Shown: positions 1 through 64,000 of the stretch, one piece after another
Position numbering within the stretch: the first letter of the stretch is position 1
How the letters are laid out: the number at the start of each line of letters is the position of its first letter
Assembly (NCBI GenBank): GCA_047285535.1
Contig: JBJBDC010000001.1
Span: 416,136 to 480,135, forward strand
Direction of reading: 5' to 3'
DNA length: 64,000 nucleotides
DNA from: Synechococcus sp.
GTDB lineage: Bacteria; Cyanobacteriota; Cyanobacteriia; PCC-6307; Cyanobiaceae
Translations under genes and position numbers: made by a program
The notes under the pieces: generated by a model
Databases searched by the model: none
What the model was told of the DNA's origin: nothing
The model's input: the letters and a program-made list of their open reading frames with translations, nothing else

Positions 1-153
1 TGGCCACCCTTCAGCGGAGGCCCCAGATCTGTAGACACCCAAGTGCTGACCCTTCGGCGAAAGCTAGAGCAGGCAGGCTTAGGCGATGGAGGCGGTATTA
101 CAACCGTTCGACAACAGGGCTATCGATTCAGTCTCGAAACCATTAGGGACTGA
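1..153 (+). CDS. 3' end of OmpR-family response regulator (winged-helix domain), partial
   Basis: Frame 1 reads WPPFSGGPRSVDTQVLTLRRKLEQAG...ITTVRQQGYRF*, a typical Trans_reg_C C-terminus. Confidence 0.85.
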   Translation, partial: WPPFSGGPRSVDTQVLTLRRKLEQAGLGDGGGITTVRQQGYRFSLETIRD

Positions 154-688
154 TGATGATGCCTTCGTGGATTGCGTAGGCAACAGCGCCTTCCCCGAGG
201 AGCATTAGCAGCGACAGTGCTGCAAGCAACTGGTATGTCCAAGGAGGACTCAGCCTGCCAACGCCCGTAGTTTTTAAAGAGCTTTGGGCCTGCACCAGGT
301 TGAGAAATTGATCAAAGTTTTGTAAGCGCTGCGGCAACAGACGTTGTTGTTGATCATGCGTCGTGATGTAAAAAACTTTTCCGCCTTGACTTGTCCCCAC
401 CGGGACAAGTGCTTTCATTTGGTTCCATTCGAGGCTCCAGCCACGACGCAGTACCCAGTTGCACCACGCAGGGTGGCCGACAGCGATTCCAGTGTTTGTC
501 AGAACGACCTGTTCACTGAGCATCGCCATTACAACGATGAATCCAATAAGAACTGCTGCTATCAGTCCAATCCGCAGGGATTCAGGCGCAAGGCTTGGCA
601 GGGGCAAAACCAAGGCTAAATAGACAGCGATCAACGTTCCTCGGATCAGCGGCGAGATCTGAAAACAATGCCTATCGTTGCTCATCAA
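143..688 (-). CDS. Conserved cyanobacterial membrane protein
   Basis: 181-aa ORF with N- and C-terminal hydrophobic helices, in core context. Confidence 0.7.
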   Translation of the reverse strand: MMSNDRHCFQISPLIRGTLIAVYLALVLPLPSLAPESLRIGLIAAVLIGFIVVMAMLSEQVVLTNTGIAVGHPAWCNWVLRRGWSLEWNQMKALVPVGTSQGGKVFYITTHDQQQRLLPQRLQNFDQFLNLVQAQSSLKTTGVGRLSPPWTYQLLAALSLLMLLGEGAVAYAIHEGIIISP

Positions 689-1176
689 TTCTCCGGAGAA
701 TCATCTGAAGGCTCTAACGCCTGTCTTGGTTGGTAGGACCCACTCAGCACAGTATGAGCAACATCCTGAGCTTGCTGAGGTGGCCCCTTTGCTCTCGAGG
801 TTGTTGGTTGCTCCAGTGATGGTGTGAGAGATTGAATCTGCAATAAACCGCGCCAACATTAAGTGAACTTTGACTGGTTGAAATCATTTCTCGTCTTTTC
901 ATCCTAATGGGTATTTAAGTTGTTAGCCGGGTTTTGAGTCGGCGTTGTTCTTCAGTGTCTTGTATGAGCCAGAAGGTGAAGGCTTTTTGGCTTCCTTTTG
1001 CTGGTAAGAATTGTTTGGTTCTCATTCATGATTACCTCATGATCTTGTCTTGATTTGTCTTTTGTTTCTAACTGCAACTCATGATTTGATGTTGATCTGT
1101 TGATGCTCAGAGTCTGATCTTCAATGCCTTTAAGGCAAAGTGATTTGACGATGTGTTTGTCTGTATAAGAAGCCCT

Positions 1177-2712
1177 CTAAGCTGGTAAAGCCCATGAATT
1201 GAGTCCTAGATCAGCACCGATTCTGTGGCTGCAGGCATAGCCGCTGAATGCCACAGCATTGAGCCCCTGACCTGGAAAACAAGAATCACCGACGCAATAC
1301 AAGTTTTTCAGGCCGGTACGGTTGAAAGGCATTGGCAATAAGCCAGGGAGTTGATGGGCAGGGATCGGACCATAGCTACCTCCCATGCGACCAAGAAAGC
1401 GCCGATGTGTACGAGGTGTACCAATTTCCTTCAGCTCAATGGCACGACGCAAACCTGGTATTAGTGCTTCAAGTCGTGCGATCAATCGATCGGCATCCTG
1501 ATTCTTTTTCGTCTTGTAAGCCTGTGGAGACAGTCCCTTCCAGTGGCTCATATTGCTTTGGGTGAAAGTGTGCAGAATGTGATGTCCTTTTGGAGCGAGT
1601 GAGGGATCGAGTAGGGATGGCATTGAGACAAAGATCACCCCTTGTTCGGCCTCCATCTCATCCCAGTCTTCAAGCAAGAGGTGATGGCAATGAAAATTTT
1701 TGGGGACGACCGATGCATCGATGCCGAGATGCAGTGAAAGAAACGATGACGATGGCTGATAGCGCTTGCGCCACGTACGTTCTGAAGCTGGAGTGTGCTC
1801 GGGGCCAACCAGAGTGGAGGTTGCTGAGTCTTCACCTGCGAAGGTGTCCCAGCGGGTTGCGTTGCTGACGATCCGCTTAGCTCTTAATTCCTGTCCATCA
1901 GCAAGTCGAACACCAACAGCCCGACCATTCTCAATCAATACGTTGGTAACTCGAGTTTGGTAGCGGATTTCACCGCCTTTGTACTCAAGACCAGCCACCA
2001 GTTTCTCCGCAATAACACCCACACCTCCTTTTGGGTAATTGATACCTCCTGCATGCCGATCGGAAAACACCATCCCCGCATTGATCATGGGAGTGCGATC
2101 GGCGGGCATGACTGACCAACAGAAACATTCCATGTCGATGAGACGAAGTAGAGACTCATCCTTGATGTGCTTTTTTGCTACATCTCCAACATTGAACGGC
2201 AGCCATCGGGCTAACCCAAGGCAAGCCAGTGGTGCCTTGAAAAAAACTTTGGCTAGATAGGATGGATCTTCTAACGAGAGCAGCGGCATCGCATCTAAGC
2301 AGCGAAACACTTGCCAGCAGGTGTCGTAAAAAGCGCGAATACCTTTGGTTTCATGGGGAAATCGGGCACTCATTCGTGCAATGAAGTCGTCGTAGTTCCT
2401 GTCCACAGCCATCGAGAGGTCGTCGGGCAGGTGATATTCGAGCTGTACGGCATCGGGAATCGTCTCGCAGTGTTGCCCTACGTCAGCCAGTGCTCTGGTC
2501 AGCAGATTCGTATGTCCCTTCTCTCCAAAGCCAAAAATCATCGATGCGCCTACATCGAAGGTGTATCCCTTGCGTCGAAAACTTCCACCTGATCCGCCTG
2601 GAATCAGATATCTCTCAAGAACCAGTGTTTTGGCTCCTTTCGCAGCCAGTTGTGATGCTGTGACTAGGCCACCGATTCCTGATCCAATGACAATGACATC
2701 CCAGTTATCCAT
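1177..2712 (-). CDS. crtH: Carotenoid isomerase
   Basis: GSGIGG FAD-binding start, FDVGASMIFGFG, C-terminal VGDSCFPGQGLNAVAFSG. Confidence 0.93.
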   Translation of the reverse strand: MDNWDVIVIGSGIGGLVTASQLAAKGAKTLVLERYLIPGGSGGSFRRKGYTFDVGASMIFGFGEKGHTNLLTRALADVGQHCETIPDAVQLEYHLPDDLSMAVDRNYDDFIARMSARFPHETKGIRAFYDTCWQVFRCLDAMPLLSLEDPSYLAKVFFKAPLACLGLARWLPFNVGDVAKKHIKDESLLRLIDMECFCWSVMPADRTPMINAGMVFSDRHAGGINYPKGGVGVIAEKLVAGLEYKGGEIRYQTRVTNVLIENGRAVGVRLADGQELRAKRIVSNATRWDTFAGEDSATSTLVGPEHTPASERTWRKRYQPSSSFLSLHLGIDASVVPKNFHCHHLLLEDWDEMEAEQGVIFVSMPSLLDPSLAPKGHHILHTFTQSNMSHWKGLSPQAYKTKKNQDADRLIARLEALIPGLRRAIELKEIGTPRTHRRFLGRMGGSYGPIPAHQLPGLLPMPFNRTGLKNLYCVGDSCFPGQGLNAVAFSGYACSHRIGADLGLNSWALPA

Positions 2713-2730
2713 CGAACGATGATCAATCCT

Positions 2731-3696
2731 TCAAGGCTGAACCTTAGGGGGCTCGGAAGGGGAGAAGGGTTGAGTTGCGGTCAGAATGACTTCAGATCTC
2801 ACTGGCATGGCCAACAGTTCTTGACAGCGCTCCTCAATTCGATCTCGTAGGAGATCAATTGCTGCTCCATCCATTGGCTGGTTGGGGTTGAGATACACGA
2901 CGACGAATGCCGTTCGGCCCACTTGCATCACAGTGAGGTCAAGCAGCCAACAGGACAACCCGGCCAGCAGATCTTCGAGTGTTAATCGGGTCCTGCGTAC
3001 AAGTTCATTTTCTGCGGATGCGCCTGAGGCCTGTCCGAGCGCGTTCAGAAAAGTCTGAAATGGTTCTTTAAAGATGACCAGACTGACTATCAACACCAAC
3101 AACGAATCGGTGATCGGACTGAGAGGTGCAAAAGGTGTGCCCTTCAGTAGCGGTGACCCCAACAAGGCGATGCCAGTGAGGCCACTGATTAAGGCGTCAA
3201 TTCTGGCAGCCCTCGCTTCCGTTAGTAGTAATTGAGACTGACTGCCAGAACGGATCCAGTCATGGTGATGGCGCCAAGCTAAACCCCAGCAGATCGCCAC
3301 CATGGACGCGGAGTAAAGGGCCACCGGTCCAAGCTTCACCATTTCGATGGTGCTTCCTCTGGCGTAGTCGATCACTGTGCTAAGGCCACTAATGGCGGCA
3401 AAGCTGAGCACACCGATCAAGACAAGCGAGCGAAACAGGACATACAACGCTTCTTGACCGTCATAGCCATAGGGATAGGCCCGATCGGGTGGACGCACCA
3501 CATTGCTGCTAATTCTCGAGGCAACAAGCCCTGATCCCACCATCACGGCGGAATAAAGGCCGTCGAGAAGAAGGGCATAAGACCCGGAAATGACATGCAC
3601 ACCTATTCCGGCAATCGCCATGAAAGCACTGGCGATAACACCCGTACGCAGTGACAGACGTTCTATTTGGCGATCATCAACAGGAACAGGAGGCAT
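2731..3696 (-). CDS. Cation diffusion facilitator family transporter
   Basis: [21 protein letters not shown], about 6 TM segments; start placed at ATG 3696. Confidence 0.8.
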
Positions 3697-5071
3697 AAGT
3701 CGTCTTGCTTTTTTCGATGACGCACTGCAGATCTGAAAGCGCTCTATCGCGATAAGCGCCATAACGTGCTCGCTTGTCTTTAATGCGCTCGGATAGTTCG
3801 GGCATTAACCCGAAGTTTGGGGGCATCGGTTGGAATTTTTCTGATGGTGCCTCACTGATGAAGTGGGATAGGGCTCCCATCATCGTGGTCCGCGGCAGCT
3901 CTATTGGATCCTGACCATGGACCAGGCGTGCTGCATTGGTGCCAGCCAACCATCCTCCACCGACAGCTGCGGCATAGCCTTCGGTTCCCGTAATTTGACC
4001 TGCTGCTAGTAATTTCTGACGTCGTTTGAACTGAAGAGTCGGTTCTAGTAATTCCGGGGACTTCAGAAATGTGTTGCGATGCATCACGCCAAAGCGCACA
4101 AACTCTGCTTGCTCTAGACCTGGGATCAAGCGCAGAACGCGCTTTTGTTCACCCCATTTGAGATTGGTCTGGAAGCCCACAAGATTCCAAAGTCTTCCGT
4201 CCTTGTCTTCCTGCCTCAGTTGCACCACCGCATAGGCTCGTTTGGCGCGCCGCACGTCGCGGTCTTTTACATCTCCCCAGCGTGGATCCCACAGTCCAAT
4301 CGGTTTAAGAGGCCCGTAACGCATTGTGTCTTCCCCACGACGCGCCAACTCTTCGATCGGTAAGCACCCTTCAAAAAATGTGGCGCTGTTCTTGTCAAAG
4401 TCCTTGAGTTCGGCTTGCTCAGCCTCGAGTAGGGCCGCTCTGAAAGCCAGAAACTGGTCCCGATCCATTGGACAGTTGATGTAATCAGCATCTCCCTTGT
4501 CGTAGCGACTGGCCCGGAAGGCCTTGCTCATATCAATGGTTTCACCATCAACAATGGGGCTGGCAGCATCGAAAAAATGACAATCGCCTCGGCCTGTAAA
4601 GGCACGTAGATCGTTGGCCAGTCTTTCACTGGTGAGTGGGCCGGTCGCCAACACTGCGATCTGATCAGGGTCCGGAAGGACCACGTGCTCCTGGCGGCGA
4701 ATGGTGACCATTGGATGGTCATTTAGAACTGATGTCAGTGCTGCGCTGTAACTCCCACGATCAACGGCAAGAGCTCCACCGGCGGGGACGGAGTGGGTAT
4801 CAGCCGTCTGGATCACCAGTGATCCAAGACGCCTTAACTCCTCTTGAAGCAAACCTGCAGCACGATCACTACTGAGAGCGCCAAAACTGTTGCTACAAAC
4901 CAACTCAGCAAACTCAGCGCTGTGATGTGCAGGCGACCGTTTGAACGGTCGCATTTCCCAAAGCGTGACTGGAACGCCTGCCTGTGCGACCTGCCAAGCC
5001 GCTTCAGTACCTGCGAGACCGGCTCCAATCACAACTACGGAGAGATTTTGGCGCAAGGACGTTGAGATCAA
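3677..5071 (-). CDS. trmFO: FADH2-oxidizing tRNA (uracil-54) methyltransferase
   Basis: [54 protein letters not shown]. Confidence 0.96.
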
Positions 5072-5099
5072 TATCTGATTTCAACCCTATCGATGGCTG

Positions 5100-5222
5100 T
5101 CAGGCGCGGCTGCGTTTGATCATGAGCTGCAGCTGACCAACGGCTGCACGACCGATGTTGAATCCAGCCCAGGCGAGTGCCAGAAGGATCGGGGATGCCA
5201 CGAGCACGAGCCGAAGGTCCAT
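5100..5222 (-). CDS. psbY: Photosystem II protein Y (absent from ORF track)
   Basis: Manual translation MDLRLVLVASPILLALAWAGFNIGRAAVGQLQLMIKRSRA*. Confidence 0.93.
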   Translation of the reverse strand: MDLRLVLVASPILLALAWAGFNIGRAAVGQLQLMIKRSRA

Positions 5223-5250
5223 GAGTCCACAGATAACGAGTTTGTGGATT

Positions 5251-5814
5251 TTAAGGACAGTCGGGAGAAGGAGGGATCAACAGTGGGCAGTCCGTTTGGT
5301 TTTGCAGCATTTGAGACCATTCAGCGGCTAACTCGGCGTAGTGATCTGCGTGCTCCCACTGTGCATCAACCGCTTCCTGGCTGAGCTCACGCCTTGCTTG
5401 AGCGGGCACTCCCGCCACAAGGGTTCTTGCGGGTACGTCTTTGGTGACGACAGCCCCCGCGGCAACCAGGGCTCCCTTCCCTACTGTCACGCCATTCAGA
5501 ACGATGGCTCCAATCCCGATTAGACATCCTGCCTTGAGCGAAGCACCATGAACAACGGCCCGGTGGCCAATGGTTACGTTCTCAGCGATATGGACGGGGA
5601 AACCAGGATCACCATGCAGAACAGCTCCTTCCTGCACGTTGCTGCGAGCACCGATATAAATCGCAGCCATGTCGCCGCGAGCCACTGCTGTTGGCCAGAT
5701 GCTTGCGCCTGATCTAACTGTCACATCAGCCATGAGTACTGCACCAGGAGCAACCCACGCGTCCGCAGCGATGCGGGGCTGAGGCCAAGGTTTCTTGATT
5801 GTCGTCTCAGTCAT
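5251..5814 (-). CDS. Gamma carbonic anhydrase family (hexapeptide repeat) protein
   Basis: [24 protein letters not shown], hexapeptide repeats. Confidence 0.9.
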
Positions 5815-5896
5815 GAAAGGGAAGAAGCAATTATTAGTCCTCTGGATGCCTAAGTGATAGCCTCCTTGGGTACCTGATTGGTATGTTCATTCGGGA

Positions 5897-5968
5897 GGGT
5901 CGCTAGCTCAGCGGTAGAGCACTCGGCTTTTAACCGATTGGTCCTGAGTTCGAATCTCAGGCGACCCA
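5897..5968 (+). tRNA. tRNA-Lys(TTT)
   Basis: GGGTCGC/GCGACCC acceptor stem, anticodon loop CT-TTT-AA, TTCGAAT T-loop. Confidence 0.96.
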
Positions 5969-6036
5969 TTTGTTCAAAGCTAAAGTTGTTTTGATTTTTT
6001 ATAGTTTCTTGTAAAGGGGCTCCTTTTACTAAATCT

Positions 6037-6390
6037 ATGAGATCGGTTGCAATTGTTGATGACGATTCGAGGCTAAGAGAATTGTTTAAGCAAGAGCTGA
6101 TTGATGAGGGAGTAGAGCCAGTCCTTTGTTCAAATGGCCAAATTTTGCTTGAACTGCTGGATCAGCGACAGATCGATTTGATTCTCCTGGATCTAATGAT
6201 GCCTGTCATGGATGGGATGACTTGCCTAGGCCGGCTGCGCGAACGTTCAAATTCCATTCCTGTGGTGGTGGTGACTGCTTGTATTGAAGACAGCAAGCGA
6301 GTCGAAGCTGAAGCTCTGGGCGCCTCTGAGTTCATTCTGAAACCCGATTTATTTGATCTTCTTCCAGCATTGCTAGAGAAATATCTCTGA
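6037..6390 (+). CDS. Single-domain response regulator (CheY-like)
   Basis: IVDDD, LLDLMMPVMDG, VVT, KP motifs. Confidence 0.92.
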   Translation: MRSVAIVDDDSRLRELFKQELIDEGVEPVLCSNGQILLELLDQRQIDLILLDLMMPVMDGMTCLGRLRERSNSIPVVVVTACIEDSKRVEAEALGASEFILKPDLFDLLPALLEKYL

Positions 6391-6414
6391 AATATATTCT
6401 TGCTTTTATTGATT

Positions 6415-7575
6415 TTACTTTAGGTGTGGAAATTTTAATTTTACTACAAGACCTTCTGCTGTTGATTTAAGGGGGTGGTGATTGGAGTGGCAACTGACTG
6501 TACCTTCTAAACCTTTCATCAGGCTTTTTACCAAAGCTAGGCCTAGGCCACTGCCTTCAGTATGTGCAGCGTTGCGATGCTCTTCAATACGAGTAAATCG
6601 TTCAAAGATTGCAGTCAAGCTTTCTTTGGTTTGAATGCCCGGGCCGTTGTCAATAAAATGAAGCTCAATATGGTCAATAGTTTCCTTGAATAGGATTTGG
6701 ACTGATGTTTCAGATTGGCTAAAGCGAATGCTGTTGTCGAGTAGATTGTCTAGAATGAGGTTTAAAGCTTTTTGATCAATTTGTACGTTGTTTTTTTTGA
6801 TTGTACTGTTTCTGCGAATCTGAAGATACTTTTTTTGTTCGGGATTAAGGGTGATCATCCACTGTTCTACGAACATTTTAAGATTGCCACATTGCATATT
6901 CCACGTATGAAGTTCCGTGTCTAATTCTGACAGCAACAAAAGGTTCTCAACTAGTTTCGCCATTCTTTTTGTTTCTTCATTGGCATCAGAGATGGATTGC
7001 TTTAATTCGCCAGTTAAATGAGCTTTCCGCTGAATTCGTAGAAGATTACCTTTGAGAATCGTCAGAGGGGTTCGCAATTCATGGGCAAGATGATTAATGA
7101 ATAGCCTTTGGGCTTGAAGTGCTTTCTCTAGTGGATTAAGATCACGAAAAATCAGGAGTGTGAACTGTTTGTTCATTTGATTGATTTGGCGCCAACTTAC
7201 CATCCTTTCAATGAGTTCTTTTTTAATAGAGTCTGAAGAGTTCGGAGTCAGAGCTTGGATTTGATAAGACTGAAAACCATCCTTTAAAAGCGCCTTTTGA
7301 AGAGGATGATTTGGTTCATTCTCTTTTACCTGCCTACCTCTGGGATGATAGAAGCGAATCAACGATGAAAAGGGTCGACCAACCATCTGCAATGTGATGC
7401 CTTGACCCCATAGATCTGCTGCTTGTTGGTTGGCCCAACTCACAATTTCCGATTGGTCAATGATGAGCATGGCTTCACCAGTTGAATCAAAAGCAACCCG
7501 CAATAATCCCAGGGATTGCCTCATCTGTTCGATCAGAAGTTGGGAATCTTCTTTTGGAAACTCTTCAACTGGCAT
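6415..7575 (-). CDS. PAS-containing sensor histidine kinase
   Basis: AHELRTPL H-box, NLLDNSIRF N-box, DNGPGI, GSGLGLALV. Confidence 0.93.
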   Translation of the reverse strand: MPVEEFPKEDSQLLIEQMRQSLGLLRVAFDSTGEAMLIIDQSEIVSWANQQAADLWGQGITLQMVGRPFSSLIRFYHPRGRQVKENEPNHPLQKALLKDGFQSYQIQALTPNSSDSIKKELIERMVSWRQINQMNKQFTLLIFRDLNPLEKALQAQRLFINHLAHELRTPLTILKGNLLRIQRKAHLTGELKQSISDANEETKRMAKLVENLLLLSELDTELHTWNMQCGNLKMFVEQWMITLNPEQKKYLQIRRNSTIKKNNVQIDQKALNLILDNLLDNSIRFSQSETSVQILFKETIDHIELHFIDNGPGIQTKESLTAIFERFTRIEEHRNAAHTEGSGLGLALVKSLMKGLEGTVSCHSNHHPLKSTAEGLVVKLKFPHLK

Positions 7576-7948
7576 ACGGGCCTTCCAGGGGCCTCAGCGT
7601 TGCCGCAAAGCTCCATTCACCGGCTGGCGTTCGTTCCGCCACGATAAAATGTTCACTTCGTATTTCATTTCCATTGCTGCAAATTGTCGCGAGCTCAAGT
7701 GGATGATTCACTACCTTTGATTGCTCTGTCAGTTTGAAGCGGGAGAAACCTGCATGATGCAGCTCGCGGAATTGGGGTGGAAGAATCATCCCGATGGTTT
7801 GACCGATCAAGCTATCGTCCCAGCCATAAATCAAGCTGAATCGTTGATTGAATTCAACCACTTGCCCTTGATCATCAGTACGCACGAAGGGCAGGTCGTG
7901 TTTCTTCCTTAATTCTTCGACCGCCCCAGGTGTCCAGGACTCTGGCAT
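7565..7948 (-). CDS. Standalone PAS-domain protein
   Basis: TDDQGQVVEFNQRFSLIYGW...LIGQTIGMILP; overlaps the kinase start. Confidence 0.85.
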   Translation of the reverse strand: MPESWTPGAVEELRKKHDLPFVRTDDQGQVVEFNQRFSLIYGWDDSLIGQTIGMILPPQFRELHHAGFSRFKLTEQSKVVNHPLELATICSNGNEIRSEHFIVAERTPAGEWSFAATLRPLEGPYAS

Positions 7949-8024
7949 GCCCGCAAAAGCTTTAGGTCAGCTTAGGCATGATTTTCGTTGCATGCCAACG
8001 CGCTCCATTAAAGTAATTGAGAAA

Positions 8025-8098
8025 CGGGGTGTAGCGCAGTTTGGTAGCGCGCCTGCTTTGGGAGCAGGATGTCGCAGGTTCGAATCCTGTCACCCCGA
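8025..8098 (+). tRNA. tRNA-Pro(TGG); left boundary of island
   Basis: CGGGGTG/CACCCCG acceptor stem, CCTGC-TT-TGG-GA-GCAGG anticodon arm, GGTTCGAATCC. Confidence 0.96.
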
Positions 8099-8172
8099 TG
8101 CCCAATCAACCAGTCCCCAGCTGGATTCTTCGCCACTCCAAAGGGTGGCTTTTTTATTGCTTACGCACGCGT

Positions 8173-8222
8173 GTGTGGTCAGGGTGTGGTCAGAGCACAC
8201 GAAAACCCAGTGCTGACCACAC
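8173..8222. repeat. GTGTGGTCAG direct repeat x2 plus inverted copy; possible recombinase binding sites
   Basis: Copies at 8173-8182 and 8184-8193, reverse complement CTGACCACAC at 8213-8222. Confidence 0.6.
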
Positions 8223-8861
8223 AACTTTCCGAGCATCAGGACCAACCTCCCATCACCATTGCCATACTGTTTTCACCGACAAGAGCGATCGCGAAGGCTA
8301 TCCAATCCCGGGGTCGGTCTCTCCAAGCTCACCTTCATTAGTGAGTTTTCCGTACTGCCCCTGAGGGCGGGCTGATGGTGTTGGTCCTGAACACCTCAGT
8401 CGTGCCATGACGCGCTCTAACAAACAGGACAAATTCGCTCACAAAGCCAAGTTCACGACACGCATTGACGGTCAAAACTTCACTGCTGATGCGAACGATC
8501 GATGAGCTTGTGCAATGTTCCCTCAACTGGGATCCCCAGCAGATTCGTGTTCTGTTCAACAAAGTCTCTGGGATGACCGATATTATGTCTTTAATCTCTT
8601 CCTTATCATTCCTAATTGCCGTCCGATACCTGGCACTCTTTAATAGCTAGCTTCGCCACAAGCGGGGTTTTTTAGTGCGCTCTGATCGTTGTGAGCAATC
8701 GTTTGAGTAACTACGCGCTAGGAGCAATGAAGCCTCTGTTGCCTAACCGTTATCGGTTCTGTTCGTCTGACTTCAGAGTGTCCTGAACATCCCTAGGCGT
8801 GTAGATCATTAGGCAGATAGGTGAAAACGATGCCAGCCTAAACGGAGAAGGGTTAGTTGGC

Positions 8862-8877
8862 TTTGAGCAAGATCACA
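8862..8877 (+). promoter_or_regulatory. CRP-type box (TTTGA-N6-TCACA)
   Basis: One mismatch to TGTGA-N6-TCACA; same GCAAGA spacer as other copies. Confidence 0.55.
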
Positions 8878-8918
8878 ACTGCTCATGAGCGTGGTCATCA
8901 ACTGATCCAATCAATCAA

Positions 8919-9614
8919 GTGATAGTGAATTCAGTGAATCCTGAAGTCAATCATGAAAAGGTTTTCACGCCAATTCTTGCGCTCACTCTGGCAACACCTC
9001 TTATCATTGCGGAAAATTCTCAAGCAATAGGACGCCGAAAATGTAGAGGATGCTCAGGTAAAATAGCTATGAAAAATGTAAGCACTGGAATTCACCCTCT
9101 CAACGAATTCAGCACTCATCCAGTTTATGGTTCGCGAGTAAATAAAGATGTTCCCTGGATCACTCTTGCTGAAACTTCGGGGCGAGCATGTGACAAAAAT
9201 GCAACAAGATGTAGAAATAGAGCAACTAGCGTAATCATGAATATGTATAGCAATATCTGGGAAAAAAGATGGACTCACTCAACCGAAGGTGCTAGCAGCA
9301 TTTGGCCACCAAACAAGCCTGGTCGTCCTGTCGCTGGATTGCGCTGGGTGTCTTTCTACCCGCACATCAGGCAGGATTCTTTAAAAGACAGAATAGAAGC
9401 CGCTACATGCTGCAACTCGAGAGTTCCAGCAAACGGCCGCTATAAATTTAAAATTTCTTTTAATGTAAGTGGTGATAGAGGTTGTGGCGATTTAGTGGCG
9501 CCTTTGCGATGGCGACCATTTCAAGCCTTTGATAATATTGGACCTTACGGATATTTTTCAAAAAACTATAATGTTAATTGTAAAGATGTTCGATCAAGAG
9601 GCTTGTGCGGTTAA
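8919..9614 (+). CDS. Cys-rich secreted protein, paralog of 32244-32804; start uncertain
   Basis: Signal-like ILALTLATPLIIAENSQA; shared CRxRA, CC and VNC motifs; ATG 8953 is out of frame. Confidence 0.65.
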   Translation: MIVNSVNPEVNHEKVFTPILALTLATPLIIAENSQAIGRRKCRGCSGKIAMKNVSTGIHPLNEFSTHPVYGSRVNKDVPWITLAETSGRACDKNATRCRNRATSVIMNMYSNIWEKRWTHSTEGASSIWPPNKPGRPVAGLRWVSFYPHIRQDSLKDRIEAATCCNSRVPANGRYKFKISFNVSGDRGCGDLVAPLRWRPFQAFDNIGPYGYFSKNYNVNCKDVRSRGLCG

Positions 9615-9971
9615 TTGCCTTTCGGGTGAGCCCACAGTCAGCAGATGAAGAAACTAATTAGCACGTATTGATGCCATAGCGTCTCGACAAGCCAATTGTC
9701 ATTTGGGAATGAAGCCGAGGTCTACAAGTTTTGGCTAGCACTTGGCATTGAGCAGCTTGGAAGGGATGTGGCTGGTGAGGTCGAGTCGGAATGGATGGTG
9801 CCACTTTTAGTGCTGAGGCAGAACAGAAGTTTCTCTTCAGAACTAAACAACCCTTCCAGCCCATGTGCTGGTCAACCGAACTAATTTTGACGGTGTTTAC
9901 ACCAGGGGAAAGCTTGGAACCATTCACTTGTTGCATAACAATGTTTCTATGTAACAACGAACAACAACCTT

Positions 9972-10028
<57 letters not shown>

Positions 10029-10199
10029 CCTCACCCCACTCCTGAATGAAAGGCTCGATCTCTGGGATCAACAGGATGCCGCTCAAAGGGATGGCGTATT
10101 TCACAAGGCTCTCTTGCTTGAGCAACGCATTCGACAGCTAAGCAAAGAGATCCGTATAGCGATGGGCCTGGAAGAAGGCGTCCCTTTGGAGCAAGGCTG

Positions 10200-10478
10200 A
10201 TGAAACTCAGCAATGTGGTGGCGGAGCATGGCTTTGCTCCGTCACAGCTGGGGGAAATCGAGAATGCCAAGTTGTACCAACGTCACAACGACGATGGCGT
10301 GATGGAACTGCTCTGCGTCCAGAAAGTGGGGAATGTCATGCGGGTCGACCGTCAACCCCTGTTGGCGTTTAGCACCGAGGAGGCTCCGATTTTCCTTCCT
10401 GTTGGCACCGGAGTAAGCAACCAGATCGTCCCGCGGGACAACCTTGAGGACTATCTCCACACCACCCTTGCAGCTTGA
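10200..10478 (+). CDS. Hypothetical protein
   Basis: 92-aa ATG ORF, TGATG-coupled to an upstream frame, followed by a hairpin. Confidence 0.65.
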   Translation: MKLSNVVAEHGFAPSQLGEIENAKLYQRHNDDGVMELLCVQKVGNVMRVDRQPLLAFSTEEAPIFLPVGTGVSNQIVPRDNLEDYLHTTLAA

Positions 10479-10634
10479 AACACAAACGCCCCGACCAGCT
10501 TTTTTTGGTGGGGCTGCATCACTTATGCCCGTAAAGATCGATCCAATCAATTGAGCCCCAGCCCCCTTCCCTGAATTCGTAGCCGCGGCGCTGAAAGACG
10601 ACAGCGGGGAACACTCAGGTCAGTCACGTTTGAC

Positions 10635-10843
10635 CCGTTACCCTTGACACCCGCATTGTCCTGTTCCTGATGGGAGAACTACGCGCCAATGATCCAGACC
10701 TCTTCAATCGATGGCTGTCTGGGGGCGTTCAAGACCTAGGGGAGCCAGTGGTGGTGGAGTTGCTGCTGGACTGGCTTGACCCGTTCCTGACCGTGGAAGA
10801 ATAGGACAGGCTGATGGCTTGGCAGTTAGGGGTAAGTCTCTAG
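10635..10843 (+). pseudogene. Relic of small repeated gene ending DRLMAWQLGVSL*
   Basis: LRANDPDLFNRWLSGG...LDPFLTVEE*DRLMAWQLGVSL* with internal stop; other relics near 9706, 17281, 22522, 25695, 28475 and 58005. Confidence 0.7.
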
Positions 10844-10924
10844 GTCTTATGGGGAATAGAAAAGCAGTGATCACTATCCTTTTGGGGGATGCGTGGATTA
10901 TTCGTTTGTTCAGAGGCTTGGATA

Positions 10925-11080
10925 ATGAATCATTCAGCCGTCTTGGTCCTACTCCTGCTTGCGGGATGCTCTTTGAAAGCAGCGCTGCCGACTGTCTCAA
11001 TTCAACGTTGCTACTACGGCGATACTTGCACGACATCCTCAGGAGAGAAGATTCGACTGGCTTGCATTGACACCCCTGAA
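10925..11080 (+). pseudogene. Truncated thermonuclease (SNase) lipoprotein gene
   Basis: LLAGC lipobox, CYYGDTC...KIRLACIDTPE, then homology to 12130 stops. Confidence 0.75.
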
Positions 11081-11168
11081 TCGCTAAACCGCACCTCCTT
11101 GTTCGGTTTGAAGTAGTGACTTGCGTGCTCGGCAGATCTAGATCAATGGGGCCTCAGAAATTCATGCC

Positions 11169-11873
11169 ATGGCTTCCCGTACGGAGTTAAAAGAGGACGC
11201 TCTCAAGTTGCTGATTGGCATTCTGCAGTCAGCAAAGGATCCTGAACATATTTTTAAGCATGCCAAATACTTATCTATTACAAACAAGTCAGAGCTTCAA
11301 CAGCAAGCTGTCAAACAGCTCTTGGATCATCCACATCTTCAACCTCTAATTGAGGAACGATTTGCCATCCCATGGCCCTCACTCGACCAGATGAGTGCGA
11401 TGCCAAAAGGGAGTCTTGGTTTTTGTATGCAGCAAAGACAGAGAAGCCTGGGCATTGATCTGCTACCAATACCATCACCAACAACGGACAACAAGGAGGA
11501 TTATGTCTTGTATAGAAGCGGAATATGTCATGATCTCCTCCATCTCGTTCTAGGTCTACCGAACACTGTGGCTGGAGAAGCAGCAGCTAGCGCTTATAAC
11601 TCAATTACAAAAAAGATGCCACTCCACGTAGGAGCATTAGCTATGTGGTTAACCCACGGTCTCATTGAGCCAGAGGAGCATCGAATGATCTGGGAAGGAA
11701 TTTGTTTCGGAGCCAGAATTGGTTTTGATGGGCTTTTGTTAGATGCTTATCGATGGGAAGAGGGATGGGAAAGGCCATTAGAAGAATGGAGAGCTGAATT
11801 AGGTCTTCTTCCTCTACTGGAACAGTCTCCTTTTCAGGATGAAGTTCATCGCTGGGAGGTGCTTCCTTCCTAA
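11169..11873 (+). CDS. Coq4-family protein
   Basis: PKGSLG, HDLLHLVLG...GEA, RWEEGWERPLEEWRAELG. Confidence 0.8.
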   Translation: MASRTELKEDALKLLIGILQSAKDPEHIFKHAKYLSITNKSELQQQAVKQLLDHPHLQPLIEERFAIPWPSLDQMSAMPKGSLGFCMQQRQRSLGIDLLPIPSPTTDNKEDYVLYRSGICHDLLHLVLGLPNTVAGEAAASAYNSITKKMPLHVGALAMWLTHGLIEPEEHRMIWEGICFGARIGFDGLLLDAYRWEEGWERPLEEWRAELGLLPLLEQSPFQDEVHRWEVLPS

Positions 11874-12129
11874 GAACTCAATCTCAACGCCTTAGCTTTT
11901 AGACACCTATCTTCAGTGGTCGCAGAAGGAGTTGATTCGCTATTACCTATCACTGGCACCAATCCAGGTTGTACAACCTCATCTAGTGAATATTGGTTGA
12001 TAAGATTTAAGTAATCGATGGAAGGATTAGAAGAGAAGGTCAATAACATTTTGGACACTTAATCAGTGACGCCGCCACCAAAATCCACAACTACGCCAAA
12101 GAAAAAGGCATTTTCCAGGAGGAAGACTG

Positions 12130-12468
12130 ATGTTTCTTGCTGCCCTTGCCTCTGTCTTTATCGCCTCTTGCTACGACGGCGACACATGCCGAACGAGCAC
12201 AGGAGAAAAGATCAGGCTGGCTTGTATCGACACTCCCGAATTGCGAGGCAAGCGTGCTGATCCAGTGCCAGCCAAAGCAGCCCGTGATTACTTGCGTTCT
12301 CTTGTTGTTGGTCGGGATGTTGGCATCAGGCGCATCACCAAAGACAGGTATGGGCGCACCGTTGCAGAGCTTTTTGTGAATGGCTCCAACGTTCAGCAGC
12401 GAATGGTGGCCTCCAGCCATGCTCAGATCTATTGGCGATACGCCAGCCAATGTCCTTGGACCCGTTGA
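12130..12468 (+). CDS. Thermonuclease (SNase-like) protein
   Basis: DGDT, IRLACIDTPE, DRYGRTVA. Confidence 0.88.
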   Translation: MFLAALASVFIASCYDGDTCRTSTGEKIRLACIDTPELRGKRADPVPAKAARDYLRSLVVGRDVGIRRITKDRYGRTVAELFVNGSNVQQRMVASSHAQIYWRYASQCPWTR

Positions 12469-12487
12469 ATTACACCCGCTAACAACA

Positions 12488-12844
12488 ATGATCCTCACCA
12501 CACTCGCCGCAGCAGCACTAGCCATCGGTTCACTGCTGCCCCCCGCTCTGGCTGACAGCACGAAGGCTTGGTGTGCTCTGACCTGGATTGACGCCAGCAA
12601 GGGATTTCAACCCCCCGGAAAAACGATCAAAGGTCCATGTACCTTCCGTCAGCATCAAGGCAATGCCTATGTGGATGACTTCAACTGCTACAAGTTCGTC
12701 TTCCCGACATCTGAAGAAGGCAAGACCTACACAGTGGCAAGGGCAGCTACTTGGATCACCTTCAATCGCGAAGACCAGTACAGCCTGAATGTGTTCTGGA
12801 AGAATCCAGTCCCTGGTCAGGCGGGTGATCCCTGCCCTTCTTAG
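12488..12844 (+). CDS. Secreted hypothetical protein
   Basis: MILTTLAAAALAIGSLLPPALA signal peptide. Confidence 0.65.
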   Translation: MILTTLAAAALAIGSLLPPALADSTKAWCALTWIDASKGFQPPGKTIKGPCTFRQHQGNAYVDDFNCYKFVFPTSEEGKTYTVARAATWITFNREDQYSLNVFWKNPVPGQAGDPCPS

Positions 12845-13211
12845 ATGTCAGCACCATCGGCACATTTGATTAAACCCCGCCATTAAATCGTTGAAAATCA
12901 TTACCGCAGCTGCGCTGACCATCGGTTTGCCCCTGTTGTTTGTGTTAAGGGCCCAAGTCGTAAAAAGGTAAAAAAGATAGAAATGTTCAAGAGCTACATA
13001 ATAATATGGAAAATAGAAGCTGAGACTGTATGGTCAAAATAATTAGTCTATTGATTTCGCGATAGCTACGACATTGTGATACATACTGCCGGCCGTGCCC
13101 CTTTATTGCTCAAGCCATCCAATAACAACAACATTAAAAGCTTATCTAATGGCTGACTCTGTAAGGCACTACCCGGTTAATATTTTAGCGGCAAAGTCAG
13201 AACGATATTGG

Positions 13212-13922
13212 CTAAGGGATTTGAATTGTGAATCCTTCTTTTGTGTTTTTACGATTGTTGCTTACCCATTTGCATTTAGCTCCTGTCAACGTATTTTCGT
13301 TCAATTTAATTTCTACAAAGTTCTCAGCATTGCAGTCCGTGGCATCGATTTCTCCTACATTAAGCAGGCCAATAAAAGGCTCCTTAGACCATTTATTTTC
13401 CCTGCTGTCGCTAAAACGATATCTTTTCATGGGGATTCGCTTGAATAAGCCGATACTTTCGAAAAGTCCATTTCCTCCGGCGTTTCGTGTAATGTATACA
13501 ACGTCAATTCCACTTTTAGACTTACCGATATATGCATATTCAGTAAAGCCCCGCAGAAGACTCGTGTCAAAGTTGTCATTCATCCCCCAAGGGTAATCAT
13601 AGCGTGCGCATTGCTTGCTTTTTTTCACTGGGGATAAACCACAAATACTATTCTCTTTTGGATAGGGGGTAAATCTTCCTTTTGAGAGGCTTGTCTGGCA
13701 CGCATTGAGGTTTAAAATATCATTAATGCCTTGATCTTCAGGTTGAGTAAGGTATGGCGTAAATTCAAGGCGAGAACTAAGATCGAGGCAAAGCGGATTT
13801 ATAGGCTGCCCATTAATTGTAAAAGTATCATCCTTAGCTGCTTTGCAAGATGCGGTGGTTGCAATTCCTACGACTAAAGCAATGGCACATGAAAGTTGTT
13901 TTGACATAAATCTAGCGACCAA
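13212..13922 (-). CDS. Secreted hypothetical protein
   Basis: 236-aa AT-rich ORF with N-terminal signal-like segment. Confidence 0.6.
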   Translation of the reverse strand: MVARFMSKQLSCAIALVVGIATTASCKAAKDDTFTINGQPINPLCLDLSSRLEFTPYLTQPEDQGINDILNLNACQTSLSKGRFTPYPKENSICGLSPVKKSKQCARYDYPWGMNDNFDTSLLRGFTEYAYIGKSKSGIDVVYITRNAGGNGLFESIGLFKRIPMKRYRFSDSRENKWSKEPFIGLLNVGEIDATDCNAENFVEIKLNENTLTGAKCKWVSNNRKNTKEGFTIQIP

Positions 13923-14212
13923 AAGCTTTATTTTTGATCATAAATAATTATGAGTTTTGCATTATGAGATTACTTAAATTGCACACATATATTCACGGCT
14001 TCAAATCCCATTCTCTAAGCTAATCCGCTAAGGCCACGGGCCTAGGTGACCTCATCGCTAAGTCGCACCTGAGCGCCGTGTAGCTCGAGGATCCGGGCCT
14101 GCTACGAACGCAGGTCATCGGCGGGCATAACCAGGAGAGTGGCAGCAATTTCAGGCGAAAGTCAGAGGTAACTGCTTAAAGCATTCGCCTTTGTGATTCA
14201 ACCAACAGCAGG

Positions 14213-14318
14213 CAAGCCTCCTGCGAACGGTGGTGCGGCTGATGCCCATGTGGTCAGCGATGCGTTGTTGGCTCCAGCCTTGGCGGCGGAGACGCTTGTA
14301 GAGTTGAGTCTGTGAGCC
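14213..14318 (-). pseudogene. Helix-turn-helix gene fragment
   Basis: KRLRRQGWSQQRIADHMGISRTTVRRRLA; no native 5' end evident. Confidence 0.55.
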
Positions 14319-14334
14319 AGAAAAAAAGTTAGGC

Positions 14335-14883
14335 TTGTTAAATGATTTCATAACTGAAGAGGTAATCTTCATGTCATATCCAACTCGAACACGTACGTTT
14401 ACTAAAAAGTGTAACTCTGGTGTCACAGTGACCTGCGAGCAAAAACAGGAAAATCGTGCTTGGGGGTGGATTCGCGGGTTGTTTTCATGGTGGGTGGATG
14501 TCGGTACTCCTGAGTGCGAAAATTGTCCCAAAGGCCCTTATCCAAAGGACAGGGTTGTTACGATCTGCTGCACGGCAGGTGCAAAGGTTAAAACCGAGCA
14601 ACGTGCAACTGGTCCGGGCCCGGTCGGTTCACTTGGCTATCTAATTGAAGCTATATCCCCACTTAAATTCAGTGACCTCATTGGTCCAACTCCGATCATA
14701 GTGGGCTTTACTGGTTTAATGCCTTGCATTAAAGTAAATGCTGAGGTACTTGATAAATTAATCGAGAATATGGAGGAGGCGGAAAAGGATGGGCGTTCTG
14801 GCCTTATGAGTCGCAGTCAAGTGCAAACGCAGCAGGAGGCCATCAAATGCCTCAAAAAAGTGAAAAAGAATCTCAATTGGTAG
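14335..14883 (+). CDS. Hypothetical Cys-containing protein
   Basis: 182-aa ORF, probable ATG 14371. Confidence 0.55.
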   Translation: MLNDFITEEVIFMSYPTRTRTFTKKCNSGVTVTCEQKQENRAWGWIRGLFSWWVDVGTPECENCPKGPYPKDRVVTICCTAGAKVKTEQRATGPGPVGSLGYLIEAISPLKFSDLIGPTPIIVGFTGLMPCIKVNAEVLDKLIENMEEAEKDGRSGLMSRSQVQTQQEAIKCLKKVKKNLNW

Positions 14884-15397
14884 TTCATACACTATCTATT
14901 ACTGATGTTGTATGGAGCCTAACAAAGTTATAAACACGGACGTCAAAAAGCTGTGCCGCTTGTTCCTCGCTATGTAACTTTTTGCCTCCGGTTACGGCAG
15001 GCGATGATGGCCAGTGATGGCTTCAACGCTGGTTACAACGCCGCAACAAACGCGCTAAAGCGTGATCACGAGTTAGTGGACTTGCTCCTCAGCTCGGAGG
15101 TTCATGTGATCCTCGGACATAGCTCTTCCCGCTTCCTGTTCTGAAAACAGTGAGCCACCGCTGCGCTTGATCGGTAAGCAAATATTGCCAGGATCGTTTT
15201 TCTTGGTAACACCAAGCTGCAGCATGCGAGCTTCGATAATCGTTTGTTATTTCATTTCTTTGCCTTCTTGTTGATTTTGAGTCCTGCTACTGCTCTTAAT
15301 CCTGCCTCGCAATGACTGCAAACTCGTGATCCTTTAGGCGCTAACAGCATTTTCTCAGGCCATCCGCTTTTTCGTCTTGTAGTAACAGCACCAACAG

Positions 15398-16162
15398 TTA
15401 GTCCAGCAGCTTTAGCAGCGTCTGATTGACACATGCGCTATTGATTGTGTCATCAACAAATGTCATCCAATTATCTGCTGAATTAAATATCGCATAGATT
15501 TGATCATCTCCTTGGGTCGCTTGCCCAAATGCCATCAAATCTTTAATCTTGACTTCTCCTTCAATATCGTCAAAGCCATCGCCATTATGGTCTTCTATAT
15601 CGACCTTAAATTCACCTTTCTTTGTCATGAACTGAGCACCAGCTGTCGCATCGTCAGACGAGGAGAAGAAGATCGATTCCGATGAATCGTCTGTGAAATT
15701 AGTGTTTTCATCTCCAAAGAGAACAACTTCAATCTTGCCTTTCCCTTTAGAGAGTTTGACCTTCCCGTCCCATTCCATGGTTCCAGTCAGTGGATCAATG
15801 GCTGCATCCCAATCCCCAGCAGCATCAGAGGACTCAGACTCAGCCACACCAGAATCAGGCCTAGCAGCTTCATCAGCTTCAACCGCAGGAGGCGCAGGAG
15901 CCTCAGGAGCTACAAATTGATCTCCGCTATCGCTATAAATTGCAGCTGTAAGAGCATTGATGACATTGTCATCGACTTCTTGAGCAACAAAACCTGCAGT
16001 AATCGCTGGTTCGCCGATTTCAGCAGATTGAGTGGCAATTATAAATGGGCCAGCATTATCAGATGATGCGGTAATTGCATCGTCAGCGATAAATCCAACA
16101 TCACCAACAATTGGTCTTATGACAAGGCCAAACGAACCTGAAACTGCTGGAGACTCCAGCAC
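15398..16162 (-). CDS. Acidic surface-protein-like ORF, probably 5'-truncated
   Basis: Asp/Ala-rich, DHNGDGFDD Ca-binding-like motif, in-frame stop just upstream. Confidence 0.5.
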   Translation of the reverse strand: MLESPAVSGSFGLVIRPIVGDVGFIADDAITASSDNAGPFIIATQSAEIGEPAITAGFVAQEVDDNVINALTAAIYSDSGDQFVAPEAPAPPAVEADEAARPDSGVAESESSDAAGDWDAAIDPLTGTMEWDGKVKLSKGKGKIEVVLFGDENTNFTDDSSESIFFSSSDDATAGAQFMTKKGEFKVDIEDHNGDGFDDIEGEVKIKDLMAFGQATQGDDQIYAIFNSADNWMTFVDDTINSACVNQTLLKLLD

Positions 16163-16274
16163 CTTATGTGGGGGAGCTGAGAAGTTGAGCCATATTTACC
16201 GGTATCGCCTTAGATGCTGCACTGCCCTCTACTGAGATCGTTACTGGCGCACCGGAGTTTTTGTCAACACTTAG

Positions 16275-17150
16275 TCAGAACTGAGTTTGACGTTGAAGGC
16301 CCAGAATCTCGTAGTAGCCATCTGGCAGAGGCAGGCCCTGCCGGCGGGCGTCAAGCTCTACCGCACGGCGGAAGGCAGGCAATGTTTCATTCCAGCTGAT
16401 TAGACGATCACCACGGGCGAAGCTGAGCCGCTCCAAACCAAATCCCGCATTGCGTACAGCAGCGGCACGGTCATCAGTCAGAGTGATTTCGCCTATTTCC
16501 AGTTCGCTGCCGTCAGCAAGGAGATATTCAAGCGAAAGCGTGTTGAAGGAGGGGGTGCGAGGATGCCCCTTGGGTTCGAAGTATCCGGAGCCAGTCCCTA
16601 GAGCTCGGGCTTTGTCCCAGTCCACCAGGCGTAACTGCGACTCGACCAAGCCATGCTTAGCAAGAAAAGGCACTAGAAAAAGGGCCTTTTCAGTCCCTGT
16701 GAATCGCATCCGATTGGGCTCTAGACCAAGATGACGAATCAAGAAATTGAAGGTCTGATCCAGAGGAAGTAAGCCCTTGGGGTCTTTGCTCTGATCAAAG
16801 TTGATGATGTGAAACAGCGGCAGAACACCAATCCTGTCCTTCTGCTTGATGTCCTCTACTCGCGCCGCTGGCTGAATCACAAACCGCCCAGCAAGGCTTC
16901 CCTGGATTTCATCGTCAAACTGCAGACCGCCATTGAAGGCATCTTCTGTCACCAGAGGAAGAGGGGCCGTCAGCCGGTAACCCCGTTGCTGGAGATGCTG
17001 AGCGAGTTCATCAGCCAATCGAAAAGTCTGAGGATTCAGCGTCGGCGGCAATTGCGCAGCATTAGCTGCTCTTGAGCGTCGAGGTAAACCAATTGACACT
17101 GCGCTAAGTCCTGAGAAGGCGGCAACTGCAAGAAAGGATCTGCGCAGCAT
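16275..17150 (-). CDS. Tat-signal protein resembling the alanyl-tRNA synthetase catalytic domain
   Basis: MLRRSFLAV twin-Arg signal; QPAARVEDI, FLIRHLGLEPNRMRFT, LEIGEI, AGFGLERLS. Confidence 0.6.
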   Translation of the reverse strand: MLRRSFLAVAAFSGLSAVSIGLPRRSRAANAAQLPPTLNPQTFRLADELAQHLQQRGYRLTAPLPLVTEDAFNGGLQFDDEIQGSLAGRFVIQPAARVEDIKQKDRIGVLPLFHIINFDQSKDPKGLLPLDQTFNFLIRHLGLEPNRMRFTGTEKALFLVPFLAKHGLVESQLRLVDWDKARALGTGSGYFEPKGHPRTPSFNTLSLEYLLADGSELEIGEITLTDDRAAAVRNAGFGLERLSFARGDRLISWNETLPAFRRAVELDARRQGLPLPDGYYEILGLQRQTQF

Positions 17151-18283
17151 CAAAGACACCGTGAAAGTTATGTAGCTCTAGCAACAACTGAGATCGTTGT
17201 CGGCTGGGCGAAGCTCCTTTGAGACCCTTGAGGAGGTGCGTCATCACCCCCGGGGGGAGAGGTCGGCTCAGCTTGGTGGCAGCACTATGAGCCAATGACT
17301 CTGACCTGTTCAATCGGTGGCTGTCTGGTGGCTTGCAAGACTTTGAAGAGACTGCCGTGGAGGTGCTGCTGCAGGACTGGCTTGACCCGTTCTTGACGGA
17401 AGCGGAGCAGGCCAGGCTCCTGGGTTGACACCTAGGTGTGAGTCTCTAACTAGATGGGGAGTGAGTCAGCGAAATAAATACCTCAGACTGGGGATGTGAA
17501 GAACAATGGCGTGATTATTCGATGAATTAAGCTATTTCTAACCAGGAATAGGCTTACTCATCTTATCTTTCGAAATTGGCGTTGGGATTCCCAAATCATG
17601 ACCTCCCAAAACATTTCCTTTTCTTTTGGGGCGTCAAACTCTTTGCAGCTGTCAATATTATCGGGTCGATTTATTTTCTCATGAGAATTGATGTATTAAC
17701 GGCAAGGATGCTCGAGTGCTGACGATGGCTGATTGCGTAGATCTTCTTGCAAGTTTGCCGGCATTTTAAGTTAATCTATCAGTTTTTTTTCTTTTTATTC
17801 TCATGTTTGTGATCTGGTTATGTAGATTGATATTGCACTGTCGTTTTCGTGGCGTCCATTGCTGACTGTCTTTGTAGAGTGGAACTAAACTTTGAACGAA
17901 AATCAATATAATGCCAATTGCAGAAACGGTCCACTCCCCCTCAGGCCTTCTTTTTCGGCTTTCAAATTCTGTAGAAAATTAGCACTATCTAAATGCTTAT
18001 GCTGGTATTCTCGTCATGCATGGTATGAGTTCGATGATCTGAATTCATGCTTTTCGGTATTTATTGCTGCTTGATCTGAAAGCCATAACTCTTCTGCCAG
18101 GCTTTTATTGATTGATTTAACTGTGTTCGACTTTCTTGCAATCTCTAGATATTTTGATTGTTTGGTTTTTGGGATCGGTGTTTCCCACTCTTTTTGGACA
18201 ATTTTTTCACTTCATTCCTGCTATGAGTTTACTATTAAGTTGCGAGTTGGATACTGAGATCACTCTCGTTTTTCATGGCGATG

Positions 18284-18388
18284 GGCTGAAAGCTATACAA
18301 AATCCGCAAGGGAAAAGTAGAGGGGCGTTGTGATTGTTGCTATCTATCTTCCGACAAAACTTCACCCCGCTTGAAGGCGGGGTTTCTG
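18284..18388 (+). repeat. Dispersed 80-100 nt repeat, copy 1 of 4 (others 23171-23245, 23529-23605, 24941-25045)
   Basis: Shared CTGAAAGCTA...CC-GNRA-GG...AGCAGGGG...CGCTATCTATCT...GACAAA. Confidence 0.8.
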
Positions 18389-18599
18389 CAGTCCAGATGG
18401 GCCTTCCTTCACCCCTGCACATGCTCCCAGCCGCTTTCGAGTAGCTCACGGCATCTAGGACGCGCAGCATCGTTCTCGGCTTGGCTGTGATTCATTGCCT
18501 CCAGCCGTTTCTGCTCATCCAGCAGGCACCCGCACCGAGCAGCCAGCGCAGCTGTCTCGACCTCACCCTTGGACCTCCGCGTGGGGCATCGTTTGGCCA

Positions 18600-18950
18600 T
18601 CAGTAGATCCGGACCCCGCTTGGCCCCAACCGCCAGGGCGTCAGCCCCTTGCTGATGGCGATTTTTGTGTAGCCGAGCGCGTCCGCCATGGGGCCGTGCT
18701 CCGACGCTGGATCATGGACTAACAGCCGCGGTTCGAACTCCAGGTATTTCAGTGATCGGATCAGCCGGCGACACTTCGGATCCGCCGGCAACCGGCGCGA
18801 GCTATCGGCCGCCAGGATCATCAGCCGGGTGGCGTTGACCTTGTCGAGGATTGCCTAGGCGGCTCGGGGGCTCTGGACGCTGAAACCGACGACGTCCTTC
18901 AGGATTGCCTGATCGGACAGGCCAAGCGATGAGGTCTGTTTTCTCGAGCC
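18600..18950 (-). pseudogene. Phage terminase large subunit C-terminal relic
   Basis: DQAILKDVVGFSVQSPRAA*AILDKVNAT...DPKCRRLIRSLKYLEF...MADALGY resembles the TerL nuclease domain; contains a stop. Confidence 0.6.
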
Positions 18951-19179
18951 AGTCGGATCAGGCCAGCAGAGGATCAGACGCTGCTGGTAGCGGCTGCGCA
19001 CCTCTAGGGCCATCTCCCGGGTGTCGGCCTACATCAGCACGATCTGCTCCAGCGCCTCCATATGGTCCCCCTGCAGATGCATCAGACAGGCGCAGAACGG
19101 TGATTGGTTGAAAAGTAAAATGGGCTAAAATTCAAAGTAAATCGTTTCAATTTGCCTTATCCATTTCTATTCAAAAAAT

Positions 19180-19545
19180 GTGAAATTACTCATTCTGATC
19201 CTTGTATCAATATATGGTCTTCCTTCTAGTGGCTTTGGCGGAAATTTTATGGAGGACAATAGAAAAGATAATGATACAATCAATAAAGCAACAAGCTATC
19301 CTGTATTTCATGCTAAATGCATGGAGAAAGAAATGACTATGTGGGGTGAAGTTGCAGAGCTGATGGTTGATCTGTCAACGTCCCATTGCTACTGTAAATA
19401 CGCTGAATTGCAAAATAGTGGCAATTATAGCGCGGAAAGTCAAGACATTGCAGCATCAAGTTGCTATCGCCAAGCAACAATGGACAAAAAGGCTGAATTC
19501 ATTTGGTGGGCTCTGCCATTACACAGAAAGAAAATGAGAGAATAA
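19180..19545 (+). CDS. Secreted hypothetical protein
   Basis: Hydrophobic N-terminus, CxC motif. Confidence 0.55.
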   Translation: MKLLILILVSIYGLPSSGFGGNFMEDNRKDNDTINKATSYPVFHAKCMEKEMTMWGEVAELMVDLSTSHCYCKYAELQNSGNYSAESQDIAASSCYRQATMDKKAEFIWWALPLHRKKMRE

Positions 19546-20283
19546 AGATTATGCCTAAATGCATTCTTCCATCAAGTTCTACGCCAATGTAGGTTCAGGT
19601 GCTATTTACTGATGGGAATATTCCCTGAGTGATCAGATATTGAGGTCTGCCCTAACCACCTTGTGCTCACGCACGACCGCCCCACATACCAATTCAGGGA
19701 TCTCGTTCAGATGAAACCAAAGCAATAGAGGCACGACGATCCATTCAGCCGTTTTCGAGCTGGGTAACGGTCATCACGACAATGAAAAGTCGCGGGAGCA
19801 TCGCTCGAATTCCATAATTGGGTGGATTTATAAGTTCCCATCGATCAAGCCAAAATCAACAACTGGAAAACCATTGCAGTAAAGATGGAAGCGAGTGCAG
19901 ACAACGAAAGCTGGTTTTATCTCCGTGCCCTAGCAATTGCTGTGGCGAATCAATAGGTGCACTCGGTTCTGTACGAACCATGCTGGAGGCAGCAGTGGAA
20001 TCCTGAGAAGGTTCTTAGCAAGCTCTAACAGTTCTTTTGTGTACGGATCAAATAAGTGAGAGATGGTGAATACATCGGAGGGAGGACCTTTTCACACTTT
20101 CAAGCAATGAAGCTCTCAAATTCTTGTGGACAGTATTGCTGCTCTGCTGTTTTGCAGCATCTTTTATAAAGTCACCTATTGACGAATAAGTATGAAATTT
20201 TTCAAGATAAAATTTCAAGCGATTTGGGTTTCTAAGCGGTAAATCGTTCAACTGCTACCACCAATCAATTACTCAAACCAATT

Positions 20284-20844
20284 GTGGCTACTACTCGAAA
20301 GAAAAAATTAACTCTTCCACAGGTTGAATCTCTAATTAATGAGTTGCTTTTGCCAGGGAATAGCACCTTTGATGCATTGCTTTCATTTGGAGAGCTAGTT
20401 AATGGGGGACCGTTTAAACAGCCTCCTAAGCCAAAAGCAAAATCATTGACAATGTCAGTCGCCAAAAAAGCTGTTTTGTAGAAGTTTAAATGCTCTACGG
20501 TGACTGAGCTTCGCAAAAACAAAACTTTCACTATGTCAATGACTGGTGAAAACATACGTCTTAAAACCAAGGATGATTGGATAAAGCTTTATCGACGCTG
20601 GGTTTCTGTCCCTGAGTCTGACCGAAGTAAAACTGGACCAACGTGCATTAATGGGATTGATGTGCTTGAAAACTTAAGGCCCTGGCATGTTTTCGGCTTG
20701 GATCCAAAGATTGCCACTGCCGAAGATGTCAAATCATCATTCCGTGAGCTTGTGAAATCTCACCATCCCGATGCGGGCGGAGATGAGCGTGTCTTTTGCA
20801 AGCTTCAAAAGATGCGCGATTCAGTTCTTGCAATGATGAATTAG
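20284..20844 (+). pseudogene. J-domain protein interrupted by in-frame TAG (20479-20481)
   Basis: Two ORF-track pieces share a frame; C-terminal PWHVFGL...HHPDAGG J-domain. Confidence 0.75.
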
Positions 20845-20854
20845 GAGATTATTT

Positions 20855-21892
20855 ATGCCACGTGATTTATTAACCGATAGGGAAACTGCAAAGGTTCTTG
20901 GCAAGAGGATCAACACTCTTTATAAGGCTGTTGATTTCTTTGATTCAGACGACAAAGACGAATGGGATCTGATCGAGGGAGAATATTTTGAATTTACAAC
21001 TCGATCAGGCGATTATCGTGAACGTCGATTTTATGAAGAGGGTGTCGAGGCGCTCGCCGAATACTTTGATCGTAATACACCAGGGCTCATCAAACTTGTA
21101 GCCGAAGCTTTAACTCATCGCCGACGAAGGCGTAAGCAAATGCTTGTTTCGAGACGTATTACCCAGGAATTAATTGAATCTGATTCAATGCTTGATGTGC
21201 GTGGTGAGCTTGGATTTGTTGGACGCAAAACCTGTATTAATGTTCTTCAGACTAACGGTCGCGGCATTAATAACTCCATTCAAAGACTTGTTCAGTCAGG
21301 ACGGCTGGATGGTGAAGAGGGACTTGAACTAGATAAACACTTTTTGCTACGCGAAGACGGAGAAAAAATTTGGAGCCAAAAAGGTTTGGCAAGTATGGCT
21401 ATCGATATGTGCCATAACTCAAGTATCACTAAAGCGCGCAAAGCATGGGTGGGAGCAGTAGGTGAAGTGGTGGAAGATTGCTTCAAAATAGAAATTAAAC
21501 GACTCGCTGCAGCACCGCTCAGGATCGACAAAGCAATCGCTAAGGCTAAAAGAGCTGCACGGGATACTTGCCAAGTGACTGGTAAGAAAAAAGCAAGAGG
21601 TAGAGATCTGTCGCTTGATGGTCATCATCTTTTTGACAAATCCAATCGCTCTGATCTTGCTGATTTCTCTGATAATATTTTGGTTGTTGAGTCTTCAATA
21701 CATTCTGATTTCCACTCATGGAAGGCTGGTTCCGGTTGTGAGCCTAAGGACTTTTTGAATTTTAGTTCTGAAATTCGAAGTGATCTGTTTGACTCCAGCA
21801 ATAGGCGATCAATGGATAGGTTCAATAGTCTGACTGTAAGGCTTACGCAGCTTCAGAAGATCTATGAAAATAATCATCTTCGCTATCATTAA
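20855..21892 (+). CDS. Putative DNA-binding protein with C-terminal HNH nuclease domain
   Basis: AGGAG RBS; CQVTG...LDGHHLF...NILVV...IHSDFH. Confidence 0.7.
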   Translation: MPRDLLTDRETAKVLGKRINTLYKAVDFFDSDDKDEWDLIEGEYFEFTTRSGDYRERRFYEEGVEALAEYFDRNTPGLIKLVAEALTHRRRRRKQMLVSRRITQELIESDSMLDVRGELGFVGRKTCINVLQTNGRGINNSIQRLVQSGRLDGEEGLELDKHFLLREDGEKIWSQKGLASMAIDMCHNSSITKARKAWVGAVGEVVEDCFKIEIKRLAAAPLRIDKAIAKAKRAARDTCQVTGKKKARGRDLSLDGHHLFDKSNRSDLADFSDNILVVESSIHSDFHSWKAGSGCEPKDFLNFSSEIRSDLFDSSNRRSMDRFNSLTVRLTQLQKIYENNHLRYH

Positions 21893-21957
21893 GCAGCGCT
21901 CAAGGTTGAATGAGACTAACTATTAAGTCTTATTTTTGATTATTCTATCTTTGGCTA

Positions 21958-22437
21958 TCAAAAAGAAAAACCAGCCCCGTATAAAACCTTATGAGTGGCG
22001 AGAGGGATCGTCTTGCAATGGCCAAACTTGGAAGCAAACAGAGGCTTTCCATTTTTCATCCCTAACGACTTCGTCGTGGTTTTGAGGGTGCTCAAATCGA
22101 CGATGAAATCGCTGCCAACTGGCGGGTTGAGAGCAGTCAACACACGCTCCCCATCCTGCTTACTCCACTCACCAACGCGGGTTTCGATCACAAAGCTGTT
22201 GCCCTTGATCCGACCCTTAGTTTTTACCGAAAAACGATCCACAGCTTGCGGCGTATAAACATTGTCTGGCTGGACATGGTGATAGAGCTGTCCCGTCTGA
22301 CGATCAAAAACAGGCGCGCGATGCACCGACTCCCCTGTGCACTCCAGTCGCATCAGCGACGGTGCACTGCTGCAACCACTGAGGACGACAGCTAGCAGAA
22401 GCATTGGAGAACAATTTTGCAGATCCAATGGGTGCAT
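21958..22437 (-). CDS. Hypothetical lipoprotein
   Basis: LLLAVVLSGC lipobox. Confidence 0.6.
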   Translation of the reverse strand: MHPLDLQNCSPMLLLAVVLSGCSSAPSLMRLECTGESVHRAPVFDRQTGQLYHHVQPDNVYTPQAVDRFSVKTKGRIKGNSFVIETRVGEWSKQDGERVLTALNPPVGSDFIVDLSTLKTTTKSLGMKNGKPLFASKFGHCKTIPLATHKVLYGAGFSF

Positions 22438-22664
22438 GGGACAAGGGGCGAGGGTCTTGTTTCTCCATCACCCTGCCGATGGCACCAGCTTCAGGCTGTG
22501 ACCGCGCCCACTGCCATCTGTGAGAGAGAGACAGGCTGATGGCTTGGCAGCTGGGCGTGAGCCTCTAGGCCTTTTGGGGGATTGGTCAGCAGTGATCACT
22601 AACCGTTCGGGGGATGCCCCTTCACCACCCTGTCAGCGACTGTGCCATCAGACGCAATCAATCA

Positions 22665-22904
22665 ATGAAAGGTCTCACACGTGTTGTTGTCGATACTGTT
22701 CTTGGCAGTCTCCTGGGTGCGGCGTCGTTCTTCGCAGTCGATGCACTGATGTCCTCTAAGGCTGAAGCACAAGAAACTGAAGTGAGAGCTCTAACTGTTT
22801 GGTTGAGGAACCCGGAGTTAAAAGTCGCTGCTGCAACTCCGTTTTTGTTCTCCTGTGAGATTGATGACGGTGATGCTGATCCATTTGAGGTGACTGTATG
22901 GTGA
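22665..22904 (+). CDS. Small hypothetical protein
   Basis: MKGLTRVVVDTVLGSLLGAASFFAV, downstream of the repeated element. Confidence 0.45.
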   Translation: MKGLTRVVVDTVLGSLLGAASFFAVDALMSSKAEAQETEVRALTVWLRNPELKVAAATPFLFSCEIDDGDADPFEVTVW

Positions 22905-23356
22905 CCTGTTGAGGCTCCTAGTTCACTTTGATAACCACCTAGGCGGGCTTCGCTTCCACCCGGCTTACTTCTATATCACCACAACCAAATGTCGGACGAA
23001 CGGACCTTGTACTTGTTCGGCAACATCGGCTTCATTGCTTCTAGCACGTAAGAACTCAAGCCATCGGAATGGTGGTTTCGGGCACTGTCTGAAGTCTTGT
23101 CCACTTGGCATAGTCACCCTTAAATGTGATGCGAAGTGAATGAATCCTGGCGGGAAGCCTGATGCCTATTGGCTGAACGCTACATAACATCCGAAAGGGA
23201 ACAGCAGGGGGCGTTATGTGCGATATCCATCGCCCGAAAACAAAGATTGATCGTTTCTATTACACCAAAATTTATTCTTTTTTGTGGGCTCTAAAGTATT
23301 ACTTTTGGCATAAACGCCTTTGAGCAGCTATAAACCAAATAGTTCAGAGACTCAAT

Positions 23357-23488
23357 ATGTGGATCTTTGCCTTAATGGGCTTACTTGGACTACTGGCTGT
23401 AGGAGTAGCGCTAGTAAATGATCAAATCAGCGATCAAACAGGAGGAGGTAGGATTGAACGGTACGAATATGGACAATCAAAAGATTAA
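23357..23488 (+). CDS. 43-aa single-TM microprotein
   Basis: MWIFALMGLLGLLAVGVALVNDQISDQTGGGRIERYEYGQSKD*. Confidence 0.45.
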   Translation: MWIFALMGLLGLLAVGVALVNDQISDQTGGGRIERYEYGQSKD

Positions 23489-23798
23489 TTTAGCTTTACT
23501 GATCGATTTCAATACGCATTAAGCCCTATGGCTGAAAGCTATACATAACCCGGAAGGGAAAAGCAGGGGGTGTTATGTGTCGCTATCTATCTCCCGACAA
23601 ACATTATTTACTAAATGCTCAGCAATAAATGACTTATGATGGAGACACTATTTGGTATTGATGCATTCCAGTTATGTCGAGCGTTCATTCTTATTCCTCC
23701 TGCGTTTTTTGTTGCATTGTTCTCAACCACGTATTTGGAGGAGATTAAGCAAGGGATGACATTGGCTTCAAAAATTTAGTCTCAATATTTTCTGATTA

Positions 23799-24503
23799 TT
23801 ATTGTTCAGGTGGATCTAGCTCTTCCTGAAAAGGGCTCTTTCGCAGCACTTCCTTGAGCTGCAGTAGTTCACGCCATTCATCGAGCGGTTTTTCCCAGTC
23901 CTCCTCCCAACGTGCAGCGATAATGTCATCCCCCACTTCTTTGGCTACTTCCAGTCCAAACATAATTCCATCCCAGACGTCAGGCTTGGCACTTTTATTT
24001 TCTAGGGCGTGAAAAATCCATGCAATCAGGAAAGCTGCTGAGCCAAATTCGTTCATCGTGACGCTGTAATAAGTAGCACCCGCAGCTTCCCCGGCAGGAG
24101 TGATTGGGGTCCCGAGAATCAGATGTAAGAGGTCATGAGTGCCTAAACGTCTGGCCTGTATGTACTCACCATCAGAAAGTTGAGACCCCGGCGGGGATGG
24201 CTGCATAAGAGGAAGGCCTAATCGATCATTGCGTCTTTGAAAGCAACTACCTAAGCTTCCATATGGCATTGATCGAAACGTTTTAGAATCAGGCCATGGG
24301 TGAAAGTAGCGTTCTCGCGCTAACTCCCGTAATTTGGTTGACTCTAGTTGACGTGCACGAGCAATTTCCCCTAAAGGACTGTGATTGATCGTCTCAATCA
24401 TCGGTAGTCCATGAATGAGTGCATGATCAGGATCTCTTGCTGTCTGCAAGACACCAATCGCTGTTCTCAGTGCATCATGACGAAGGGTACGCAGGTCTTG
24501 CAT
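23799..24503 (-). CDS. Coq4-family protein, paralog of 11169-11873
   Basis: PYGSLG, HDLLHLILG...GEA, RWEEDWEKPLDEWRE. Confidence 0.8.
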   Translation of the reverse strand: MQDLRTLRHDALRTAIGVLQTARDPDHALIHGLPMIETINHSPLGEIARARQLESTKLRELARERYFHPWPDSKTFRSMPYGSLGSCFQRRNDRLGLPLMQPSPPGSQLSDGEYIQARRLGTHDLLHLILGTPITPAGEAAGATYYSVTMNEFGSAAFLIAWIFHALENKSAKPDVWDGIMFGLEVAKEVGDDIIAARWEEDWEKPLDEWRELLQLKEVLRKSPFQEELDPPEQ

Positions 24504-25184
24504 GGTTTTTGGAGAACTTGGGGTAAGTCTTTAACGCTTTTGATCTAGAACATAATCACGCAATCGCAGAACGATTTATTAAAACCTCCTGAGAATCTCC
24601 TTAATTTAGTTTCTAATCAGTCATTACACTGCGAAGGTTTCTTTAGGGGGCGAGAAACCCACAATCAATCACCTCCAATGAATCGATCAGCTCATCAAGG
24701 AGAAGCTGAAATGGTTGCCTAGGCTCCACCAGTAACTAAAGCCGCTATTGCAGGCTGGTTAGGAGGAGCAACCATGATATTTGCGGGTCTCCTTCACCTT
24801 AATGCAGGTAAAAATCTGATCTAAAAGAATTTGCTGATCTAGCGCAAGGGATGAAGCAAGCTATAGGAATAGGATATTTAGCCGTACGGTTAAATACGTG
24901 TGAGATTTTCTAATATATGTCGACATATGAAGCCGACAGGGTGAAAGTAATACAAAATAGAAAACCCGCAAGGTAAAAGCAGGGGGCGTAGGTGTCGCTA
25001 TCGATCTCCGGACAAAACACATGCCCCGCATAGAACTGGGTTTTTAAGGCGTTGCTGTGCTTGCCTGTCCCAAACAGGGGAGGCAGGCGCTTGTAAGACC
25101 ACTCAAACAGGTTATGCAGGATCAGCCAATCTGGTCAATTCTATATAAATCGGAGTGAATGCCTCCACTGCTCACATCAAGTAA

Positions 25185-25556
25185 ATGAATTTTTCTGCTT
25201 CTAATGCTATTGCTGCCGTTGCCATCGGCGCTTCATTTATTACTAGTAATTCTACTTATGCAAATGAAAAGCTTGCTAAATGCATTATAAAAAGTGGGTC
25301 AAACTTAGGCATTCTTCAATATTCAGGAAATTGTTTGTTTGCTCTAGGTGAGAATGGAAGTTTCTCTATCAGAAGAAGTGACGGGCATATAATACCTTCA
25401 ATCAGTCAGGTCAATGTTTATGTATTGTCTCCGGGAATTGCGGAAGTTCGCGGATTGACAACAAATGGAATTAACAGCAGGTGGGGTTCCGCAAAGAGGA
25501 GTCAAAAAGATCCAGCATGCTGGACAGGGTCTGACTTTGAGGTTTGCGCATATTAA
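25185..25556 (+). CDS. Secreted hypothetical protein
   Basis: Signal peptide, four Cys, terminator near 25608. Confidence 0.65.
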   Translation: MNFSASNAIAAVAIGASFITSNSTYANEKLAKCIIKSGSNLGILQYSGNCLFALGENGSFSIRRSDGHIIPSISQVNVYVLSPGIAEVRGLTTNGINSRWGSAKRSQKDPACWTGSDFEVCAY

Positions 25557-26363
25557 ATTCTTGAAGCTGATGAATTTGTCTGCCAAAACAACTCACACCT
25601 AACAAATCCTGCCAAGAGCGGAGTTTTTTATTACAGCTGGGAATGCTTTAAGCAGTTACCTCTGATCAATGCACCTTGAAACCAAAATTACGTTGGCTCT
25701 GCTTCAGGAGCTACTGATGGCACTAAGGGCTAATGACGCTGAGGGCTTCAAGTCTTGGCTTGCCTTTGGCATTGAAGAGCTTTGAAGGGATGTGGCTGGT
25801 TAGGTCGAGTCAAATTGGATGGTGCCCTTGTTGGTTGAAGTGGAGCGAGACAGGCTGATGGCTTGGCAGCTAGGGGTCAGTCTCTAGTCCGCTTGGGGAA
25901 TAAGACCGCAGTGATCACTAACCGTTTGTGAGATGCGTGGATGATTTGTTTGTTCAGAGGCTTAGATAATGAATCATTCCGCTGTCTTGGTCCTACTCCT
26001 TCTTGCTGGATGCTCCCTGAAAGCAGCTGCTTCCTCCTGCGCCATCGCTTCATTCCATAGCAGCTTCAGCAAATCGCGCTGCAAGAGGGCCAGGCTTCCA
26101 CCCAACGTCACCACGCCGGCGCCCAAATCTTCCTCAGTGATCAGCTGGCAGCAGCGAGCCAGATCCAAGTGATCCTCGAAGGCGGTCTGCATCCAGTCGT
26201 CCATCAGTCCTCAATCCCGTTCCCTAAGTCTGCTGGGAGTGTTCCCCCTAGGTATCGAGAGCGTTTCACCCAAGCAGGGGGTCCGCTGAGCCGCCCCAGG
26301 GGTGATGTAGGAGATATGGCACCAACAACCCTCCAGCTGTTGAGTGCTGAGGACGATGGCTCT

Positions 26364-26927
26364 TCAGGAGAGACGATTCATGCGTTCCTGAAACTCTTGG
26401 CGCCAGACCGCCCAGGTCTTTGAACCGGGTGTTTGCTTGGCCATAACTGCTGTTTGCTGGCGGATCAGCTCTTCTGATTGGTTTAGATCGAGACCTGTCG
26501 TGGCATGGGGAGGGACATACCAATCCGTTTTCACAAACAGTTCGATCGTGTTGCCTTCGGGGTCTGGGACGTACAGCGACCAACTACCGCCATGGTTCAT
26601 CGAGTGCATACCAGCTATGTCGAGTTCATGCAGCGTTTGAAAGGCGTCGATGAGGCCGCGGAGTGTCTCTATTTCAAATGAGATCTGGTTGAGAGTCGAT
26701 TCACTCCCTTGCGCCCGACCTGGAGCCAAGACGATTTGATGATGTTCTTGCAAGGAACGGGAGAGAAATACCATTTCCTTATCGCCCTCCCCCAGTCGAT
26801 CCGTTACGTAAAAGCCAAGAACATCGCAATAAAAGCGCTCCATCTCTGGCAGGCTTTTCACGTACAACCCGAGATGAGAAAAGATCGGCTGGAGAGGCAA
26901 GGCTGGATTCACGTCTAGAACTTGCAT
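26364..26927 (-). CDS. VOC/glyoxalase-family protein
   Basis: FSHLGLYV...FYCDVLGF, HHQIVL, SLYVPDPEGNTIEL. Confidence 0.88.
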   Translation of the reverse strand: MQVLDVNPALPLQPIFSHLGLYVKSLPEMERFYCDVLGFYVTDRLGEGDKEMVFLSRSLQEHHQIVLAPGRAQGSESTLNQISFEIETLRGLIDAFQTLHELDIAGMHSMNHGGSWSLYVPDPEGNTIELFVKTDWYVPPHATTGLDLNQSEELIRQQTAVMAKQTPGSKTWAVWRQEFQERMNRLS

Positions 26928-27349
26928 CAACGTGCGTTCAACTTACCCAGACCCCATGGCGCAGAAGCTCACTGAGGGCTGACCTACAGCGCCTAAACCG
27001 CAGGGGTGAAGATGAGATACGGCTTCTGCAGTCACTGACTCAACTCGGCATCTTGCCCGTCCATTCAGTTCACCCATGGGCCTGCTGACCTTGGCGAACA
27101 AGGAAGCTAGCAGTTCTGGAAAAACTAAATCACTGTTGATGTCAGCCCCGAAGGCGTCATAGCGATGGGGATTGATCAAAGGGTCAGTGAGGTTTGTTGG
27201 ATGTTCTCTTGAATTGGCCTGAGCGGGCAAAAATGTACTGAAAGAACAAGAGATCCGGGCGAAGACACTTTGTTTGCCAGGTTCACACAAATGGCTGCAA
27301 AGCTTGATTCGGATGCAAGTTCATGGTGAGGGAGAAAAAACAGCTTGAC

Positions 27350-27449
27350 CCGCCTCGCCAGGAGCGGTGTTTTATTACTTACTGAACAATAGCAACGCTG
27401 AAACTGCCCACTTCACCAAGCTTTCTGTAGCCCTGTAAGCAAGATCACA
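27350..27449 (+). promoter_or_regulatory. Cassette head: terminator relic, AGCAACGCTGAAACTGCCCACTTC spacer, CRP-type box (27434-27449)
   Basis: Closely similar to 27970-28071. Confidence 0.7.
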
Positions 27450-27521
27450 GCCACTGTTGAACCAGGTCATCGAGGGATCTGTCGGATCTTGAGATGCTGT
27501 GAATAAGCCAAATTCAAACCC

Positions 27522-27911
27522 ATGGCATTCTTGAAATCACCTCTGAGCAAAACTCTTTCAGTGTTGGCTGTTAGTAGCATTGCTCTATTACCACTTGCTG
27601 ATGCTGTCAAAGCAGCAACTCACGGCAAGCTCGATGGCTACTGTGTTGTGCAACCACTAGTTGGTGTGGATCAAACCAAATGCTGCGCAACAACATTTAA
27701 ATCGCGTTGGAGAAGTGCAAAAAGACAAGACCTTGCAATGATCCGAGCAGAAAAATCCTGGAGTGCAAAAGCACGTATCAGGCATGGCAGGGACGCAAGG
27801 CTTTGGAGTCTTGCTGAAAATAAGAAATTTGAGAAAAAGAATGGATTAGGAAAATGGAAGAAAGTTCGAGCAGTTGGCACTGCTTGTACTTTCAGAATCG
27901 GTGATCCTTGA
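27522..27911 (+). CDS. Basic secreted protein
   Basis: Signal peptide ending AVKA, Lys/Arg-rich, four Cys. Confidence 0.65.
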   Translation: MAFLKSPLSKTLSVLAVSSIALLPLADAVKAATHGKLDGYCVVQPLVGVDQTKCCATTFKSRWRSAKRQDLAMIRAEKSWSAKARIRHGRDARLWSLAENKKFEKKNGLGKWKKVRAVGTACTFRIGDP

Positions 27912-27969
27912 TGGGGAACTCTTAGTGAGTATCAAAATCTCATGTCGGACAAAATACTATTCATCCTCA

Positions 27970-28071
27970 CCCCGCCACGAGCGGGGTTTTTTTGATTGCC
28001 TACTGAATTGCCAGCAACGCTGAAACGGCCCACTTCACCAGGCTTTCTGGAACCCTGTGAGCAAGATCACA
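27970..28071 (+). promoter_or_regulatory. Cassette head: CCCCGCCACGAGCGGGG-T-run terminator, spacer, perfect TGTGA-N6-TCACA (28056-28071)
   Basis: Read directly. Confidence 0.75.
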
Positions 28072-28163
28072 TCCCTGTTTGATGCAAGCCATCACCTCTC
28101 CGATTCATTCGAGAGATGGTGTGTGCATCGGAGGAACACACCTCCACAACCTCATTCAAAACA

Positions 28164-28361
28164 ATGACCAACAACGAACTCACACTCGATCAACTGCAAT
28201 CTGTTAGCGGTGCGGGCACAGAAACCCACTGGAACCAAAAACTTCGTAATGCAAAAGGTTCTTACAACCTTAAAGAACTTGCGAACTCGGGTGAACTTGT
28301 TCAGAAGATGAAATATATCCCTGGTGAAATGTATCTCCTCATTCCTGGAGATATGTACTGA
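28164..28361 (+). CDS. Bacteriocin-like precursor with short double-Gly-type leader (CCRG-2-like)
   Basis: MTNNELTLDQLQSVSGA leader; C-terminal IPGEMY/IPGDMY repeat; terminator at 28386. Confidence 0.75.
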   Translation: MTNNELTLDQLQSVSGAGTETHWNQKLRNAKGSYNLKELANSGELVQKMKYIPGEMYLLIPGDMY

Positions 28362-28775
28362 TGAGTGGTTTCTAGGACTAATGAGCCCCGCCACGAGCGG
28401 GGTTTTTTGTTGCAGCGGGGAATACTTCAACCAGTTGCCTCCTAGTACTGACTCTCGACACTCAGATAACGCTGGCTTGGCTTCTGGAAGTGCTGATGGC
28501 ATTGAGAGCAAACGATGCTGATGCATCCAGGAGTTGGCTTGCACTGGGAATTGAAGAGCTTGGTAGGGAAGTGGATGCTGAGTTCGAGTCTGAGTGGATG
28601 GTGCCTTGATTGGTTGAGACAGGCTGATGGCTTGGCAGCGAGGGGTGATCCTCTCGCTCTTATGGGGAATCAGACAGCAGTGATCACGAACCGTTTGGGG
28701 GATACGGAGTCATTCCGATTCAGAGATGGTGAATGCACGGGGGCAAAGAGACCTCAACAATCAACCACCAAGCCA

Positions 28776-28985
28776 ATGAAGACTTCCACCACAACTGATA
28801 ACAGCAAATCCTTCGCTGTTCATGCTGTTACTGCAATCGCTATTGCCATGGCACCACTGGCCATCGCATCCAACATCGCGGCAATGAATGCAACACCTGC
28901 TGCTAACGCAGCAACCTGCTACTCAACCTGTTATGGCGAGCAATTCAAAACAAGTCGCTATGAATTCACATCATCCACGATCTGA
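28776..28985 (+). CDS. Small secreted peptide, possibly truncated
   Basis: MKTSTTTDNSKSFAVHAVTAIAIAMAPLAIA...AANAATCYSTCYG. Confidence 0.45.
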   Translation: MKTSTTTDNSKSFAVHAVTAIAIAMAPLAIASNIAAMNATPAANAATCYSTCYGEQFKTSRYEFTSSTI

Positions 28986-29013
28986 TTGCGGGTTGCAATT
29001 TTCAAATCAAAAA

Positions 29014-29484
29014 ATGATCCATCTAACGAAACAATTCACAGCACTTGCTACAGCTTCAATGTTGATTTCTGCCATGCCTTCTATTGCTGATGATGAATAT
29101 GAATTCTTCACTACGCCATCTAAAAATATTTGGTGTGTTAGAAGGCATGATCTTTCGTCCAATAACCCCCTATCTGTCGAATGCGATGTTGCCAAGCATG
29201 CTTGGAAGAATTGGATACAAGGAGATCAGGATGGTTCTCATGGGAATAGGTTTGTTATCCCAGGCAATGGCCCTGCAGAAGCAATCAACAGTTCGGATAC
29301 ATTGGTTGGTAGTTCCGGTCCTGTTTTACAGTATGGGAGCAAAGTTACCTTTGGACTTCGTCCTGAAGACGGAACTATTACCTGCATCTCCGAAAAGATA
29401 GGGCTTACATGCACAAACAAAAGCGGTGGCTTAATGCATTTAAATCGTGAGTTCTATATCCTCAACAAGCCAGTACCTAGATAG
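29014..29484 (+). CDS. Secreted protein (DUF6636-like)
   Basis: Signal peptide, FTTPSKNIWC, LQYG, TCISEKIGLTCTN. Confidence 0.65.
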   Translation: MIHLTKQFTALATASMLISAMPSIADDEYEFFTTPSKNIWCVRRHDLSSNNPLSVECDVAKHAWKNWIQGDQDGSHGNRFVIPGNGPAEAINSSDTLVGSSGPVLQYGSKVTFGLRPEDGTITCISEKIGLTCTNKSGGLMHLNREFYILNKPVPR

Positions 29485-30217
29485 ATATTTTATCTTCTTT
29501 AGAAATAATTAGCAGCCATAGCCTGGGAAAGCAGCCAAAAAAGTAGGCAAGAAACGATGCCCGCCACCTGCTGGTTTTTTTATTGCCTATATGCCGTTGT
29601 GAGCAACAGCACAGTCCTATGGGAGAGCTACTCAGGCAAAGCACTGGAATACCTCTAGGTCACTGACGAGATAGAGGAAGCGATAACAAACTATGAGCGA
29701 GATTTTCGATAACTACAGGCTTCATAGTTGCGAATCGCGCAACAGCAGAACATCGCAACACGAAAAGAACCAAGCTCATAGCATGCATCTAGCGATCTTG
29801 AGTGAGTACTTTGACCTAACTTTTGACGCCTGGCGAAATTTAATGAAGTTGTGTGCTTTTATATTTCAGCCGTCCAACCATTGCTCAATGATTTTCTTTG
29901 CGGGAACTTTAGTAGCCACAACTACCGTGGCATTTGTAATTGTCATGCGCACCATTTTAAAAGAGCTTGATATAAAGCCTTCGCTACCAACTCTTCCTTC
30001 AATAAGCCTTTCTTTTAGGAAGCGTTCAGTTCAGTCAGCCAATATCTGAACGGCCCAGCCCAACGGCATCAGCTCAATCTAATGTCGACTATCAGAGGCA
30101 GGTTTGCTGAATGTAGCTATTGATCTCCTGACTGAACATGCATTGACCTCGCCACGAGCGAGGTTTTTTATTGCTTACTGAAGAACAGCAACGCTGAAAC
30201 TGCCCACTTCAATAGAC

Positions 30218-30304
30218 AAAAGAAAACCCCGCCAAAGGCAGGGTCTCTCGGCTTCTCGTTGGGCGTGTTACCTAGTTTCCACTCCGTGAAGAAGCCCTCC
30301 TCAC
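30218..30304 (-). ncRNA. yfr2: Yfr2-family sRNA
   Basis: Minus strand GTGAGGAGGGCTTCTTCACGGAGTGGAAACTAGGTAACA...CCCTGCCTTTGGCGGGG-T-run. Confidence 0.75.
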
Positions 30305-30391
30305 ATATGAATAATGCCTCAGAAACCCGGCAAAGCAAGTCCCTTCGTATCAGTTGATTGACTGTTCTGTGCAATTTCCTCAACATGTGCA

Positions 30392-30456
30392 CGGCCAACT
30401 CCTCAAAAGGTTTGGCTCCTCACACCCATGAAGAGGGCTTAGCCGCCTTCTTTTTT
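30392..30456 (+). ncRNA. Yfr1/Yfr10-like sRNA candidate
   Basis: 5' hairpin, unpaired CTCCTCACAC, terminator with T-run; divergent from yfr2. Confidence 0.55.
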
Positions 30457-30590
30457 ATGCCTGGTTACTCAGCAGAAGCAGGCAGCAACCCAATGACTTC
30501 GAGCCAAAGGGCGAGCCAGAGCAATGGATGGCTTTACAAAGAGTTACAAATTCACCTAAGCTCTGTCGCAAAAGTTCATTGGCGCTTCTC

Positions 30591-30722
30591 ATGACCGATT
30601 ACTCCGCTGCAATCTTTGGCCTGATCGCCTTCACCGGAGTTGTTTCCGCTGCCGTCGTCTACATCCTTGCCCAGCCTTCCGACCTGCCAGTCGTAAAAAA
30701 AGCAAAAGCAGCTCAAAGCTGA
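30591..30722 (+). CDS. 43-aa membrane microprotein
   Basis: MTDYSAAIFGLIAFTGVVSAAVVYILAQPSDLPVVKKAKAAQS*. Confidence 0.6.
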   Translation: MTDYSAAIFGLIAFTGVVSAAVVYILAQPSDLPVVKKAKAAQS

Positions 30723-30988
30723 GTCTCCGTCAGAAAAGTTCATGCCGTTTCAGGCCATGACTACACAAGACCTCCTCGTGCTGCTCGTGAGCTTCGGGAT
30801 TGTCTATTTCGTTCAGAGCGTCTGCAAGCCGAACCAACAGCCAAAGCAATAAGCTTTACAAGCCGTAACTTTATTGTTACGGTAAGCAAAGCGTTCCTTG
30901 GACGGGATCTGCCATACAAATCCTCTGGGAAGAGGACCTAATTCAAGTCAAGGTCTCTGTGAAAAGAGATCTTTTTTTATGCCTTGGC

Positions 30989-31218
30989 TCACCCCATCTC
31001 GGGTGCCCATCCGGCGGTGCTTTCCATGTAGATGCCCAGAGCTTGCAAGTCTTTGTCATGTGTTGGCCCTGTTCCAATTGCTTCTGCCTGAGATTGCACG
31101 CCACCAATGTTCGGCCGTGCTGGTCGTCTCCATGCCGAAAGTGCTGGCAAGCGACACAAACACTCGAGCAACGGCAGTTCTGTGGCTACCGGTGATCCAC
31201 GTAGCTCCATTCCTCCAT
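30989..31218 (-). pseudogene. Cys-rich small protein (MEEWS family), with stop and frameshift
   Basis: MEEWSYVDHR*PQNCRCSSVCVACQHF; paralog of 41003-41233. Confidence 0.8.
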
Positions 31219-31392
31219 GACCACTCTTAAGTGCAGATGTACTGGCTCGGTAGTGTGTTGCTCGTTAGCTAGCAACACTGAAACTGGCTATTTCAAAAGG
31301 CTTTCTGAAACCCAGTGAGCAAGATCACAGATCAGGTTGAGTGCAATCAACAACCAGAAATACAAAGCAGGCGATGGTGAATTCAACCAATT

Positions 31393-31989
31393 ATGAGTTC
31401 AACTATGAACAAATCACTGTCCCGGTTACTGCTTGGAACGTCTTTACTTCTTGGGGCTCCTTTTATGCTCCCAGAGTCGACCCTGGAACCGGCACAGGCA
31501 AGAGCTGCGTGCGATGTCAGCTGTCGTTACCACTGTAGAAAAGTCTTCTTTAAGGAGGCGTGTAGAAAAAAATGTAAGCAAGAACAAAAGGTGTCATGTA
31601 AGAGAACAAAGCCGACTATCACTGTGACCAATATATGTAGGTATAAAGTCGGCGTCAAAGTAAGGTACAGAAGGAAAAATGGCGATATTTACCACATGCC
31701 GAAGCGTGTATTGAGGCCGTACGAGATATTCGGAAAAGATTCTTTTGGGAGTTGGAGTCATTCCGAAGTTCTGGACCCGGTAGGAGCGAAATTTAATACA
31801 GTCTCTTGGAAGATTCCTGCTGCTGGCCTCAGTCCAGAATACAAAATTTCATTACGAAGTAATGGAAAGTACTATGGCTTGGATAATCAAGGTAAGTGGC
31901 GGAGGTTAATGAAAAAAGATCGCGAATTTCTTACGATCAATCCCTACACTGTCCGTGGAAGACGGAACATCAAAATTAATTGTAGTTGA
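31393..31989 (+). CDS. Basic Cys-rich secreted protein
   Basis: Signal peptide, CDVSCRYHC...CRKKC; CRP-type box at 31314-31329. Confidence 0.65.
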   Translation: MSSTMNKSLSRLLLGTSLLLGAPFMLPESTLEPAQARAACDVSCRYHCRKVFFKEACRKKCKQEQKVSCKRTKPTITVTNICRYKVGVKVRYRRKNGDIYHMPKRVLRPYEIFGKDSFGSWSHSEVLDPVGAKFNTVSWKIPAAGLSPEYKISLRSNGKYYGLDNQGKWRRLMKKDREFLTINPYTVRGRRNIKINCS

Positions 31990-32243
31990 GCTGCCAGTGT
32001 TATATGAAATCGGTGGCGAATCTCTGCTTCTACCTTGGAACGCAACTATCAGCCGTTTTTGAATCACATAATCGAGTTGATGCCCGCGGTATTACCACCA
32101 GCGAATGCAAGGGCTCTGGCCATCCGACTGATTGAGCCTTGGGAAGAGATGCCCAACAACAGAGGTAAGATTGGGGCCTCACCTTTTGTCTTCAACATCC
32201 CTGTAGTCAGAGAGAACTGCAGCCTTAACGCCTCATTTATCCT

Positions 32244-32804
32244 CTAATCTTTGATATCAGGACAGGCCCTCCGTGCTGCTGTGCAATTTACTTTCAGGTC
32301 ATTGTGAAGGTCGACTCTTCCATTGCAGTGTTTATTCTGACCACTGGTCTGAGCCCACACTTTGACCCGCACATTGTTCTCTGGTCGGTATGGATATGAT
32401 TCATGATTGCGGCAACATACTTCAGCATCAAGACGCTTTTTAAAGTCTTTCTTTGCGATTGTCCCGAAGCTGTAATCGTAATTTTTCATGCTGTTACATT
32501 CACTCGGAAACTCGGGTGGATTGTCAGCTGAGGTATATGCATTGCGATGCGCCGCAAGGCATCGAATGATCGTAGCTTTTGCTCGTTGCCGGCACTTATT
32601 GGCTTTGGCCTTGCCGCATGTTCCAGGTGCCGAAAATGGCTGGTCCTTTAAGTGACTTGCCATTTTCTTTGCATAATTTCCAGATACTGAACCCCCAGTG
32701 GTTTCCCAATGGATCTTTGCGTCGCAATGTCTCGTGATCTTGCCTGCTATTGCTGGAGCAGCTATGGAAATAAAAATAGCAGTAGAAAGAATGATTCTTT
32801 TCAT
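32244..32804 (-). CDS. Cys-rich secreted protein, paralog of 8919-9614
   Basis: MKRIILSTAIFISIAAPAIA signal; CRQRA, VCC, VNC. Confidence 0.7.
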   Translation of the reverse strand: MKRIILSTAIFISIAAPAIAGKITRHCDAKIHWETTGGSVSGNYAKKMASHLKDQPFSAPGTCGKAKANKCRQRAKATIIRCLAAHRNAYTSADNPPEFPSECNSMKNYDYSFGTIAKKDFKKRLDAEVCCRNHESYPYRPENNVRVKVWAQTSGQNKHCNGRVDLHNDLKVNCTAARRACPDIKD

Positions 32805-34897
32805 GAAAATCCTGGGTGTCGTGTCCTTTGGATTTGCGGCCTAGAAGCATTTAATGTCCCATTGATAAGCTGTGGTGTGGGACAAACTCATCAGTGGAAT
32901 TAGCTCGTCAATCATTTTATTTAAGAACTGGAATAAGGAATCTGCCTGAGAACCTATCTGGCCTTACTTCATCATAGGGTTTTATTCACTCTTACATTTT
33001 GATAATCGAAAGCCGTGAGCTGAGCCCTTAGTACTGGATGAGTATTTTCTTAATCTTGGCTGAGGAGGATTGACTTTATTTGCTTTATTGCATTGTTTGA
33101 AAGTATGGATTTTGCTATGAAGTGGTTGGGAAGTGAGCGCATTATTTGTATTTTATGTTTAGCGTGTAGTATTTGGTAGAGAATTGTTGTTAGTATTTTT
33201 GTGTTTTAAGCTAGCGAAAAGCAACTTTGTCCCAGCCTCTTGCCTTATGTTTTGGCAAGTCGTAAGTTTTCCATAAACTTCTCGCCAGATACACTGTATC
33301 GATAGTGGCAATCTCGATAACGATTACTGGATGGTGACTAATCCAATGATGGGTCCAGCAAGCTTCTTCATTTCTGATCGATATTTTCCCTCTATTCAAC
33401 CAGTTGGCTTCACTCTTTACATCTCTCATTCAGGTGGTCTTCTCTGCGGCCCTATCCCCCAACCGGTGAGACCAACTCACTCGAAAGGTTGAGACACATG
33501 GCCCTTATGGATGAGCCCTGTTCCTTCAGCCCTACGTCTTCCAAACTCGGTATATCGCCCAAACCAACAAAGTTACCCAAAATGCGGCAACCCATAACAC
33601 AGTTGGACCAACTAAAGTTGTCGGCAGCATGTAGAACAGATCCCATAGGGGCCTCCTGCTGAAGGCTTGCCAAGCGATGTTTGGGATGACAGAGCATGCC
33701 CATGCAAGAGCTGCTGTGAAAATGGTTTGATGGTAATTGTTGTTTGCTCTTCCTCGTGAAACATTCGCCTCGGCATAGAGCTTGCCTGTGCCTGATGGTT
33801 TGAACCTGCCGTAGTTCTTGAGGCAAATTTCATCGTTTGCCCCAGTGATTCGGCAATATTCGCGACAGGCAGGTTCTTGCTAGGGCTCAACTCTTGGATC
33901 TTGAGTTTGTTTTTTTGCGCTTTGAGACCTGTCAGCTAATGGCTAGCACTCAAGTGCAGATTAGAAGTTCACTCTTTTTTTAGTTGATGTCATTTTCAAT
34001 TCGAGCTTTAACACCAGAAACTTCATCAAGATTCTTGAAGTTCTCTGCTTCTTGCTCGCAAGCATGATGGTAAAAACTACCACTGATGATAATCAATGGC
34101 TTGGATCGTTTTAAGATCAGGCTCGTGAATTGTTTTAGTTATGCTCCGTAATTACTATTTGTCAAGGAAACATTGCCTCAGCTATAGCTATACTCCCTAA
34201 TGGTTATTCGTCCATAGACGCTCGCACCCCATGGGTCGCTTTGTTGGTCTGCATTCACAGCAACCTGCTGGAAGAACGGTGTTTATCAGCTAGGACTTCT
34301 ATGCCTTTGGTCCTTGTGCCTGTTGCCATTGGTCGGCTGTCATGTCCGGCATTATTGCCATCCCTCTGCCTTCATCACTATTGAACCAGCGTTGGGCGGG
34401 CGTTGTTCTGCTCAGCAGGAGGAAGGCCGCCCTTCCTGGTGGAAAGACGGCCTAACTCGCTCGTTTATGCATGGCTCAACCCATCACGACAGATAAAGAT
34501 GAAAGGTCGAAGCTTCTGGCTAGAGGCGCCCTGGGGCCATGGCTCTAGGTGTTGGGTCGGTTTCTCCTAGGGCACCTAGGGCGGTGCAAGCGGAGCGTCG
34601 ATGGCGTGACGTATCTGATGTGTACCTACCAAGCGATCAACCCAGGTCATTGTTGAGACTGTTGGAGCAGGGGCCAGAAAGTCAGTCTGCTTCTGTGATC
34701 TGCGCTGGTGGAGTGTCGGCTGTCATCAGCTCCTCCGATCTCGTTGCTCATACTTTCCACCCTCAGCAGGGTTCTTGCCATCGGTCAAATCGCGCATTGC
34801 CTTCAATGGCAAAACCTCCAATAGTGGGAATGGTGTGCCCAGACTCTGTTGCAGGGCAGAACTGATGTGACTTCGACCCATTGCAACCGGATTGGCA

Positions 34898-35188
34898 ATG
34901 ATGCTTCTGGGGGCTTCGACCCTCTCCTTGGCAATGCCAATCGTGACCATCCGTGACTTCTACGACGGCGATACCTGTCGTACGACAACTAGATAGAAGA
35001 TCATGCTGGCGTGCATCGATAACCCAGAGCTCAGGGGCAGGAGTGCCGATCCGATACCAGTCCTGCCTGTCGCGCGTGATCATCTCCGAACCCTGGTCAT
35101 GGGTCGTCGTGTTGGCCTGCGCAGGATCACCAACGACAGCTATGGCCTAACTGTGGGAGAGCTGCCCATGGATTCAATGACTCAATAA
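34898..35188 (+). pseudogene. Thermonuclease pseudogene
   Basis: FYDGDTCRTTTR*KIMLACIDNPELRG...DSYGLTVGEL. Confidence 0.8.
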
Positions 35189-36028
35189 TCTCTCACAATA
35201 ATGATTCTCACAACACATTTCTCAGCAGCTCTTGCCCTCGGGCCTTGGCTACTCGATCACCTTCTGGCCCTATTCCCCTTAGGACTCCCCCCCTACGCCA
35301 CCTCAAAACACAGGGCGCAGTGGCATGAAGGTTTCTCCAGTGAGATACATAATGAGTACATGATCTTTACAGCACTTTTTGCATCCGCGTTAGTTTTTGG
35401 ATACTCCGGCCAAGGGGCTTCGCCCGGCGTCCTGGTTGGTATCAAACCTGGGCGATGAAAGTGTAAGTGCAGCCAGATTGCAGTAAAGACTTTCTTTGCC
35501 GTTGTTTCGTCCATTGAAATACAGCAGCTACTGTCTGCGTTGATCATCAGTACAGCGGCGAAATATAGACCGTTGGAGAATCTGGCTGGAGACTGGATAA
35601 CGAATAGTCAAATTGCATCCGTGGTCTCTCACTACCCTGTTTGTGTAGGGGGAAAATAAATCTTGATCCTCAGGTTTGATCATTGAATCCTGATACTCAG
35701 CTTTGGCCTGTGGTTTTAGTTTCAGCAACAGTTGTTTTTTTGTTCGTGGCCTTATCTGCTTCAAGCACAGGCACTTTTGAATGTGTAGGAGCTTGCAAGT
35801 GCATGATTGAATGCCCTGGAACTTGCCTTTGTTGAAAGTTATATGTGCATAGTTCTGGGCTTTCTGACATCCTGTGAGCAAGCTCAAGGTTCCGACTCAA
35901 CTCGCTGAGTGGGCAGTTTCAGCATTACTGTTATTTAGTAGGAAATAAAACCCCGCTCGTGGCGGGGGTGGTGATTTGTTGTTGATTCAGGGACGAGCGA
36001 CAAGCCTCGAATCAGTTTGATCGGAAAT

Positions 36029-37735
36029 TCAAAATTTAAAAGTAGTTTTGATCAGACCGCCAAAATTGCTGAAGGTGTCGTTTCTACTTTCGTTAAGAGC
36101 GTAAGAGAATTGTCCAAGAGGACGGCTGAGATAGTAAAGCGCAGGGGTGATAGAAATGTTGTCTGTAATTTGAAACATATACCACCATTCCCAGGCGTAG
36201 TTTCCGTCGCCGACCCAGAGGTCTGTCCCATCAGCTTCGATAGAAGTCACGAAAGTGGGTTGACCAACTGCCAGGCCAAGGGTATTGCCCTTCACGAAGG
36301 CATCAGCCCACTGAAGACCTAAATACCATGACTGAGAAGTCGTGGTGTTGTAGGAGGGAAAACGGTCTACATCCAGTTTGGTGGAGTTGAGCCCCCAGCC
36401 GGTGCTGACACTGGGTATCAAGCCGGACTTTTGAGGAGACCAGTATGCGCTCACACCAACAGAATTAGTGGTGCCAAGTTGTGAAAGGCTTGATGCAAAA
36501 GGGGTGCTGTTAGTTAAAGATAAGCTCATGCCATTATCGCCAGCTGCGTAGTTATACGCAGCTGCAATGCCCCACTGATCAGCCGTATAAGCCAGCTGAA
36601 TCGTTCCGCTAGATGCGGAACAGTCAGTGGCAATTCCTCCGCAATTGTCATCAACATCCTGCCCTAGGACATTGGTATTCTCAAGCCAATCATAGCCAGT
36701 AAAGTTATTCGTACTACTCTTGTTTGGATTCGAAACGTTACCGTTAGCGCTGACATAATTTGCGCTAATGCTCCAACCATTGTTCGACCAGCTCAAGCCT
36801 GCACCGGGACCAAGCGCCAGGTTGTAAGCACCCGGCGCGCCAGCGTAGGTAAAGAAATCAAGAACCGTATCTGCCGGATAGACACTGGGCCAAACAGCCA
36901 GCATGTCGTCTTGACGGACCAAACCACCAACGGTTGCAGTGAAATTGTTGCCAATGGGGAACTGGTACCACAAACGGTTCACAGCAACACTGTTAGCACC
37001 TGAAGGCTCTTGGAAGGTAGTCTCCAATGCTGTCAGGCCAGTGGCAACGATTGGGAGTATTCCTCTGAATGTATTGCCTCCGACTTCACCAGCACCTCCA
37101 AAGACAGATTGATCGAAGTTGCCGGCACGCAGCATGGTGCGGAGAAGATCCTTGCCGGTGAAGCTGGTGTCGAGGAAGAGACGAAGGTCGTAGTTGAAAA
37201 CTGTGCCTCCCCAGTTGCCGTTGTAGTTCTTGGTGGCTGCGCTTACGTTGCTCGAGGCTTTTGGAGCCCCAAGCACGAAGCTGGCTTGACCTTTCAGCTT
37301 GGTGGTGGTGGAGAACTGAGTGGCTTCCAGTTCACCAACGCGGGCTTCCAGTCCGTCCACACGGCCCTTGAGGATCGCGAGTTCCTTCTCGAACTCTTTC
37401 ATCAGACGCTTGAGCTCTTCGGTCACTTCAGTAACGCGATCGAGACAGGCATTCAACAGAGCCGCCGCTTCAAAGCGGGTCATCGCTCTGTTGCCGCGGT
37501 AGGTGCCGTTGGGGTATCCAGCGACGCAGCCGTAGCGCTCGATCAGGTTGCTCAGTGCCTGATAGGCCCAATCGGTGGGGTACACATCAGAAAACTGAGC
37601 GATGCTGGTGACTTGCTCACCAGTGGCGGTGTAGTCAGACACACCGTTGATGTTCAGCTCAGTGGCGTTGGCAGCCACAGGGGCCAGAAGGCCCAGTACC
37701 GCTGGAGCCACCAGCAGTTTGCGGAACAGTTTCAT
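36029..37735 (-). CDS. Som-type outer membrane porin (SLH plus beta-barrel)
   Basis: FSDVYPTDWAYQAL SLH domain, coiled coil, QFSTTTKLKG, terminal KTTFKF; terminator near 35950. Confidence 0.95.
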   Translation of the reverse strand: MKLFRKLLVAPAVLGLLAPVAANATELNINGVSDYTATGEQVTSIAQFSDVYPTDWAYQALSNLIERYGCVAGYPNGTYRGNRAMTRFEAAALLNACLDRVTEVTEELKRLMKEFEKELAILKGRVDGLEARVGELEATQFSTTTKLKGQASFVLGAPKASSNVSAATKNYNGNWGGTVFNYDLRLFLDTSFTGKDLLRTMLRAGNFDQSVFGGAGEVGGNTFRGILPIVATGLTALETTFQEPSGANSVAVNRLWYQFPIGNNFTATVGGLVRQDDMLAVWPSVYPADTVLDFFTYAGAPGAYNLALGPGAGLSWSNNGWSISANYVSANGNVSNPNKSSTNNFTGYDWLENTNVLGQDVDDNCGGIATDCSASSGTIQLAYTADQWGIAAAYNYAAGDNGMSLSLTNSTPFASSLSQLGTTNSVGVSAYWSPQKSGLIPSVSTGWGLNSTKLDVDRFPSYNTTTSQSWYLGLQWADAFVKGNTLGLAVGQPTFVTSIEADGTDLWVGDGNYAWEWWYMFQITDNISITPALYYLSRPLGQFSYALNESRNDTFSNFGGLIKTTFKF

Positions 37736-38176
37736 TTTCGGTCCTCACACCAAAAACTTGCGTTACTCAGACGCACTGCTTCGATCCTCAACAGTGCCAA
37801 CGAACCATCCCGTTTACGCATCCTGCGTGCAATCGATTGGGGTCAGTTTCATCTTTGCCGGTTATTTCTCAAAATTAAAGACGAAGTTGATTGGTGCGTA
37901 GCGTTGCCAACCGATCTTTTGCAGGATGATCCTCATCTCGATGCCCTGGTGACACACCCTCTGTTTCTGTCTGAGGTCTTGCCCACTAGTCGTGAGTGGC
38001 GACAGGAGGTAACCATTCCGCATTGATCGTGCAGGGTGGGGGTATCGCGTCGGATTTGGATTAGCTGCTGTGTTGTTGCTGATCAACTCGTCAGCCCTCA
38101 CCCCCGGGCTTCTCTTTAGGCAGGGTTTGAATCAACGACTTAAGAATTCGATGTCTGTCTTTGTAGTAGGCCTCTA

Positions 38177-38272
38177 TTAATAACCACCGAAGCGCAAAGC
38201 AAGCTCTAAGGCTCCATAACCAAATAGGAAAGTGCTTCCAAGCAGTGCTATCTCTTTTTTTGAGCTTGCCAT
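38177..38272 (-). CDS. 31-aa membrane microprotein, paralog of 59375-59470
   Basis: MASSKKEIALLGSTFLFGYGALELALRFGGY*; mostly synonymous differences between copies. Confidence 0.55.
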   Translation of the reverse strand: MASSKKEIALLGSTFLFGYGALELALRFGGY

Positions 38273-38474
38273 AAAGATCAGGGTTGACTCCATCACCAAC
38301 GACCGAAAGAATCCAAAGGAAATCTGAAGGCTCAACGTTTCGAGATTTTTCCATTCACCTGTCCCAAGGACCTCTGTTTACGTAATTTCAGGAAACAGGC
38401 GTAACAGCAACTTTTGGGTCCTGGCGCTCTATTCCTTTATCTTCCCCAAACAAAAATAACTGCTGAAATTTATT

Positions 38475-38702
38475 TCACCCCTCTAGGTGTCCAGTCTGCG
38501 GTGCTCGCCATGAGGCTGCCCAGAGATTGCAGGTTTGGGTGAAGTGTTGCCCCTGCTGGAGAAGTTCCTGCCAGATGTTGCACGCCATCATGATGTGGCA
38601 CTGCTGATTCACGCCATCCCTGACTTGCTGGCAAGCCTCGAAACCACTTGAGCAAGGACAGTTTATGAGTTTCCTCTCGTCCCCATTGCTCCACTCCTCC
38701 AT
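38475..38702 (-). CDS. Diverged MEEWS-family Cys-rich protein, possibly decaying
   Basis: Aligns with 41003-41233; C-terminus shifts frame. Confidence 0.55.
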   Translation of the reverse strand: MEEWSNGDERKLINCPCSSGFEACQQVRDGVNQQCHIMMACNIWQELLQQGQHFTQTCNLWAASWRAPQTGHLEG

Positions 38703-38796
38703 GGCTGCTGGTTAGTAGGCGTGTGTTGACACAAGAGGCGGCAGATGGTTCACCACCAACACAGAAATTGGCTACAGCAGCAGGTTTCTAGGACCC

Positions 38797-38988
38797 TGTG
38801 AGCAAGATCACAGACTTGGGTGATTGCATTAGCGAGTGTGGCTGTGAATTCAGAGAAGCCGATGGAGTCAGGGGCGGGCAGCACAGCCTTGCACTTCGAG
38901 CTTTTCCTCAGAAGATTCAAGTGGTTTGGCTCTAAACAAAGGGAGGAGCCAGCTCTCCTGTTTCGTTCACTTCAAGACACCGATCACC
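38797..38988 (+). promoter_or_regulatory. Perfect CRP-type box (38797-38812) plus conserved precursor leader
   Basis: Homologous to 41335-41525, 45454-45641 and 48766-48952. Confidence 0.75.
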
Positions 38989-39108
38989 ATGACGGAACAC
39001 ACGGCACAACTGATGGATGAATCTCAAAGGGATTCAGAGCTAATTGATCAAGAGATCTCTTTTCCAGTGCTTTGTGCAGTCTCTGCGGGGTTCAATGGAT
39101 ATCCATGA
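38989..39108 (+). pseudogene. Precursor peptide with leader and truncated core
   Basis: MTEHTAQLMDESQRDSELIDQEISFPVLCAVSAG-FNGYP*. Confidence 0.55.
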
Positions 39109-39418
39109 AGAGAATTTCTGTATTAAGTATTGAATCGTTTAAAGCCGTTGATGGGTTAGAACATAAGAATGAAGTTATTGCCTAGTCACTACAAGCGATT
39201 GATTCCTCAAGAGGGCATTCAGGGTTGCTGGATGGTGAAATCAAACGGGAGTCCTTGAGTGAGGAATCAGTTGACTGGGTATGAGATTGTCGTACAGCTA
39301 CTGCTTAGGCTACTCCTATACCCATGCCACTGAAATAAGCAATCAAGACATTCATTGATATCAGTGAGTAACAACCCTGCTCCCAATTTGGTTTTATGAT
39401 TACCTCTTGCTGCCATGA

Positions 39419-39919
39419 TTAGGGGACGTCCCCTTCATTGTTGGATTCGTAATAGTCTTGGTGAGAGTTATCAGAAAAATGATGGCTTTTCTGGTATAAC
39501 GTGTATAGGTTTAGAAGATTAGATCTTCTCTCTTCGTGTTCGTTGCTAACCATCAGTTGATCATACTGAGTAATTACATTTTCGTCTAAACTTTCTTCTG
39601 CCCAGGTCATTAGACTCCAGTATTCGTCATACCCTCCTACAAGATCTTGCAGTTGGTCAATGTAGAAATCTGCTCGCTCTCCATCGACAGAATATTCAGA
39701 GCTTAGCTCTGAATATTCTGTCGATAACTCTCCAATCAGTTCGTTTTGTCGAAGCAGCTCTTTCTCTAATTGGTTGAACTCTTGCAGTATCTGTTCCCGT
39801 GAACCAGCCCATTCAATCTGAGTCTTATCGAAATTGATATGCTCAGCCTCGCTCCCGTTATAGAAGGCTTTGGGATTGATTGTAAGTCCGTTGTACCTAT
39901 CCATTGTTGTCATTAGCAA
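39419..39919 (-). CDS. Acidic coiled-coil hypothetical protein
   Basis: 166-aa ORF. Confidence 0.45.
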   Translation of the reverse strand: MLMTTMDRYNGLTINPKAFYNGSEAEHINFDKTQIEWAGSREQILQEFNQLEKELLRQNELIGELSTEYSELSSEYSVDGERADFYIDQLQDLVGGYDEYWSLMTWAEESLDENVITQYDQLMVSNEHEERRSNLLNLYTLYQKSHHFSDNSHQDYYESNNEGDVP

Positions 39920-40930
39920 AGTTCGTTAGAATCGCTAAGATCCAAAAGTTTTCCTACTTTGGTTCGATAGTGTCTTAGGTGGTAGCCATTCAGCTAAGAG
40001 TTCTGACGCCCTTGATGCATAGAGTTGTCTGAAAGTAATCATACTCAATGACAATCTAGTGCTTTCAATAAACAGCTTGTAGACTAATGAATTAATTATT
40101 GGTGAGAAAGGCCTAATCGCATGCTCATTGACTCCTCACACTATGACTGAAGTGTGACATTAACGCGATGGCAATAATGAAGGAGTTGTCATTTTTATGT
40201 TGGTCATTATCATTAGATTCTGCATGGACATGCCGTATTTAAGGTTTAATTTGGTTTGTGTCCGCCAAGACGACCTGTCGCCGTTGTGGCGTAGTCTTAG
40301 AGGCATTGAAACTTCCAGTAGCAAAAGACTATCAATACTAAAGTCTTCGTCTGAAATTGAGTGTGTTGAATTCATTTTCTATCTGTTCTACAGGACACCT
40401 TTTTACTGCAGACTGATTTTGTGAAGCCTACCTTCCAAAACAACTAACGAGACTGCGTCCTTGCTAACGGCTGAAGGGATTTAACTTCTTACTTCTCCTG
40501 ATGTCCCAGGTCACAATGTTGATAGAGCAGCTGATGTTGCATCAGTTTCCCTGCTCGCAGAGGTATCGCCTCCCAAGCTCCCTTTGAACCAGTAATTAGC
40601 CTTCGGTAGCTTCGTTCTATCGATTTGGTGATTCGTGCTCTCGCTTCAGGTGAGCATCAGGCCAGCAATGGGACCGAGTTCATGTTGAACTACGAGTACG
40701 CTTATCGATCTCTAAGTCATCCGATTCTGATGCAGCTATGTTTGCTGTATCGAGAAAATGAACAGCCTAAAAAAATTTGTCAACGGCAGCAATTCTTAGC
40801 GCGCTCCAACTGAAAGGAGGGAAAAGTCAATCAACCTGGTGGCTAAGGATTGGCTGACCACCGCGAGCGTGCTTTACAAAGCGTCATCATGGCGATAAAA
40901 TAAACAAACGATTTTGAACACGGGATCGTG

Positions 40931-40992
40931 AACTCCTCTGGGAAGAGGTTCTCATCACATCAGAAGGTCTCTGTGGAAGGAGATCTTTTTTT
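40931..40992 (+). ncRNA. Second Yfr1/Yfr10-like sRNA candidate (related copy at 30919-30978)
   Basis: AACTCCTCTGGGAAGAGGTT hairpin, CTCATCACAT linker, GGTCTCT..GGAGATC-T-run terminator. Confidence 0.45.
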
Positions 40993-41002
40993 ATGCCTTG
41001 GC

Positions 41003-41233
41003 TCAACCCATTTCGGGTGCCCAGCCTGCGGTGCTTTGCCATGTGGGTGCCCAGAGATTGCAGGTTTTGGTGAGGTGTTGACCCTGCTGGAGAAGTTGCT
41101 GCCTGATGTTGCACCCCACCAGGGTATGGCAATGCTTGTCCACGCCATGCCTGAAGTGCTGGCAAGCCACGCAAACACTCGAGCAACGGCAGTTTTTGAG
41201 TTCCCTCTCGTCCACATAGCTCCACTCCTCCAT
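41003..41233 (-). CDS. Cys-rich small protein (MEEWS family), intact copy
   Basis: CRCSSVCVACQHF...C...C...CNLW. Confidence 0.75.
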   Translation of the reverse strand: MEEWSYVDERELKNCRCSSVCVACQHFRHGVDKHCHTLVGCNIRQQLLQQGQHLTKTCNLWAPTWQSTAGWAPEMG

Positions 41234-41245
41234 GATCAGCTCTCA

Positions 41246-41259
41246 AGTACAGATGTACT
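41246..41259. promoter_or_regulatory. Cyanobacterial LexA (SOS) box
   Basis: AGTAC-AGAT-GTACT, 12 nt upstream of the ATG; one-mismatch copy at 31230-31243. Confidence 0.75.
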
Positions 41260-41525
41260 AGCTCGGGAGAGGGCTGGTCGTCAACAAGAACAGCTGAAGC
41301 TGTCCACCATCGCTTAGTTGGTTGCATTGGACTCTGTAAGCAAGATCACAGACCTGGGTGATGGCCATCAGCGAGCGAGGCGGTGAGTTCAGAGAAGCTG
41401 AAGGAGTCAGGGGGGCAGCCCAGCGCTGAACTCTCAGCTCTTCCTCAGAAGATTCAAGCGATTTGGATCTACAAAAAGGGAGGAGCCATCCCTTCTGGTT
41501 CGTTCACTTCAAGACACCGATCACC

Positions 41526-41720
41526 ATGACTGACATCAACTCAAAAGCGATGGATGAATCACCCGTGGATTCAGAACAGATGGATCAGGAAATCAAGCCG
41601 GAAGACCTGCATGCGATCTCTGGTGGCTGGGGAAGGAGTTGCTATTACAGCTACAGCAACAACCGTTCTGCTAGCTACACCGCTGCATCAAGTGATGACG
41701 GTAGAAACGGTAGAAACTGA
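41526..41720 (+). CDS. Double-glycine precursor peptide, Ser/Tyr-rich core
   Basis: DQEIKPEDLHAISGG-WGRSCYYSYSNNRSASY...; box at 41335-41350; terminator near 41742. Confidence 0.8.
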   Translation: MTDINSKAMDESPVDSEQMDQEIKPEDLHAISGGWGRSCYYSYSNNRSASYTAASSDDGRNGRN

Positions 41721-41829
41721 CATCTCTGAGTGACCTGACCACCCCGCTACGAGCGGGGTTGTTGATTAAAGCCACTGAGCTCCAACAGATTGTGCTGGCC
41801 AAGTAATCAATACCTTCACGATGCTTAGT

Positions 41830-42261
41830 TTAAAAAGGGATCACGATGGACCATCTATTACGTCTGAACCACCAACGATTGCTGCTCACCTCCCGCTTTG
41901 GAACACTTCCAGAGTTGAATCCGTTCGGATCATCAGCTTGGGGGCTAATTTTCGTCGCTCCGTCCAATGGAATCTCGTACCCCACGTAATGGTCACCTTC
42001 TTTCTGACATGACCTCGAAGGATATTGCGAATACGTCGTCCATATGCCAGTTCTCTTCACGGTGTAATTTTCAGCTGATGATGCCCATTGTTGACAAGCC
42101 CTATACGCAGCTTCTGGAGACTCATAGCGGTTCAAACCCTGGACAAAACCGATAAGATTCGGGATTTGGGTAATGACAAGAGCGGCGAGAAGTAACTGGG
42201 TGATTTGAATAGATCTCATCAGCAATATGCAGTCATTAGAAATGGGAGTTACTAAATCCAT
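41830..42261 (-). CDS. Hypothetical membrane-anchored protein
   Basis: 143-aa ORF with N-terminal hydrophobic segment. Confidence 0.5.
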   Translation of the reverse strand: MDLVTPISNDCILLMRSIQITQLLLAALVITQIPNLIGFVQGLNRYESPEAAYRACQQWASSAENYTVKRTGIWTTYSQYPSRSCQKEGDHYVGYEIPLDGATKISPQADDPNGFNSGSVPKREVSSNRWWFRRNRWSIVIPF

Positions 42262-43159
42262 TACAATGTCAATGAATCCATCGTAAAGACAAAAAGTGTT
42301 TGATTGCTGCCACCATTGATGCGGTAAATCGATGCGTGCTAGATATGATCATTGGCTAATGCGCGTTTCGCTTAGCTTTGCAGAGGGATTAACCTCATTG
42401 CGATAGACAATCTAAGCAAAACATGTTGGTCCAGCTCCTGCCCCAGCGATCCATCTCAATACTTTGAAATCACAGTTGGCAATTCACCCTGAGTCCTATG
42501 AAGGAGTGATGCATGATGATCATCCAAATGTTCATCCATAAGCTTCAACTCAGACAGCTGTTAAGCTCTCGCCGATTCAATCAGGATATCTAAAAAGATC
42601 ACTATAAAGTTTTTAGTCGCTTTTATGAGGATAAAACGGAAGGCCGACTCGTACACTGTTCCCGCTTTAGCGTCAAAATATAATGCAATCAATACCTATG
42701 AATGAACTGTTGAAATAGCGCGAAATTCATATCGTTATAAAGGCGATCCTCAATTCCAGCGCCAAAGGTTAAGAGCAAGGATCGTAATCGCATAACTTTT
42801 AACATGTATATCAATCTTAAGCCAAAAAACATAGAGAGGTATTCTGAGCTAAAAATTAATAAGATGTTGCGTCAATGGCCCTTTCTAATCACAAGGGTTG
42901 ATTGTTTTTAATTCCAGCTGGAACTGGAGATGTGGGCTGTTAAGTCCTGGTAAAAGTAAAGAAGCTACCAGCACGAATTGGCAATCAGATACTGATTTTC
43001 AAAACCATATTGAGGCTTGTAATCGATGGTTCTAGAATAAAGATTATTGTTTTCCAATCGCGTCACATTTGCTGATGCCCAAGGTCATGAGACTTTCTTT
43101 TTCTATCAAATGTTGTTAATACAGGGTCACCCCAAAACAGAAGCCACACTTTTGAAGTC

Positions 43160-43483
43160 ATGAACAACGCTAGTCCTAGACTCTCAATCCAAATTTGGCA
43201 AGGAGTTCAAGGGACCGTCTTGAGTGTGATTCCTGCTGCTTTTCTTCTTGCAGGTCCACCTCCTCCCCCAATGCTTCCTATTGAAATTGAAAAGCCAGTT
43301 CCAAAAGAGCATCCTGGCTTGAAGGTGGAAAATTTCCAATTTGAAATTGATCAGAAAAATTTTAATTGTTCTGCAGGAGAACTGAATTCAGGTAACAAAG
43401 CACCATATGCCTACAGCCCATCAAACGAGTCTTTTGCTGGCGAACTGCAAATTCATGCAGCTCGATGCAAGACACGTTTTTAG
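43160..43483 (+). CDS. Hypothetical protein
   Basis: 107-aa ATG ORF with hydrophobic stretch and poly-Pro. Confidence 0.5.
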   Translation: MNNASPRLSIQIWQGVQGTVLSVIPAAFLLAGPPPPPMLPIEIEKPVPKEHPGLKVENFQFEIDQKNFNCSAGELNSGNKAPYAYSPSNESFAGELQIHAARCKTRF

Positions 43484-43716
43484 ACGAGAGTAGATGAAAA
43501 CATAATCCGCACGTCACACATCACAACAATCTGAGCTATCAGTCCATGAGCTTTCTAGGTCTGAACGTAGGGACTCATAATGTCAACTCTTTACTTGTTA
43601 ATTAACTACCAGATAAGTTGATCGAGGGTACTCTCATCAACATGAACTCCAGAATTGCTTAAGCCAAATGGATAAGCGACACTGAGACCCACAATGATGG
43701 AAATGCAACGAGCAGG

Positions 43717-44401
43717 ATGATCAGTATTCTCGTCGTTATGACCCCGCACGGATAACTCGGAGAGACGGGCTACACCACTGGCTTCTGGTTCGAAGAATTT
43801 GCTGCTCTATATTTCATATTCAATGAAGCAGGAGCAACGATCCCATTCGCATCCCCGCAAGGAGAGTTGCCGACAATCGAACCCAAGAGCAACAGTTTGG
43901 ACACGGAGACAGAAACCATTTGACGGTTCAAGGCTGATTGTTTAGCCGCTCGATCATTCGCCACTAGCGCAAGGCCGTACTTCCTTTCAGCTCATTACTT
44001 TGACGCAGTTTTTAATCCCCGAGGACTCGCTCCTCTATAAGCCTTTGTAGACAGCGAATCATCGATTCAACTGATTGAAGATTTCTGGGCAGATTGCAAG
44101 TCTATCTTCGCTGTATGCCATGCTCCAATCGTTTTCATCATCGCTAAAGATCAGAATGGTGAGCCTATTGTCAAAGGACGAGAAGTGACTGGATTCACCA
44201 ATTCTGAAGCAGAGGCTATAGGCCTCAGCAAAATTGTGCCTCGGCTTCCAGAGCCAACAATGATTGCTAATTAATGGTGCCAAATATTCGAGAGGTAGCG
44301 ACTGGCAGTCTTATACATGCCAAGACGGCAATCTGATTACCGGTCAGAACCCGCGATCATTTGAAGCAGTGGCGAAACTCATACTTCGAGCTCTTGCTTG
44401 A
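43717..44401 (+). pseudogene. DJ-1/PfpI (type 1 glutamine amidotransferase-like) pseudogene
   Basis: TGFWFEEFA, FASPQG, AVCHAP, VTGFTNSE, LITGQNP; several stops. Confidence 0.85.
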
Positions 44402-44503
44402 AATCAGTCTAAAAATGAGCGGGATCCAATGGTCCTCACTGATACCTGACTCCATAGATTCTCTGGTTTCACAAGCCAGCCGATGCCGTCAATCAAGCAG
44501 CTC

Positions 44504-44519
44504 TGTGATTTGGCTCACA
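44504..44519 (-). promoter_or_regulatory. Perfect CRP-type box in an orphan cassette head
   Basis: TGTGA-TTTGGC-TCACA with spacer AACGCTAAAACTGCC on the minus strand. Confidence 0.6.
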
Positions 44520-44632
44520 GGATCCCAGACATCAGGCACCATTAAGCGGAGGCAGTTTTAGCGTTACCATGAAAGAAATAGCAAGCAACAAACATTCCCA
44601 ACCTATCGTTAGGACTTTAAGTAATAGAAATA

Positions 44633-44926
44633 TCAGCTCTTTCCAGTAATGGCCCCATTAAAGGGATCTTCTTCATCTTTGAAACCATCAATATAACTGG
44701 TTTTGTTCGATCCATCAGAGTCACAGGAGCCACAGGAGTCAAGATTCTGATCGACCGTTTCAAGTTCTTTGAGAATCTTTTTAGCTCCTTTATAGACCAA
44801 ATAACCAATACCTCCAAGAACGAGGGCTGGCAAAATTGGGACAGCACCACCGTTATATGACGCAAGGTCTTCAAGACTTAACTCTTGATCAACTGAGTCT
44901 TGGTTGAGGGTTGTTGTGTCAATCAT
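44633..44926 (-). CDS. Double-glycine bacteriocin-like precursor
   Basis: DQELSLEDLASYNGG-AVPILPALVLGGIGYLVYKGAKK...CGSC; box at 45016-45031. Confidence 0.75.
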   Translation of the reverse strand: MIDTTTLNQDSVDQELSLEDLASYNGGAVPILPALVLGGIGYLVYKGAKKILKELETVDQNLDSCGSCDSDGSNKTSYIDGFKDEEDPFNGAITGKS

Positions 44927-45264
44927 GGTTTTGAATGTAGTAGAAGTGTTTGACTTCGGCATACACAACATCGCTGAGGTCAATCCGAAATGCGATGATC
45001 CAAATCACTAATCATAGTGATATTGATCACAACATCATCAAAGAAACAATGTCTTGCCCAAAGCTGTACTCTTCTCCTGTGTATTCGAGTTCAAAAGGTA
45101 TAACCTATGAAGAATATTGCCTCAGTTAATGCATCCTAAAGTCGATTAGATTCAATCGATCTACTCAAGGCCTGGTTCGTATTGTTGAAAGAACAAATAC
45201 ATGGGTCAAACACGAATGCAGATGGTTCGAATTATCATTTATCTTGCTTAAAGAGCAGTGTCAA

Positions 45265-45453
45265 TTAACCTGAGTTGTTATTGCTACCAGAGTTCGAGGA
45301 GTAGCTCGCGGATTTGCTACTACTGTAACTGGAATAACAGGACCGACCAAAACCACCGCTAATCCTCTTCAAAGTCTCAGGCTTAATTTCCTCGTCAAGC
45401 TGCGCTGAATCTTCAGGTGTCTCTTCTAGAGATTGTGGTTTGGGTTCGGTCAT
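45265..45453 (-). CDS. Double-glycine precursor peptide, paralog of 41526-41720
   Basis: DEEIKPETLKRISGG-FGRSCYSSYSSSKSASY. Confidence 0.8.
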   Translation of the reverse strand: MTEPKPQSLEETPEDSAQLDEEIKPETLKRISGGFGRSCYSSYSSSKSASYSSNSGSNNNSG

Positions 45454-46043
45454 GGTGTTTGGTGTCTTGAAGTGTTGGAACCAAAAGAGATGGCCACTCC
45501 CTCTTTAGACCCAAATGGCCTTAGTCTTCTGAGGAAACGATGAGAAATCAGCTCTTTGCTGTACTTCTGAATCCAACAGACTGAACGGATGTGACGGCCA
45601 TACGTGATTCGTGATGATGTTGCTCTGTGATTTTGAATACAGAGGACAGAATCAGTACAATCGAGAATTTCCGCATTGTCGCTCCGTTAACAGACAATAG
45701 GGTGTGCTATGAATAACCACAGAGCTTTCAATAGGACCCAGTGGTGTAACGAGCAAACAGTCCAGGCTTGATCACAGATCGTTGTTAGTTAGGGGAAGAT
45801 AGGTTTAATCGAGAGATTCGACGCTGTCCAGAACACGGCAAATTCCACTTCGACAACGAATGACATCACATCGTATGATCTTAGTAGTACTTGTCTGACT
45901 ATCAGATAAAGCAAGGTTTGTGGTGACTTCAATTACTCAGGCCAACATAAAATACCGATACTTTGATGATGATTCAGCTGTGCTAAGGGGATAAAAATGG
46001 ATTAGTGAAACTCATTGAACCGCAAATAGCCAATACTTGATCT

Positions 46044-47660
46044 CTAACAAGGATTAGGGTTGGTCTCCATAAATGATGCTAACCAAGGGAATCTCTTCTG
46101 TCGTTCTGATAGGGAACAGAGGGTATGCCAGATAAGGCGATTAGATCCAGGAAGTCCATTGTCAATAATAACATCATCATCAACTACCAAAAGGAATGAA
46201 CTTGAAGAGTCATTGTTTAACAACATACTCCATTCAAAAATACCTTTTGGGAACAGAACACTACCGGAGTTTTGGCGAACTTTGATTGATAGTGATTCAA
46301 AGAAGGATGTAAAGTTTTTATTTTCATCGAAAACCTCATCAGCGTGAATAATCCCAATATCCAAGTCACCTTGACAGCTCCAGAAATCTTCAATAGCAGA
46401 AAGCTCCTCTTTAATCTCTCGTTCGATAACCGACTTGGGATCGTTAAGGTAACCAAAGCCACATGGTATATTCATTTCTAAAATCACACCAGAATCAATT
46501 AATTTTGAGTCTTCATTCTTTAGTATTAGATCTATTCCACAGCTAGGGAACCCTAATGTAGCAAGCATGGACTCAATAGTCTTCACATCGTCCTCATGAA
46601 TCATGGATGACTCCACAAGATGTAATGTTGATGCACTTATCGCTGGAGAAAGAGGAATCGATTTTCCCTTCTCGGGAATACACACGTTCAAATCCGTTAA
46701 GGAATAAACCTCATAGCCAATCGTCCGCTTTAGAAGTTTTTCTCTTAAATGTGTATTAGTCTCGATTTCGTTCATTAGTTGTGGATATTTATCGTGAATC
46801 AGCTTGCCTAGGCTTGAACAACCGTCACCAGTAACTGATTTAGGTTTCCCCCTCCATACTGAGTGGAGCTTACCATTACTAAAATAAACTCGATATTCAC
46901 AACCTTTTACTTCCTCCTCAATAATATATTGATCCATATGACCACCCAAGTTTCTGAGTGCGTGTGTCAATTGCTCTGATGTCTGAATACCAATAAAGAC
47001 CTTTTCAGAATTCGAAGATGTAGGCGACTTGACGACAATTGGCCCCTTCAAGGTTGAGGCTACCTCGTGAGCCATATCATATCCCCAAACTGTTGCTCCA
47101 TCCGCTACAGGTAATCCGAAAGACTTAAGATACGATCTACAAACCGATTTATTTGTGCCAACTAACGAAGAAATACAATTGGATGATGGTCTCATATTCA
47201 TTATAAATAATCTTGCATATCGACCAAAACCCATCATCGTATAAGGAAATGAGCCTAGAAATCCACACGTAACAGGGATTTTATTTTTCTTGCAAAAGTA
47301 GTAATGGATTCCAAAGGTGGCTTCAAAGAGTTCCTTATTGGCCTGAGCCTGATTGACTTTGATAACCTCTGCAGGTGTCAGGCACTCATTAACAATTAAA
47401 TGACAAAGTGTATCTATGTCTAGAAAGTGTGAAAGCTTGCAATAAGCATGTGTGATGCCATCAAAAGAATCACCGAAATGAAGGGAAGATACAAGATTGT
47501 TGTCCGAAAAAATAAGCCATTTGTTATTCAGCTCATCCTCTACACACCCCTTTATCCAAAAATGAGCAATCTGTGATCCTGGAACAAAAGATCTCGATTT
47601 GTGGTAACAACTTTTGATGACTCTACAACGAGGTTGGGAATCCATATTGTTTATTGGCAA
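46044..47660 (-). CDS. ATP-grasp ligase (cyanophycin synthetase/GshAB-like ATP-grasp domain)
   Basis: NKSVCRSYLKSFGLPVADG, PIVVKS, IIEEEVKGCEYRV, VTGDG, CGIDLI, ILEMN; no Mur-ligase domain. Confidence 0.8.
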   Translation of the reverse strand: MPINNMDSQPRCRVIKSCYHKSRSFVPGSQIAHFWIKGCVEDELNNKWLIFSDNNLVSSLHFGDSFDGITHAYCKLSHFLDIDTLCHLIVNECLTPAEVIKVNQAQANKELFEATFGIHYYFCKKNKIPVTCGFLGSFPYTMMGFGRYARLFIMNMRPSSNCISSLVGTNKSVCRSYLKSFGLPVADGATVWGYDMAHEVASTLKGPIVVKSPTSSNSEKVFIGIQTSEQLTHALRNLGGHMDQYIIEEEVKGCEYRVYFSNGKLHSVWRGKPKSVTGDGCSSLGKLIHDKYPQLMNEIETNTHLREKLLKRTIGYEVYSLTDLNVCIPEKGKSIPLSPAISASTLHLVESSMIHEDDVKTIESMLATLGFPSCGIDLILKNEDSKLIDSGVILEMNIPCGFGYLNDPKSVIEREIKEELSAIEDFWSCQGDLDIGIIHADEVFDENKNFTSFFESLSIKVRQNSGSVLFPKGIFEWSMLLNNDSSSSFLLVVDDDVIIDNGLPGSNRLIWHTLCSLSERQKRFPWLASFMETNPNPC

Positions 47661-47671
47661 AAGGAATAAAA

Positions 47672-47925
47672 TTAGCTAGGGCAGCACATCAAGCCTGTAT
47701 CACTTGAAGCTGTGCAATTATCGTTACCTTTTAGTTTAGAATCTTTTGATGGCTCAAACTTGTTCGTTTGAAACTGTATTCATGAGCCTTGAAACTCTTT
47801 TCGATACAATTCTTGCTAGTTGCAGACCGCTTAAATTGACCTCCAGAAGCACTATAATCAATTTCTTTTAACAGCTCATTATTGGCTTCGCTGTGAGCTT
47901 CTTCTCTGCTGTCAAAAGTGGACAT
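47672..47925 (-). pseudogene. Precursor peptide paralog with 1-nt frameshift near 47778
   Basis: ...SASGG...SFKAHE / QFQTNKFEPSKDSKLKGNDNCTASSDTGLMCCPS*; aligns with 48490-48765. Confidence 0.8.
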
Positions 47926-47967
47926 GACGACTAGACTGTATCAACTAATTAGATTTCTAGCCAATCA

Positions 47968-48357
47968 ATGTTGCAAGCCAACAGAAACTTAACAACTTTT
48001 CAATCATCTATGCCATTCTCAAACTTTCCAGAAATAGATTGTAGCTTGATGCTTTTAAAATTCACTGATGATAGTTGTGGATTATGCTATAAAATGGCTC
48101 ATTTTGACAGTGTAGTGGCCAATAAAATGAGCATCGATATGGTGGAAATTAAAACCAGCTCTAAGGAGTTTGAGCATTATCGTGAGTTGTTTTATTCTTT
48201 TTTCCAAGATTCAGAAGTTGCCGGCTGGCCAACATATATTTTAGTTCGCATCGATGGAGAAAAAGGTATGCCCTTAGGTGTAATCAAGGGAGCATTGCCT
48301 AAGAAAGAGTTTCGAGAAGGTCTAGCCTCCTTTCTTTCCGAGAATCAACTTGAATAA
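47968..48357 (+). CDS. Thioredoxin-like protein (CGLC)
   Basis: LLKFTDDSCGLC, GWPTY cis-Pro loop, IKGALPKKEF. Confidence 0.8.
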   Translation: MLQANRNLTTFQSSMPFSNFPEIDCSLMLLKFTDDSCGLCYKMAHFDSVVANKMSIDMVEIKTSSKEFEHYRELFYSFFQDSEVAGWPTYILVRIDGEKGMPLGVIKGALPKKEFREGLASFLSENQLE

Positions 48358-48418
48358 CAAGCCATTACCATAGACACCTTGTAAACCATAAATGGCTTAG
48401 CTGGCTGATAACAGCTAT

Positions 48419-48455
48419 ATTGACCCCCATCGATTGATAGTTGATGGGGATCAAT
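48419..48455. terminator. Hairpin between the convergent thioredoxin and precursor genes
   Basis: ATTGACCCCCATCGA...TTGATGGGGATCAAT inverted repeat. Confidence 0.55.
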
Positions 48456-48489
48456 AGAGACTCTTATATTAATTCGATTAAAGTTAAAA

Positions 48490-48765
48490 TTATCCAGGGC
48501 AGCCCATCACTCCAGTATCACTTGTCGCAGTGCAATTATCACCTGCTAGTTCGCGGATTTTAGAAGGATCAAACTTATCGATTTGAAGCTCTAATTCCCT
48601 AGTTTTAAAACTTCTAGCACGAAAAGACTGGCTCGGAGCCATAGGTTTGAAATTGCCTCCTGATAAGCTAGAAAGCTCACTTAAGGTTTCCGAATTAATT
48701 TCTTTGTCTATTTGCTCTGAAGCCTCTGGAGATTGATCAAAGGCTTGTGAGTTGATTTTAGTCAT
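48490..48765 (-). CDS. Double-glycine precursor peptide ending DNCTATSDTGVMGCPG
   Basis: IDKEINSETLSELSSLSGG leader; perfect CRP-type box at 48937-48952. Confidence 0.8.
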   Translation of the reverse strand: MTKINSQAFDQSPEASEQIDKEINSETLSELSSLSGGNFKPMAPSQSFRARSFKTRELELQIDKFDPSKIRELAGDNCTATSDTGVMGCPG

Positions 48766-49617
48766 GGTGTTCAGTATGTGAAGTTAAAAAATCAGAAGGG
48801 ATGGCTGCTACCCGTTGCGGACACAATTGGTTGAGTCTGTTTCGGAAGTGCTGAGAATCAGCGCTGTCCTTTCCCCCTGACTCCCTCAGTTTGTCTGGAT
48901 TCACTCGTCCTACCGATGATCTCTGTCACGTTGGACTGTGATCCTGCTCACAGGCGCTATTACAGTGGCCTCTACCATGTTTAGGGAGGCTTGTTGTGCG
49001 CAAGTTATATGCAGCGGTGTATGCACTGAATCACTCACAAAGGTATCTAAGGTCCCACAGTGACTAGATAGATAGATTTCAAACCTCAATTCCACAATCG
49101 TTGAAAATACAACTCCTCAATCTCAACAATAAATGTTCAATAATTTTCGGCCTTGTAAGCCATAAATAATACTTAGGCAGTCTATGCTCTTTGTTCACGT
49201 GCAATCCACACATTCAAATATGAGCACATCAAATCCGGCCCTGAGAGACCAGTTCATCAATAAAATTAGAAAATTAGGTTAAATTGAATAACGCAAAAAG
49301 CGCGTAAATACGTATTAAATGAGACTCGAACAATGGTCAGATAGGTCAATATATGTTGGTCTGACAACTTAATAATTGCCTTGAATTGCTAACTTGTTTT
49401 AATCCTGAAGCGTTGAGACCCTGGCTCTTCATGCTTGTCGCATAAGCACAATATGTCTTGTTTTATCACAGGATAGACACATGAATCACAGCTCAAAATC
49501 TCTTCAATCAGATCATCCAAAATGTTGAGTTTATCAACCCTGTGTTTCGATCCTCAAACCACAAGCAAATGGCCACGGTACAACGAGTTACAAACTTATC
49601 TTGGCGGTCGGTATGGT

Positions 49618-50322
49618 TCAAATATTTGACTCGACGAGTCCATGGGTCAAGGCATAAACAGCTGCTTGAGTTCTATCTCTAACCCCTAACTTCTGCATCG
49701 CTGTACTCACATGGCTCTTGACTGTCTCTACTGAAAGAAAAAGGCTTTGCGCAATCTCGTTATTCTTCATTCCTTGAATGATACAACGAATGACTTCTAG
49801 CTCCCTTTCTGACAATGGGTCAACAAGCGTGGGCAATGGCTTTACCTTTGCTGTAGCAACTTCGCGTACAGCTTTTGGGAAGTAAATTCCACCACTAGTG
49901 GTAACAGTTAAGGCTTGAATGAAATCACCTGAGCCAGTACCAATAGAAGAATTAAACATCACTCCATCAGCTCCTGCTTCCATTGCTTCTTGAACAACCT
50001 CTGGCGTCTCCCTATTAAGAAAAATCATGGCCTTAAGTTCTGACGATTTTTTTTTGGCAGTCTCTACGAGCCTAATTCCATAGCCCGTTTCTAATTCTTC
50101 GCTGGTAATCAAGATATGTGGGTTGCTTTCTTGTTGAATTTGTAGCGCTTCATCTTCAGTTGTTGCTCCGCCTACGAGTGATTGCAAAATAGGAGTGCAA
50201 AGGCAAAGCGCGGAGAGCGTCAAGCGGTTTTTTGAACAAACTAATACCCTTTTGTGTGCCAATAATTTCTGACAGACAGCTGAGGCCTTCTTCATTGATT
50301 GTTCAGATGGATTGATCCTCAC
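49618..50322 (-). CDS. NarL/LuxR-family response regulator (start uncertain)
   Basis: LSERELEV...GMKNNEIAQSLFLSVETVKSHVS...KLGVRDRTQAAVYA; atypical receiver. Confidence 0.88.
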   Translation of the reverse strand: MRINPSEQSMKKASAVCQKLLAHKRVLVCSKNRLTLSALCLCTPILQSLVGGATTEDEALQIQQESNPHILITSEELETGYGIRLVETAKKKSSELKAMIFLNRETPEVVQEAMEAGADGVMFNSSIGTGSGDFIQALTVTTSGGIYFPKAVREVATAKVKPLPTLVDPLSERELEVIRCIIQGMKNNEIAQSLFLSVETVKSHVSTAMQKLGVRDRTQAAVYALTHGLVESNI

Positions 50323-51324
50323 GTCTTGATGTTTGTGATTTAACAATCGTAGCTCACATCCTATCTTCAGCAATTTTCCACCGAATAACGAGAGATCACA
50401 ACGTTCAAACCTTGGCAAAGTTTTGATTGGATGCTCACTTGGTGCCAACGTTGCTGGTTTCTATTGATATTGAGAATGACTAAAAATCCGAGAATTCATA
50501 ATGGTGGATTGAGTAATGTTTCAACTCTGCACGTTCGTCGCTACTGAGTCTTGATTTGTTCGATTGCTTTTGCTCTTAGCCCTTGTCCCATCCTTAAGGA
50601 AGGTCTCATGGCGCCCCCTTCGGCCTTAGCCCTCTAAGGACTGCGACCAGTATCAGCTGCATGAAAACCTCGCCTTACCCAGCATCAAATCCAAATGATC
50701 AAGACACAACTCAGCTGCTGCTTACGCGATCGGTGGCCGCCAACGACAAAGCCGATGCATAAGTCAGCCAAATGTGTTATATATAACGTACGCCAAAGAA
50801 CCCAGTAAAGGGACCACTGAGCGCGAACCATAAAGTTGAATCAATGAATCAAACAACACTCATTGCCAAAAGAGGTTTGCCTGCTTCAAGCGACAGTAAG
50901 CAAAAGCAACCCAAGCAAGAACCCGAACTCATCACTTGGGAGGAATTGATCGGCAGACAATAAATGATGCTCACCTAGTTGATCAGATTCCTTTTGAACA
51001 GTCACTGAGAAGGTGGCTTGAGGGTTGAGAGCTGATGAAGAACAGTCTTTATCCCATTGATGTTTTGCTCTATCAACACTATTGATGCGCTTTGAAGGAA
51101 TGGATGATCCATCGTTTCTCATGGCTTGAACTGCCGGCCGACAACACCTGCAGTGGCACCTCACCAGGACTGCCACACGCTGAACAGCCACATGGCTGAC
51201 CACCAAAGACGTTGTTCTGAGATGGATTGAAGGCGGCAGTCATATCCAGCTGCATGAAGAAGGGATTGAGTTACCTGCTGACTGCAAAAATTCGGCACTC
51301 TCAAGTCGTACTGGCAAAGGAGCC

Positions 51325-51879
51325 ATGTCCAAAAGAATCATCGCGGTGTTATTGCTGATGGTCTCATCAACGGCACCTGCAATCGCTCATCCTCGCCACC
51401 ATCGTGGTGCTTACGACCGTCACCATGATGAGGTCCACAACTACCACTATCGTCGCCCTTCAGAGAGACGAGTTGTCAAAACATACAGGCGTCCTCTCGA
51501 GAGGGACGTGGTTACAACCTACAGACTTCCCACAAAAAAGAGGTATCAAAGAATTTACACGCGCCCTTATGAAAGAGATGTCGTGACTAGCTACAGGCTT
51601 CCTGTTGAACAAAGGTCGAACAGGATTTACAAGCATCCTGTTCAACGCGAAGTCATCAAAAGCTACAGAAGGCCTGAAGACAATCGTTATCGGCACGAGC
51701 GCTATGGGACTCAAGTCAGCAGAGCTGATACCAATAGTTGTGTTGAGGGAAGTGTCATTGGTGGACTTTTAGGTGCTGGTCTCGGCGCGGTGTTATCCAG
51801 AGGAGAAGGACGTTGGATTGGAGTACCTCTTGGTGGTGCAGCAGGTGCCCTAGTGGGGTGCCAGGTTGATGGAGGTTAA
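51325..51879 (+). CDS. Secreted glycine-zipper protein with 12-aa tandem repeats
   Basis: Signal peptide, YxxPxER-type repeats, GSVIGGLLGAGLGA...GAAGALVG. Confidence 0.8.
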   Translation: MSKRIIAVLLLMVSSTAPAIAHPRHHRGAYDRHHDEVHNYHYRRPSERRVVKTYRRPLERDVVTTYRLPTKKRYQRIYTRPYERDVVTSYRLPVEQRSNRIYKHPVQREVIKSYRRPEDNRYRHERYGTQVSRADTNSCVEGSVIGGLLGAGLGAVLSRGEGRWIGVPLGGAAGALVGCQVDGG

Positions 51880-52256
51880 TGAACTTCAGGAAGGCATGGT
51901 TACCTTCTTGGACTTCAGCCATAAATAGGCCTTAGCTGGAGTCAGCGGAGAGATTCCAATGACTCCTAACTCAACATCTCCTCGTAACGGCCATCAGTTC
52001 TGACATGGAATGGTTCACGCTCCTTCTGCTCAGGATTGAGCAACATGGCCAGCCTAAAAACTAACGAGTTCCTCAAAGTTCTAACCATGAAGCCGGTCGC
52101 GCCAGGGGAGCACAAATGTCCTCTCATCCACGTCTATTAGGGCAAGGTCAAGCTTTTCCAAAAAGCCCATCGTCCATGTGAAACCACGAAACGGAGACAA
52201 TCGACCAAGTCTCAAGTCAACACTTCAGAGTTTCAGCAGGCAATCGAAATGAACCC

Positions 52257-52343
52257 TTGAGGAAGGTTTCTTCACGGAGTGGAAACAAGGAAACATGCCT
52301 TGGGTGAAGCGCAGATGCCCTGTCTTTGGCGGGGTTTTGTTTT
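52257..52343 (+). ncRNA. yfr2: Yfr2-family sRNA
   Basis: TTGAGGAAGGTTTCTTCACGGAGTGGAAACAAGGAAACA plus terminator. Confidence 0.75.
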
Positions 52344-53143
52344 GGCTGATGATTGGCTTAATATCAAGAAAACTATCTCATCATCAGTTTCATTGAACCA
52401 GCGGTGAGTCAGGAGCTGTCAAGACGATTGAACAGCTCAATCAAAGACCTCACTCAAACGTAACCAATCACATCAAGCTGCCATCTGCGGAGTTAACGAT
52501 TCAATCAGCCTTGACAGCAGAAGCAGAGACCACCAAAACCAACTATTGAATCAAATCTGGATTTCAATGAACTGGTTGCTGAACATCTGAAGAATGCGCT
52601 TAACGCTTGAGACAAAACTTGAAAAGAGTTTGATTGGTTTGCTTGGCAAACACTAATCTGAATTTGAAAAGTCGATCACCAGTGGACAGCACAATGCCTT
52701 GCTTTCCTTCAGCTTTGGAACAGAGACTCACGCTTGCGTCAAACGTCACGCCAAATCCTTGATGGTTGTCTCAATTAGATGACACAACTTGGAAACTTTC
52801 GCCTCCTGTCAACTCACCATCTCTGGATTCACGAGTCCACTCGTTGAACTCTCAGACACTCGCTGTGATTTTGCTCCCGGGCTCCTAGCAAACCTGCTGC
52901 AATAGTTAGTTTCAGCTTTGCTTCTGGCAAGTGATTAATAACGGGCCAATGCTGGATGGTCGATGTGATGCACGTTCTAGAGATTGAAAAGACTCCAAGC
53001 TTTCAACAATGCTTCAGGTTGATCATGTTGAGGATGGGACAGGCCTCCGGGTCAATGGCGATTGAGGGACTCCAATCGTCCCGAAGAACTCGACACCACT
53101 ACCACTGCTAGCGGATGGGCTTCTCTTCAACGTTGCGTGGTCA

Positions 53144-54238
53144 TCACGCCGGTGACGCCAACAAAGCAGCACTGGCAATCAAACCCAGATAGGTGCCTCC
53201 TAAATACCCCAAAAGGCCTAGAGCCACCGAAGGTAACGCCAATTCAGGGCGCTTGAATGAGGTAGCCAAAGCCAAAGCCGTGCTCGGGCCTCCAATCGAG
53301 GCCTGCGAAGCAACCAAGGTTTCTGCCAGGGGCCATCGGCGACACCGGCGTAACAGCAACAAACCAACAGCCTGCATCGCCACAATGAGCAAGGCATAGG
53401 TCAGGACCGGCAGACCTTCTCCGAGCAAGCCCCCCACGGGTGAGCTCAATCCGATCACAGTGAAGAACGGTTGGATGAACAACAACCCCACTTCATAACA
53501 ACCGCGGCGACTGAAACGGCCCGGGAATTGCGCAGTGATCAGAGCCACGGTGGTGAGAATCATGATTGAGGGGACTGCAGGCAACAGCAGCTCAAGAAAG
53601 CGCGATGCCGCGAGTACTCCCAACCCCCAAAGCAAAGCAAAGCCATAAACCCTCACTGGCTGTTTCGTCTGAAAGTGGTTCTGAGGTTTCGGTTCACCAG
53701 CGCCTGCCAGCTCAGGTCGTCCCCATCGCTGACCGATCCAGAGGCTGACGCCAAACCAAATTGCAAAAGCCACATGGTCAGCAGCGGTGGCGAGCAGCAG
53801 CAGCGATTTCGGCGGATTCAATGCCCTGGCAACAGAAACAAAATTGAGGCTGCCGCCGGTGAATGTGGCGGTGAACACCCCAGACAAAACACTGCGTTGC
53901 TCACCGAGCCAGGGCCCCAACAAGACTCCGCCCATCAACACAGCCATCAGGGTGAACACAACAGCAGCCACAAAGGGAGTGATCAAGCGGCGGGCATCAG
54001 GCCAAACCCTCCTGAGATCGACCGCCAGGAGTAACTGCGCAATCGCTAAAGAAGTGAGTGGTCCAGTGATCAAGCCGGCTGCTTCGCTATTCGGCTGCCA
54101 GCCTGTGATGTTGGTTACCAAGAGCCCCAACAACAGCACGACCATCGTCATGCCCAGCTTCTGACCCCAGGTGGTAGAGCGGCTCAGCCACCAGCCCAAA
54201 GCTGTCAAAAGCAGGATCATCACCACCACAAGTGCCAT
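53144..54238 (-). CDS. DUF819-family membrane protein
   Basis: ATFTGGSLNFV, ASQASIGGPSTA, LGYLGGTYLG. Confidence 0.85.
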   Translation of the reverse strand: MALVVVMILLLTALGWWLSRSTTWGQKLGMTMVVLLLGLLVTNITGWQPNSEAAGLITGPLTSLAIAQLLLAVDLRRVWPDARRLITPFVAAVVFTLMAVLMGGVLLGPWLGEQRSVLSGVFTATFTGGSLNFVSVARALNPPKSLLLLATAADHVAFAIWFGVSLWIGQRWGRPELAGAGEPKPQNHFQTKQPVRVYGFALLWGLGVLAASRFLELLLPAVPSIMILTTVALITAQFPGRFSRRGCYEVGLLFIQPFFTVIGLSSPVGGLLGEGLPVLTYALLIVAMQAVGLLLLRRCRRWPLAETLVASQASIGGPSTALALATSFKRPELALPSVALGLLGYLGGTYLGLIASAALLASPA

Positions 54239-54777
54239 GGCGTCTTCACTCGAATTGATCGTTGTCCTTAAGTCAGAAATCTGAGGGTATCGTCCACAAC
54301 TGTAGGGAAGGGTTAGAGGACGGATAGAGGGTCAATGTCAGCGAGATTGAAAGGTTTGTCTTCTTCGTTTCACTGGCGGCCAATATGCCTGGCAACACAG
54401 AAGTTGTTTGCAATCATTGGAATTTCAATACCTAAGTCCTATTTCCAGTTGGTGATACTGAGAACGAACTCAACTTGCGATCAAGGTAGTGTACTTTCGA
54501 TCCGGAACTGCCGGTGCCGTAAGGAAGATCAATCCCTCGTGTAGGAGATGCCTCTGAATCGTGGAGCAGAAATTTTTTTTAAATTAGATCTTCATGTTGG
54601 AATAACCTGTCAGTCATCCAGGAATTCCTCCTGGATGATTCAATCCAGTGGCGAAGACCACGAGCTGCACTGATGTGGCGCGGAAGATCCACGGAAGTTT
54701 CACTCCCGTTGAAATCATCAGAATTTCTATCCCCGCCATGAGTCTTATCTGAGGCTTCCCAAGAGGACCCTTTCATC

Positions 54778-55029
54778 ATGTTCCATTCTTCTACAACACG
54801 GCTGTTTTTATCAGCAGCACTGTCGGCACTGATAACTCCAGCCTCTGCGATGACGAATACAACACTCCTTCAGGAAAAATTGATCAGCCCTGCTGTTTAT
54901 GAGCTTCTGAACAGCCATGGTGCCACCACCAGTGAGCAACGGTTTCAAGTCATCCGCAGGGCTTGCGCCGCAGGTCAACTTGCTCCCATTGACTGCGAAC
55001 CCTTAATTAGGCACAGATTACGCCAGTAA
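54778..55029 (+). CDS. Small secreted protein
   Basis: Signal peptide ending ASA, two Cys. Confidence 0.55.
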   Translation: MFHSSTTRLFLSAALSALITPASAMTNTTLLQEKLISPAVYELLNSHGATTSEQRFQVIRRACAAGQLAPIDCEPLIRHRLRQ

Positions 55030-55152
55030 CCATGAAACCAATCAGAACGACTCCTCAATCAAATGAATGAACATGATCATTCTGAGCTGAGAGCCTTGAA
55101 CCCTGACTCACTTCAAAACCAATAATGACTCTCTCAGTCACAGAACAAGGAG

Positions 55153-55167
55153 TGATAATCATTATCG
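55153..55167. promoter_or_regulatory. Zur/Fur-type box upstream of metallothionein
   Basis: TGATAATCATTATCG, a 7-1-7 palindrome with one mismatch. Confidence 0.7.
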
Positions 55168-55251
55168 CTTTGCTGAAATCATGTAACTCTCGGGCATTTT
55201 TGCCTCGACAGATCAATCCACTGTTAGAAAGATTGTAGACGTAATCAATTC

Positions 55252-55428
55252 ATGACGACAGCAACCATGAAGTGCGCCTGCCCAAGGTGCGACTGCGAAA
55301 CGAGCGGTTCCTCTGCCGTTTTCAAAAATGGACAAAGCTTCTGCTCTGATGCCTGTGCAAGCGGCCATCCCAACAATGAGCCATGCCATGACAAGGCTGG
55401 CGCTTGTGGCTGCACTTGTGGTGGATAA
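55252..55428 (+). CDS. bmtA: Bacterial metallothionein (absent from ORF track)
   Basis: MTTATMKCACPRCDC...FCSDACASGH...CH...CGCTCGG*. Confidence 0.92.
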   Translation: MTTATMKCACPRCDCETSGSSAVFKNGQSFCSDACASGHPNNEPCHDKAGACGCTCGG

Positions 55429-55569
55429 CCAAAGGGATTCAACCCACCACTTCATGCACAGGCCAGGATGCGTCGAACCTTAATTGCTGGTATGCCCAGC
55501 GGTATGCCAATGGCTCCGCATCCCAAGCAGTCCGTGTAACTATCAGTTTATTAGATCAATAATCTAGAC

Positions 55570-55758
55570 ATGCAGGAATGGACGGATGAATTCATAACCC
55601 AGGCTCAGCAGGAGCTTGTCAGCATGGTCAAAGACTGGAAATATGATTATGGAGCTGATGACAAGGCATGCTCAGCAATGCTTTTGTGGATGGTTCTGAA
55701 GCTCAATCCAAATGCTGAAATTGATGCAGCGTTGATTCAGCCATTGGATCGCGCGTAG
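55570..55758 (+). CDS. Small hypothetical protein
   Basis: 62-aa ATG ORF. Confidence 0.6.
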   Translation: MQEWTDEFITQAQQELVSMVKDWKYDYGADDKACSAMLLWMVLKLNPNAEIDAALIQPLDRA

Positions 55759-56583
55759 GCAAAGCGCAGGTTGCAATGGGCAACAGTCTTCTCTTCTCAG
55801 GAGTCGACGCGTAAGGTCGAGCATAAAGGCATGATCTATGCAGCTGAACGTCTGTTCGATGCAGTCATCGGCCATGGAATGCATGATGTCTTCGTCGTGA
55901 CGAGCAGCTCACTGCCTCGGTCCTATAACGTGACATCTGAGTGCTGCTGATGAATCAACGACGGCGCCTATCTGAAGCGCTCGCTCAGGCAAGAATCAAG
56001 CCCTTTCATGCATCTGAGACTTCAGATTGCTGATGACGTCAATCCACTAGTTGTTAGACAACATTCTTCATTATCGGTAAATATAGTTTTTTATTCTCTA
56101 CTCATACACTACAAAATCTGAATGTGTCAAATGAAGCAGGCATCGGCCTTTTAACTGCTTCAGTTTTGGTTTGAAGCTAAGCCCTCAGTCATGCTCTGAT
56201 ATTGCACTGCATCAGTTCTCGAGATCGCTGTATTGCTGAAACCACCCCCTGCAAGCAAACTTTCAAGTTGAGGGTACAAGACCATGGAGTGATCAGCGTT
56301 AGTCTGAAGATTTTGGCCTAGCCAATCTTTGGATTTAGGGCCCATTGGAAGCAGCATCAACACCAAATCAGCTAGACATCTGTGGCTTTTAACACTTGCT
56401 TTTGGAGAGTTTATTGGTTCTTGACTTGGAGTTAAGGCGAATATCAATTTTGATGATTACGTGACCTTCAGCAGGGATCAATCCCCAGGATGAGTTCTCA
56501 AACATCTGTTGGGGCGGAGGTTTGTTAATGACAGTGAATTGAGCCACAGCCTCTCGTTTTCGCTGAGAGGTTAAAGAAAGACC

Positions 56584-57492
56584 TTAAATTCTCATGAAGC
56601 TTTCAATACGAGGCCCTACTTTTGTTTTAAGTGCATATACCGAAGTGCTAGCTGTTACAAATAATGTATGCCAATCCGTTCCACCCCAATGAAGATTGGC
56701 GGTGTGCTCTGGGATTTGAATAACGCCTAACTTCTCACCTTTTGGGTTGAAAATCCAGAGACCATTTGGCCCAGTGACCCAAATATTTCCGTATTCATCA
56801 CACTTCATGCCATCGGGAACTCCTCCCTCGAAAGTCCCATCTCCTATATTTTCCGCAAAACGTGTTTTGTCATAAAGGCTTCCATCAGGAGCGACCTTAT
56901 AGACGTCGATCAAGGCCTTTGGTGAATCATTGATATAGAACAATGACTCGTCTGGTGAGAAGCACAAACCATTGGGCTGCTGATAGCAATCTTTCTCGAC
57001 AAGAAGCTCTAGCTCTCCTGGAGTCTTTAAGCGGAAAACACCTTGAAAGTCCAGTTCCTGCGCGCGCTCCTCCCCCGACCAGGGCATGCGTCCATAAGCC
57101 GGATCAGAAAAATAAATGGATCCATCAGATCGGATACAGACATCATTTGGACTATTGAGCTCCTTCCCATCAAAGTGGGACGCCAACACCTCTCGATGTC
57201 CATCTCCCCCTTCCAATACCAGTGACGAACTTAGGTGTTCGCAAACCAAAAGATTCAAATTAGAGTCATAGGTCATTCCATTACATTTTTCTGATGGGTT
57301 ACGCACTTCTAGAGTCGTTCCATCTAGGGAGTATTGAAAGCGTACGTTCCCAGGTATATCCGAGAACAGAAGGTGATGATCGCGAGGATGCCAGATCGGT
57401 CCCTCGGTGAACTCAAAGCCGGATGCAACACGCTCGATTTGAACCTCTTTGTCAATGAGGTCCCACATCCGATTTGAAAAAACCTTGATCAT
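56584..57492 (-). CDS. SMP-30/gluconolactonase family protein
   Basis: FTEGPIW, FSDIP, NSPND, PNGLCFSPD, PDGMKCD; AGGAG RBS. Confidence 0.92.
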   Translation of the reverse strand: MIKVFSNRMWDLIDKEVQIERVASGFEFTEGPIWHPRDHHLLFSDIPGNVRFQYSLDGTTLEVRNPSEKCNGMTYDSNLNLLVCEHLSSSLVLEGGDGHREVLASHFDGKELNSPNDVCIRSDGSIYFSDPAYGRMPWSGEERAQELDFQGVFRLKTPGELELLVEKDCYQQPNGLCFSPDESLFYINDSPKALIDVYKVAPDGSLYDKTRFAENIGDGTFEGGVPDGMKCDEYGNIWVTGPNGLWIFNPKGEKLGVIQIPEHTANLHWGGTDWHTLFVTASTSVYALKTKVGPRIESFMRI

Positions 57493-58256
57493 AAAATTGA
57501 CTCCTGCCTATACCCAATGGTGGCGCTTTTCTTTTGGTGGCCAACTGCGAGGGAGCAGCTTTGCGTAGCGGCTGTTGGTTTTAGCCTAAAACCGAAACAC
57601 GAAATAATTTAAGACCATAGCGTCTAGAGCGGTTGGTTTTTAGGACTGAATAGTCTTAATCAGTAAAAAAGCTAAGGTGATCGTAGAGACCTCCGCCGTC
57701 TTTCACTAAATTTATGGAACTAAACATTGGTCTGTTTGTTATCTTTAAAGCTACAGCTAGCAACCTCATTGCAGTACTATTGGATTGCGTTGTTCAAATC
57801 TCCTGGAATCTCTAAAAATAGTATTGATTTCTAGAGGCATCGAATTGAGATTCGAATTGTTTTGCCTTCAATCGAGATAGCTTGCATGGGATTTGATCGC
57901 CTTTCTCCATTCGAATCTTTGTCGATATTGGGAAATCGTTGACCTGATTGTCTCTTGCTGATGATGCCGAAATGCCTGTGACTATCTTTCTACTTTAGGT
58001 ACTTATCTTGGAGTTCATGATGCTGATGGTTAGAAGGCTTGGCTTGCGAATGCCATTAAACTACTTGGAAGTGACGTAGCAGACGAAAGTCCAAGGCAAG
58101 TCTGTTCTAACAATCGTCAGATGAAAAAGGAATGGGAAGATATTCAGCTAAGCATAGGCCATCCACCATAAAAACAAGAATTTGTTAATTCTTGACAGAG
58201 GTGATCAGTATTGAAAATCTGTATACGGCTTCAACCTACAGCTATGAATCATGCGA

Positions 58257-58473
58257 ATGATTTCTGACTTGATTTTCCCTCCTCTGTCCCTCTTCTCGCT
58301 CAGCCTCCGTCGAAGCCTGCCTTCATTGGTGTTGATCTAGACGGTAACGGCTAAATCAGTCTTTCAAAAGCCTATAAAGCTCGAGTTTCTAAAACTGCTT
58401 TCAGAAGAGCTGATCTCGACAGAAGTGGATTCCTGACGTTTGATGAATACGAGTTGATGAATTCGATTGGTTG
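58257..58473 (+). pseudogene. EF-hand protein pseudogene
   Basis: DLDGNG*ISL and ADLDRSGFLTFDEY loops. Confidence 0.55.
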
Positions 58474-59374
58474 ATGCTGCTCCTGAATGGGCTGGGTGGG
58501 AAGGAATGATCCCTCGGGCATGCAGGTCTACCATCCATCCCGACTGTTAGCTTTGTGAAAACCCGAGAAGACACGCACAAAGGTTTTCCAAACCTAGTGG
58601 GTTCTTATGAATACATCATTTTGTAACACAGTACCCTTGGACATAAGTGATCAAGCTTATTGCAGTCTAAAGGAGCCAAGACAGATTTTTCTTTGAATTA
58701 TCTAGCGAACAAGGCTTAGTCACTTCTCAGTCCTTCAGCATCAATTCATGTGATCTCACTGAAGGTTTTAGTCTCGAACTCATCACGTATCAGGTTTGAA
58801 TTCACAGGATTCATTGATTGTCTCCTGCTCGGTTTTAATCATGGTGATCACACAATCCACTGATGGGTGACGCACCTTGAGGACTGATGCCTACGTCCGC
58901 TGCAGAGTGCCAGTACTCTTCAACTACAGAACAATGCCGTGGAGGGGCCATGGGTTTTGAGAATGAAAGGGCTCTGGAGAATTGACAAAGAGCCCAAATC
59001 GGTTTGACCTTCAGCACATCACCCAAGCGCGGATCTTCATTGCCGAACGATTTTTGGCCTGCCACCTCCACCCGCGATAGCTCCGTCATGGCGGTCATCT
59101 GAACAAGCACTGCTCCTACGGGCACAACCATGGACAAAGGAAGCAGCGTGCGCATCCGAGAAGGAGCGATCAAGACCCAGATACCCTTTATAGTTTCCGA
59201 GAAGATTAAGAAAGATTGCGACAGCGGCCTAAAGCATGGGTCATTACACCTATTTAATGAAGTTGAGTAAACAGAGCTGGCATAATGGGCCAATTGAAAA
59301 GTTTCGAAACGTTGGAACTTCAGATTCCCTTTAGATTCTTTGGATCGTTGTTGGTGGGTTCAACCCTGCTTTTT

Positions 59375-59470
59375 ATGGCAAGTTCAAAAAAAGAGATAGT
59401 ACTGCTTGGAAGCACATTCCTCTTTGGCTATGGAGCTTTAGAACTTGCTTTGCACTTCGGCGGTTACTAA
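59375..59470 (+). CDS. 31-aa membrane microprotein (may start at 59285)
   Basis: MASSKKEIVLLGSTFLFGYGALELALHFGGY*. Confidence 0.55.
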   Translation: MASSKKEIVLLGSTFLFGYGALELALHFGGY

Positions 59471-60341
59471 GACTTCCCGTCTCAAAAGACAAAATCAGAA
59501 TTATTTAGTTCAGCTCTAAGCTTTTCTGAGGTGTGGTTATTCCTTTATCTGCGTTCGGTGGAGACTTGTGTGCTGATCAAGACCAGCTCGACACGATCAC
59601 GGTCAGTACTTTAGGCAGTTTGAACAGCTGCATCATCAACCCACTCGTCGTAATGATGCAGTCGACGTCAACGCTGTGACCAATTTCAGCTGCTGCAGGC
59701 CTGATCAACATGCTTTAGATCAGGACGATCGGTATTTAAGGCCTGGCGAAATGATTTTCCACTGAGTCGACCTGCAGTGGCTTTGATTGACTTCTTATGC
59801 CGTGGTTCCCAGTACTTCCTTCTTAGGTTTGTGTTCGTTGAGGTTGCAGGGAGGTCATTTTTCCTTCCCATCGTTAACAGTTCGAGAAGGCAGCTGGAGA
59901 GTTCGAACCACCTCCCTGTACTTAGGCCAGGCAGACACACTGCAGTCAGGGCTTTGACTGTTCGCTTGGGTGACGTTTCACTTGCGGGGCATTTCTAATT
60001 CTCAATCAGAAAGACTTTCCTATCAGGGCGGCGGTTTTGCAATTGAATTGGCTGCAATCCGATGAAGCCGCATAAGCTCCATCTTGACTCGGGGAATTCA
60101 ATCAAATGAGCGATCAATCTACCATCAACAGGATGAGAAGAAGATGGAACGCCCTACCTTTCTTGGGTGAGGAGGACTGCTGTTTGATGATTTTACCTAG
60201 AGATGTTTGAATTCATCAGCAACGAAACCATTTTCAGTAGATCGCATTTTAAGTATTGCTTAATACATCTGCTTGTAGCGTTGATAGCTCGCTTTTTGGA
60301 AAGCTAAGTAATATTTTTGAAAGCAACGGTCTTCACATTCC

Positions 60342-60638
60342 ATGAATGACATCGAAGCATTTCGCAAACAGTTAATCGATGCAAATTCTAGCAATGAAAC
60401 TGACGTCATTAACAAATTCACTTCCGATCACCAGAGTGGCTTGATATACGTAGATCTGTTCGTTGCTCATCAAGCCTTAGACAGACTCACTAAAAACCTT
60501 GAAAAGCAGTTAGAAAAAGAACGAAGCAATGATTTTCTTATCCATTATGCACAACTTCGAGGTGAGTTATATTCTTATTTGAATGGACTATCGCTCCTTC
60601 TCCAGGATTATGATGATGCAATTGAGACAATTGCATAA
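60342..60638 (+). CDS. Hypothetical protein
   Basis: 98-aa helical ATG ORF. Confidence 0.5.
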   Translation: MNDIEAFRKQLIDANSSNETDVINKFTSDHQSGLIYVDLFVAHQALDRLTKNLEKQLEKERSNDFLIHYAQLRGELYSYLNGLSLLLQDYDDAIETIA

Positions 60639-62482
60639 ATCTTCTCCATGCATTCTCATCCTAATAGCCTATAACCTTGCCAAACTGATGGAAACACAAA
60701 AACATCATCATCAACCCGCAGTTTTTGATGCACAGGAAGAATATCTTTGCAGATCAGACCTGCGCCTACGCAAAGCATCTAACGCGCTGAGTCGCCCTGA
60801 TGAAAACCCGCTCGAACATCAGCTATGCAAGGAACTTATTGACAGTGGTATTGATTTAATCAGCTGGAGTGAATTGATAGGAAGGAAATAAATAAAGATA
60901 CAATTAACAAATACAATATTTACGACAGGAAAATGTATATCGCTTATCTTGTTTGTCTGATTGTTGATCCATTTCCCCCTACCATGCTACGTATTGTATA
61001 ACTGTTGATGGATGGATCGATGAAGTCTTTGTGGATGAGACTTAGAGCACTATCGATGCATCCTTTGGCCTAGGGTTTGCAACATAACATCAAATTGCTA
61101 CTCGCTGTGGTCTAGCCAGATTTTGGTCAATCAGGCATTGGCGTCAGCCACTACCTCAATCACAGAGACCGTCTGCTGGGGATTGACTTCAGCAAAACAT
61201 CATTTTGTGGATCCTTTCTGCTCGTCCAATGTGATCCTCTGGCATTTCTGCAGGAATAATTGCTCAACCATCCTCCTACACACGAAATGACAATGTTCAT
61301 CTACAAAGACTTTTCCTACGACGAAATCTTGACTTGCCCAGATCCCACAGGAGACTTCATGAGCAATGTCAATGTCAGACTACGCTTCTTGCATTAGTCC
61401 TGCATTAGTTTGTAATTAATCCGTGCTCCATTGCGCTGCAAAGACAAGCAGGCATTACCATTGAAGAATGGTCGGTGATTCACAGATTCTGAAGGCTTAA
61501 AGTTAATCCCTGCTGCTAATGCCTCATCTGCAGCTTCAGCAATTTGGACTACAAAACCGGAGTCAGTCTCCCCTTCCCAAATTTGGAAAAATCTTCATAG
61601 CAGATCACATCAGTGACGCCTGCAAAACACAAGTGACTGTTGATGTACAGCCTTATTGTCATCCGATTTGTATTCAATTGAGGGAGCGTGCGGTTATTGA
61701 TATCCTCAGCGGCATAGCCTTCCTTGCAGACGCATTTCAATTAGTCACACTAAGGCAAATGGGCAAGATCATAAGCTGCTATTGGAGCTGATAGCCATTC
61801 ATGATGGATGGACAGAGTATTAAGACTCAGATACGATCAGCGTTTACATTTGTCGTGCCTCTTGGTAGTGAATAATCCCATTCTCATTTCAAGGGAGGTT
61901 AGAATTTATTTGTAAATAAATCATAAATCATGGATTTACGTCTTGTTGAATTGCTTGGAAAATATCAGGCAGAAGAACTTGAAGCAATAGAAAGATGGTT
62001 TAAGCATACGCAGCCATTAGCACTTGAAATAATGGGTGGCATGAAGATTGCTAGGGGAGCCGTGCTCAACGAGGACAGAGATTCTAAATAAATCATAGAG
62101 GCATTGTCATTTCTTGCTGAGATAAGCTATATGGCTTTCTTTTTAATTTGATTCTTTTTGGATATAGAATCTATACACTCTTTAACTGTTGGGCCATCAA
62201 TGAATTCCTATCTTTTAATGATAGTTTTCTTGTATTGATTCCTTGCTGTTTAATCAGTGCGGCTATGGCAGCTTCTAAAAATCAATGATTTTGGTTCTGG
62301 CTACTCACTGGACTGCTATTTGTGGCTAGTGGTCTGATTGCATCTGCTTGTGCCAAAGATAGAGGTTTATAGTCTAATTAAAATCTTTTCTTTCGTTTGT
62401 TGCTGTCTCTTCTTTCCTTTTAGCCTGAACGTTTATTCTTGATCTTGCTGTTCAACACATAGATATTGAGTTTCAAAGTTTA

Positions 62483-63220
62483 CTAGTTGATTGAGATTGT
62501 TGTTCTTAAAATTAGAATTGATATCCATGCTATGCCAGGTATTATTATAGAAAGAGTGAGGATCCAGATCTTCAGAGTCATACCAGTAGGCTTAGAGTAA
62601 AGAAGTTTTTCCACAGATGTTGTTTTGCTGTATCGCAAGTGATCAGAAATAGACATTATTAGCCTGTTGGCTATTAGTTTTTCTTGCCAGTTAAGTCCAT
62701 ATCTTGGATATTTCTGGTATAGAGGTACATCACCTGATTGCTTCCCTGGTAACACGCGAGTTGATTCGCCAGGTGGAATATCATATCCAAATTTTGTCAT
62801 ATATTCTTCACAGTTTAAGATGAAATCTATGAAATAGATGAACCCTTTTTCAGCTATTAAAATCGACAATGCTAATTTTTCTTGCTCATTGTATGCGTTT
62901 CTTCCTAGTGCTCTGGCCATAACTTGTTCGACTAGACGATAGTTGTTATTGCATTCAATATAACCTCTTCTGAAACGGTCTGAAAGAAATAAACCACGCA
63001 CAAAATCACGTACTGTTATTGATTTATTGCGTAATTGTGATTCTAGGTAGAACTCGCGATCTCTCGATGTTATGTGAAAAAATATTTGTCTATAACATTT
63101 TTCTATAAAAGTATCACTTTCCTGCTCTTTAATTGCTTCTTGTCCCTTTTCAGGTAGGCCTTCAACCCTTGAATTTTGTGCTGATCTTGGATAGTATCTC
63201 AGAGGAAGTGACATAGACAT
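62483..63220 (-). CDS. cpcL: Phycobilisome rod-core linker with hydrophobic C-tail (CpcL/CpcG2 type)
   Basis: YRQIFFH, LESQLRNKSITVRDFVRGL, EEYMTKFG, PRYG; C-terminal IWILTLSIIIPGIAWISILIL. Confidence 0.8.
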   Translation of the reverse strand: MSMSLPLRYYPRSAQNSRVEGLPEKGQEAIKEQESDTFIEKCYRQIFFHITSRDREFYLESQLRNKSITVRDFVRGLFLSDRFRRGYIECNNNYRLVEQVMARALGRNAYNEQEKLALSILIAEKGFIYFIDFILNCEEYMTKFGYDIPPGESTRVLPGKQSGDVPLYQKYPRYGLNWQEKLIANRLIMSISDHLRYSKTTSVEKLLYSKPTGMTLKIWILTLSIIIPGIAWISILILRTTISIN

Positions 63221-63668
63221 GAGTCTTGAATAGTGTGTAAAATTTTAAGCATTTACCATTATGCTTTAGTGATTTATTGGACACATGTAGACGTATAAAT
63301 GTAGTCCATGAGTTATGAAATTGGTCACAATTCTTAGTTTCTGGTTTTAAGTTGATTCGCTATTTACTTGCTTGAGATTTTTCTGGCTTGCGATTTTAGA
63401 TAGCCACAAGAATGTCTGGCATTTTTGAAGAATCAATAGATACCTCTAGGCTGTATTTGGCGATGAGGCTGTTGGTGTTTCGGGTAAATCCCATGCAATG
63501 TATTAATGTAGGTTTTAAATAATGTATTGTGTTATCTTTTGGGGTTTGGGATTTTGTCTCTTATTTCTTTATTTATAGTCTAGTCATGTGATAATACTTT
63601 TAAGAAGTGGCAATCAACTAGTCCTGCTGTTTGAGGTTGAAGCTACCATGACTTTATTCTTAAGGGAC

Positions 63669-63779
63669 TTAGCCGTGTAGCTGTATGAACCAGAATCCAG
63701 CAAGCTGCCAAGAGCTCCATAGAAAAATGGCGAGGAATAGCCAGTTGAGCCAGGCTGGACGATCTCGTTTCTCAAACAT
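63669..63779 (-). CDS. 36-aa membrane microprotein; core-like sequence resumes
   Basis: MFEKRDRPAWLNWLFLAIFLWSSWQLAGFWFIQLHG*. Confidence 0.6.
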   Translation of the reverse strand: MFEKRDRPAWLNWLFLAIFLWSSWQLAGFWFIQLHG

Positions 63780-64000
63780 CGAATCGGTGCATCAAACCTA
63801 TCAATTCTGGCGCATGATCAACTGATTTGATCACTGCTTGGTTCAGCCAGCAGCCCAAGTTTCATTGCGTTGGCACTGCACCAAGCCAATTAGCTCTTTG
63901 AAACGACACTTGGGATCCACCTGCGCGCTTCAGATCATGCATACCCTCGAGTTGGCGATAAACCGCTTTCAGCTGTCTCTGAATGTGATCGGTATGGGGC

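Follow-up and report, generated by a model that had tools for sequence, protein, structure and literature searches.

A block of roughly 150 nt, here called the head, stands upstream of unrelated small genes at many places in the window, the 64-kb stretch of marine Synechococcus DNA that was analysed as a whole. The head is probably a reused promoter or regulatory module, so that its copies would be paralogous upstream regions within a flexible island flanked by a tRNA-Pro gene. It belongs to a repeat family whose members are oriented toward genes, precede unrelated cargo, are accompanied by hairpins with the structure of terminators and are mosaic in sequence. A preliminary description of this DNA had proposed integron-like exchange of cargo at the heads, by homologous recombination or an unseen recombinase. 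The family resembles a case of ordinary promoter reuse rather than an integron.

The pattern is seen most directly in two adjoining units, 27353-27911 and 27970-28408, that open with the same type of head (Table 1). BLASTN aligns 27353-27458 with 27970-28079 at 81% identity over 111 nt (E 1.4e-22), and both units start with a hairpin and T-run, continue with a spacer of 37 nt and then have a TGTGA-N6-TCACA box. The head of about 100 nt that had been noticed in two consecutive units is thus real, and the accompanying grammar of hairpin, spacer, CRP-type box, unrelated cargo and hairpin stands as a description. The spacer pattern, searched with up to three mismatches allowed, has its exact matches at 27391 and 28013 and occurs nowhere else in the window (0.00 in shuffles); the first 25 nt of the unit 1 spacer are identical to 30187-30211. 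The heads sit 64-169 nt (unit 1) and 85-194 nt (unit 2) upstream of ATG codons. No Rfam family reached threshold in the heads, and the weak Trp-leader matches found there correspond to the terminators.

Table 1. Features of the two tandem units and the other head copies in the window
Feature	Coordinates	Strand	Evidence or remark
Box and promoter-proximal blocks only, before ORF 8919-9614	8862..8933	+	about 190 nt past hairpin at 8654
Leading hairpin and short T-run, unit 1, weak family copy	27353..27375	+	pattern match at 27356, 1 mismatch
Spacer, unit 1	27391..27427	+	exact pattern match; conserved ends GCTGAAAC and GCTTTCTG
CRP/FNR-type palindrome, unit 1	27434..27449	+	reads TGTAAGCAAGATCACA
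Two-block element, unit 1 (TCATCG, 18 nt, GAGATG)	27467..27496	+	alignment
Cargo 1, 129-aa basic protein with hydrophobic N-terminus	27522..27911	+	pI 10.4; 26 K+R vs 9 D+E
Intrinsic terminator closing unit 1 and opening head 2	27969..27992	+	scan; -13.3 kcal/mol, z -3.5
Spacer, unit 2	28013..28049	+	exact pattern match
Perfect palindrome, unit 2	28056..28071	+	reads TGTGAGCAAGATCACA, 0 mismatches
Two-block element, unit 2 (CCATCA, 18 nt, GAGATG)	28089..28118	+	alignment; kept upstream of cargo-2 homologues on other contigs
Cargo 2, 65-aa CCRG-2 family peptide, leader ending SGAG	28164..28361	+	NF033456
Intrinsic terminator closing unit 2	28383..28408	+	scan; -15.8 kcal/mol
Truncated head, hairpin and spacer, no box	30147..30211	+	89% over 65 nt
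Full head without hairpin, before 198-aa protein 31393-31989	31250..31392	+	nhmmer 105 bits
Hairpin, spacer and degenerate box	35873..35967	-	35908-35967: 83% over 60 nt
Full head before leader-type peptide 38989-39108	38743..38887	+	profile search
Full head before double-glycine-leader peptide 41526-41720	41274..41429	+	profile search
Full but diverged head	44427..44588	-	nhmmer 99.6 bits
Partial head	44939-45031	-	profile search
Head with box and promoter-proximal blocks, diverged spacer, before double-glycine-leader peptide 48490-48765	48858..49012	-	
Full head	52790..52941	-	52856-52941: 71% over 87 nt

With up to three mismatches, TGTGA-N6-TCACA occurs at 13 sites in the window against 0.93 expected, a count that none of 100 shuffles reached; it is exact at 28056 and 38797 and carries a single mismatch at five further sites. 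In an alignment of ten heads the right half-site TCACA is invariant, and changes in the left half-site break the pairs of the potential stem without compensation (0 of 6 pairs in the RNAalifold consensus fold). There is no covariation in the box or the leader. The invariance of TCACA and the uncompensated changes on the left point to a protein-binding DNA site rather than to an RNA stem. As judged from its letters, the box is a candidate site for a regulator of the CRP/FNR family; the binder may instead be NtcA, a CRP-family protein whose site is GTA-N8-TAC. No CRP-family gene lies within the 64-kb window. CRP orthologues and predicted CRP sites are listed for marine Synechococcus CC9311 and CC9605 and for Prochlorococcus MIT9313 and MIT9303, and the predicted sites often precede hypothetical genes, one CC9311 target being a nuclease (Xu & Su 2009, PMC2633013). 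An island module of Synechococcus that includes adenylate cyclases, CRP and secreted proteins is also described (Doré 2020, PMC7522525).

Downstream of the box, the heads carry two short conserved blocks, whose starts lie 25.5 and 49.5 nt away from the centre of the box and which are separated by 18 nt in nine of ten heads and by 17 nt in the remaining one. In the 90 nt that follow the box, none of the ten heads has the σ70-type -10 motif TAnnnT. Ten 166-nt segments contain it once, against 23.7 times in shuffles and 14.5 times in random island segments, a comparison in which the copies are related and the trials non-independent. A scan for σ70-type promoters found no site in either tandem head, and three sites in a 7-kb region against 7.3 in shuffles. 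The core promoter is thus either non-canonical or located elsewhere; with TAnnnT lacking from ten copies, the promoter may be of an unusual type. Promoters that depend on CRP/FNR-family regulators have a recognisable -10 element and place the centre of the site at -41.5, -61.5 or a helical-turn multiple relative to the transcription start. If GAGAWG served as the -10 element, the box centre would fall at -61.5, a position for class I activation.

The absence of TAnnnT would also fit an alternative sigma factor, and the spacer could then itself be an ECF-sigma-like core promoter, with transcription starting at the box and the box acting as a repressor operator or as a 5' stem-loop. The ECF-sigma promoters used for comparison read GAAAC, 16-17 nt, TCTG; six of the nine aligned heads have GAAAC and TCTG-type blocks at a distance of 18-19 nt from each other. 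This arrangement is nevertheless quite unlikely to be the explanation. The spacer is recognisable in six of the nine aligned heads, and the three heads without a well-formed spacer (41295, 44568(-) and 48952(-)) keep both the box and the downstream blocks, two of them still preceding plausible cargo. The RNA pairing of the box lacks covariation.

The hairpins form a second recurring component. The pattern CGCCANGAGCGG followed by a T-run is found at eight sites in the window against 0.07 expected, and a terminator scan flags 27969-27987, 28383-28405 and 30145-30165, which have folding energies of -13.0 to -15.8 kcal/mol (z about -3.4). The hairpins are built from a GC stem of 6-9 bp, a 5-nt loop and a T-run. 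Stretches 27970-27992 and 28386-28408 are identical over 23 nt, in agreement with the earlier statement that each unit is closed by the same hairpin. In the copy at 30150, CCCCGC/GCGGGG is replaced by CCUCGC/GCGAGG, a compensatory change from C-G to U-A that marks the hairpin as an RNA terminator and not an attC site. The hairpin leading unit 1 (about 27353-27372) folds at -9.5 kcal/mol (z -1.5), is equalled by 19 of 200 shuffles and is unflagged by the terminator scan. In tandem arrays a terminator lies directly before the next head, which gives rise to the apparent hairpin-first grammar and would insulate the units from read-through. Two neighbouring features may be recorded here: a different repeat ("type-2 head") follows the unit 2 terminator, with 28378-28617 resembling 25599-25838, and the truncated head at 30147..30211 adjoins the terminator of a minus-strand Cyano-1 RNA.

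These properties do not agree with an integron-like reading. An attC site is a long, imperfect inverted repeat that contains conserved core sites, and an IntI tyrosine recombinase is encoded next to an integron array; the hairpins of the window are terminators that lack attC features, the heads are dispersed on both strands, and no recombinase domain was found. The unseen recombinase that had been invoked did not materialise either, in that Pfam scans of the 137 ORFs of at least 70 aa in the 64-kb window returned no integrase, transposase or recombinase domain. Integron cassettes, moreover, are promoterless, share one orientation and are expressed from a common promoter, and this is contradicted by units that each have their own head and terminator and that lie on both strands. 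The short exact matches between heads, the position of the one synteny break and the conserved DNA before cargo-2 homologues (all described below) also count against the integron analogy.

The genes behind the two tandem heads are unrelated, as had been claimed for a basic protein and a CCRG-2 peptide: BLASTP detects no similarity between cargo 1 and cargo 2 at E up to 0.05. Cargo 1 has no Pfam or NCBIfam match and is lineage-restricted, with a single homologue cluster (92% identity) in a set of 5.8 billion proteins. Its GC content is 44% (GC3 32%), while the heads have 43-56% GC and core genes 51-57%. Cargo 2 belongs to the CCRG-2 family, reportedly named by Aharonovich & Sher in 2016; it scores 38.8 bits against the NF033456 CCRG-2 model (cut-off 24) and has homologues in 46 clusters at 58-97% identity. 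CCRG-2 peptides are small secreted peptides of Prochlorococcus and Synechococcus with a Gly-Gly leader, according to PMC8120280, which credits the leader to Aharonovich & Sher 2016. Among the products encoded behind other heads, that of 31393-31989 is a basic, Cys-rich protein of 198 aa with a hydrophobic N-terminus. Six other peptides have a leader common to all and cores that differ. Four of these leaders end in GG, and that of the peptide at 38989 ends in SAG, resembling the SGAG of cargo 2. None of the six matches NF033456, and one peptide reaches 17.6 bits with a class IIb bacteriocin model, below the threshold of 21.5. The possibility that all of the cargo consists of fast-diverged paralogues was ruled out for cargo 1, cargo 2, 31393, 8919 and the cargo of a related contig, L008 (see below), none of which BLASTP relates to another at E up to 0.05. 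The six leader peptides do fit this reading, as fast-diverged paralogues of one another.

Altogether, the window contains eight full and five partial heads. The five partial copies listed in the preliminary description (30147, 31271, 35912(-), 44504(-) and 52864(-)) were all found again by BLASTN or with an nhmmer profile; for the second of these, BLASTN gave 82% over 61 nt at 31270-31330. The profile was built from nine heads, including the copy at 44427-44588 (-) that it scores. Five further copies emerged from the nhmmer search, three of them full (38743, 41274 and 48858(-)) and two partial (8864-8933 and 44939(-)). The profile search places five full or partial heads on the plus strand and five on the minus strand, plus further partial copies, spread over about 45 kb and interspersed with other genes. 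Of the 12 box-bearing heads, 10 are followed on the same strand by an ATG ORF of 39 aa or more that starts 18-192 nt past the box start. The two exceptions are 52879(-), which has none, and 44519(-), whose head (44427..44588) is followed by no ATG ORF of at least 25 aa except one of 32 aa. The leader of the head at 52790..52941 (-) contains a GNRA-loop hairpin, as does that of L008.

Many dispersed copies on both strands, with a sharp left edge at the hairpin in four window heads and in L008, might also be expected of a promoter-bearing, non-autonomous mobile element similar to MITE or Correia elements. Such an origin is very improbable. The tandem heads have no common terminal inverted repeats at homologous positions, no flanking direct repeats were seen, and the left boundary varies, with six of ten spacers lacking a hairpin. 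The window encodes no transposase, and collections of phage and plasmid DNA contain no match to the head. The sequences to the left of the hairpins have no mutual similarity.

Relatives of the head and its cargo in other genomes bear on the proposed exchange. Genome contigs were scanned with the pattern CTGAAACN{30,36}AGCAAGATCACA, which gave 29 loci, and these were then searched with the profile. A real head was found in L008 only, which comes from Synechococcus sp. AG-679-C18; L014 scored 13 bits over 21 nt, taken as chance, and the other 27 loci gave nothing. Because the scan pattern matches only three of the eight full heads of the window, absence elsewhere means little. The L008 head is full and precedes a third, unrelated cargo, a same-strand ATG ORF. 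It is closest to the head of unit 1 (spacer 85% identical, box plus 32 nt 90% identical), and the similarity stops at L008 position 3576, window position 27494, which is the 3' edge of the head. The L008 leader has 76% identity to that of 52916(-) and 41% to that of unit 1. Within the window, too, the module-by-module similarities among heads are discordant, and nearest neighbours change with the module. A home-made PHI-type test, which used 69 columns from a divergent alignment, gave p = 0.0015 (window 5), 0.034 (window 10) and 0.09 (window 15). The heads are thus mosaic, and some recombination between them is likely.

These observations raise the possibility that the heads are recombination anchors that work without integron machinery, so that units are swapped, inserted or deleted by way of shared head and hairpin homology and strains trade cargo at these sites. 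The unrelated cargo behind an L008 head so close to that of unit 1, the mosaicism, the PHI-type signal at the two smaller windows and the lineage-restricted, low-GC cargo 1 all fit this model. We regard it as unlikely, since several findings stand against it. Exact identity between any two heads reaches 25 nt at most, which does not exceed the shortest length that RecA uses efficiently in E. coli, and tracts this short make the heads a poor substrate for RecA. The PHI-type signal fades at window 15, and heads on both strands would give inversions as often as swaps. Synteny breakpoints inside the heads had been put forward as a check; the sole cross-genome break seen, in one 5.5-kb contig, lies outside the heads at about window position 11046, in a truncated nuclease ORF. 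(Staphylococcal-nuclease-type ORFs occupy 12130-12468 and 10889-11116.) Finally, the promoter-proximal DNA of cargo 2 is retained with homologues whose amino-acid identity to it is 58-86%. Of 14 N-terminally extended annotations of cargo-2 homologues, 13 translate the conserved DNA corresponding to 28082-28171, which argues for a long-lived linkage of head and cargo in this case. The earlier proposal is supported in part: the L008 cargo, the discordant modules and the PHI-type signal suggest some exchange, while the short identities, the off-head break and the stable linkage of cargo 2 speak against it.

The family is probably best modelled as a reused regulatory module. Each unit would begin with the upstream block (the spacer), followed by the CRP/FNR-family palindrome and by TCATCG at +25.5 and GAGAWG at +49.5, and would continue with a gene-specific leader, a small gene for an exported product and a family-type intrinsic terminator. 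The exported product would be a protein whose N-terminus is hydrophobic, or else a peptide with a double-glycine-type leader, such as CCRG-2. A cAMP-receptor-type regulator would bind the box and turn on the whole mixed set of genes at once; both the promoter activity and the regulator are inferred. The promoter would have been duplicated or captured in front of different genes, and later gene conversion would have made the heads mosaic. Entry of the cargo could be accounted for separately. The island starts directly after tRNA-Pro(tgg) (8025-8098), and this position provides a known route for cargo entry that gives the heads no role.

A bolder version would treat the head and hairpin as an expression socket, in which recombination at the 3' edge of the head and at the terminator plugs newly acquired genes for exported peptides and small proteins, often lineage-restricted ones, into a single cAMP/CRP-type regulon with a non-σ70-type core promoter. 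This version is unlikely; if true, it would provide marine Synechococcus with a swappable, co-regulated secretome for dealings with neighbouring microbes. The reused regulatory module has implications without it. The islands of marine picocyanobacteria are full of small genes of unknown function whose control is largely unknown, and a promoter module that many genes share, with its CRP-type site, offers a testable handle on that control. One regulator could turn on lineage-restricted proteins with hydrophobic N-termini together with CCRG-2 and bacteriocin-like peptides, which would tie cAMP signalling to genes of cell-to-cell interaction. The module also illustrates how a new gene could gain ready-made regulation.

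Several known systems invite comparison. Like integron cassette arrays, the window presents serial small units with unrelated genes and a recurring structured boundary; unlike them, its units have no integrase and no attC-type site, and each has its own promoter-like head and terminator. Tycheposons, which belong with the additive genomic islands seeded at tRNA genes, provide a second parallel, in that tRNA-Pro(tgg) is one of the seven island-seeding tRNAs named in the preprint of Hackl et al. (10.1101/2020.12.28.424599). The window differs from them in having no integrase and no partial tRNA-Pro copies; as to integration scars of tRNA-Pro, no recurring fragment longer than 12 nt was found in the window. 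The heads, with their putative regulator site, resemble the CRP (SYCRP1-type) promoters of cyanobacteria in placing TGTGA-N6-TCACA upstream of genes (PMC2633013), and the nuclease among the predicted CC9311 targets is paralleled by the staphylococcal-nuclease-type ORFs of the window; the heads differ in lacking the TAnnnT -10 motif. With the CCRG-2 and prochlorosin-type leader-peptide families they share a cargo 2 that passes the CCRG-2 model and six peptides with a common leader and not a common core; the heads differ in also preceding cargo other than peptides, in the form of basic proteins whose N-termini are hydrophobic. Perhaps the closest parallel is with putative mobile promoters, which are upstream regions that match with 80% identity or more over 50 nt or more and lie before non-paralogous genes of one genome (Matus-Garcia, Nijveen & van Passel 2012; PMC3575422). 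They are associated with no known mobile element, and their means of spread is unknown (PMC3575422). The tandem heads, at 81% over 111 nt and with adjacent coding sequences that are non-paralogous by BLASTP, fall within this definition. In contrast to putative mobile promoters, the head family is larger (eight full copies in 64 kb), is modular and includes a regulator palindrome, and its heads come with a terminator of the family type and precede only island genes whose products are exported.

Two tandem units in this marine picocyanobacterium begin with the same head (the repeated upstream region of about 150 nt) and carry unrelated cargo. The portion common to both covers 111 nt at 81% identity (E 1.4e-22) and includes a 37-nt spacer whose pattern occurs exactly in the two units and nowhere else in the window (0 expected), as well as a TGTGA-N6-TCACA-type palindrome, perfect at 28056 and with one mismatch at 27434. 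Box-type sites with at most 3 mismatches number 13 in the window, against 0.93 expected. Cargo 1, a 129-aa protein with a pI of 10.4 and a hydrophobic N-terminus, has homologues in a single cluster when 5.8 billion proteins are compared. Cargo 2 scores above the cut-off of the CCRG-2 model, and its homologues form 46 clusters; BLASTP found no relationship between the two. The same 23-nt hairpin and T-run closes both cargo genes. The preliminary description, which had reported a shared head, unrelated cargo and a common closing hairpin, is borne out on these points, but the leading hairpin of unit 1 is weaker than it had claimed, being marginal at -9.5 kcal/mol, a stability matched by 19 of 200 shuffles.

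A search profile built from nine heads located eight full heads and several partial ones in the window (see table). All five partial copies listed earlier were recovered by the profile or by BLASTN, and the family proved larger and more modular than had been described. The modules can occur apart from one another: the spacer comes next in four of the eight hairpin-family copies (27356, 27973, 30150 and 35945(-)), a different 330-nt repeat comes next in two (25610 and 28389), and six of ten spacers have no preceding hairpin. The head at 30147-30211 ends after its spacer, giving way there to the terminator of a Cyano-1 RNA on the minus strand. Because the modules are separable, the hairpin is best interpreted as terminating the unit before it, coming first in a head in tandem arrays only. 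On the 3' side of the box, TCATCG-like and GAGAWG-like blocks are found in all ten aligned heads, 18 nt apart in nine and 17 nt in the other, and similarity between unrelated units stops shortly past the second block.

Features of the window, with strand where assigned
Feature	Position	Strand	Remark
Unit 1	27353-27911		cargo 1
Unit 2	27970-28408		cargo 2
Full heads	27367, 27985, 31250, 38743, 41274	+	profile
Full heads	52941, 44588, 49012	-	profile
Partial heads	8864, 30163, 28711		profile
Partial heads	45031, 35952	-	profile
Type-2 heads	25599-25936, 28378-28705, 10668-10983, 22524-22617, 17274-17448, 9696-9811		second repeated intergenic family, up to ~330 nt
Carotenoid isomerase, TrmFO			left end of window
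PhoR-type kinase	6415-7575	-	left end of window; GC 40.7%
tRNA-Lys, tRNA-Pro(tgg), Som-type porin			also present in window
Phycobilisome linker	62483-63220	-	GC 35.8%
Long trinucleotide run	9924-10045		poly-Thr on one strand, poly-Val or poly-Leu on the other
Truncated nuclease ORF	10889-11116		lipoprotein-like start
ORF	25969-26172		lipoprotein-like start
SNase-domain ORF	12130-12468		fuller copy
Coq4-family gene	11169-11873	+	
Coq4-family gene	23799-24503	-	
Small HTH protein	14151-14531		
Cys-rich protein	41003-41233	-	divergent from head 41274
Cys-rich protein	38475-38702	-	divergent from head 38743
Cys-rich protein	30989-31210	-	divergent from head 31250; looks degraded
Cyano-1 RNA (RF01701)	30246-30310	-	53.4 bits (gathering score 41)
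Cyano-1 RNA	52251-52315	+	31 bits, sub-threshold
Double-glycine-leader peptide genes	44633-44926, 45265-45453, 47731-47925, 48490-48765		
ATP-grasp protein	46044-47660		partial match to cyanophycin synthetase
Thioredoxin-like ORF	47968-48357		
LuxR-type response regulator	49618-50448		

The window holds other repeated elements as well. Both Cyano-1 copies, one of which adjoins the truncated head at 30147-30211, are followed by their own terminators, and together they make up an inverted repeat of 95 nt that is 80% complementary. Type-2 heads include a small ORF that is conserved (..LRANDxxxFxxWLxxG..), along with a perfect palindrome of 10 bp, AGTGATCACT, equivalent to CRP-like half-sites without a spacer; in the copy at 28378, which sits after the terminator of unit 2, a block resembling GATTCAGAGATGGTGA comes next. 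The three paralogues, which encode a Cys-rich protein some 75 aa long, have no family match; differences between two of the copies are strongly 3-periodic (8, 17 and 37 in the three codon phases), in favour of the minus-strand frame.

The right half of the box, TCACA, is invariant in all ten heads, and the left half varies without compensation (double changes in none of six predicted pairs), a pattern that fits a protein site on DNA rather than an RNA stem. According to one survey (PMC2633013), marine Synechococcus CC9311 and CC9605 and Prochlorococcus MIT9313 and MIT9303 have CRP orthologues and predicted sites for CRP, many of the sites preceding hypothetical genes and one in CC9311 preceding a nuclease; another report (PMC7522525) describes an island module of Synechococcus that combines adenylate cyclases, CRP and secreted proteins. 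No CRP-family gene was found within the 64-kb window. In all ten heads the first 90 nt past the box lack a TAnnnT hexamer, and ten segments of 166 nt together contain one, versus 23.7 in shuffles and 14.5 in random island segments; a count as low arose in 0 of 2000 random sets, the heads being related copies rather than ten independent trials. Either the core promoter is non-canonical, relying heavily on an activator or another sigma factor, or transcription may begin at some other place. Taking the GAGAWG block as the -10 element would put the centre of the box at -61.5, the classical class I position. A rival reading draws an ECF-like promoter within the spacer (GAAAC, 16-17 nt, TCTG); three heads without that spacer keep the rest of the head, which counts against it.

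The closest relative retrieved was Synechococcus sp. AG-679-C18, whose 5.5-kb contig (L008) matches window positions 11046-11756 at 94.5% identity over 711 nt. Its full head at 3436-3620, with hairpin, spacer, perfect box and both blocks, precedes a proline-rich ORF that has no relation to the cargo in the window, as would be the case if cargo were exchanged at heads by recombination. The spacer of this head is nearest to units 1 and 2 (85% and 88%), its box and next 32 nt are nearest to unit 1 (90%, versus 65% for unit 2), and its leader, the gene-specific stretch before the cargo gene, is nearest to that of 52916(-) (76%, versus 41% for unit 1). In a home-made test of the PHI type, run with 69 informative columns, p was 0.0015 for a window of 5 sites, 0.034 for 10 sites and 0.09 for 15 sites. 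Taken together, the discordant neighbours, the unrelated ORF and the PHI-type result indicate that heads are mosaics. Frequent exchange is nevertheless countered by several observations. Exact matches between heads reach 25 nt at most, and the sole synteny break visible between this one contig and the window falls near 11046, within the truncated ORF of a nuclease and not inside a head. Furthermore, promoter-proximal DNA stays with cargo 2: an N-terminal extension is annotated in 14 of the 46 homologue clusters, and in 13 of these it is translated DNA matching window 28082-28171. The head half next to cargo 2 has remained with it even in homologues of only about 60% protein identity.

The ORF at the synteny break shares its lipoprotein-like start (MNHSAVLVLLLLAGCSLKA) with a second ORF and runs into a short staphylococcal-nuclease-like motif before stopping. 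L008 (4929-5516) also holds a 94.5%-identical counterpart of the first of two diverged Coq4-family genes in the island. A GNRA-loop hairpin is common to two leaders, L008 3590-3605 (GGAGGC-GAGA-GCTTCC) and window 52811-52796 (-) (GGAGGC-GAAA-GTTTCC), with one C-to-T change that retains pairing as G-U.

The low-GC run of small, mostly family-less genes extends from 8098, just past tRNA-Pro, to about 53 kb. The tRNA-Pro(tgg) that it adjoins is among the island-seeding tRNAs that a preprint describes for Prochlorococcus (10.1101/2020.12.28.424599), and this location therefore offers a known alternative way of acquiring genes; a search for partial tRNA-Pro copies found none. The PhoR-type kinase and phycobilisome linker have GC contents far below the 51-57% of neighbouring core genes.

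The cargo has a recognizable theme: CCRG-2, six related leader peptides (four ending in GG) and basic proteins with hydrophobic N-termini, along with one sub-threshold bacteriocin-like match. The region 44633-49012 may be a peptide-modification cluster, with an ATP-grasp protein among its double-glycine-leader peptide genes and a thioredoxin-like ORF and a LuxR-type response regulator in the same neighbourhood.

The integron-like arrangement suggested earlier is not supported, and an integron array was rejected: the recurring hairpin is a terminator, and Pfam scanning of all 137 ORFs of at least 70 aa in the window found no integrase, transposase or other recombinase domain (the small HTH protein gave weak, sub-threshold matches to transposase-like HTH models). 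The two tandem heads have no terminal inverted repeats in common. Unlike an integron, the system provides each unit with its own head, on both strands and with other genes in between. The closest known kind is the putative mobile promoter, for which the published operational definition asks for 80% identity or more across 50 nt or more in front of genes that are not paralogous (PMC3575422), and the tandem pair falls within that definition. Beyond that published kind, the heads have a site recognizable as that of a regulator, a downstream element of fixed geometry that lacks the standard -10 motif, terminators of a matching family and cargo with a coherent theme.

Follow-up and report, generated by a model that had tools for sequence, protein, structure and literature searches.

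To our knowledge, the ATP-grasp enzymes known to modify ribosomal peptides belong to the RimK/MdnC lineage. RimK and the pheganomycin enzyme PGM1 are ATP-grasp enzymes that attach amino acids or peptides to a ribosomally made product. Part of this function is covered in a graspetide phylogenomics study (PMC8939145). The G domain of cyanophycin synthetase (CphA) activates the C-terminal alpha-carboxylate of the chain, and the G-domain activity of SuCphA1 requires H267, according to PMC9262961. In a Synechococcus genome, we found a standalone ligase of the CphA lineage next to a gene-encoded peptide. Such a pairing would give the biosynthesis of peptide natural products a new enzyme scaffold and, probably, a reaction that is new as well, in a small system of one peptide and one enzyme. 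The locus is located in a window of 64,000 nucleotides (contig JBJBDC010000001.1, positions 416,136 to 480,135) and contains the following features.

46044-47645, minus strand: CphA-derived standalone ATP-grasp ligase, 533 aa from ATG, with an N domain, an ATP-grasp G domain and a short C-terminal domain
47672-47925, minus strand: precursor B, a frameshifted paralog of precursor A, with the leader ORF at 47731-47925 and the core (..DNCTASSDTGLMCCPS) in another frame that ends at 47672
47968-48357, plus strand: CGLC protein, 129 aa, tentatively thioredoxin-like, between the two precursor genes and on the opposite strand
48490-48765, minus strand: precursor A, intact, 91 aa, composed of a GG leader, a 40-aa spacer and the 14-aa C-terminal core CTATSDTGVMGCPG
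48766-48958, minus strand: 5' region of precursor A, forming with the leader-coding part a cassette common to other GG-peptide genes of the genome

The first-pass annotation had interpreted this region as a new peptide-modification locus built on a CphA-like ATP-grasp enzyme, and our analysis supports that main interpretation. The locus is likely a member of a rare ribosomal-peptide modification family that was horizontally acquired here. This way of modifying gene-encoded peptides is apparently rare and undescribed. In line with the earlier suggestion of an undescribed family, the family was not found in the literature searched.

A ligase descended from cyanophycin synthetase

The ligase comprises 533 residues when read from the ATG at 47645, which is also the start of the database representative P0001. 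The 538 residues reported earlier correspond to the alternative TTG start at 47660. The enzyme had been described as CphA-like rather than MvdC/D-like, and profile searches against NCBIfam and the PDB as well as structure comparison by Foldseek confirm this view. It matches the NCBIfam cyanophycin synthetase model TIGR02068 with an E-value of 7.5e-30 and 103.6 bits against a cut-off of 850, residues 98-418 aligning to model positions 144-464 of 862, and it reaches 97.4 bits against a cut-off of 877 with NF010623. The best matches of an HMM search of the PDB are CphA1 (7lgm, E 4.6e-36) and CphA2. The AF2 model of the ligase (pLDDT 92.8) finds only CphA1 or CphA2 among its top Foldseek matches, including 7wae with an E-value of 7.3e-27 over about 600 aligned columns. 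No graspetide-maturase model appears among the nine NCBIfam matches at E ≤0.01 or in Pfam, and no MdnB or MdnC chain is present among the 55 PDB matches. In the G-domain tree, all 33 members of the ligase family fall into one clade of their own with a support of 0.995. Moreover, the family has 30 representatives at 258 bits or more among 1.84 billion sequences, followed by a gap down to 191 bits; it is thus discrete and very rare. The ESM Atlas contains only generic ATP-grasp clusters named 'hypothetical' or 'putative cyanophycin synthetase', which serve as leads only. Among 401 sampled genomes of the phylum of locus L006, with at most three candidates scored per genome, the centre genome itself is the sole match.

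The predicted active site combines conserved and diverged elements. Six residues (K166, K206, E243, R252, D372 and N392) do not vary across 27 sequences, and E390 reaches a conservation of at least 90%; the individual roles of these residues we take to be those of their counterparts in Ddl and CphA. The sequence thereby provides the predicted ATP/Mg-binding Lys, Glu and Asp residues together with the E-x-N motif of ATP-grasp enzymes. The V-T-G-D-G stretch (residues 271-275), which had been read as a CphA-like trait, aligns with the V-[AT]-G-D-G of CphA and is therefore a shared CphA feature. Particularly, H267 of SuCphA1, located in D-G-N-H-G-R-G, aligns with a Ser in the family motif G-G-N-S-x-G-V (S213, at least 90% conserved), indicating that the active site has diverged from that of CphA. 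In addition, the HxxEH motif is absent from the N domain as read from the sequence, and the Mur-ligase M domain is missing, with only about 110 residues following the G domain. The ligase descends from cyanophycin synthetase, having kept the N and G domains and a remnant behind the G domain and lost the M domain. Three members of the family are fused to a GT41 glycosyltransferase, an enzyme of protein- or peptide-modifying type. When the ligase was modelled in complex with residues 52-91 of precursor A, ATP and Mg, the ipSAE values were 0.02 and 0.02, which is uninformative either way.

Peptide genes and their pairing with the ligase

Precursor A has a leader ending in ..LSSLSGG and the C-terminus DNCTATSDTGVMGCPG, and its core motif recurs in 49 further precursor clusters. 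Over residues 1-37, the leader is 51-54% identical to three other GG-peptide genes of the genome, and the DNA at 48685-48958 matches three other loci of the same genome (G000) with 72-73% identity. By its sequence, the double-glycine leader is of the host's own type. The first-pass annotation had listed two paralogous precursor genes at this locus. Precursor A stands as described, being an intact frame with an SGG leader, whereas B is not a single ORF and had been assembled from two frames. In a three-frame translation, the frame of B with the ATG start and SGG leader runs for 64 aa and terminates at 47731, and KFEPSK...DNCTASSDTGLMCCPS lies in a different frame. The DNA alignment to A places a single-base gap at about 47778, corresponding to the loss of one base. 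Run X4, from a related strain, includes one contig with an extra base behind 47777, so that B is in frame there. Runs X2 and X8 lack this base, and B is frameshifted also in X8, a marine metagenome. B further carries a Cys at a position where Gly is invariant in 50 family precursors. The distance between B and the ligase is 26 nt counted from the ligase ATG, and not 11 nt as previously given. In this strain, A is consequently the only intact precursor, and it is separated from the ligase by the oppositely oriented CGLC gene.

The earlier proposal had been made dependent on whether ligase homologs co-occur with such precursors, and they do so in all six loci with usable upstream DNA. In each of these (L006, L007, L009, L010, L011 and L012), drawn from Gemmatimonadaceae and metagenomes, a short ORF with the core motif is located upstream of the ligase on the same strand; L012 has two copies. 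L008, L013 and L017 are cut off and were left out of the count. The main-clade upstream ORFs end in C-x-x-[ST]-x-D-[ST]-G-M-M-G-C-x-G, and a search for the core motif in the homologous loci yields seven matches in 114 kb, every one at the expected place. A distant clade of three loci (two of them distinct), L014 and L015/L016, has ligases only about 25% identical and the variant core C-x-x-T-x-D-V-T-C-P, and its precursor ORF ends at or overlaps the ligase start. The hosts, among them soil bacteria unrelated to Synechococcus, include two Gemmatimonadaceae and one Bryobacteraceae MAG. The adjacency of peptide and ligase is thus kept across phyla, while all other neighbours change.

The core of the precursor family, [DE]-[ST]-C-x-[EA]-T-x-D-[TS]-G-M-M-G-C-x-G, is nearly invariant. 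In 50 precursor clusters, C0, D5, G7, M9, G10 and C11 are invariant and positions 3 and 6 always bear a hydroxyl residue (T/S), a conservation that is partly circular because the profile finding these precursors was built on the motif. The N-terminal export signal is a double-glycine leader here and in most relatives and, by inspection, a Sec-type signal peptide in some. A lasso-like N-terminal isopeptide was rejected as the distance between the GG site and the Asp varies widely. Lys is present at +1 in just 26 of the 50 precursors, so a Lys-Asp lactam was rejected as the common reaction.

Candidate redox partners, export and genomic setting

A CGLC thioredoxin had been placed between the two precursors. 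The position is correct, but the gene is on the opposite strand and the match to thioredoxin is weak, both Pfam hits staying below their cut-offs (Thioredoxin_2, E 1.9e-4 and 22.2 bits against 27; Thioredoxin, E 0.0099). Among 5.8 billion proteins the CGLC protein matches itself alone and is thus an orphan; a PDB phmmer search returned nothing significant, and its single-sequence AF2 model (pLDDT 44.5) is uninformative. BLASTP detects no similarity to the MauE fusion of L011 or the DUF6171 protein of L007, and the CGLC protein, judged from these comparisons, is not an ortholog of the redox partners in other loci. In five loci (L008, L010, L011, L012 and L013), a MauE protein with a C-terminal CxxC domain is encoded directly upstream of the ligase. 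This recurring thiol-redox partner fits a role for the two invariant Cys. The CxxC domains of the MauE fusions match thioredoxin-like or glutaredoxin-like Pfam models just at E 0.04-0.22, and the N-terminal parts of the DUF6171 proteins of L006 and L007 have no Pfam match. A term search of the main text of PMC8939145 finds mention of neither thioredoxin nor MauE.

The window itself contains no C39 peptidase match, consistent with the exporter-free neighbourhood noted at first pass. Five C39 matches are found elsewhere in the genome, four of them in open frames of 721-746 aa, and the nearest (C1:514820) is located about 35 kb beyond the window end. With a leader ending in GG and C39 matches in the genome, cleavage of precursor A is predicted. 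In L011, the genes that come next in the cluster encode a cNMP-binding protein, HlyD, a C39 ABC exporter and a second ABC protein.

The island has a GC content of 0.39-0.41 here against 0.506 genome-wide. The ligase is absent from all 400 other genomes sampled from the same taxonomic family, and none of 30 congeners has a DNA-level match to 46044-48952. A six-frame search of the 3.03-Mb genome finds precisely two copies of the motif C..[ST].D[ST]G.M.C, each of them at this locus; about 0.005 would be expected from composition. A search of 36000-52000 against Rfam gives no match, and promoter and terminator counts in 45800-49700 (9 vs 10.3 and 4 vs 2.3 in shuffled sequence) are at the shuffled level. 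Among the matches listed, no holder of the region is recorded as RNA.

Proposed chemistry, rival readings and known systems

In the explanation we favour, the cytoplasmic ligase would bind the conserved core and phosphorylate one core carboxylate using ATP. Within this explanation, the side chain of the invariant Asp is the preferred candidate, held with somewhat less than even confidence. The acyl phosphate would be captured by a nearby Thr/Ser hydroxyl or Cys thiol, giving a small ring, or by an external amine; the Thr/Ser-Asp ester inside a disulfide ring envisaged earlier may be one of several chemistries that fit. A thiol-redox partner (the CGLC protein in this genome, MauE/CxxC membrane proteins elsewhere) would act on the two invariant Cys, which probably form a 12-residue disulfide loop. 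The leader could then be removed in trans by one of the C39 ABC exporters of the genome. Several points count against this explanation. A ring closed between Thr3 and Asp5 would be below the size of any graspetide ring we know of, and homology to CphA would lead one to expect activation of the C-terminal alpha-carboxylate instead of a side chain. The frameshift in B, directly upstream of the ligase, the separation of A from the ligase, the lack of an exporter in the window, the orphan status of the CGLC protein with its dissimilarity to the redox partners of other loci, and the weak CxxC matches are counted on the same side.

The main rival takes this homology at face value. The ligase would phosphorylate the C-terminal alpha-carboxylate of the peptide (...C-P-G-COOH), as the CphA G domain and RimK do, and add free amino acids or dipeptides, the gene-encoded peptide acting as a primer for template-free elongation. 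CphA1 and CphA2 are indeed closest in sequence and fold, and the CphA G domain activates the C-terminus of its chain (PMC9262961). The core is always found at the extreme C-terminus, 2-3 residues past the last Cys, and Gly is the final residue in 47 of 50 precursors. Located 37 nt behind the ligase of L006 is a gene for an M14 carboxypeptidase, but M14 occurs in just 1 of 12 loci. Against this rival, the C-terminus lies 8 or 9 residues from the invariant Asp in main-clade precursors and 4 in those of the distant clade, while C-x-x-T-x-D keeps a constant spacing, and the H267 described for SuCphA1 is replaced by the conserved Ser. We regard this primer reading as unlikely, though deserving attention. 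It is doubtful, too, that a CphA descendant was recruited to use a gene-encoded peptide as acceptor or primer in a ribosomal/template-free ATP-grasp hybrid whose core, conserved between picocyanobacteria and the Acidobacteriota and Gemmatimonadota of soil, would be a secreted binder of soft metals (e.g. copper); metal binding is suggested solely by the residue composition of the core.

The system could also be genuine elsewhere and a decaying remnant in this strain, where an acquired island with a broken operon precursor and no dedicated exporter or redox partner would make no product. The frameshift and the Cys substitution in B, the exporter-free window and the absence of the ligase from 400 related genomes point this way, but the ligase has an unbroken ORF that encodes every conserved catalytic residue, precursor A retains its host-type leader and 5' cassette, and B is in frame in one related strain. 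The region is also present in independent runs, highly identical and without a reported break in either the ligase or precursor A, and we consider decay improbable. A still more remote reading is that the peptide is secreted unmodified as a Cys/Met-rich, bacteriocin-like or metal-binding product, with the ATP-grasp enzyme making a small molecule or serving immunity or another function. The modification is so far something we infer, and at least five GG-leader genes without modifying enzymes are present between 41.5 and 48.8 kb, where such genes are common in the island. Against it, peptide-ligase adjacency outlasts all other neighbours across phyla, in some loci the precursor frame terminates right at the ligase start or overlaps it, and three family ligases carry the GT41 fusion. 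A role in cyanophycin metabolism, as a CphA2-like polymerase of beta-Asp-Arg, has next to no probability. The fold and domain order do resemble CphA2 (7ta5, 8fxi) and the HMM alignment to 8fxh extends behind the G domain, yet the NCBIfam score is far under the cut-off, the H267 equivalent is Ser, the N domain has no HxxEH motif, and the family forms its own clade. Furthermore, in a genome of 99.99% completeness, nothing scores above the CphA cut-off, and Peptidase_S51 (cyanophycinase) gives no match.

As in double-glycine-leader peptides exported by C39 ABC transporters, the leader has a GG terminus and is similar to other GG peptides encoded in the genome, and L011 encodes a C39 exporter with HlyD; here, in contrast, the exporter is unlinked, and some relatives appear by inspection to use Sec-type signals. 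CphA1 and CphA2 share with the ligase the N + G domain order, the V-x-G-D-G loop and the ATP-grasp residues, whereas the ligase lacks the M domain and the HxxEH site, has Ser for H267, scores far under the cut-off, and is paired with a gene-encoded peptide in a host without cyanophycin genes. RimK and PGM1 set a precedent for ATP-grasp activity towards the carboxylate of a ribosomal chain, but are only remotely similar (PGM1, 3wvq, E 0.0079; a RimK-type chain, 3vpd, E 0.0045). Graspetides, comprising microviridins and other omega-ester or omega-amide peptides made by MdnB/MdnC-type ligases, likewise have a ribosomal precursor adjoining an ATP-grasp ligase and a core with hydroxyl and acidic residues, here T/S3, D5 and T/S6 in 50 of 50 precursors. 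The logic is likely the same, with an acyl phosphate captured by a nucleophile. The ligase here belongs to the CphA lineage instead of the RimK-like MdnB/MdnC, and a crosslink in its product is a proposal. Moreover, graspetide cores are diverse, while the core here, with two invariant Cys and a Met-Met pair, is nearly invariant. Such constancy across phyla is unusual for secreted modified peptides, and its extent over three phyla suggests that the target or ligand is itself conserved, and not that the peptide is an arms-race toxin.

The peptide–ligase pair

The locus, put forward in the first-pass annotation as a candidate new RiPP locus of precursors, a CphA-like ATP-grasp ligase and a thioredoxin, is real. 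The 13 phycobilisome-protein matches in the host genome, which consists of one 3.03-Mb contig, mark the host as a small cyanobacterium. The genome's GC content of 0.506 compares with just 0.39–0.41 at 46–50 kb of the window, where the following ORFs are located:

46044–47660, minus strand: ATP-grasp ligase, a long ORF, 533 aa from the ATG at 47645
47968–48357, plus strand: CGLC-motif protein, 129 aa, between the precursor A and ligase ORFs
48490–48765, minus strand: precursor A, a 91-aa ORF

The ATG at 47645 is the start used by P0001, the database representative of the ligase. The CGLC protein is an orphan and bears no relation to the redox partners in other ligase loci.

The proposal implied that ligase homologs carry precursors, and this holds in 6/6 loci with usable upstream DNA (L006, L007, L009, L010, L011 and L012), a count outside which stand L008 and L013, both cut within the upstream gene, and the fragment L017. 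Each of the six has a short same-strand ORF upstream of the ligase, ending C-x-x-[ST]-x-D-[ST]-G-M-M-G-C-x-G, and L012 has two core-bearing copies. The three most distant loci are L014 and the pair L015/L016, the latter two sharing a layout; the ligases of this group are ~25% identical to the window ligase. In these loci a GG-leader peptide ends R-C-G-K-x-T-C-x-x-T-x-D-V-T-C-P, its stop being at, or overlapping, the ligase start; the core retains the C-x-x-T-x-D spacing, and its downstream part is shorter.

Across all six reading frames of the genome, the strict motif has just two occurrences, both in this locus (0.005 expected). A profile of eight precursors retrieved 50 peptide clusters (E ≤10, 4253 candidates), all 50 with the motif; C0, D5, G7, M9, G10 and C11 (numbered from the first core Cys) are invariant, M8 is present in 48/50, and T outnumbers S both at position 3 (47 versus 3) and at position 6 (39 versus 11), counts that are partly circular because the search profile itself derives from the motif. 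By inspection, most of the 50 precursors possess GG-type leaders, and five (P0237, P0268, P0269, P0270 and P0272) have Sec-signal-like N-termini. Given this freely varying N-terminus, recognition by the ligase presumably depends on the core itself.

From 5.8 billion proteins, a word-based search scored 8000 candidates, of which 75 matched at E ≤0.001; family membership is confined to the top 10 of these, the remainder being mostly 870-aa cyanophycin synthetases. When 1.84 billion representatives were scanned in full with HMMER, 30 proteins scored at least 258 bits, after which scores drop to 191 bits, and below that the match is limited to the G domain. In a G-domain tree of 121 sequences, composed of 33 family members and 88 others (every second of 176 sequences covering at least 80% of HMM positions 130–400), all 33 members fall into a single clade (support 0.995). 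The ligase was not found in any of 400 further genomes from the family to which the host belongs, and 46044–48952 has a DNA-level match in 0/30 congeners. Pattern matching across 185,579 species genomes yielded just three confirmed loci, from two Gemmatimonadaceae MAGs and one Bryobacteraceae MAG, and a metagenome scan added nine further ligase loci. The literature searched, chiefly outside subscription journals, holds nothing on a peptide-paired ligase family, no paper combining 'graspetide' with 'cyanophycin', and no relevant text with the core strings. As far as these searches show, the peptide–ligase system is rare and, within that literature, undescribed.

Host leader cassette and precursor B

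The precursor A leader (residues 1–37) shares 51–54% identity with three further GG peptides encoded in the genome, and its 5′ region plus leader (48685–48958) matches three other genome loci at 72–73% DNA identity. From this resemblance, the foreign core seems to follow a leader cassette native to the genome, and such a leader would suit export by one of five C39 transporters encoded elsewhere in the genome. The ~270-nt cassette (5′ region and leader-coding part; 48685–48958, 41335–41760) is common to the GG-peptide genes of the genome with 72–94% identity. It matches no Rfam family and may serve as a shared promoter or UTR unit into which new cores can be inserted.

The surrounding region contains an island of at least five GG-leader peptide genes: 41526–41720 (plus), 44633–44971 (minus), 45265–45453 (minus), 47731–47925 and 48490–48765. 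Two of the peptides have Ser/Tyr-rich cores (GRSCY.SYS...), with near-identical paralogs of their genes at contig positions 89158–89403 and 274213–274458 (91–95% identity), and one has a hydrophobic core that faintly matches class IIb bacteriocins (lactobin A/cerein 7B; E 0.0037). At 40887–41327, long overlapping ORFs on both strands (146 and 129 aa) span a repeat that recurs in the same genome and in many congeners at 77–89% identity. Upstream of precursor A and on the same strand lies a LuxR-type response regulator (49618–50448, minus), whose receiver-domain match is weak (24.6 bits versus a cut-off of 30.2); as it has paralogs or orthologs in many congeners, it is probably outside the imported module. 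The 184-aa protein at 51325–51879 (plus) combines His/Arg/Tyr-rich tandem repeats (..YRRP..R.VV..) with a C-terminal glycine-zipper 2TM domain (E 1.2e-8).

Precursor B (47672–47925) had been read as a single gene, which the present reading frames contradict: the frame with the ATG and SGG leader ends at a stop at 47731, and the segment KFEPSK...DNCTASSDTGLMCCPS is read in a different frame. DNA alignment of paralogs A and B places one absent base in B at about 47778. In the public run X4, which comes from another study (organism B), a single low-depth contig (3.1) carries an additional base behind 47777, which brings B into frame. This base is absent from X2, the likely source run (depth 202), and from the marine metagenome X8 (depth 9.4). 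Since X4 carries the base while X2 and X8 do not, the break is recent and polymorphic, not an assembly slip.

Neighbouring genes in related loci

The peptide–ligase pair is the sole constant element across loci. In L010, L011 and L012, a MauE-domain membrane protein (E 2e-8 to 3e-10) with a C-terminal CxxC domain is located between precursor and ligase, and upstream in L008 and L013 its ends can be recognised. Its CxxC domains match thioredoxin/glutaredoxin models at E 0.04–0.22 only. MauE has been proposed to aid disulfide formation in methylamine dehydrogenase (PMC7794033, citing earlier work). Next in L011 come genes for a cNMP-binding protein, HlyD and two ABC proteins, the first of which is a C39 exporter. 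A divergent Cys-rich DUF6171 protein is encoded in both L006 and L007, and in L006 alone a gene for a secreted-looking M14 zinc carboxypeptidase (2979–4703) starts 37 nt past the ligase stop.

In L010 (7974–11012), P0008 and P0076, the ligase and a GT41 (O-GlcNAc-transferase-like) glycosyltransferase domain form a single protein, and these three fusions hint that a conserved core Thr or Ser is glycosylated in some lineages. In L015 (4166–9662) and L016, a variant precursor (..RCGKQTCAATVDVTCP) is flanked by a divergent class II lanthipeptide synthetase (LanM) and the ATP-grasp, with a Cupin_8 protein downstream; this peptide may be doubly modified.

Ligase lineage and putative chemistry

The ligase has no significant Pfam match. 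Its residues 98–418 align to positions 144–464 of the NCBIfam cyanophycin synthetase model (E 7.5e-30; 103.6 bits versus a cut-off of 850), with weaker NCBIfam matches to GshAB and D-Ala-D-Ala ligases and none to any graspetide maturase model. In PDB profile searches CphA1 ranks first (7lgm, E 4.6e-36; 7lgn; 7lg5), followed by CphA2 entries (8fxh, 7ta5) and GshAB; PGM1 reaches no better than E 0.0079, and MdnB/MdnC chains are absent from the 55 matches. An AlphaFold2 model from 27 family sequences (pLDDT 92.8) has as its best Foldseek matches exclusively CphA1 or CphA2 (E 7e-27 to 2e-17). These alignments span ~600 columns, so the N domain and the region behind the G domain also align with CphA. 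The three comparisons agree with the earlier assignment of the enzyme as CphA-like rather than MvdC/D-like. Profile matches across the whole host genome revealed neither a true CphA nor a cyanophycinase. The usual ATP-grasp residues are invariant in the 27 family sequences.

The pairing, enzyme lineage, intact catalytic residues and core conservation are established. The system is probably one of ATP-grasp peptide modification, with a putative chemistry. The ligase would phosphorylate a core carboxylate, and a nucleophile would then capture the activated group. Asp5 is the favoured carboxylate, being the sole invariant one and part of the C-x-x-T-x-D spacing, the one feature kept in both clades. 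The main rival is that the ligase extends the peptide at its C-terminus, a reading favoured by the precedent of CphA and by the constant C-terminal location of the core. Alongside the favoured activation of Asp5, the two core Cys probably form a disulfide, as redox partners recur beside the ligase.

The ligase differs from CphA in being devoid of the Mur-ligase M domain. In addition, H267 of SuCphA1 (within D-G-N-H-G-R-G), whose mutation H267A inactivates the G domain according to PMC9262961, aligns with a conserved Ser of the ligase family.
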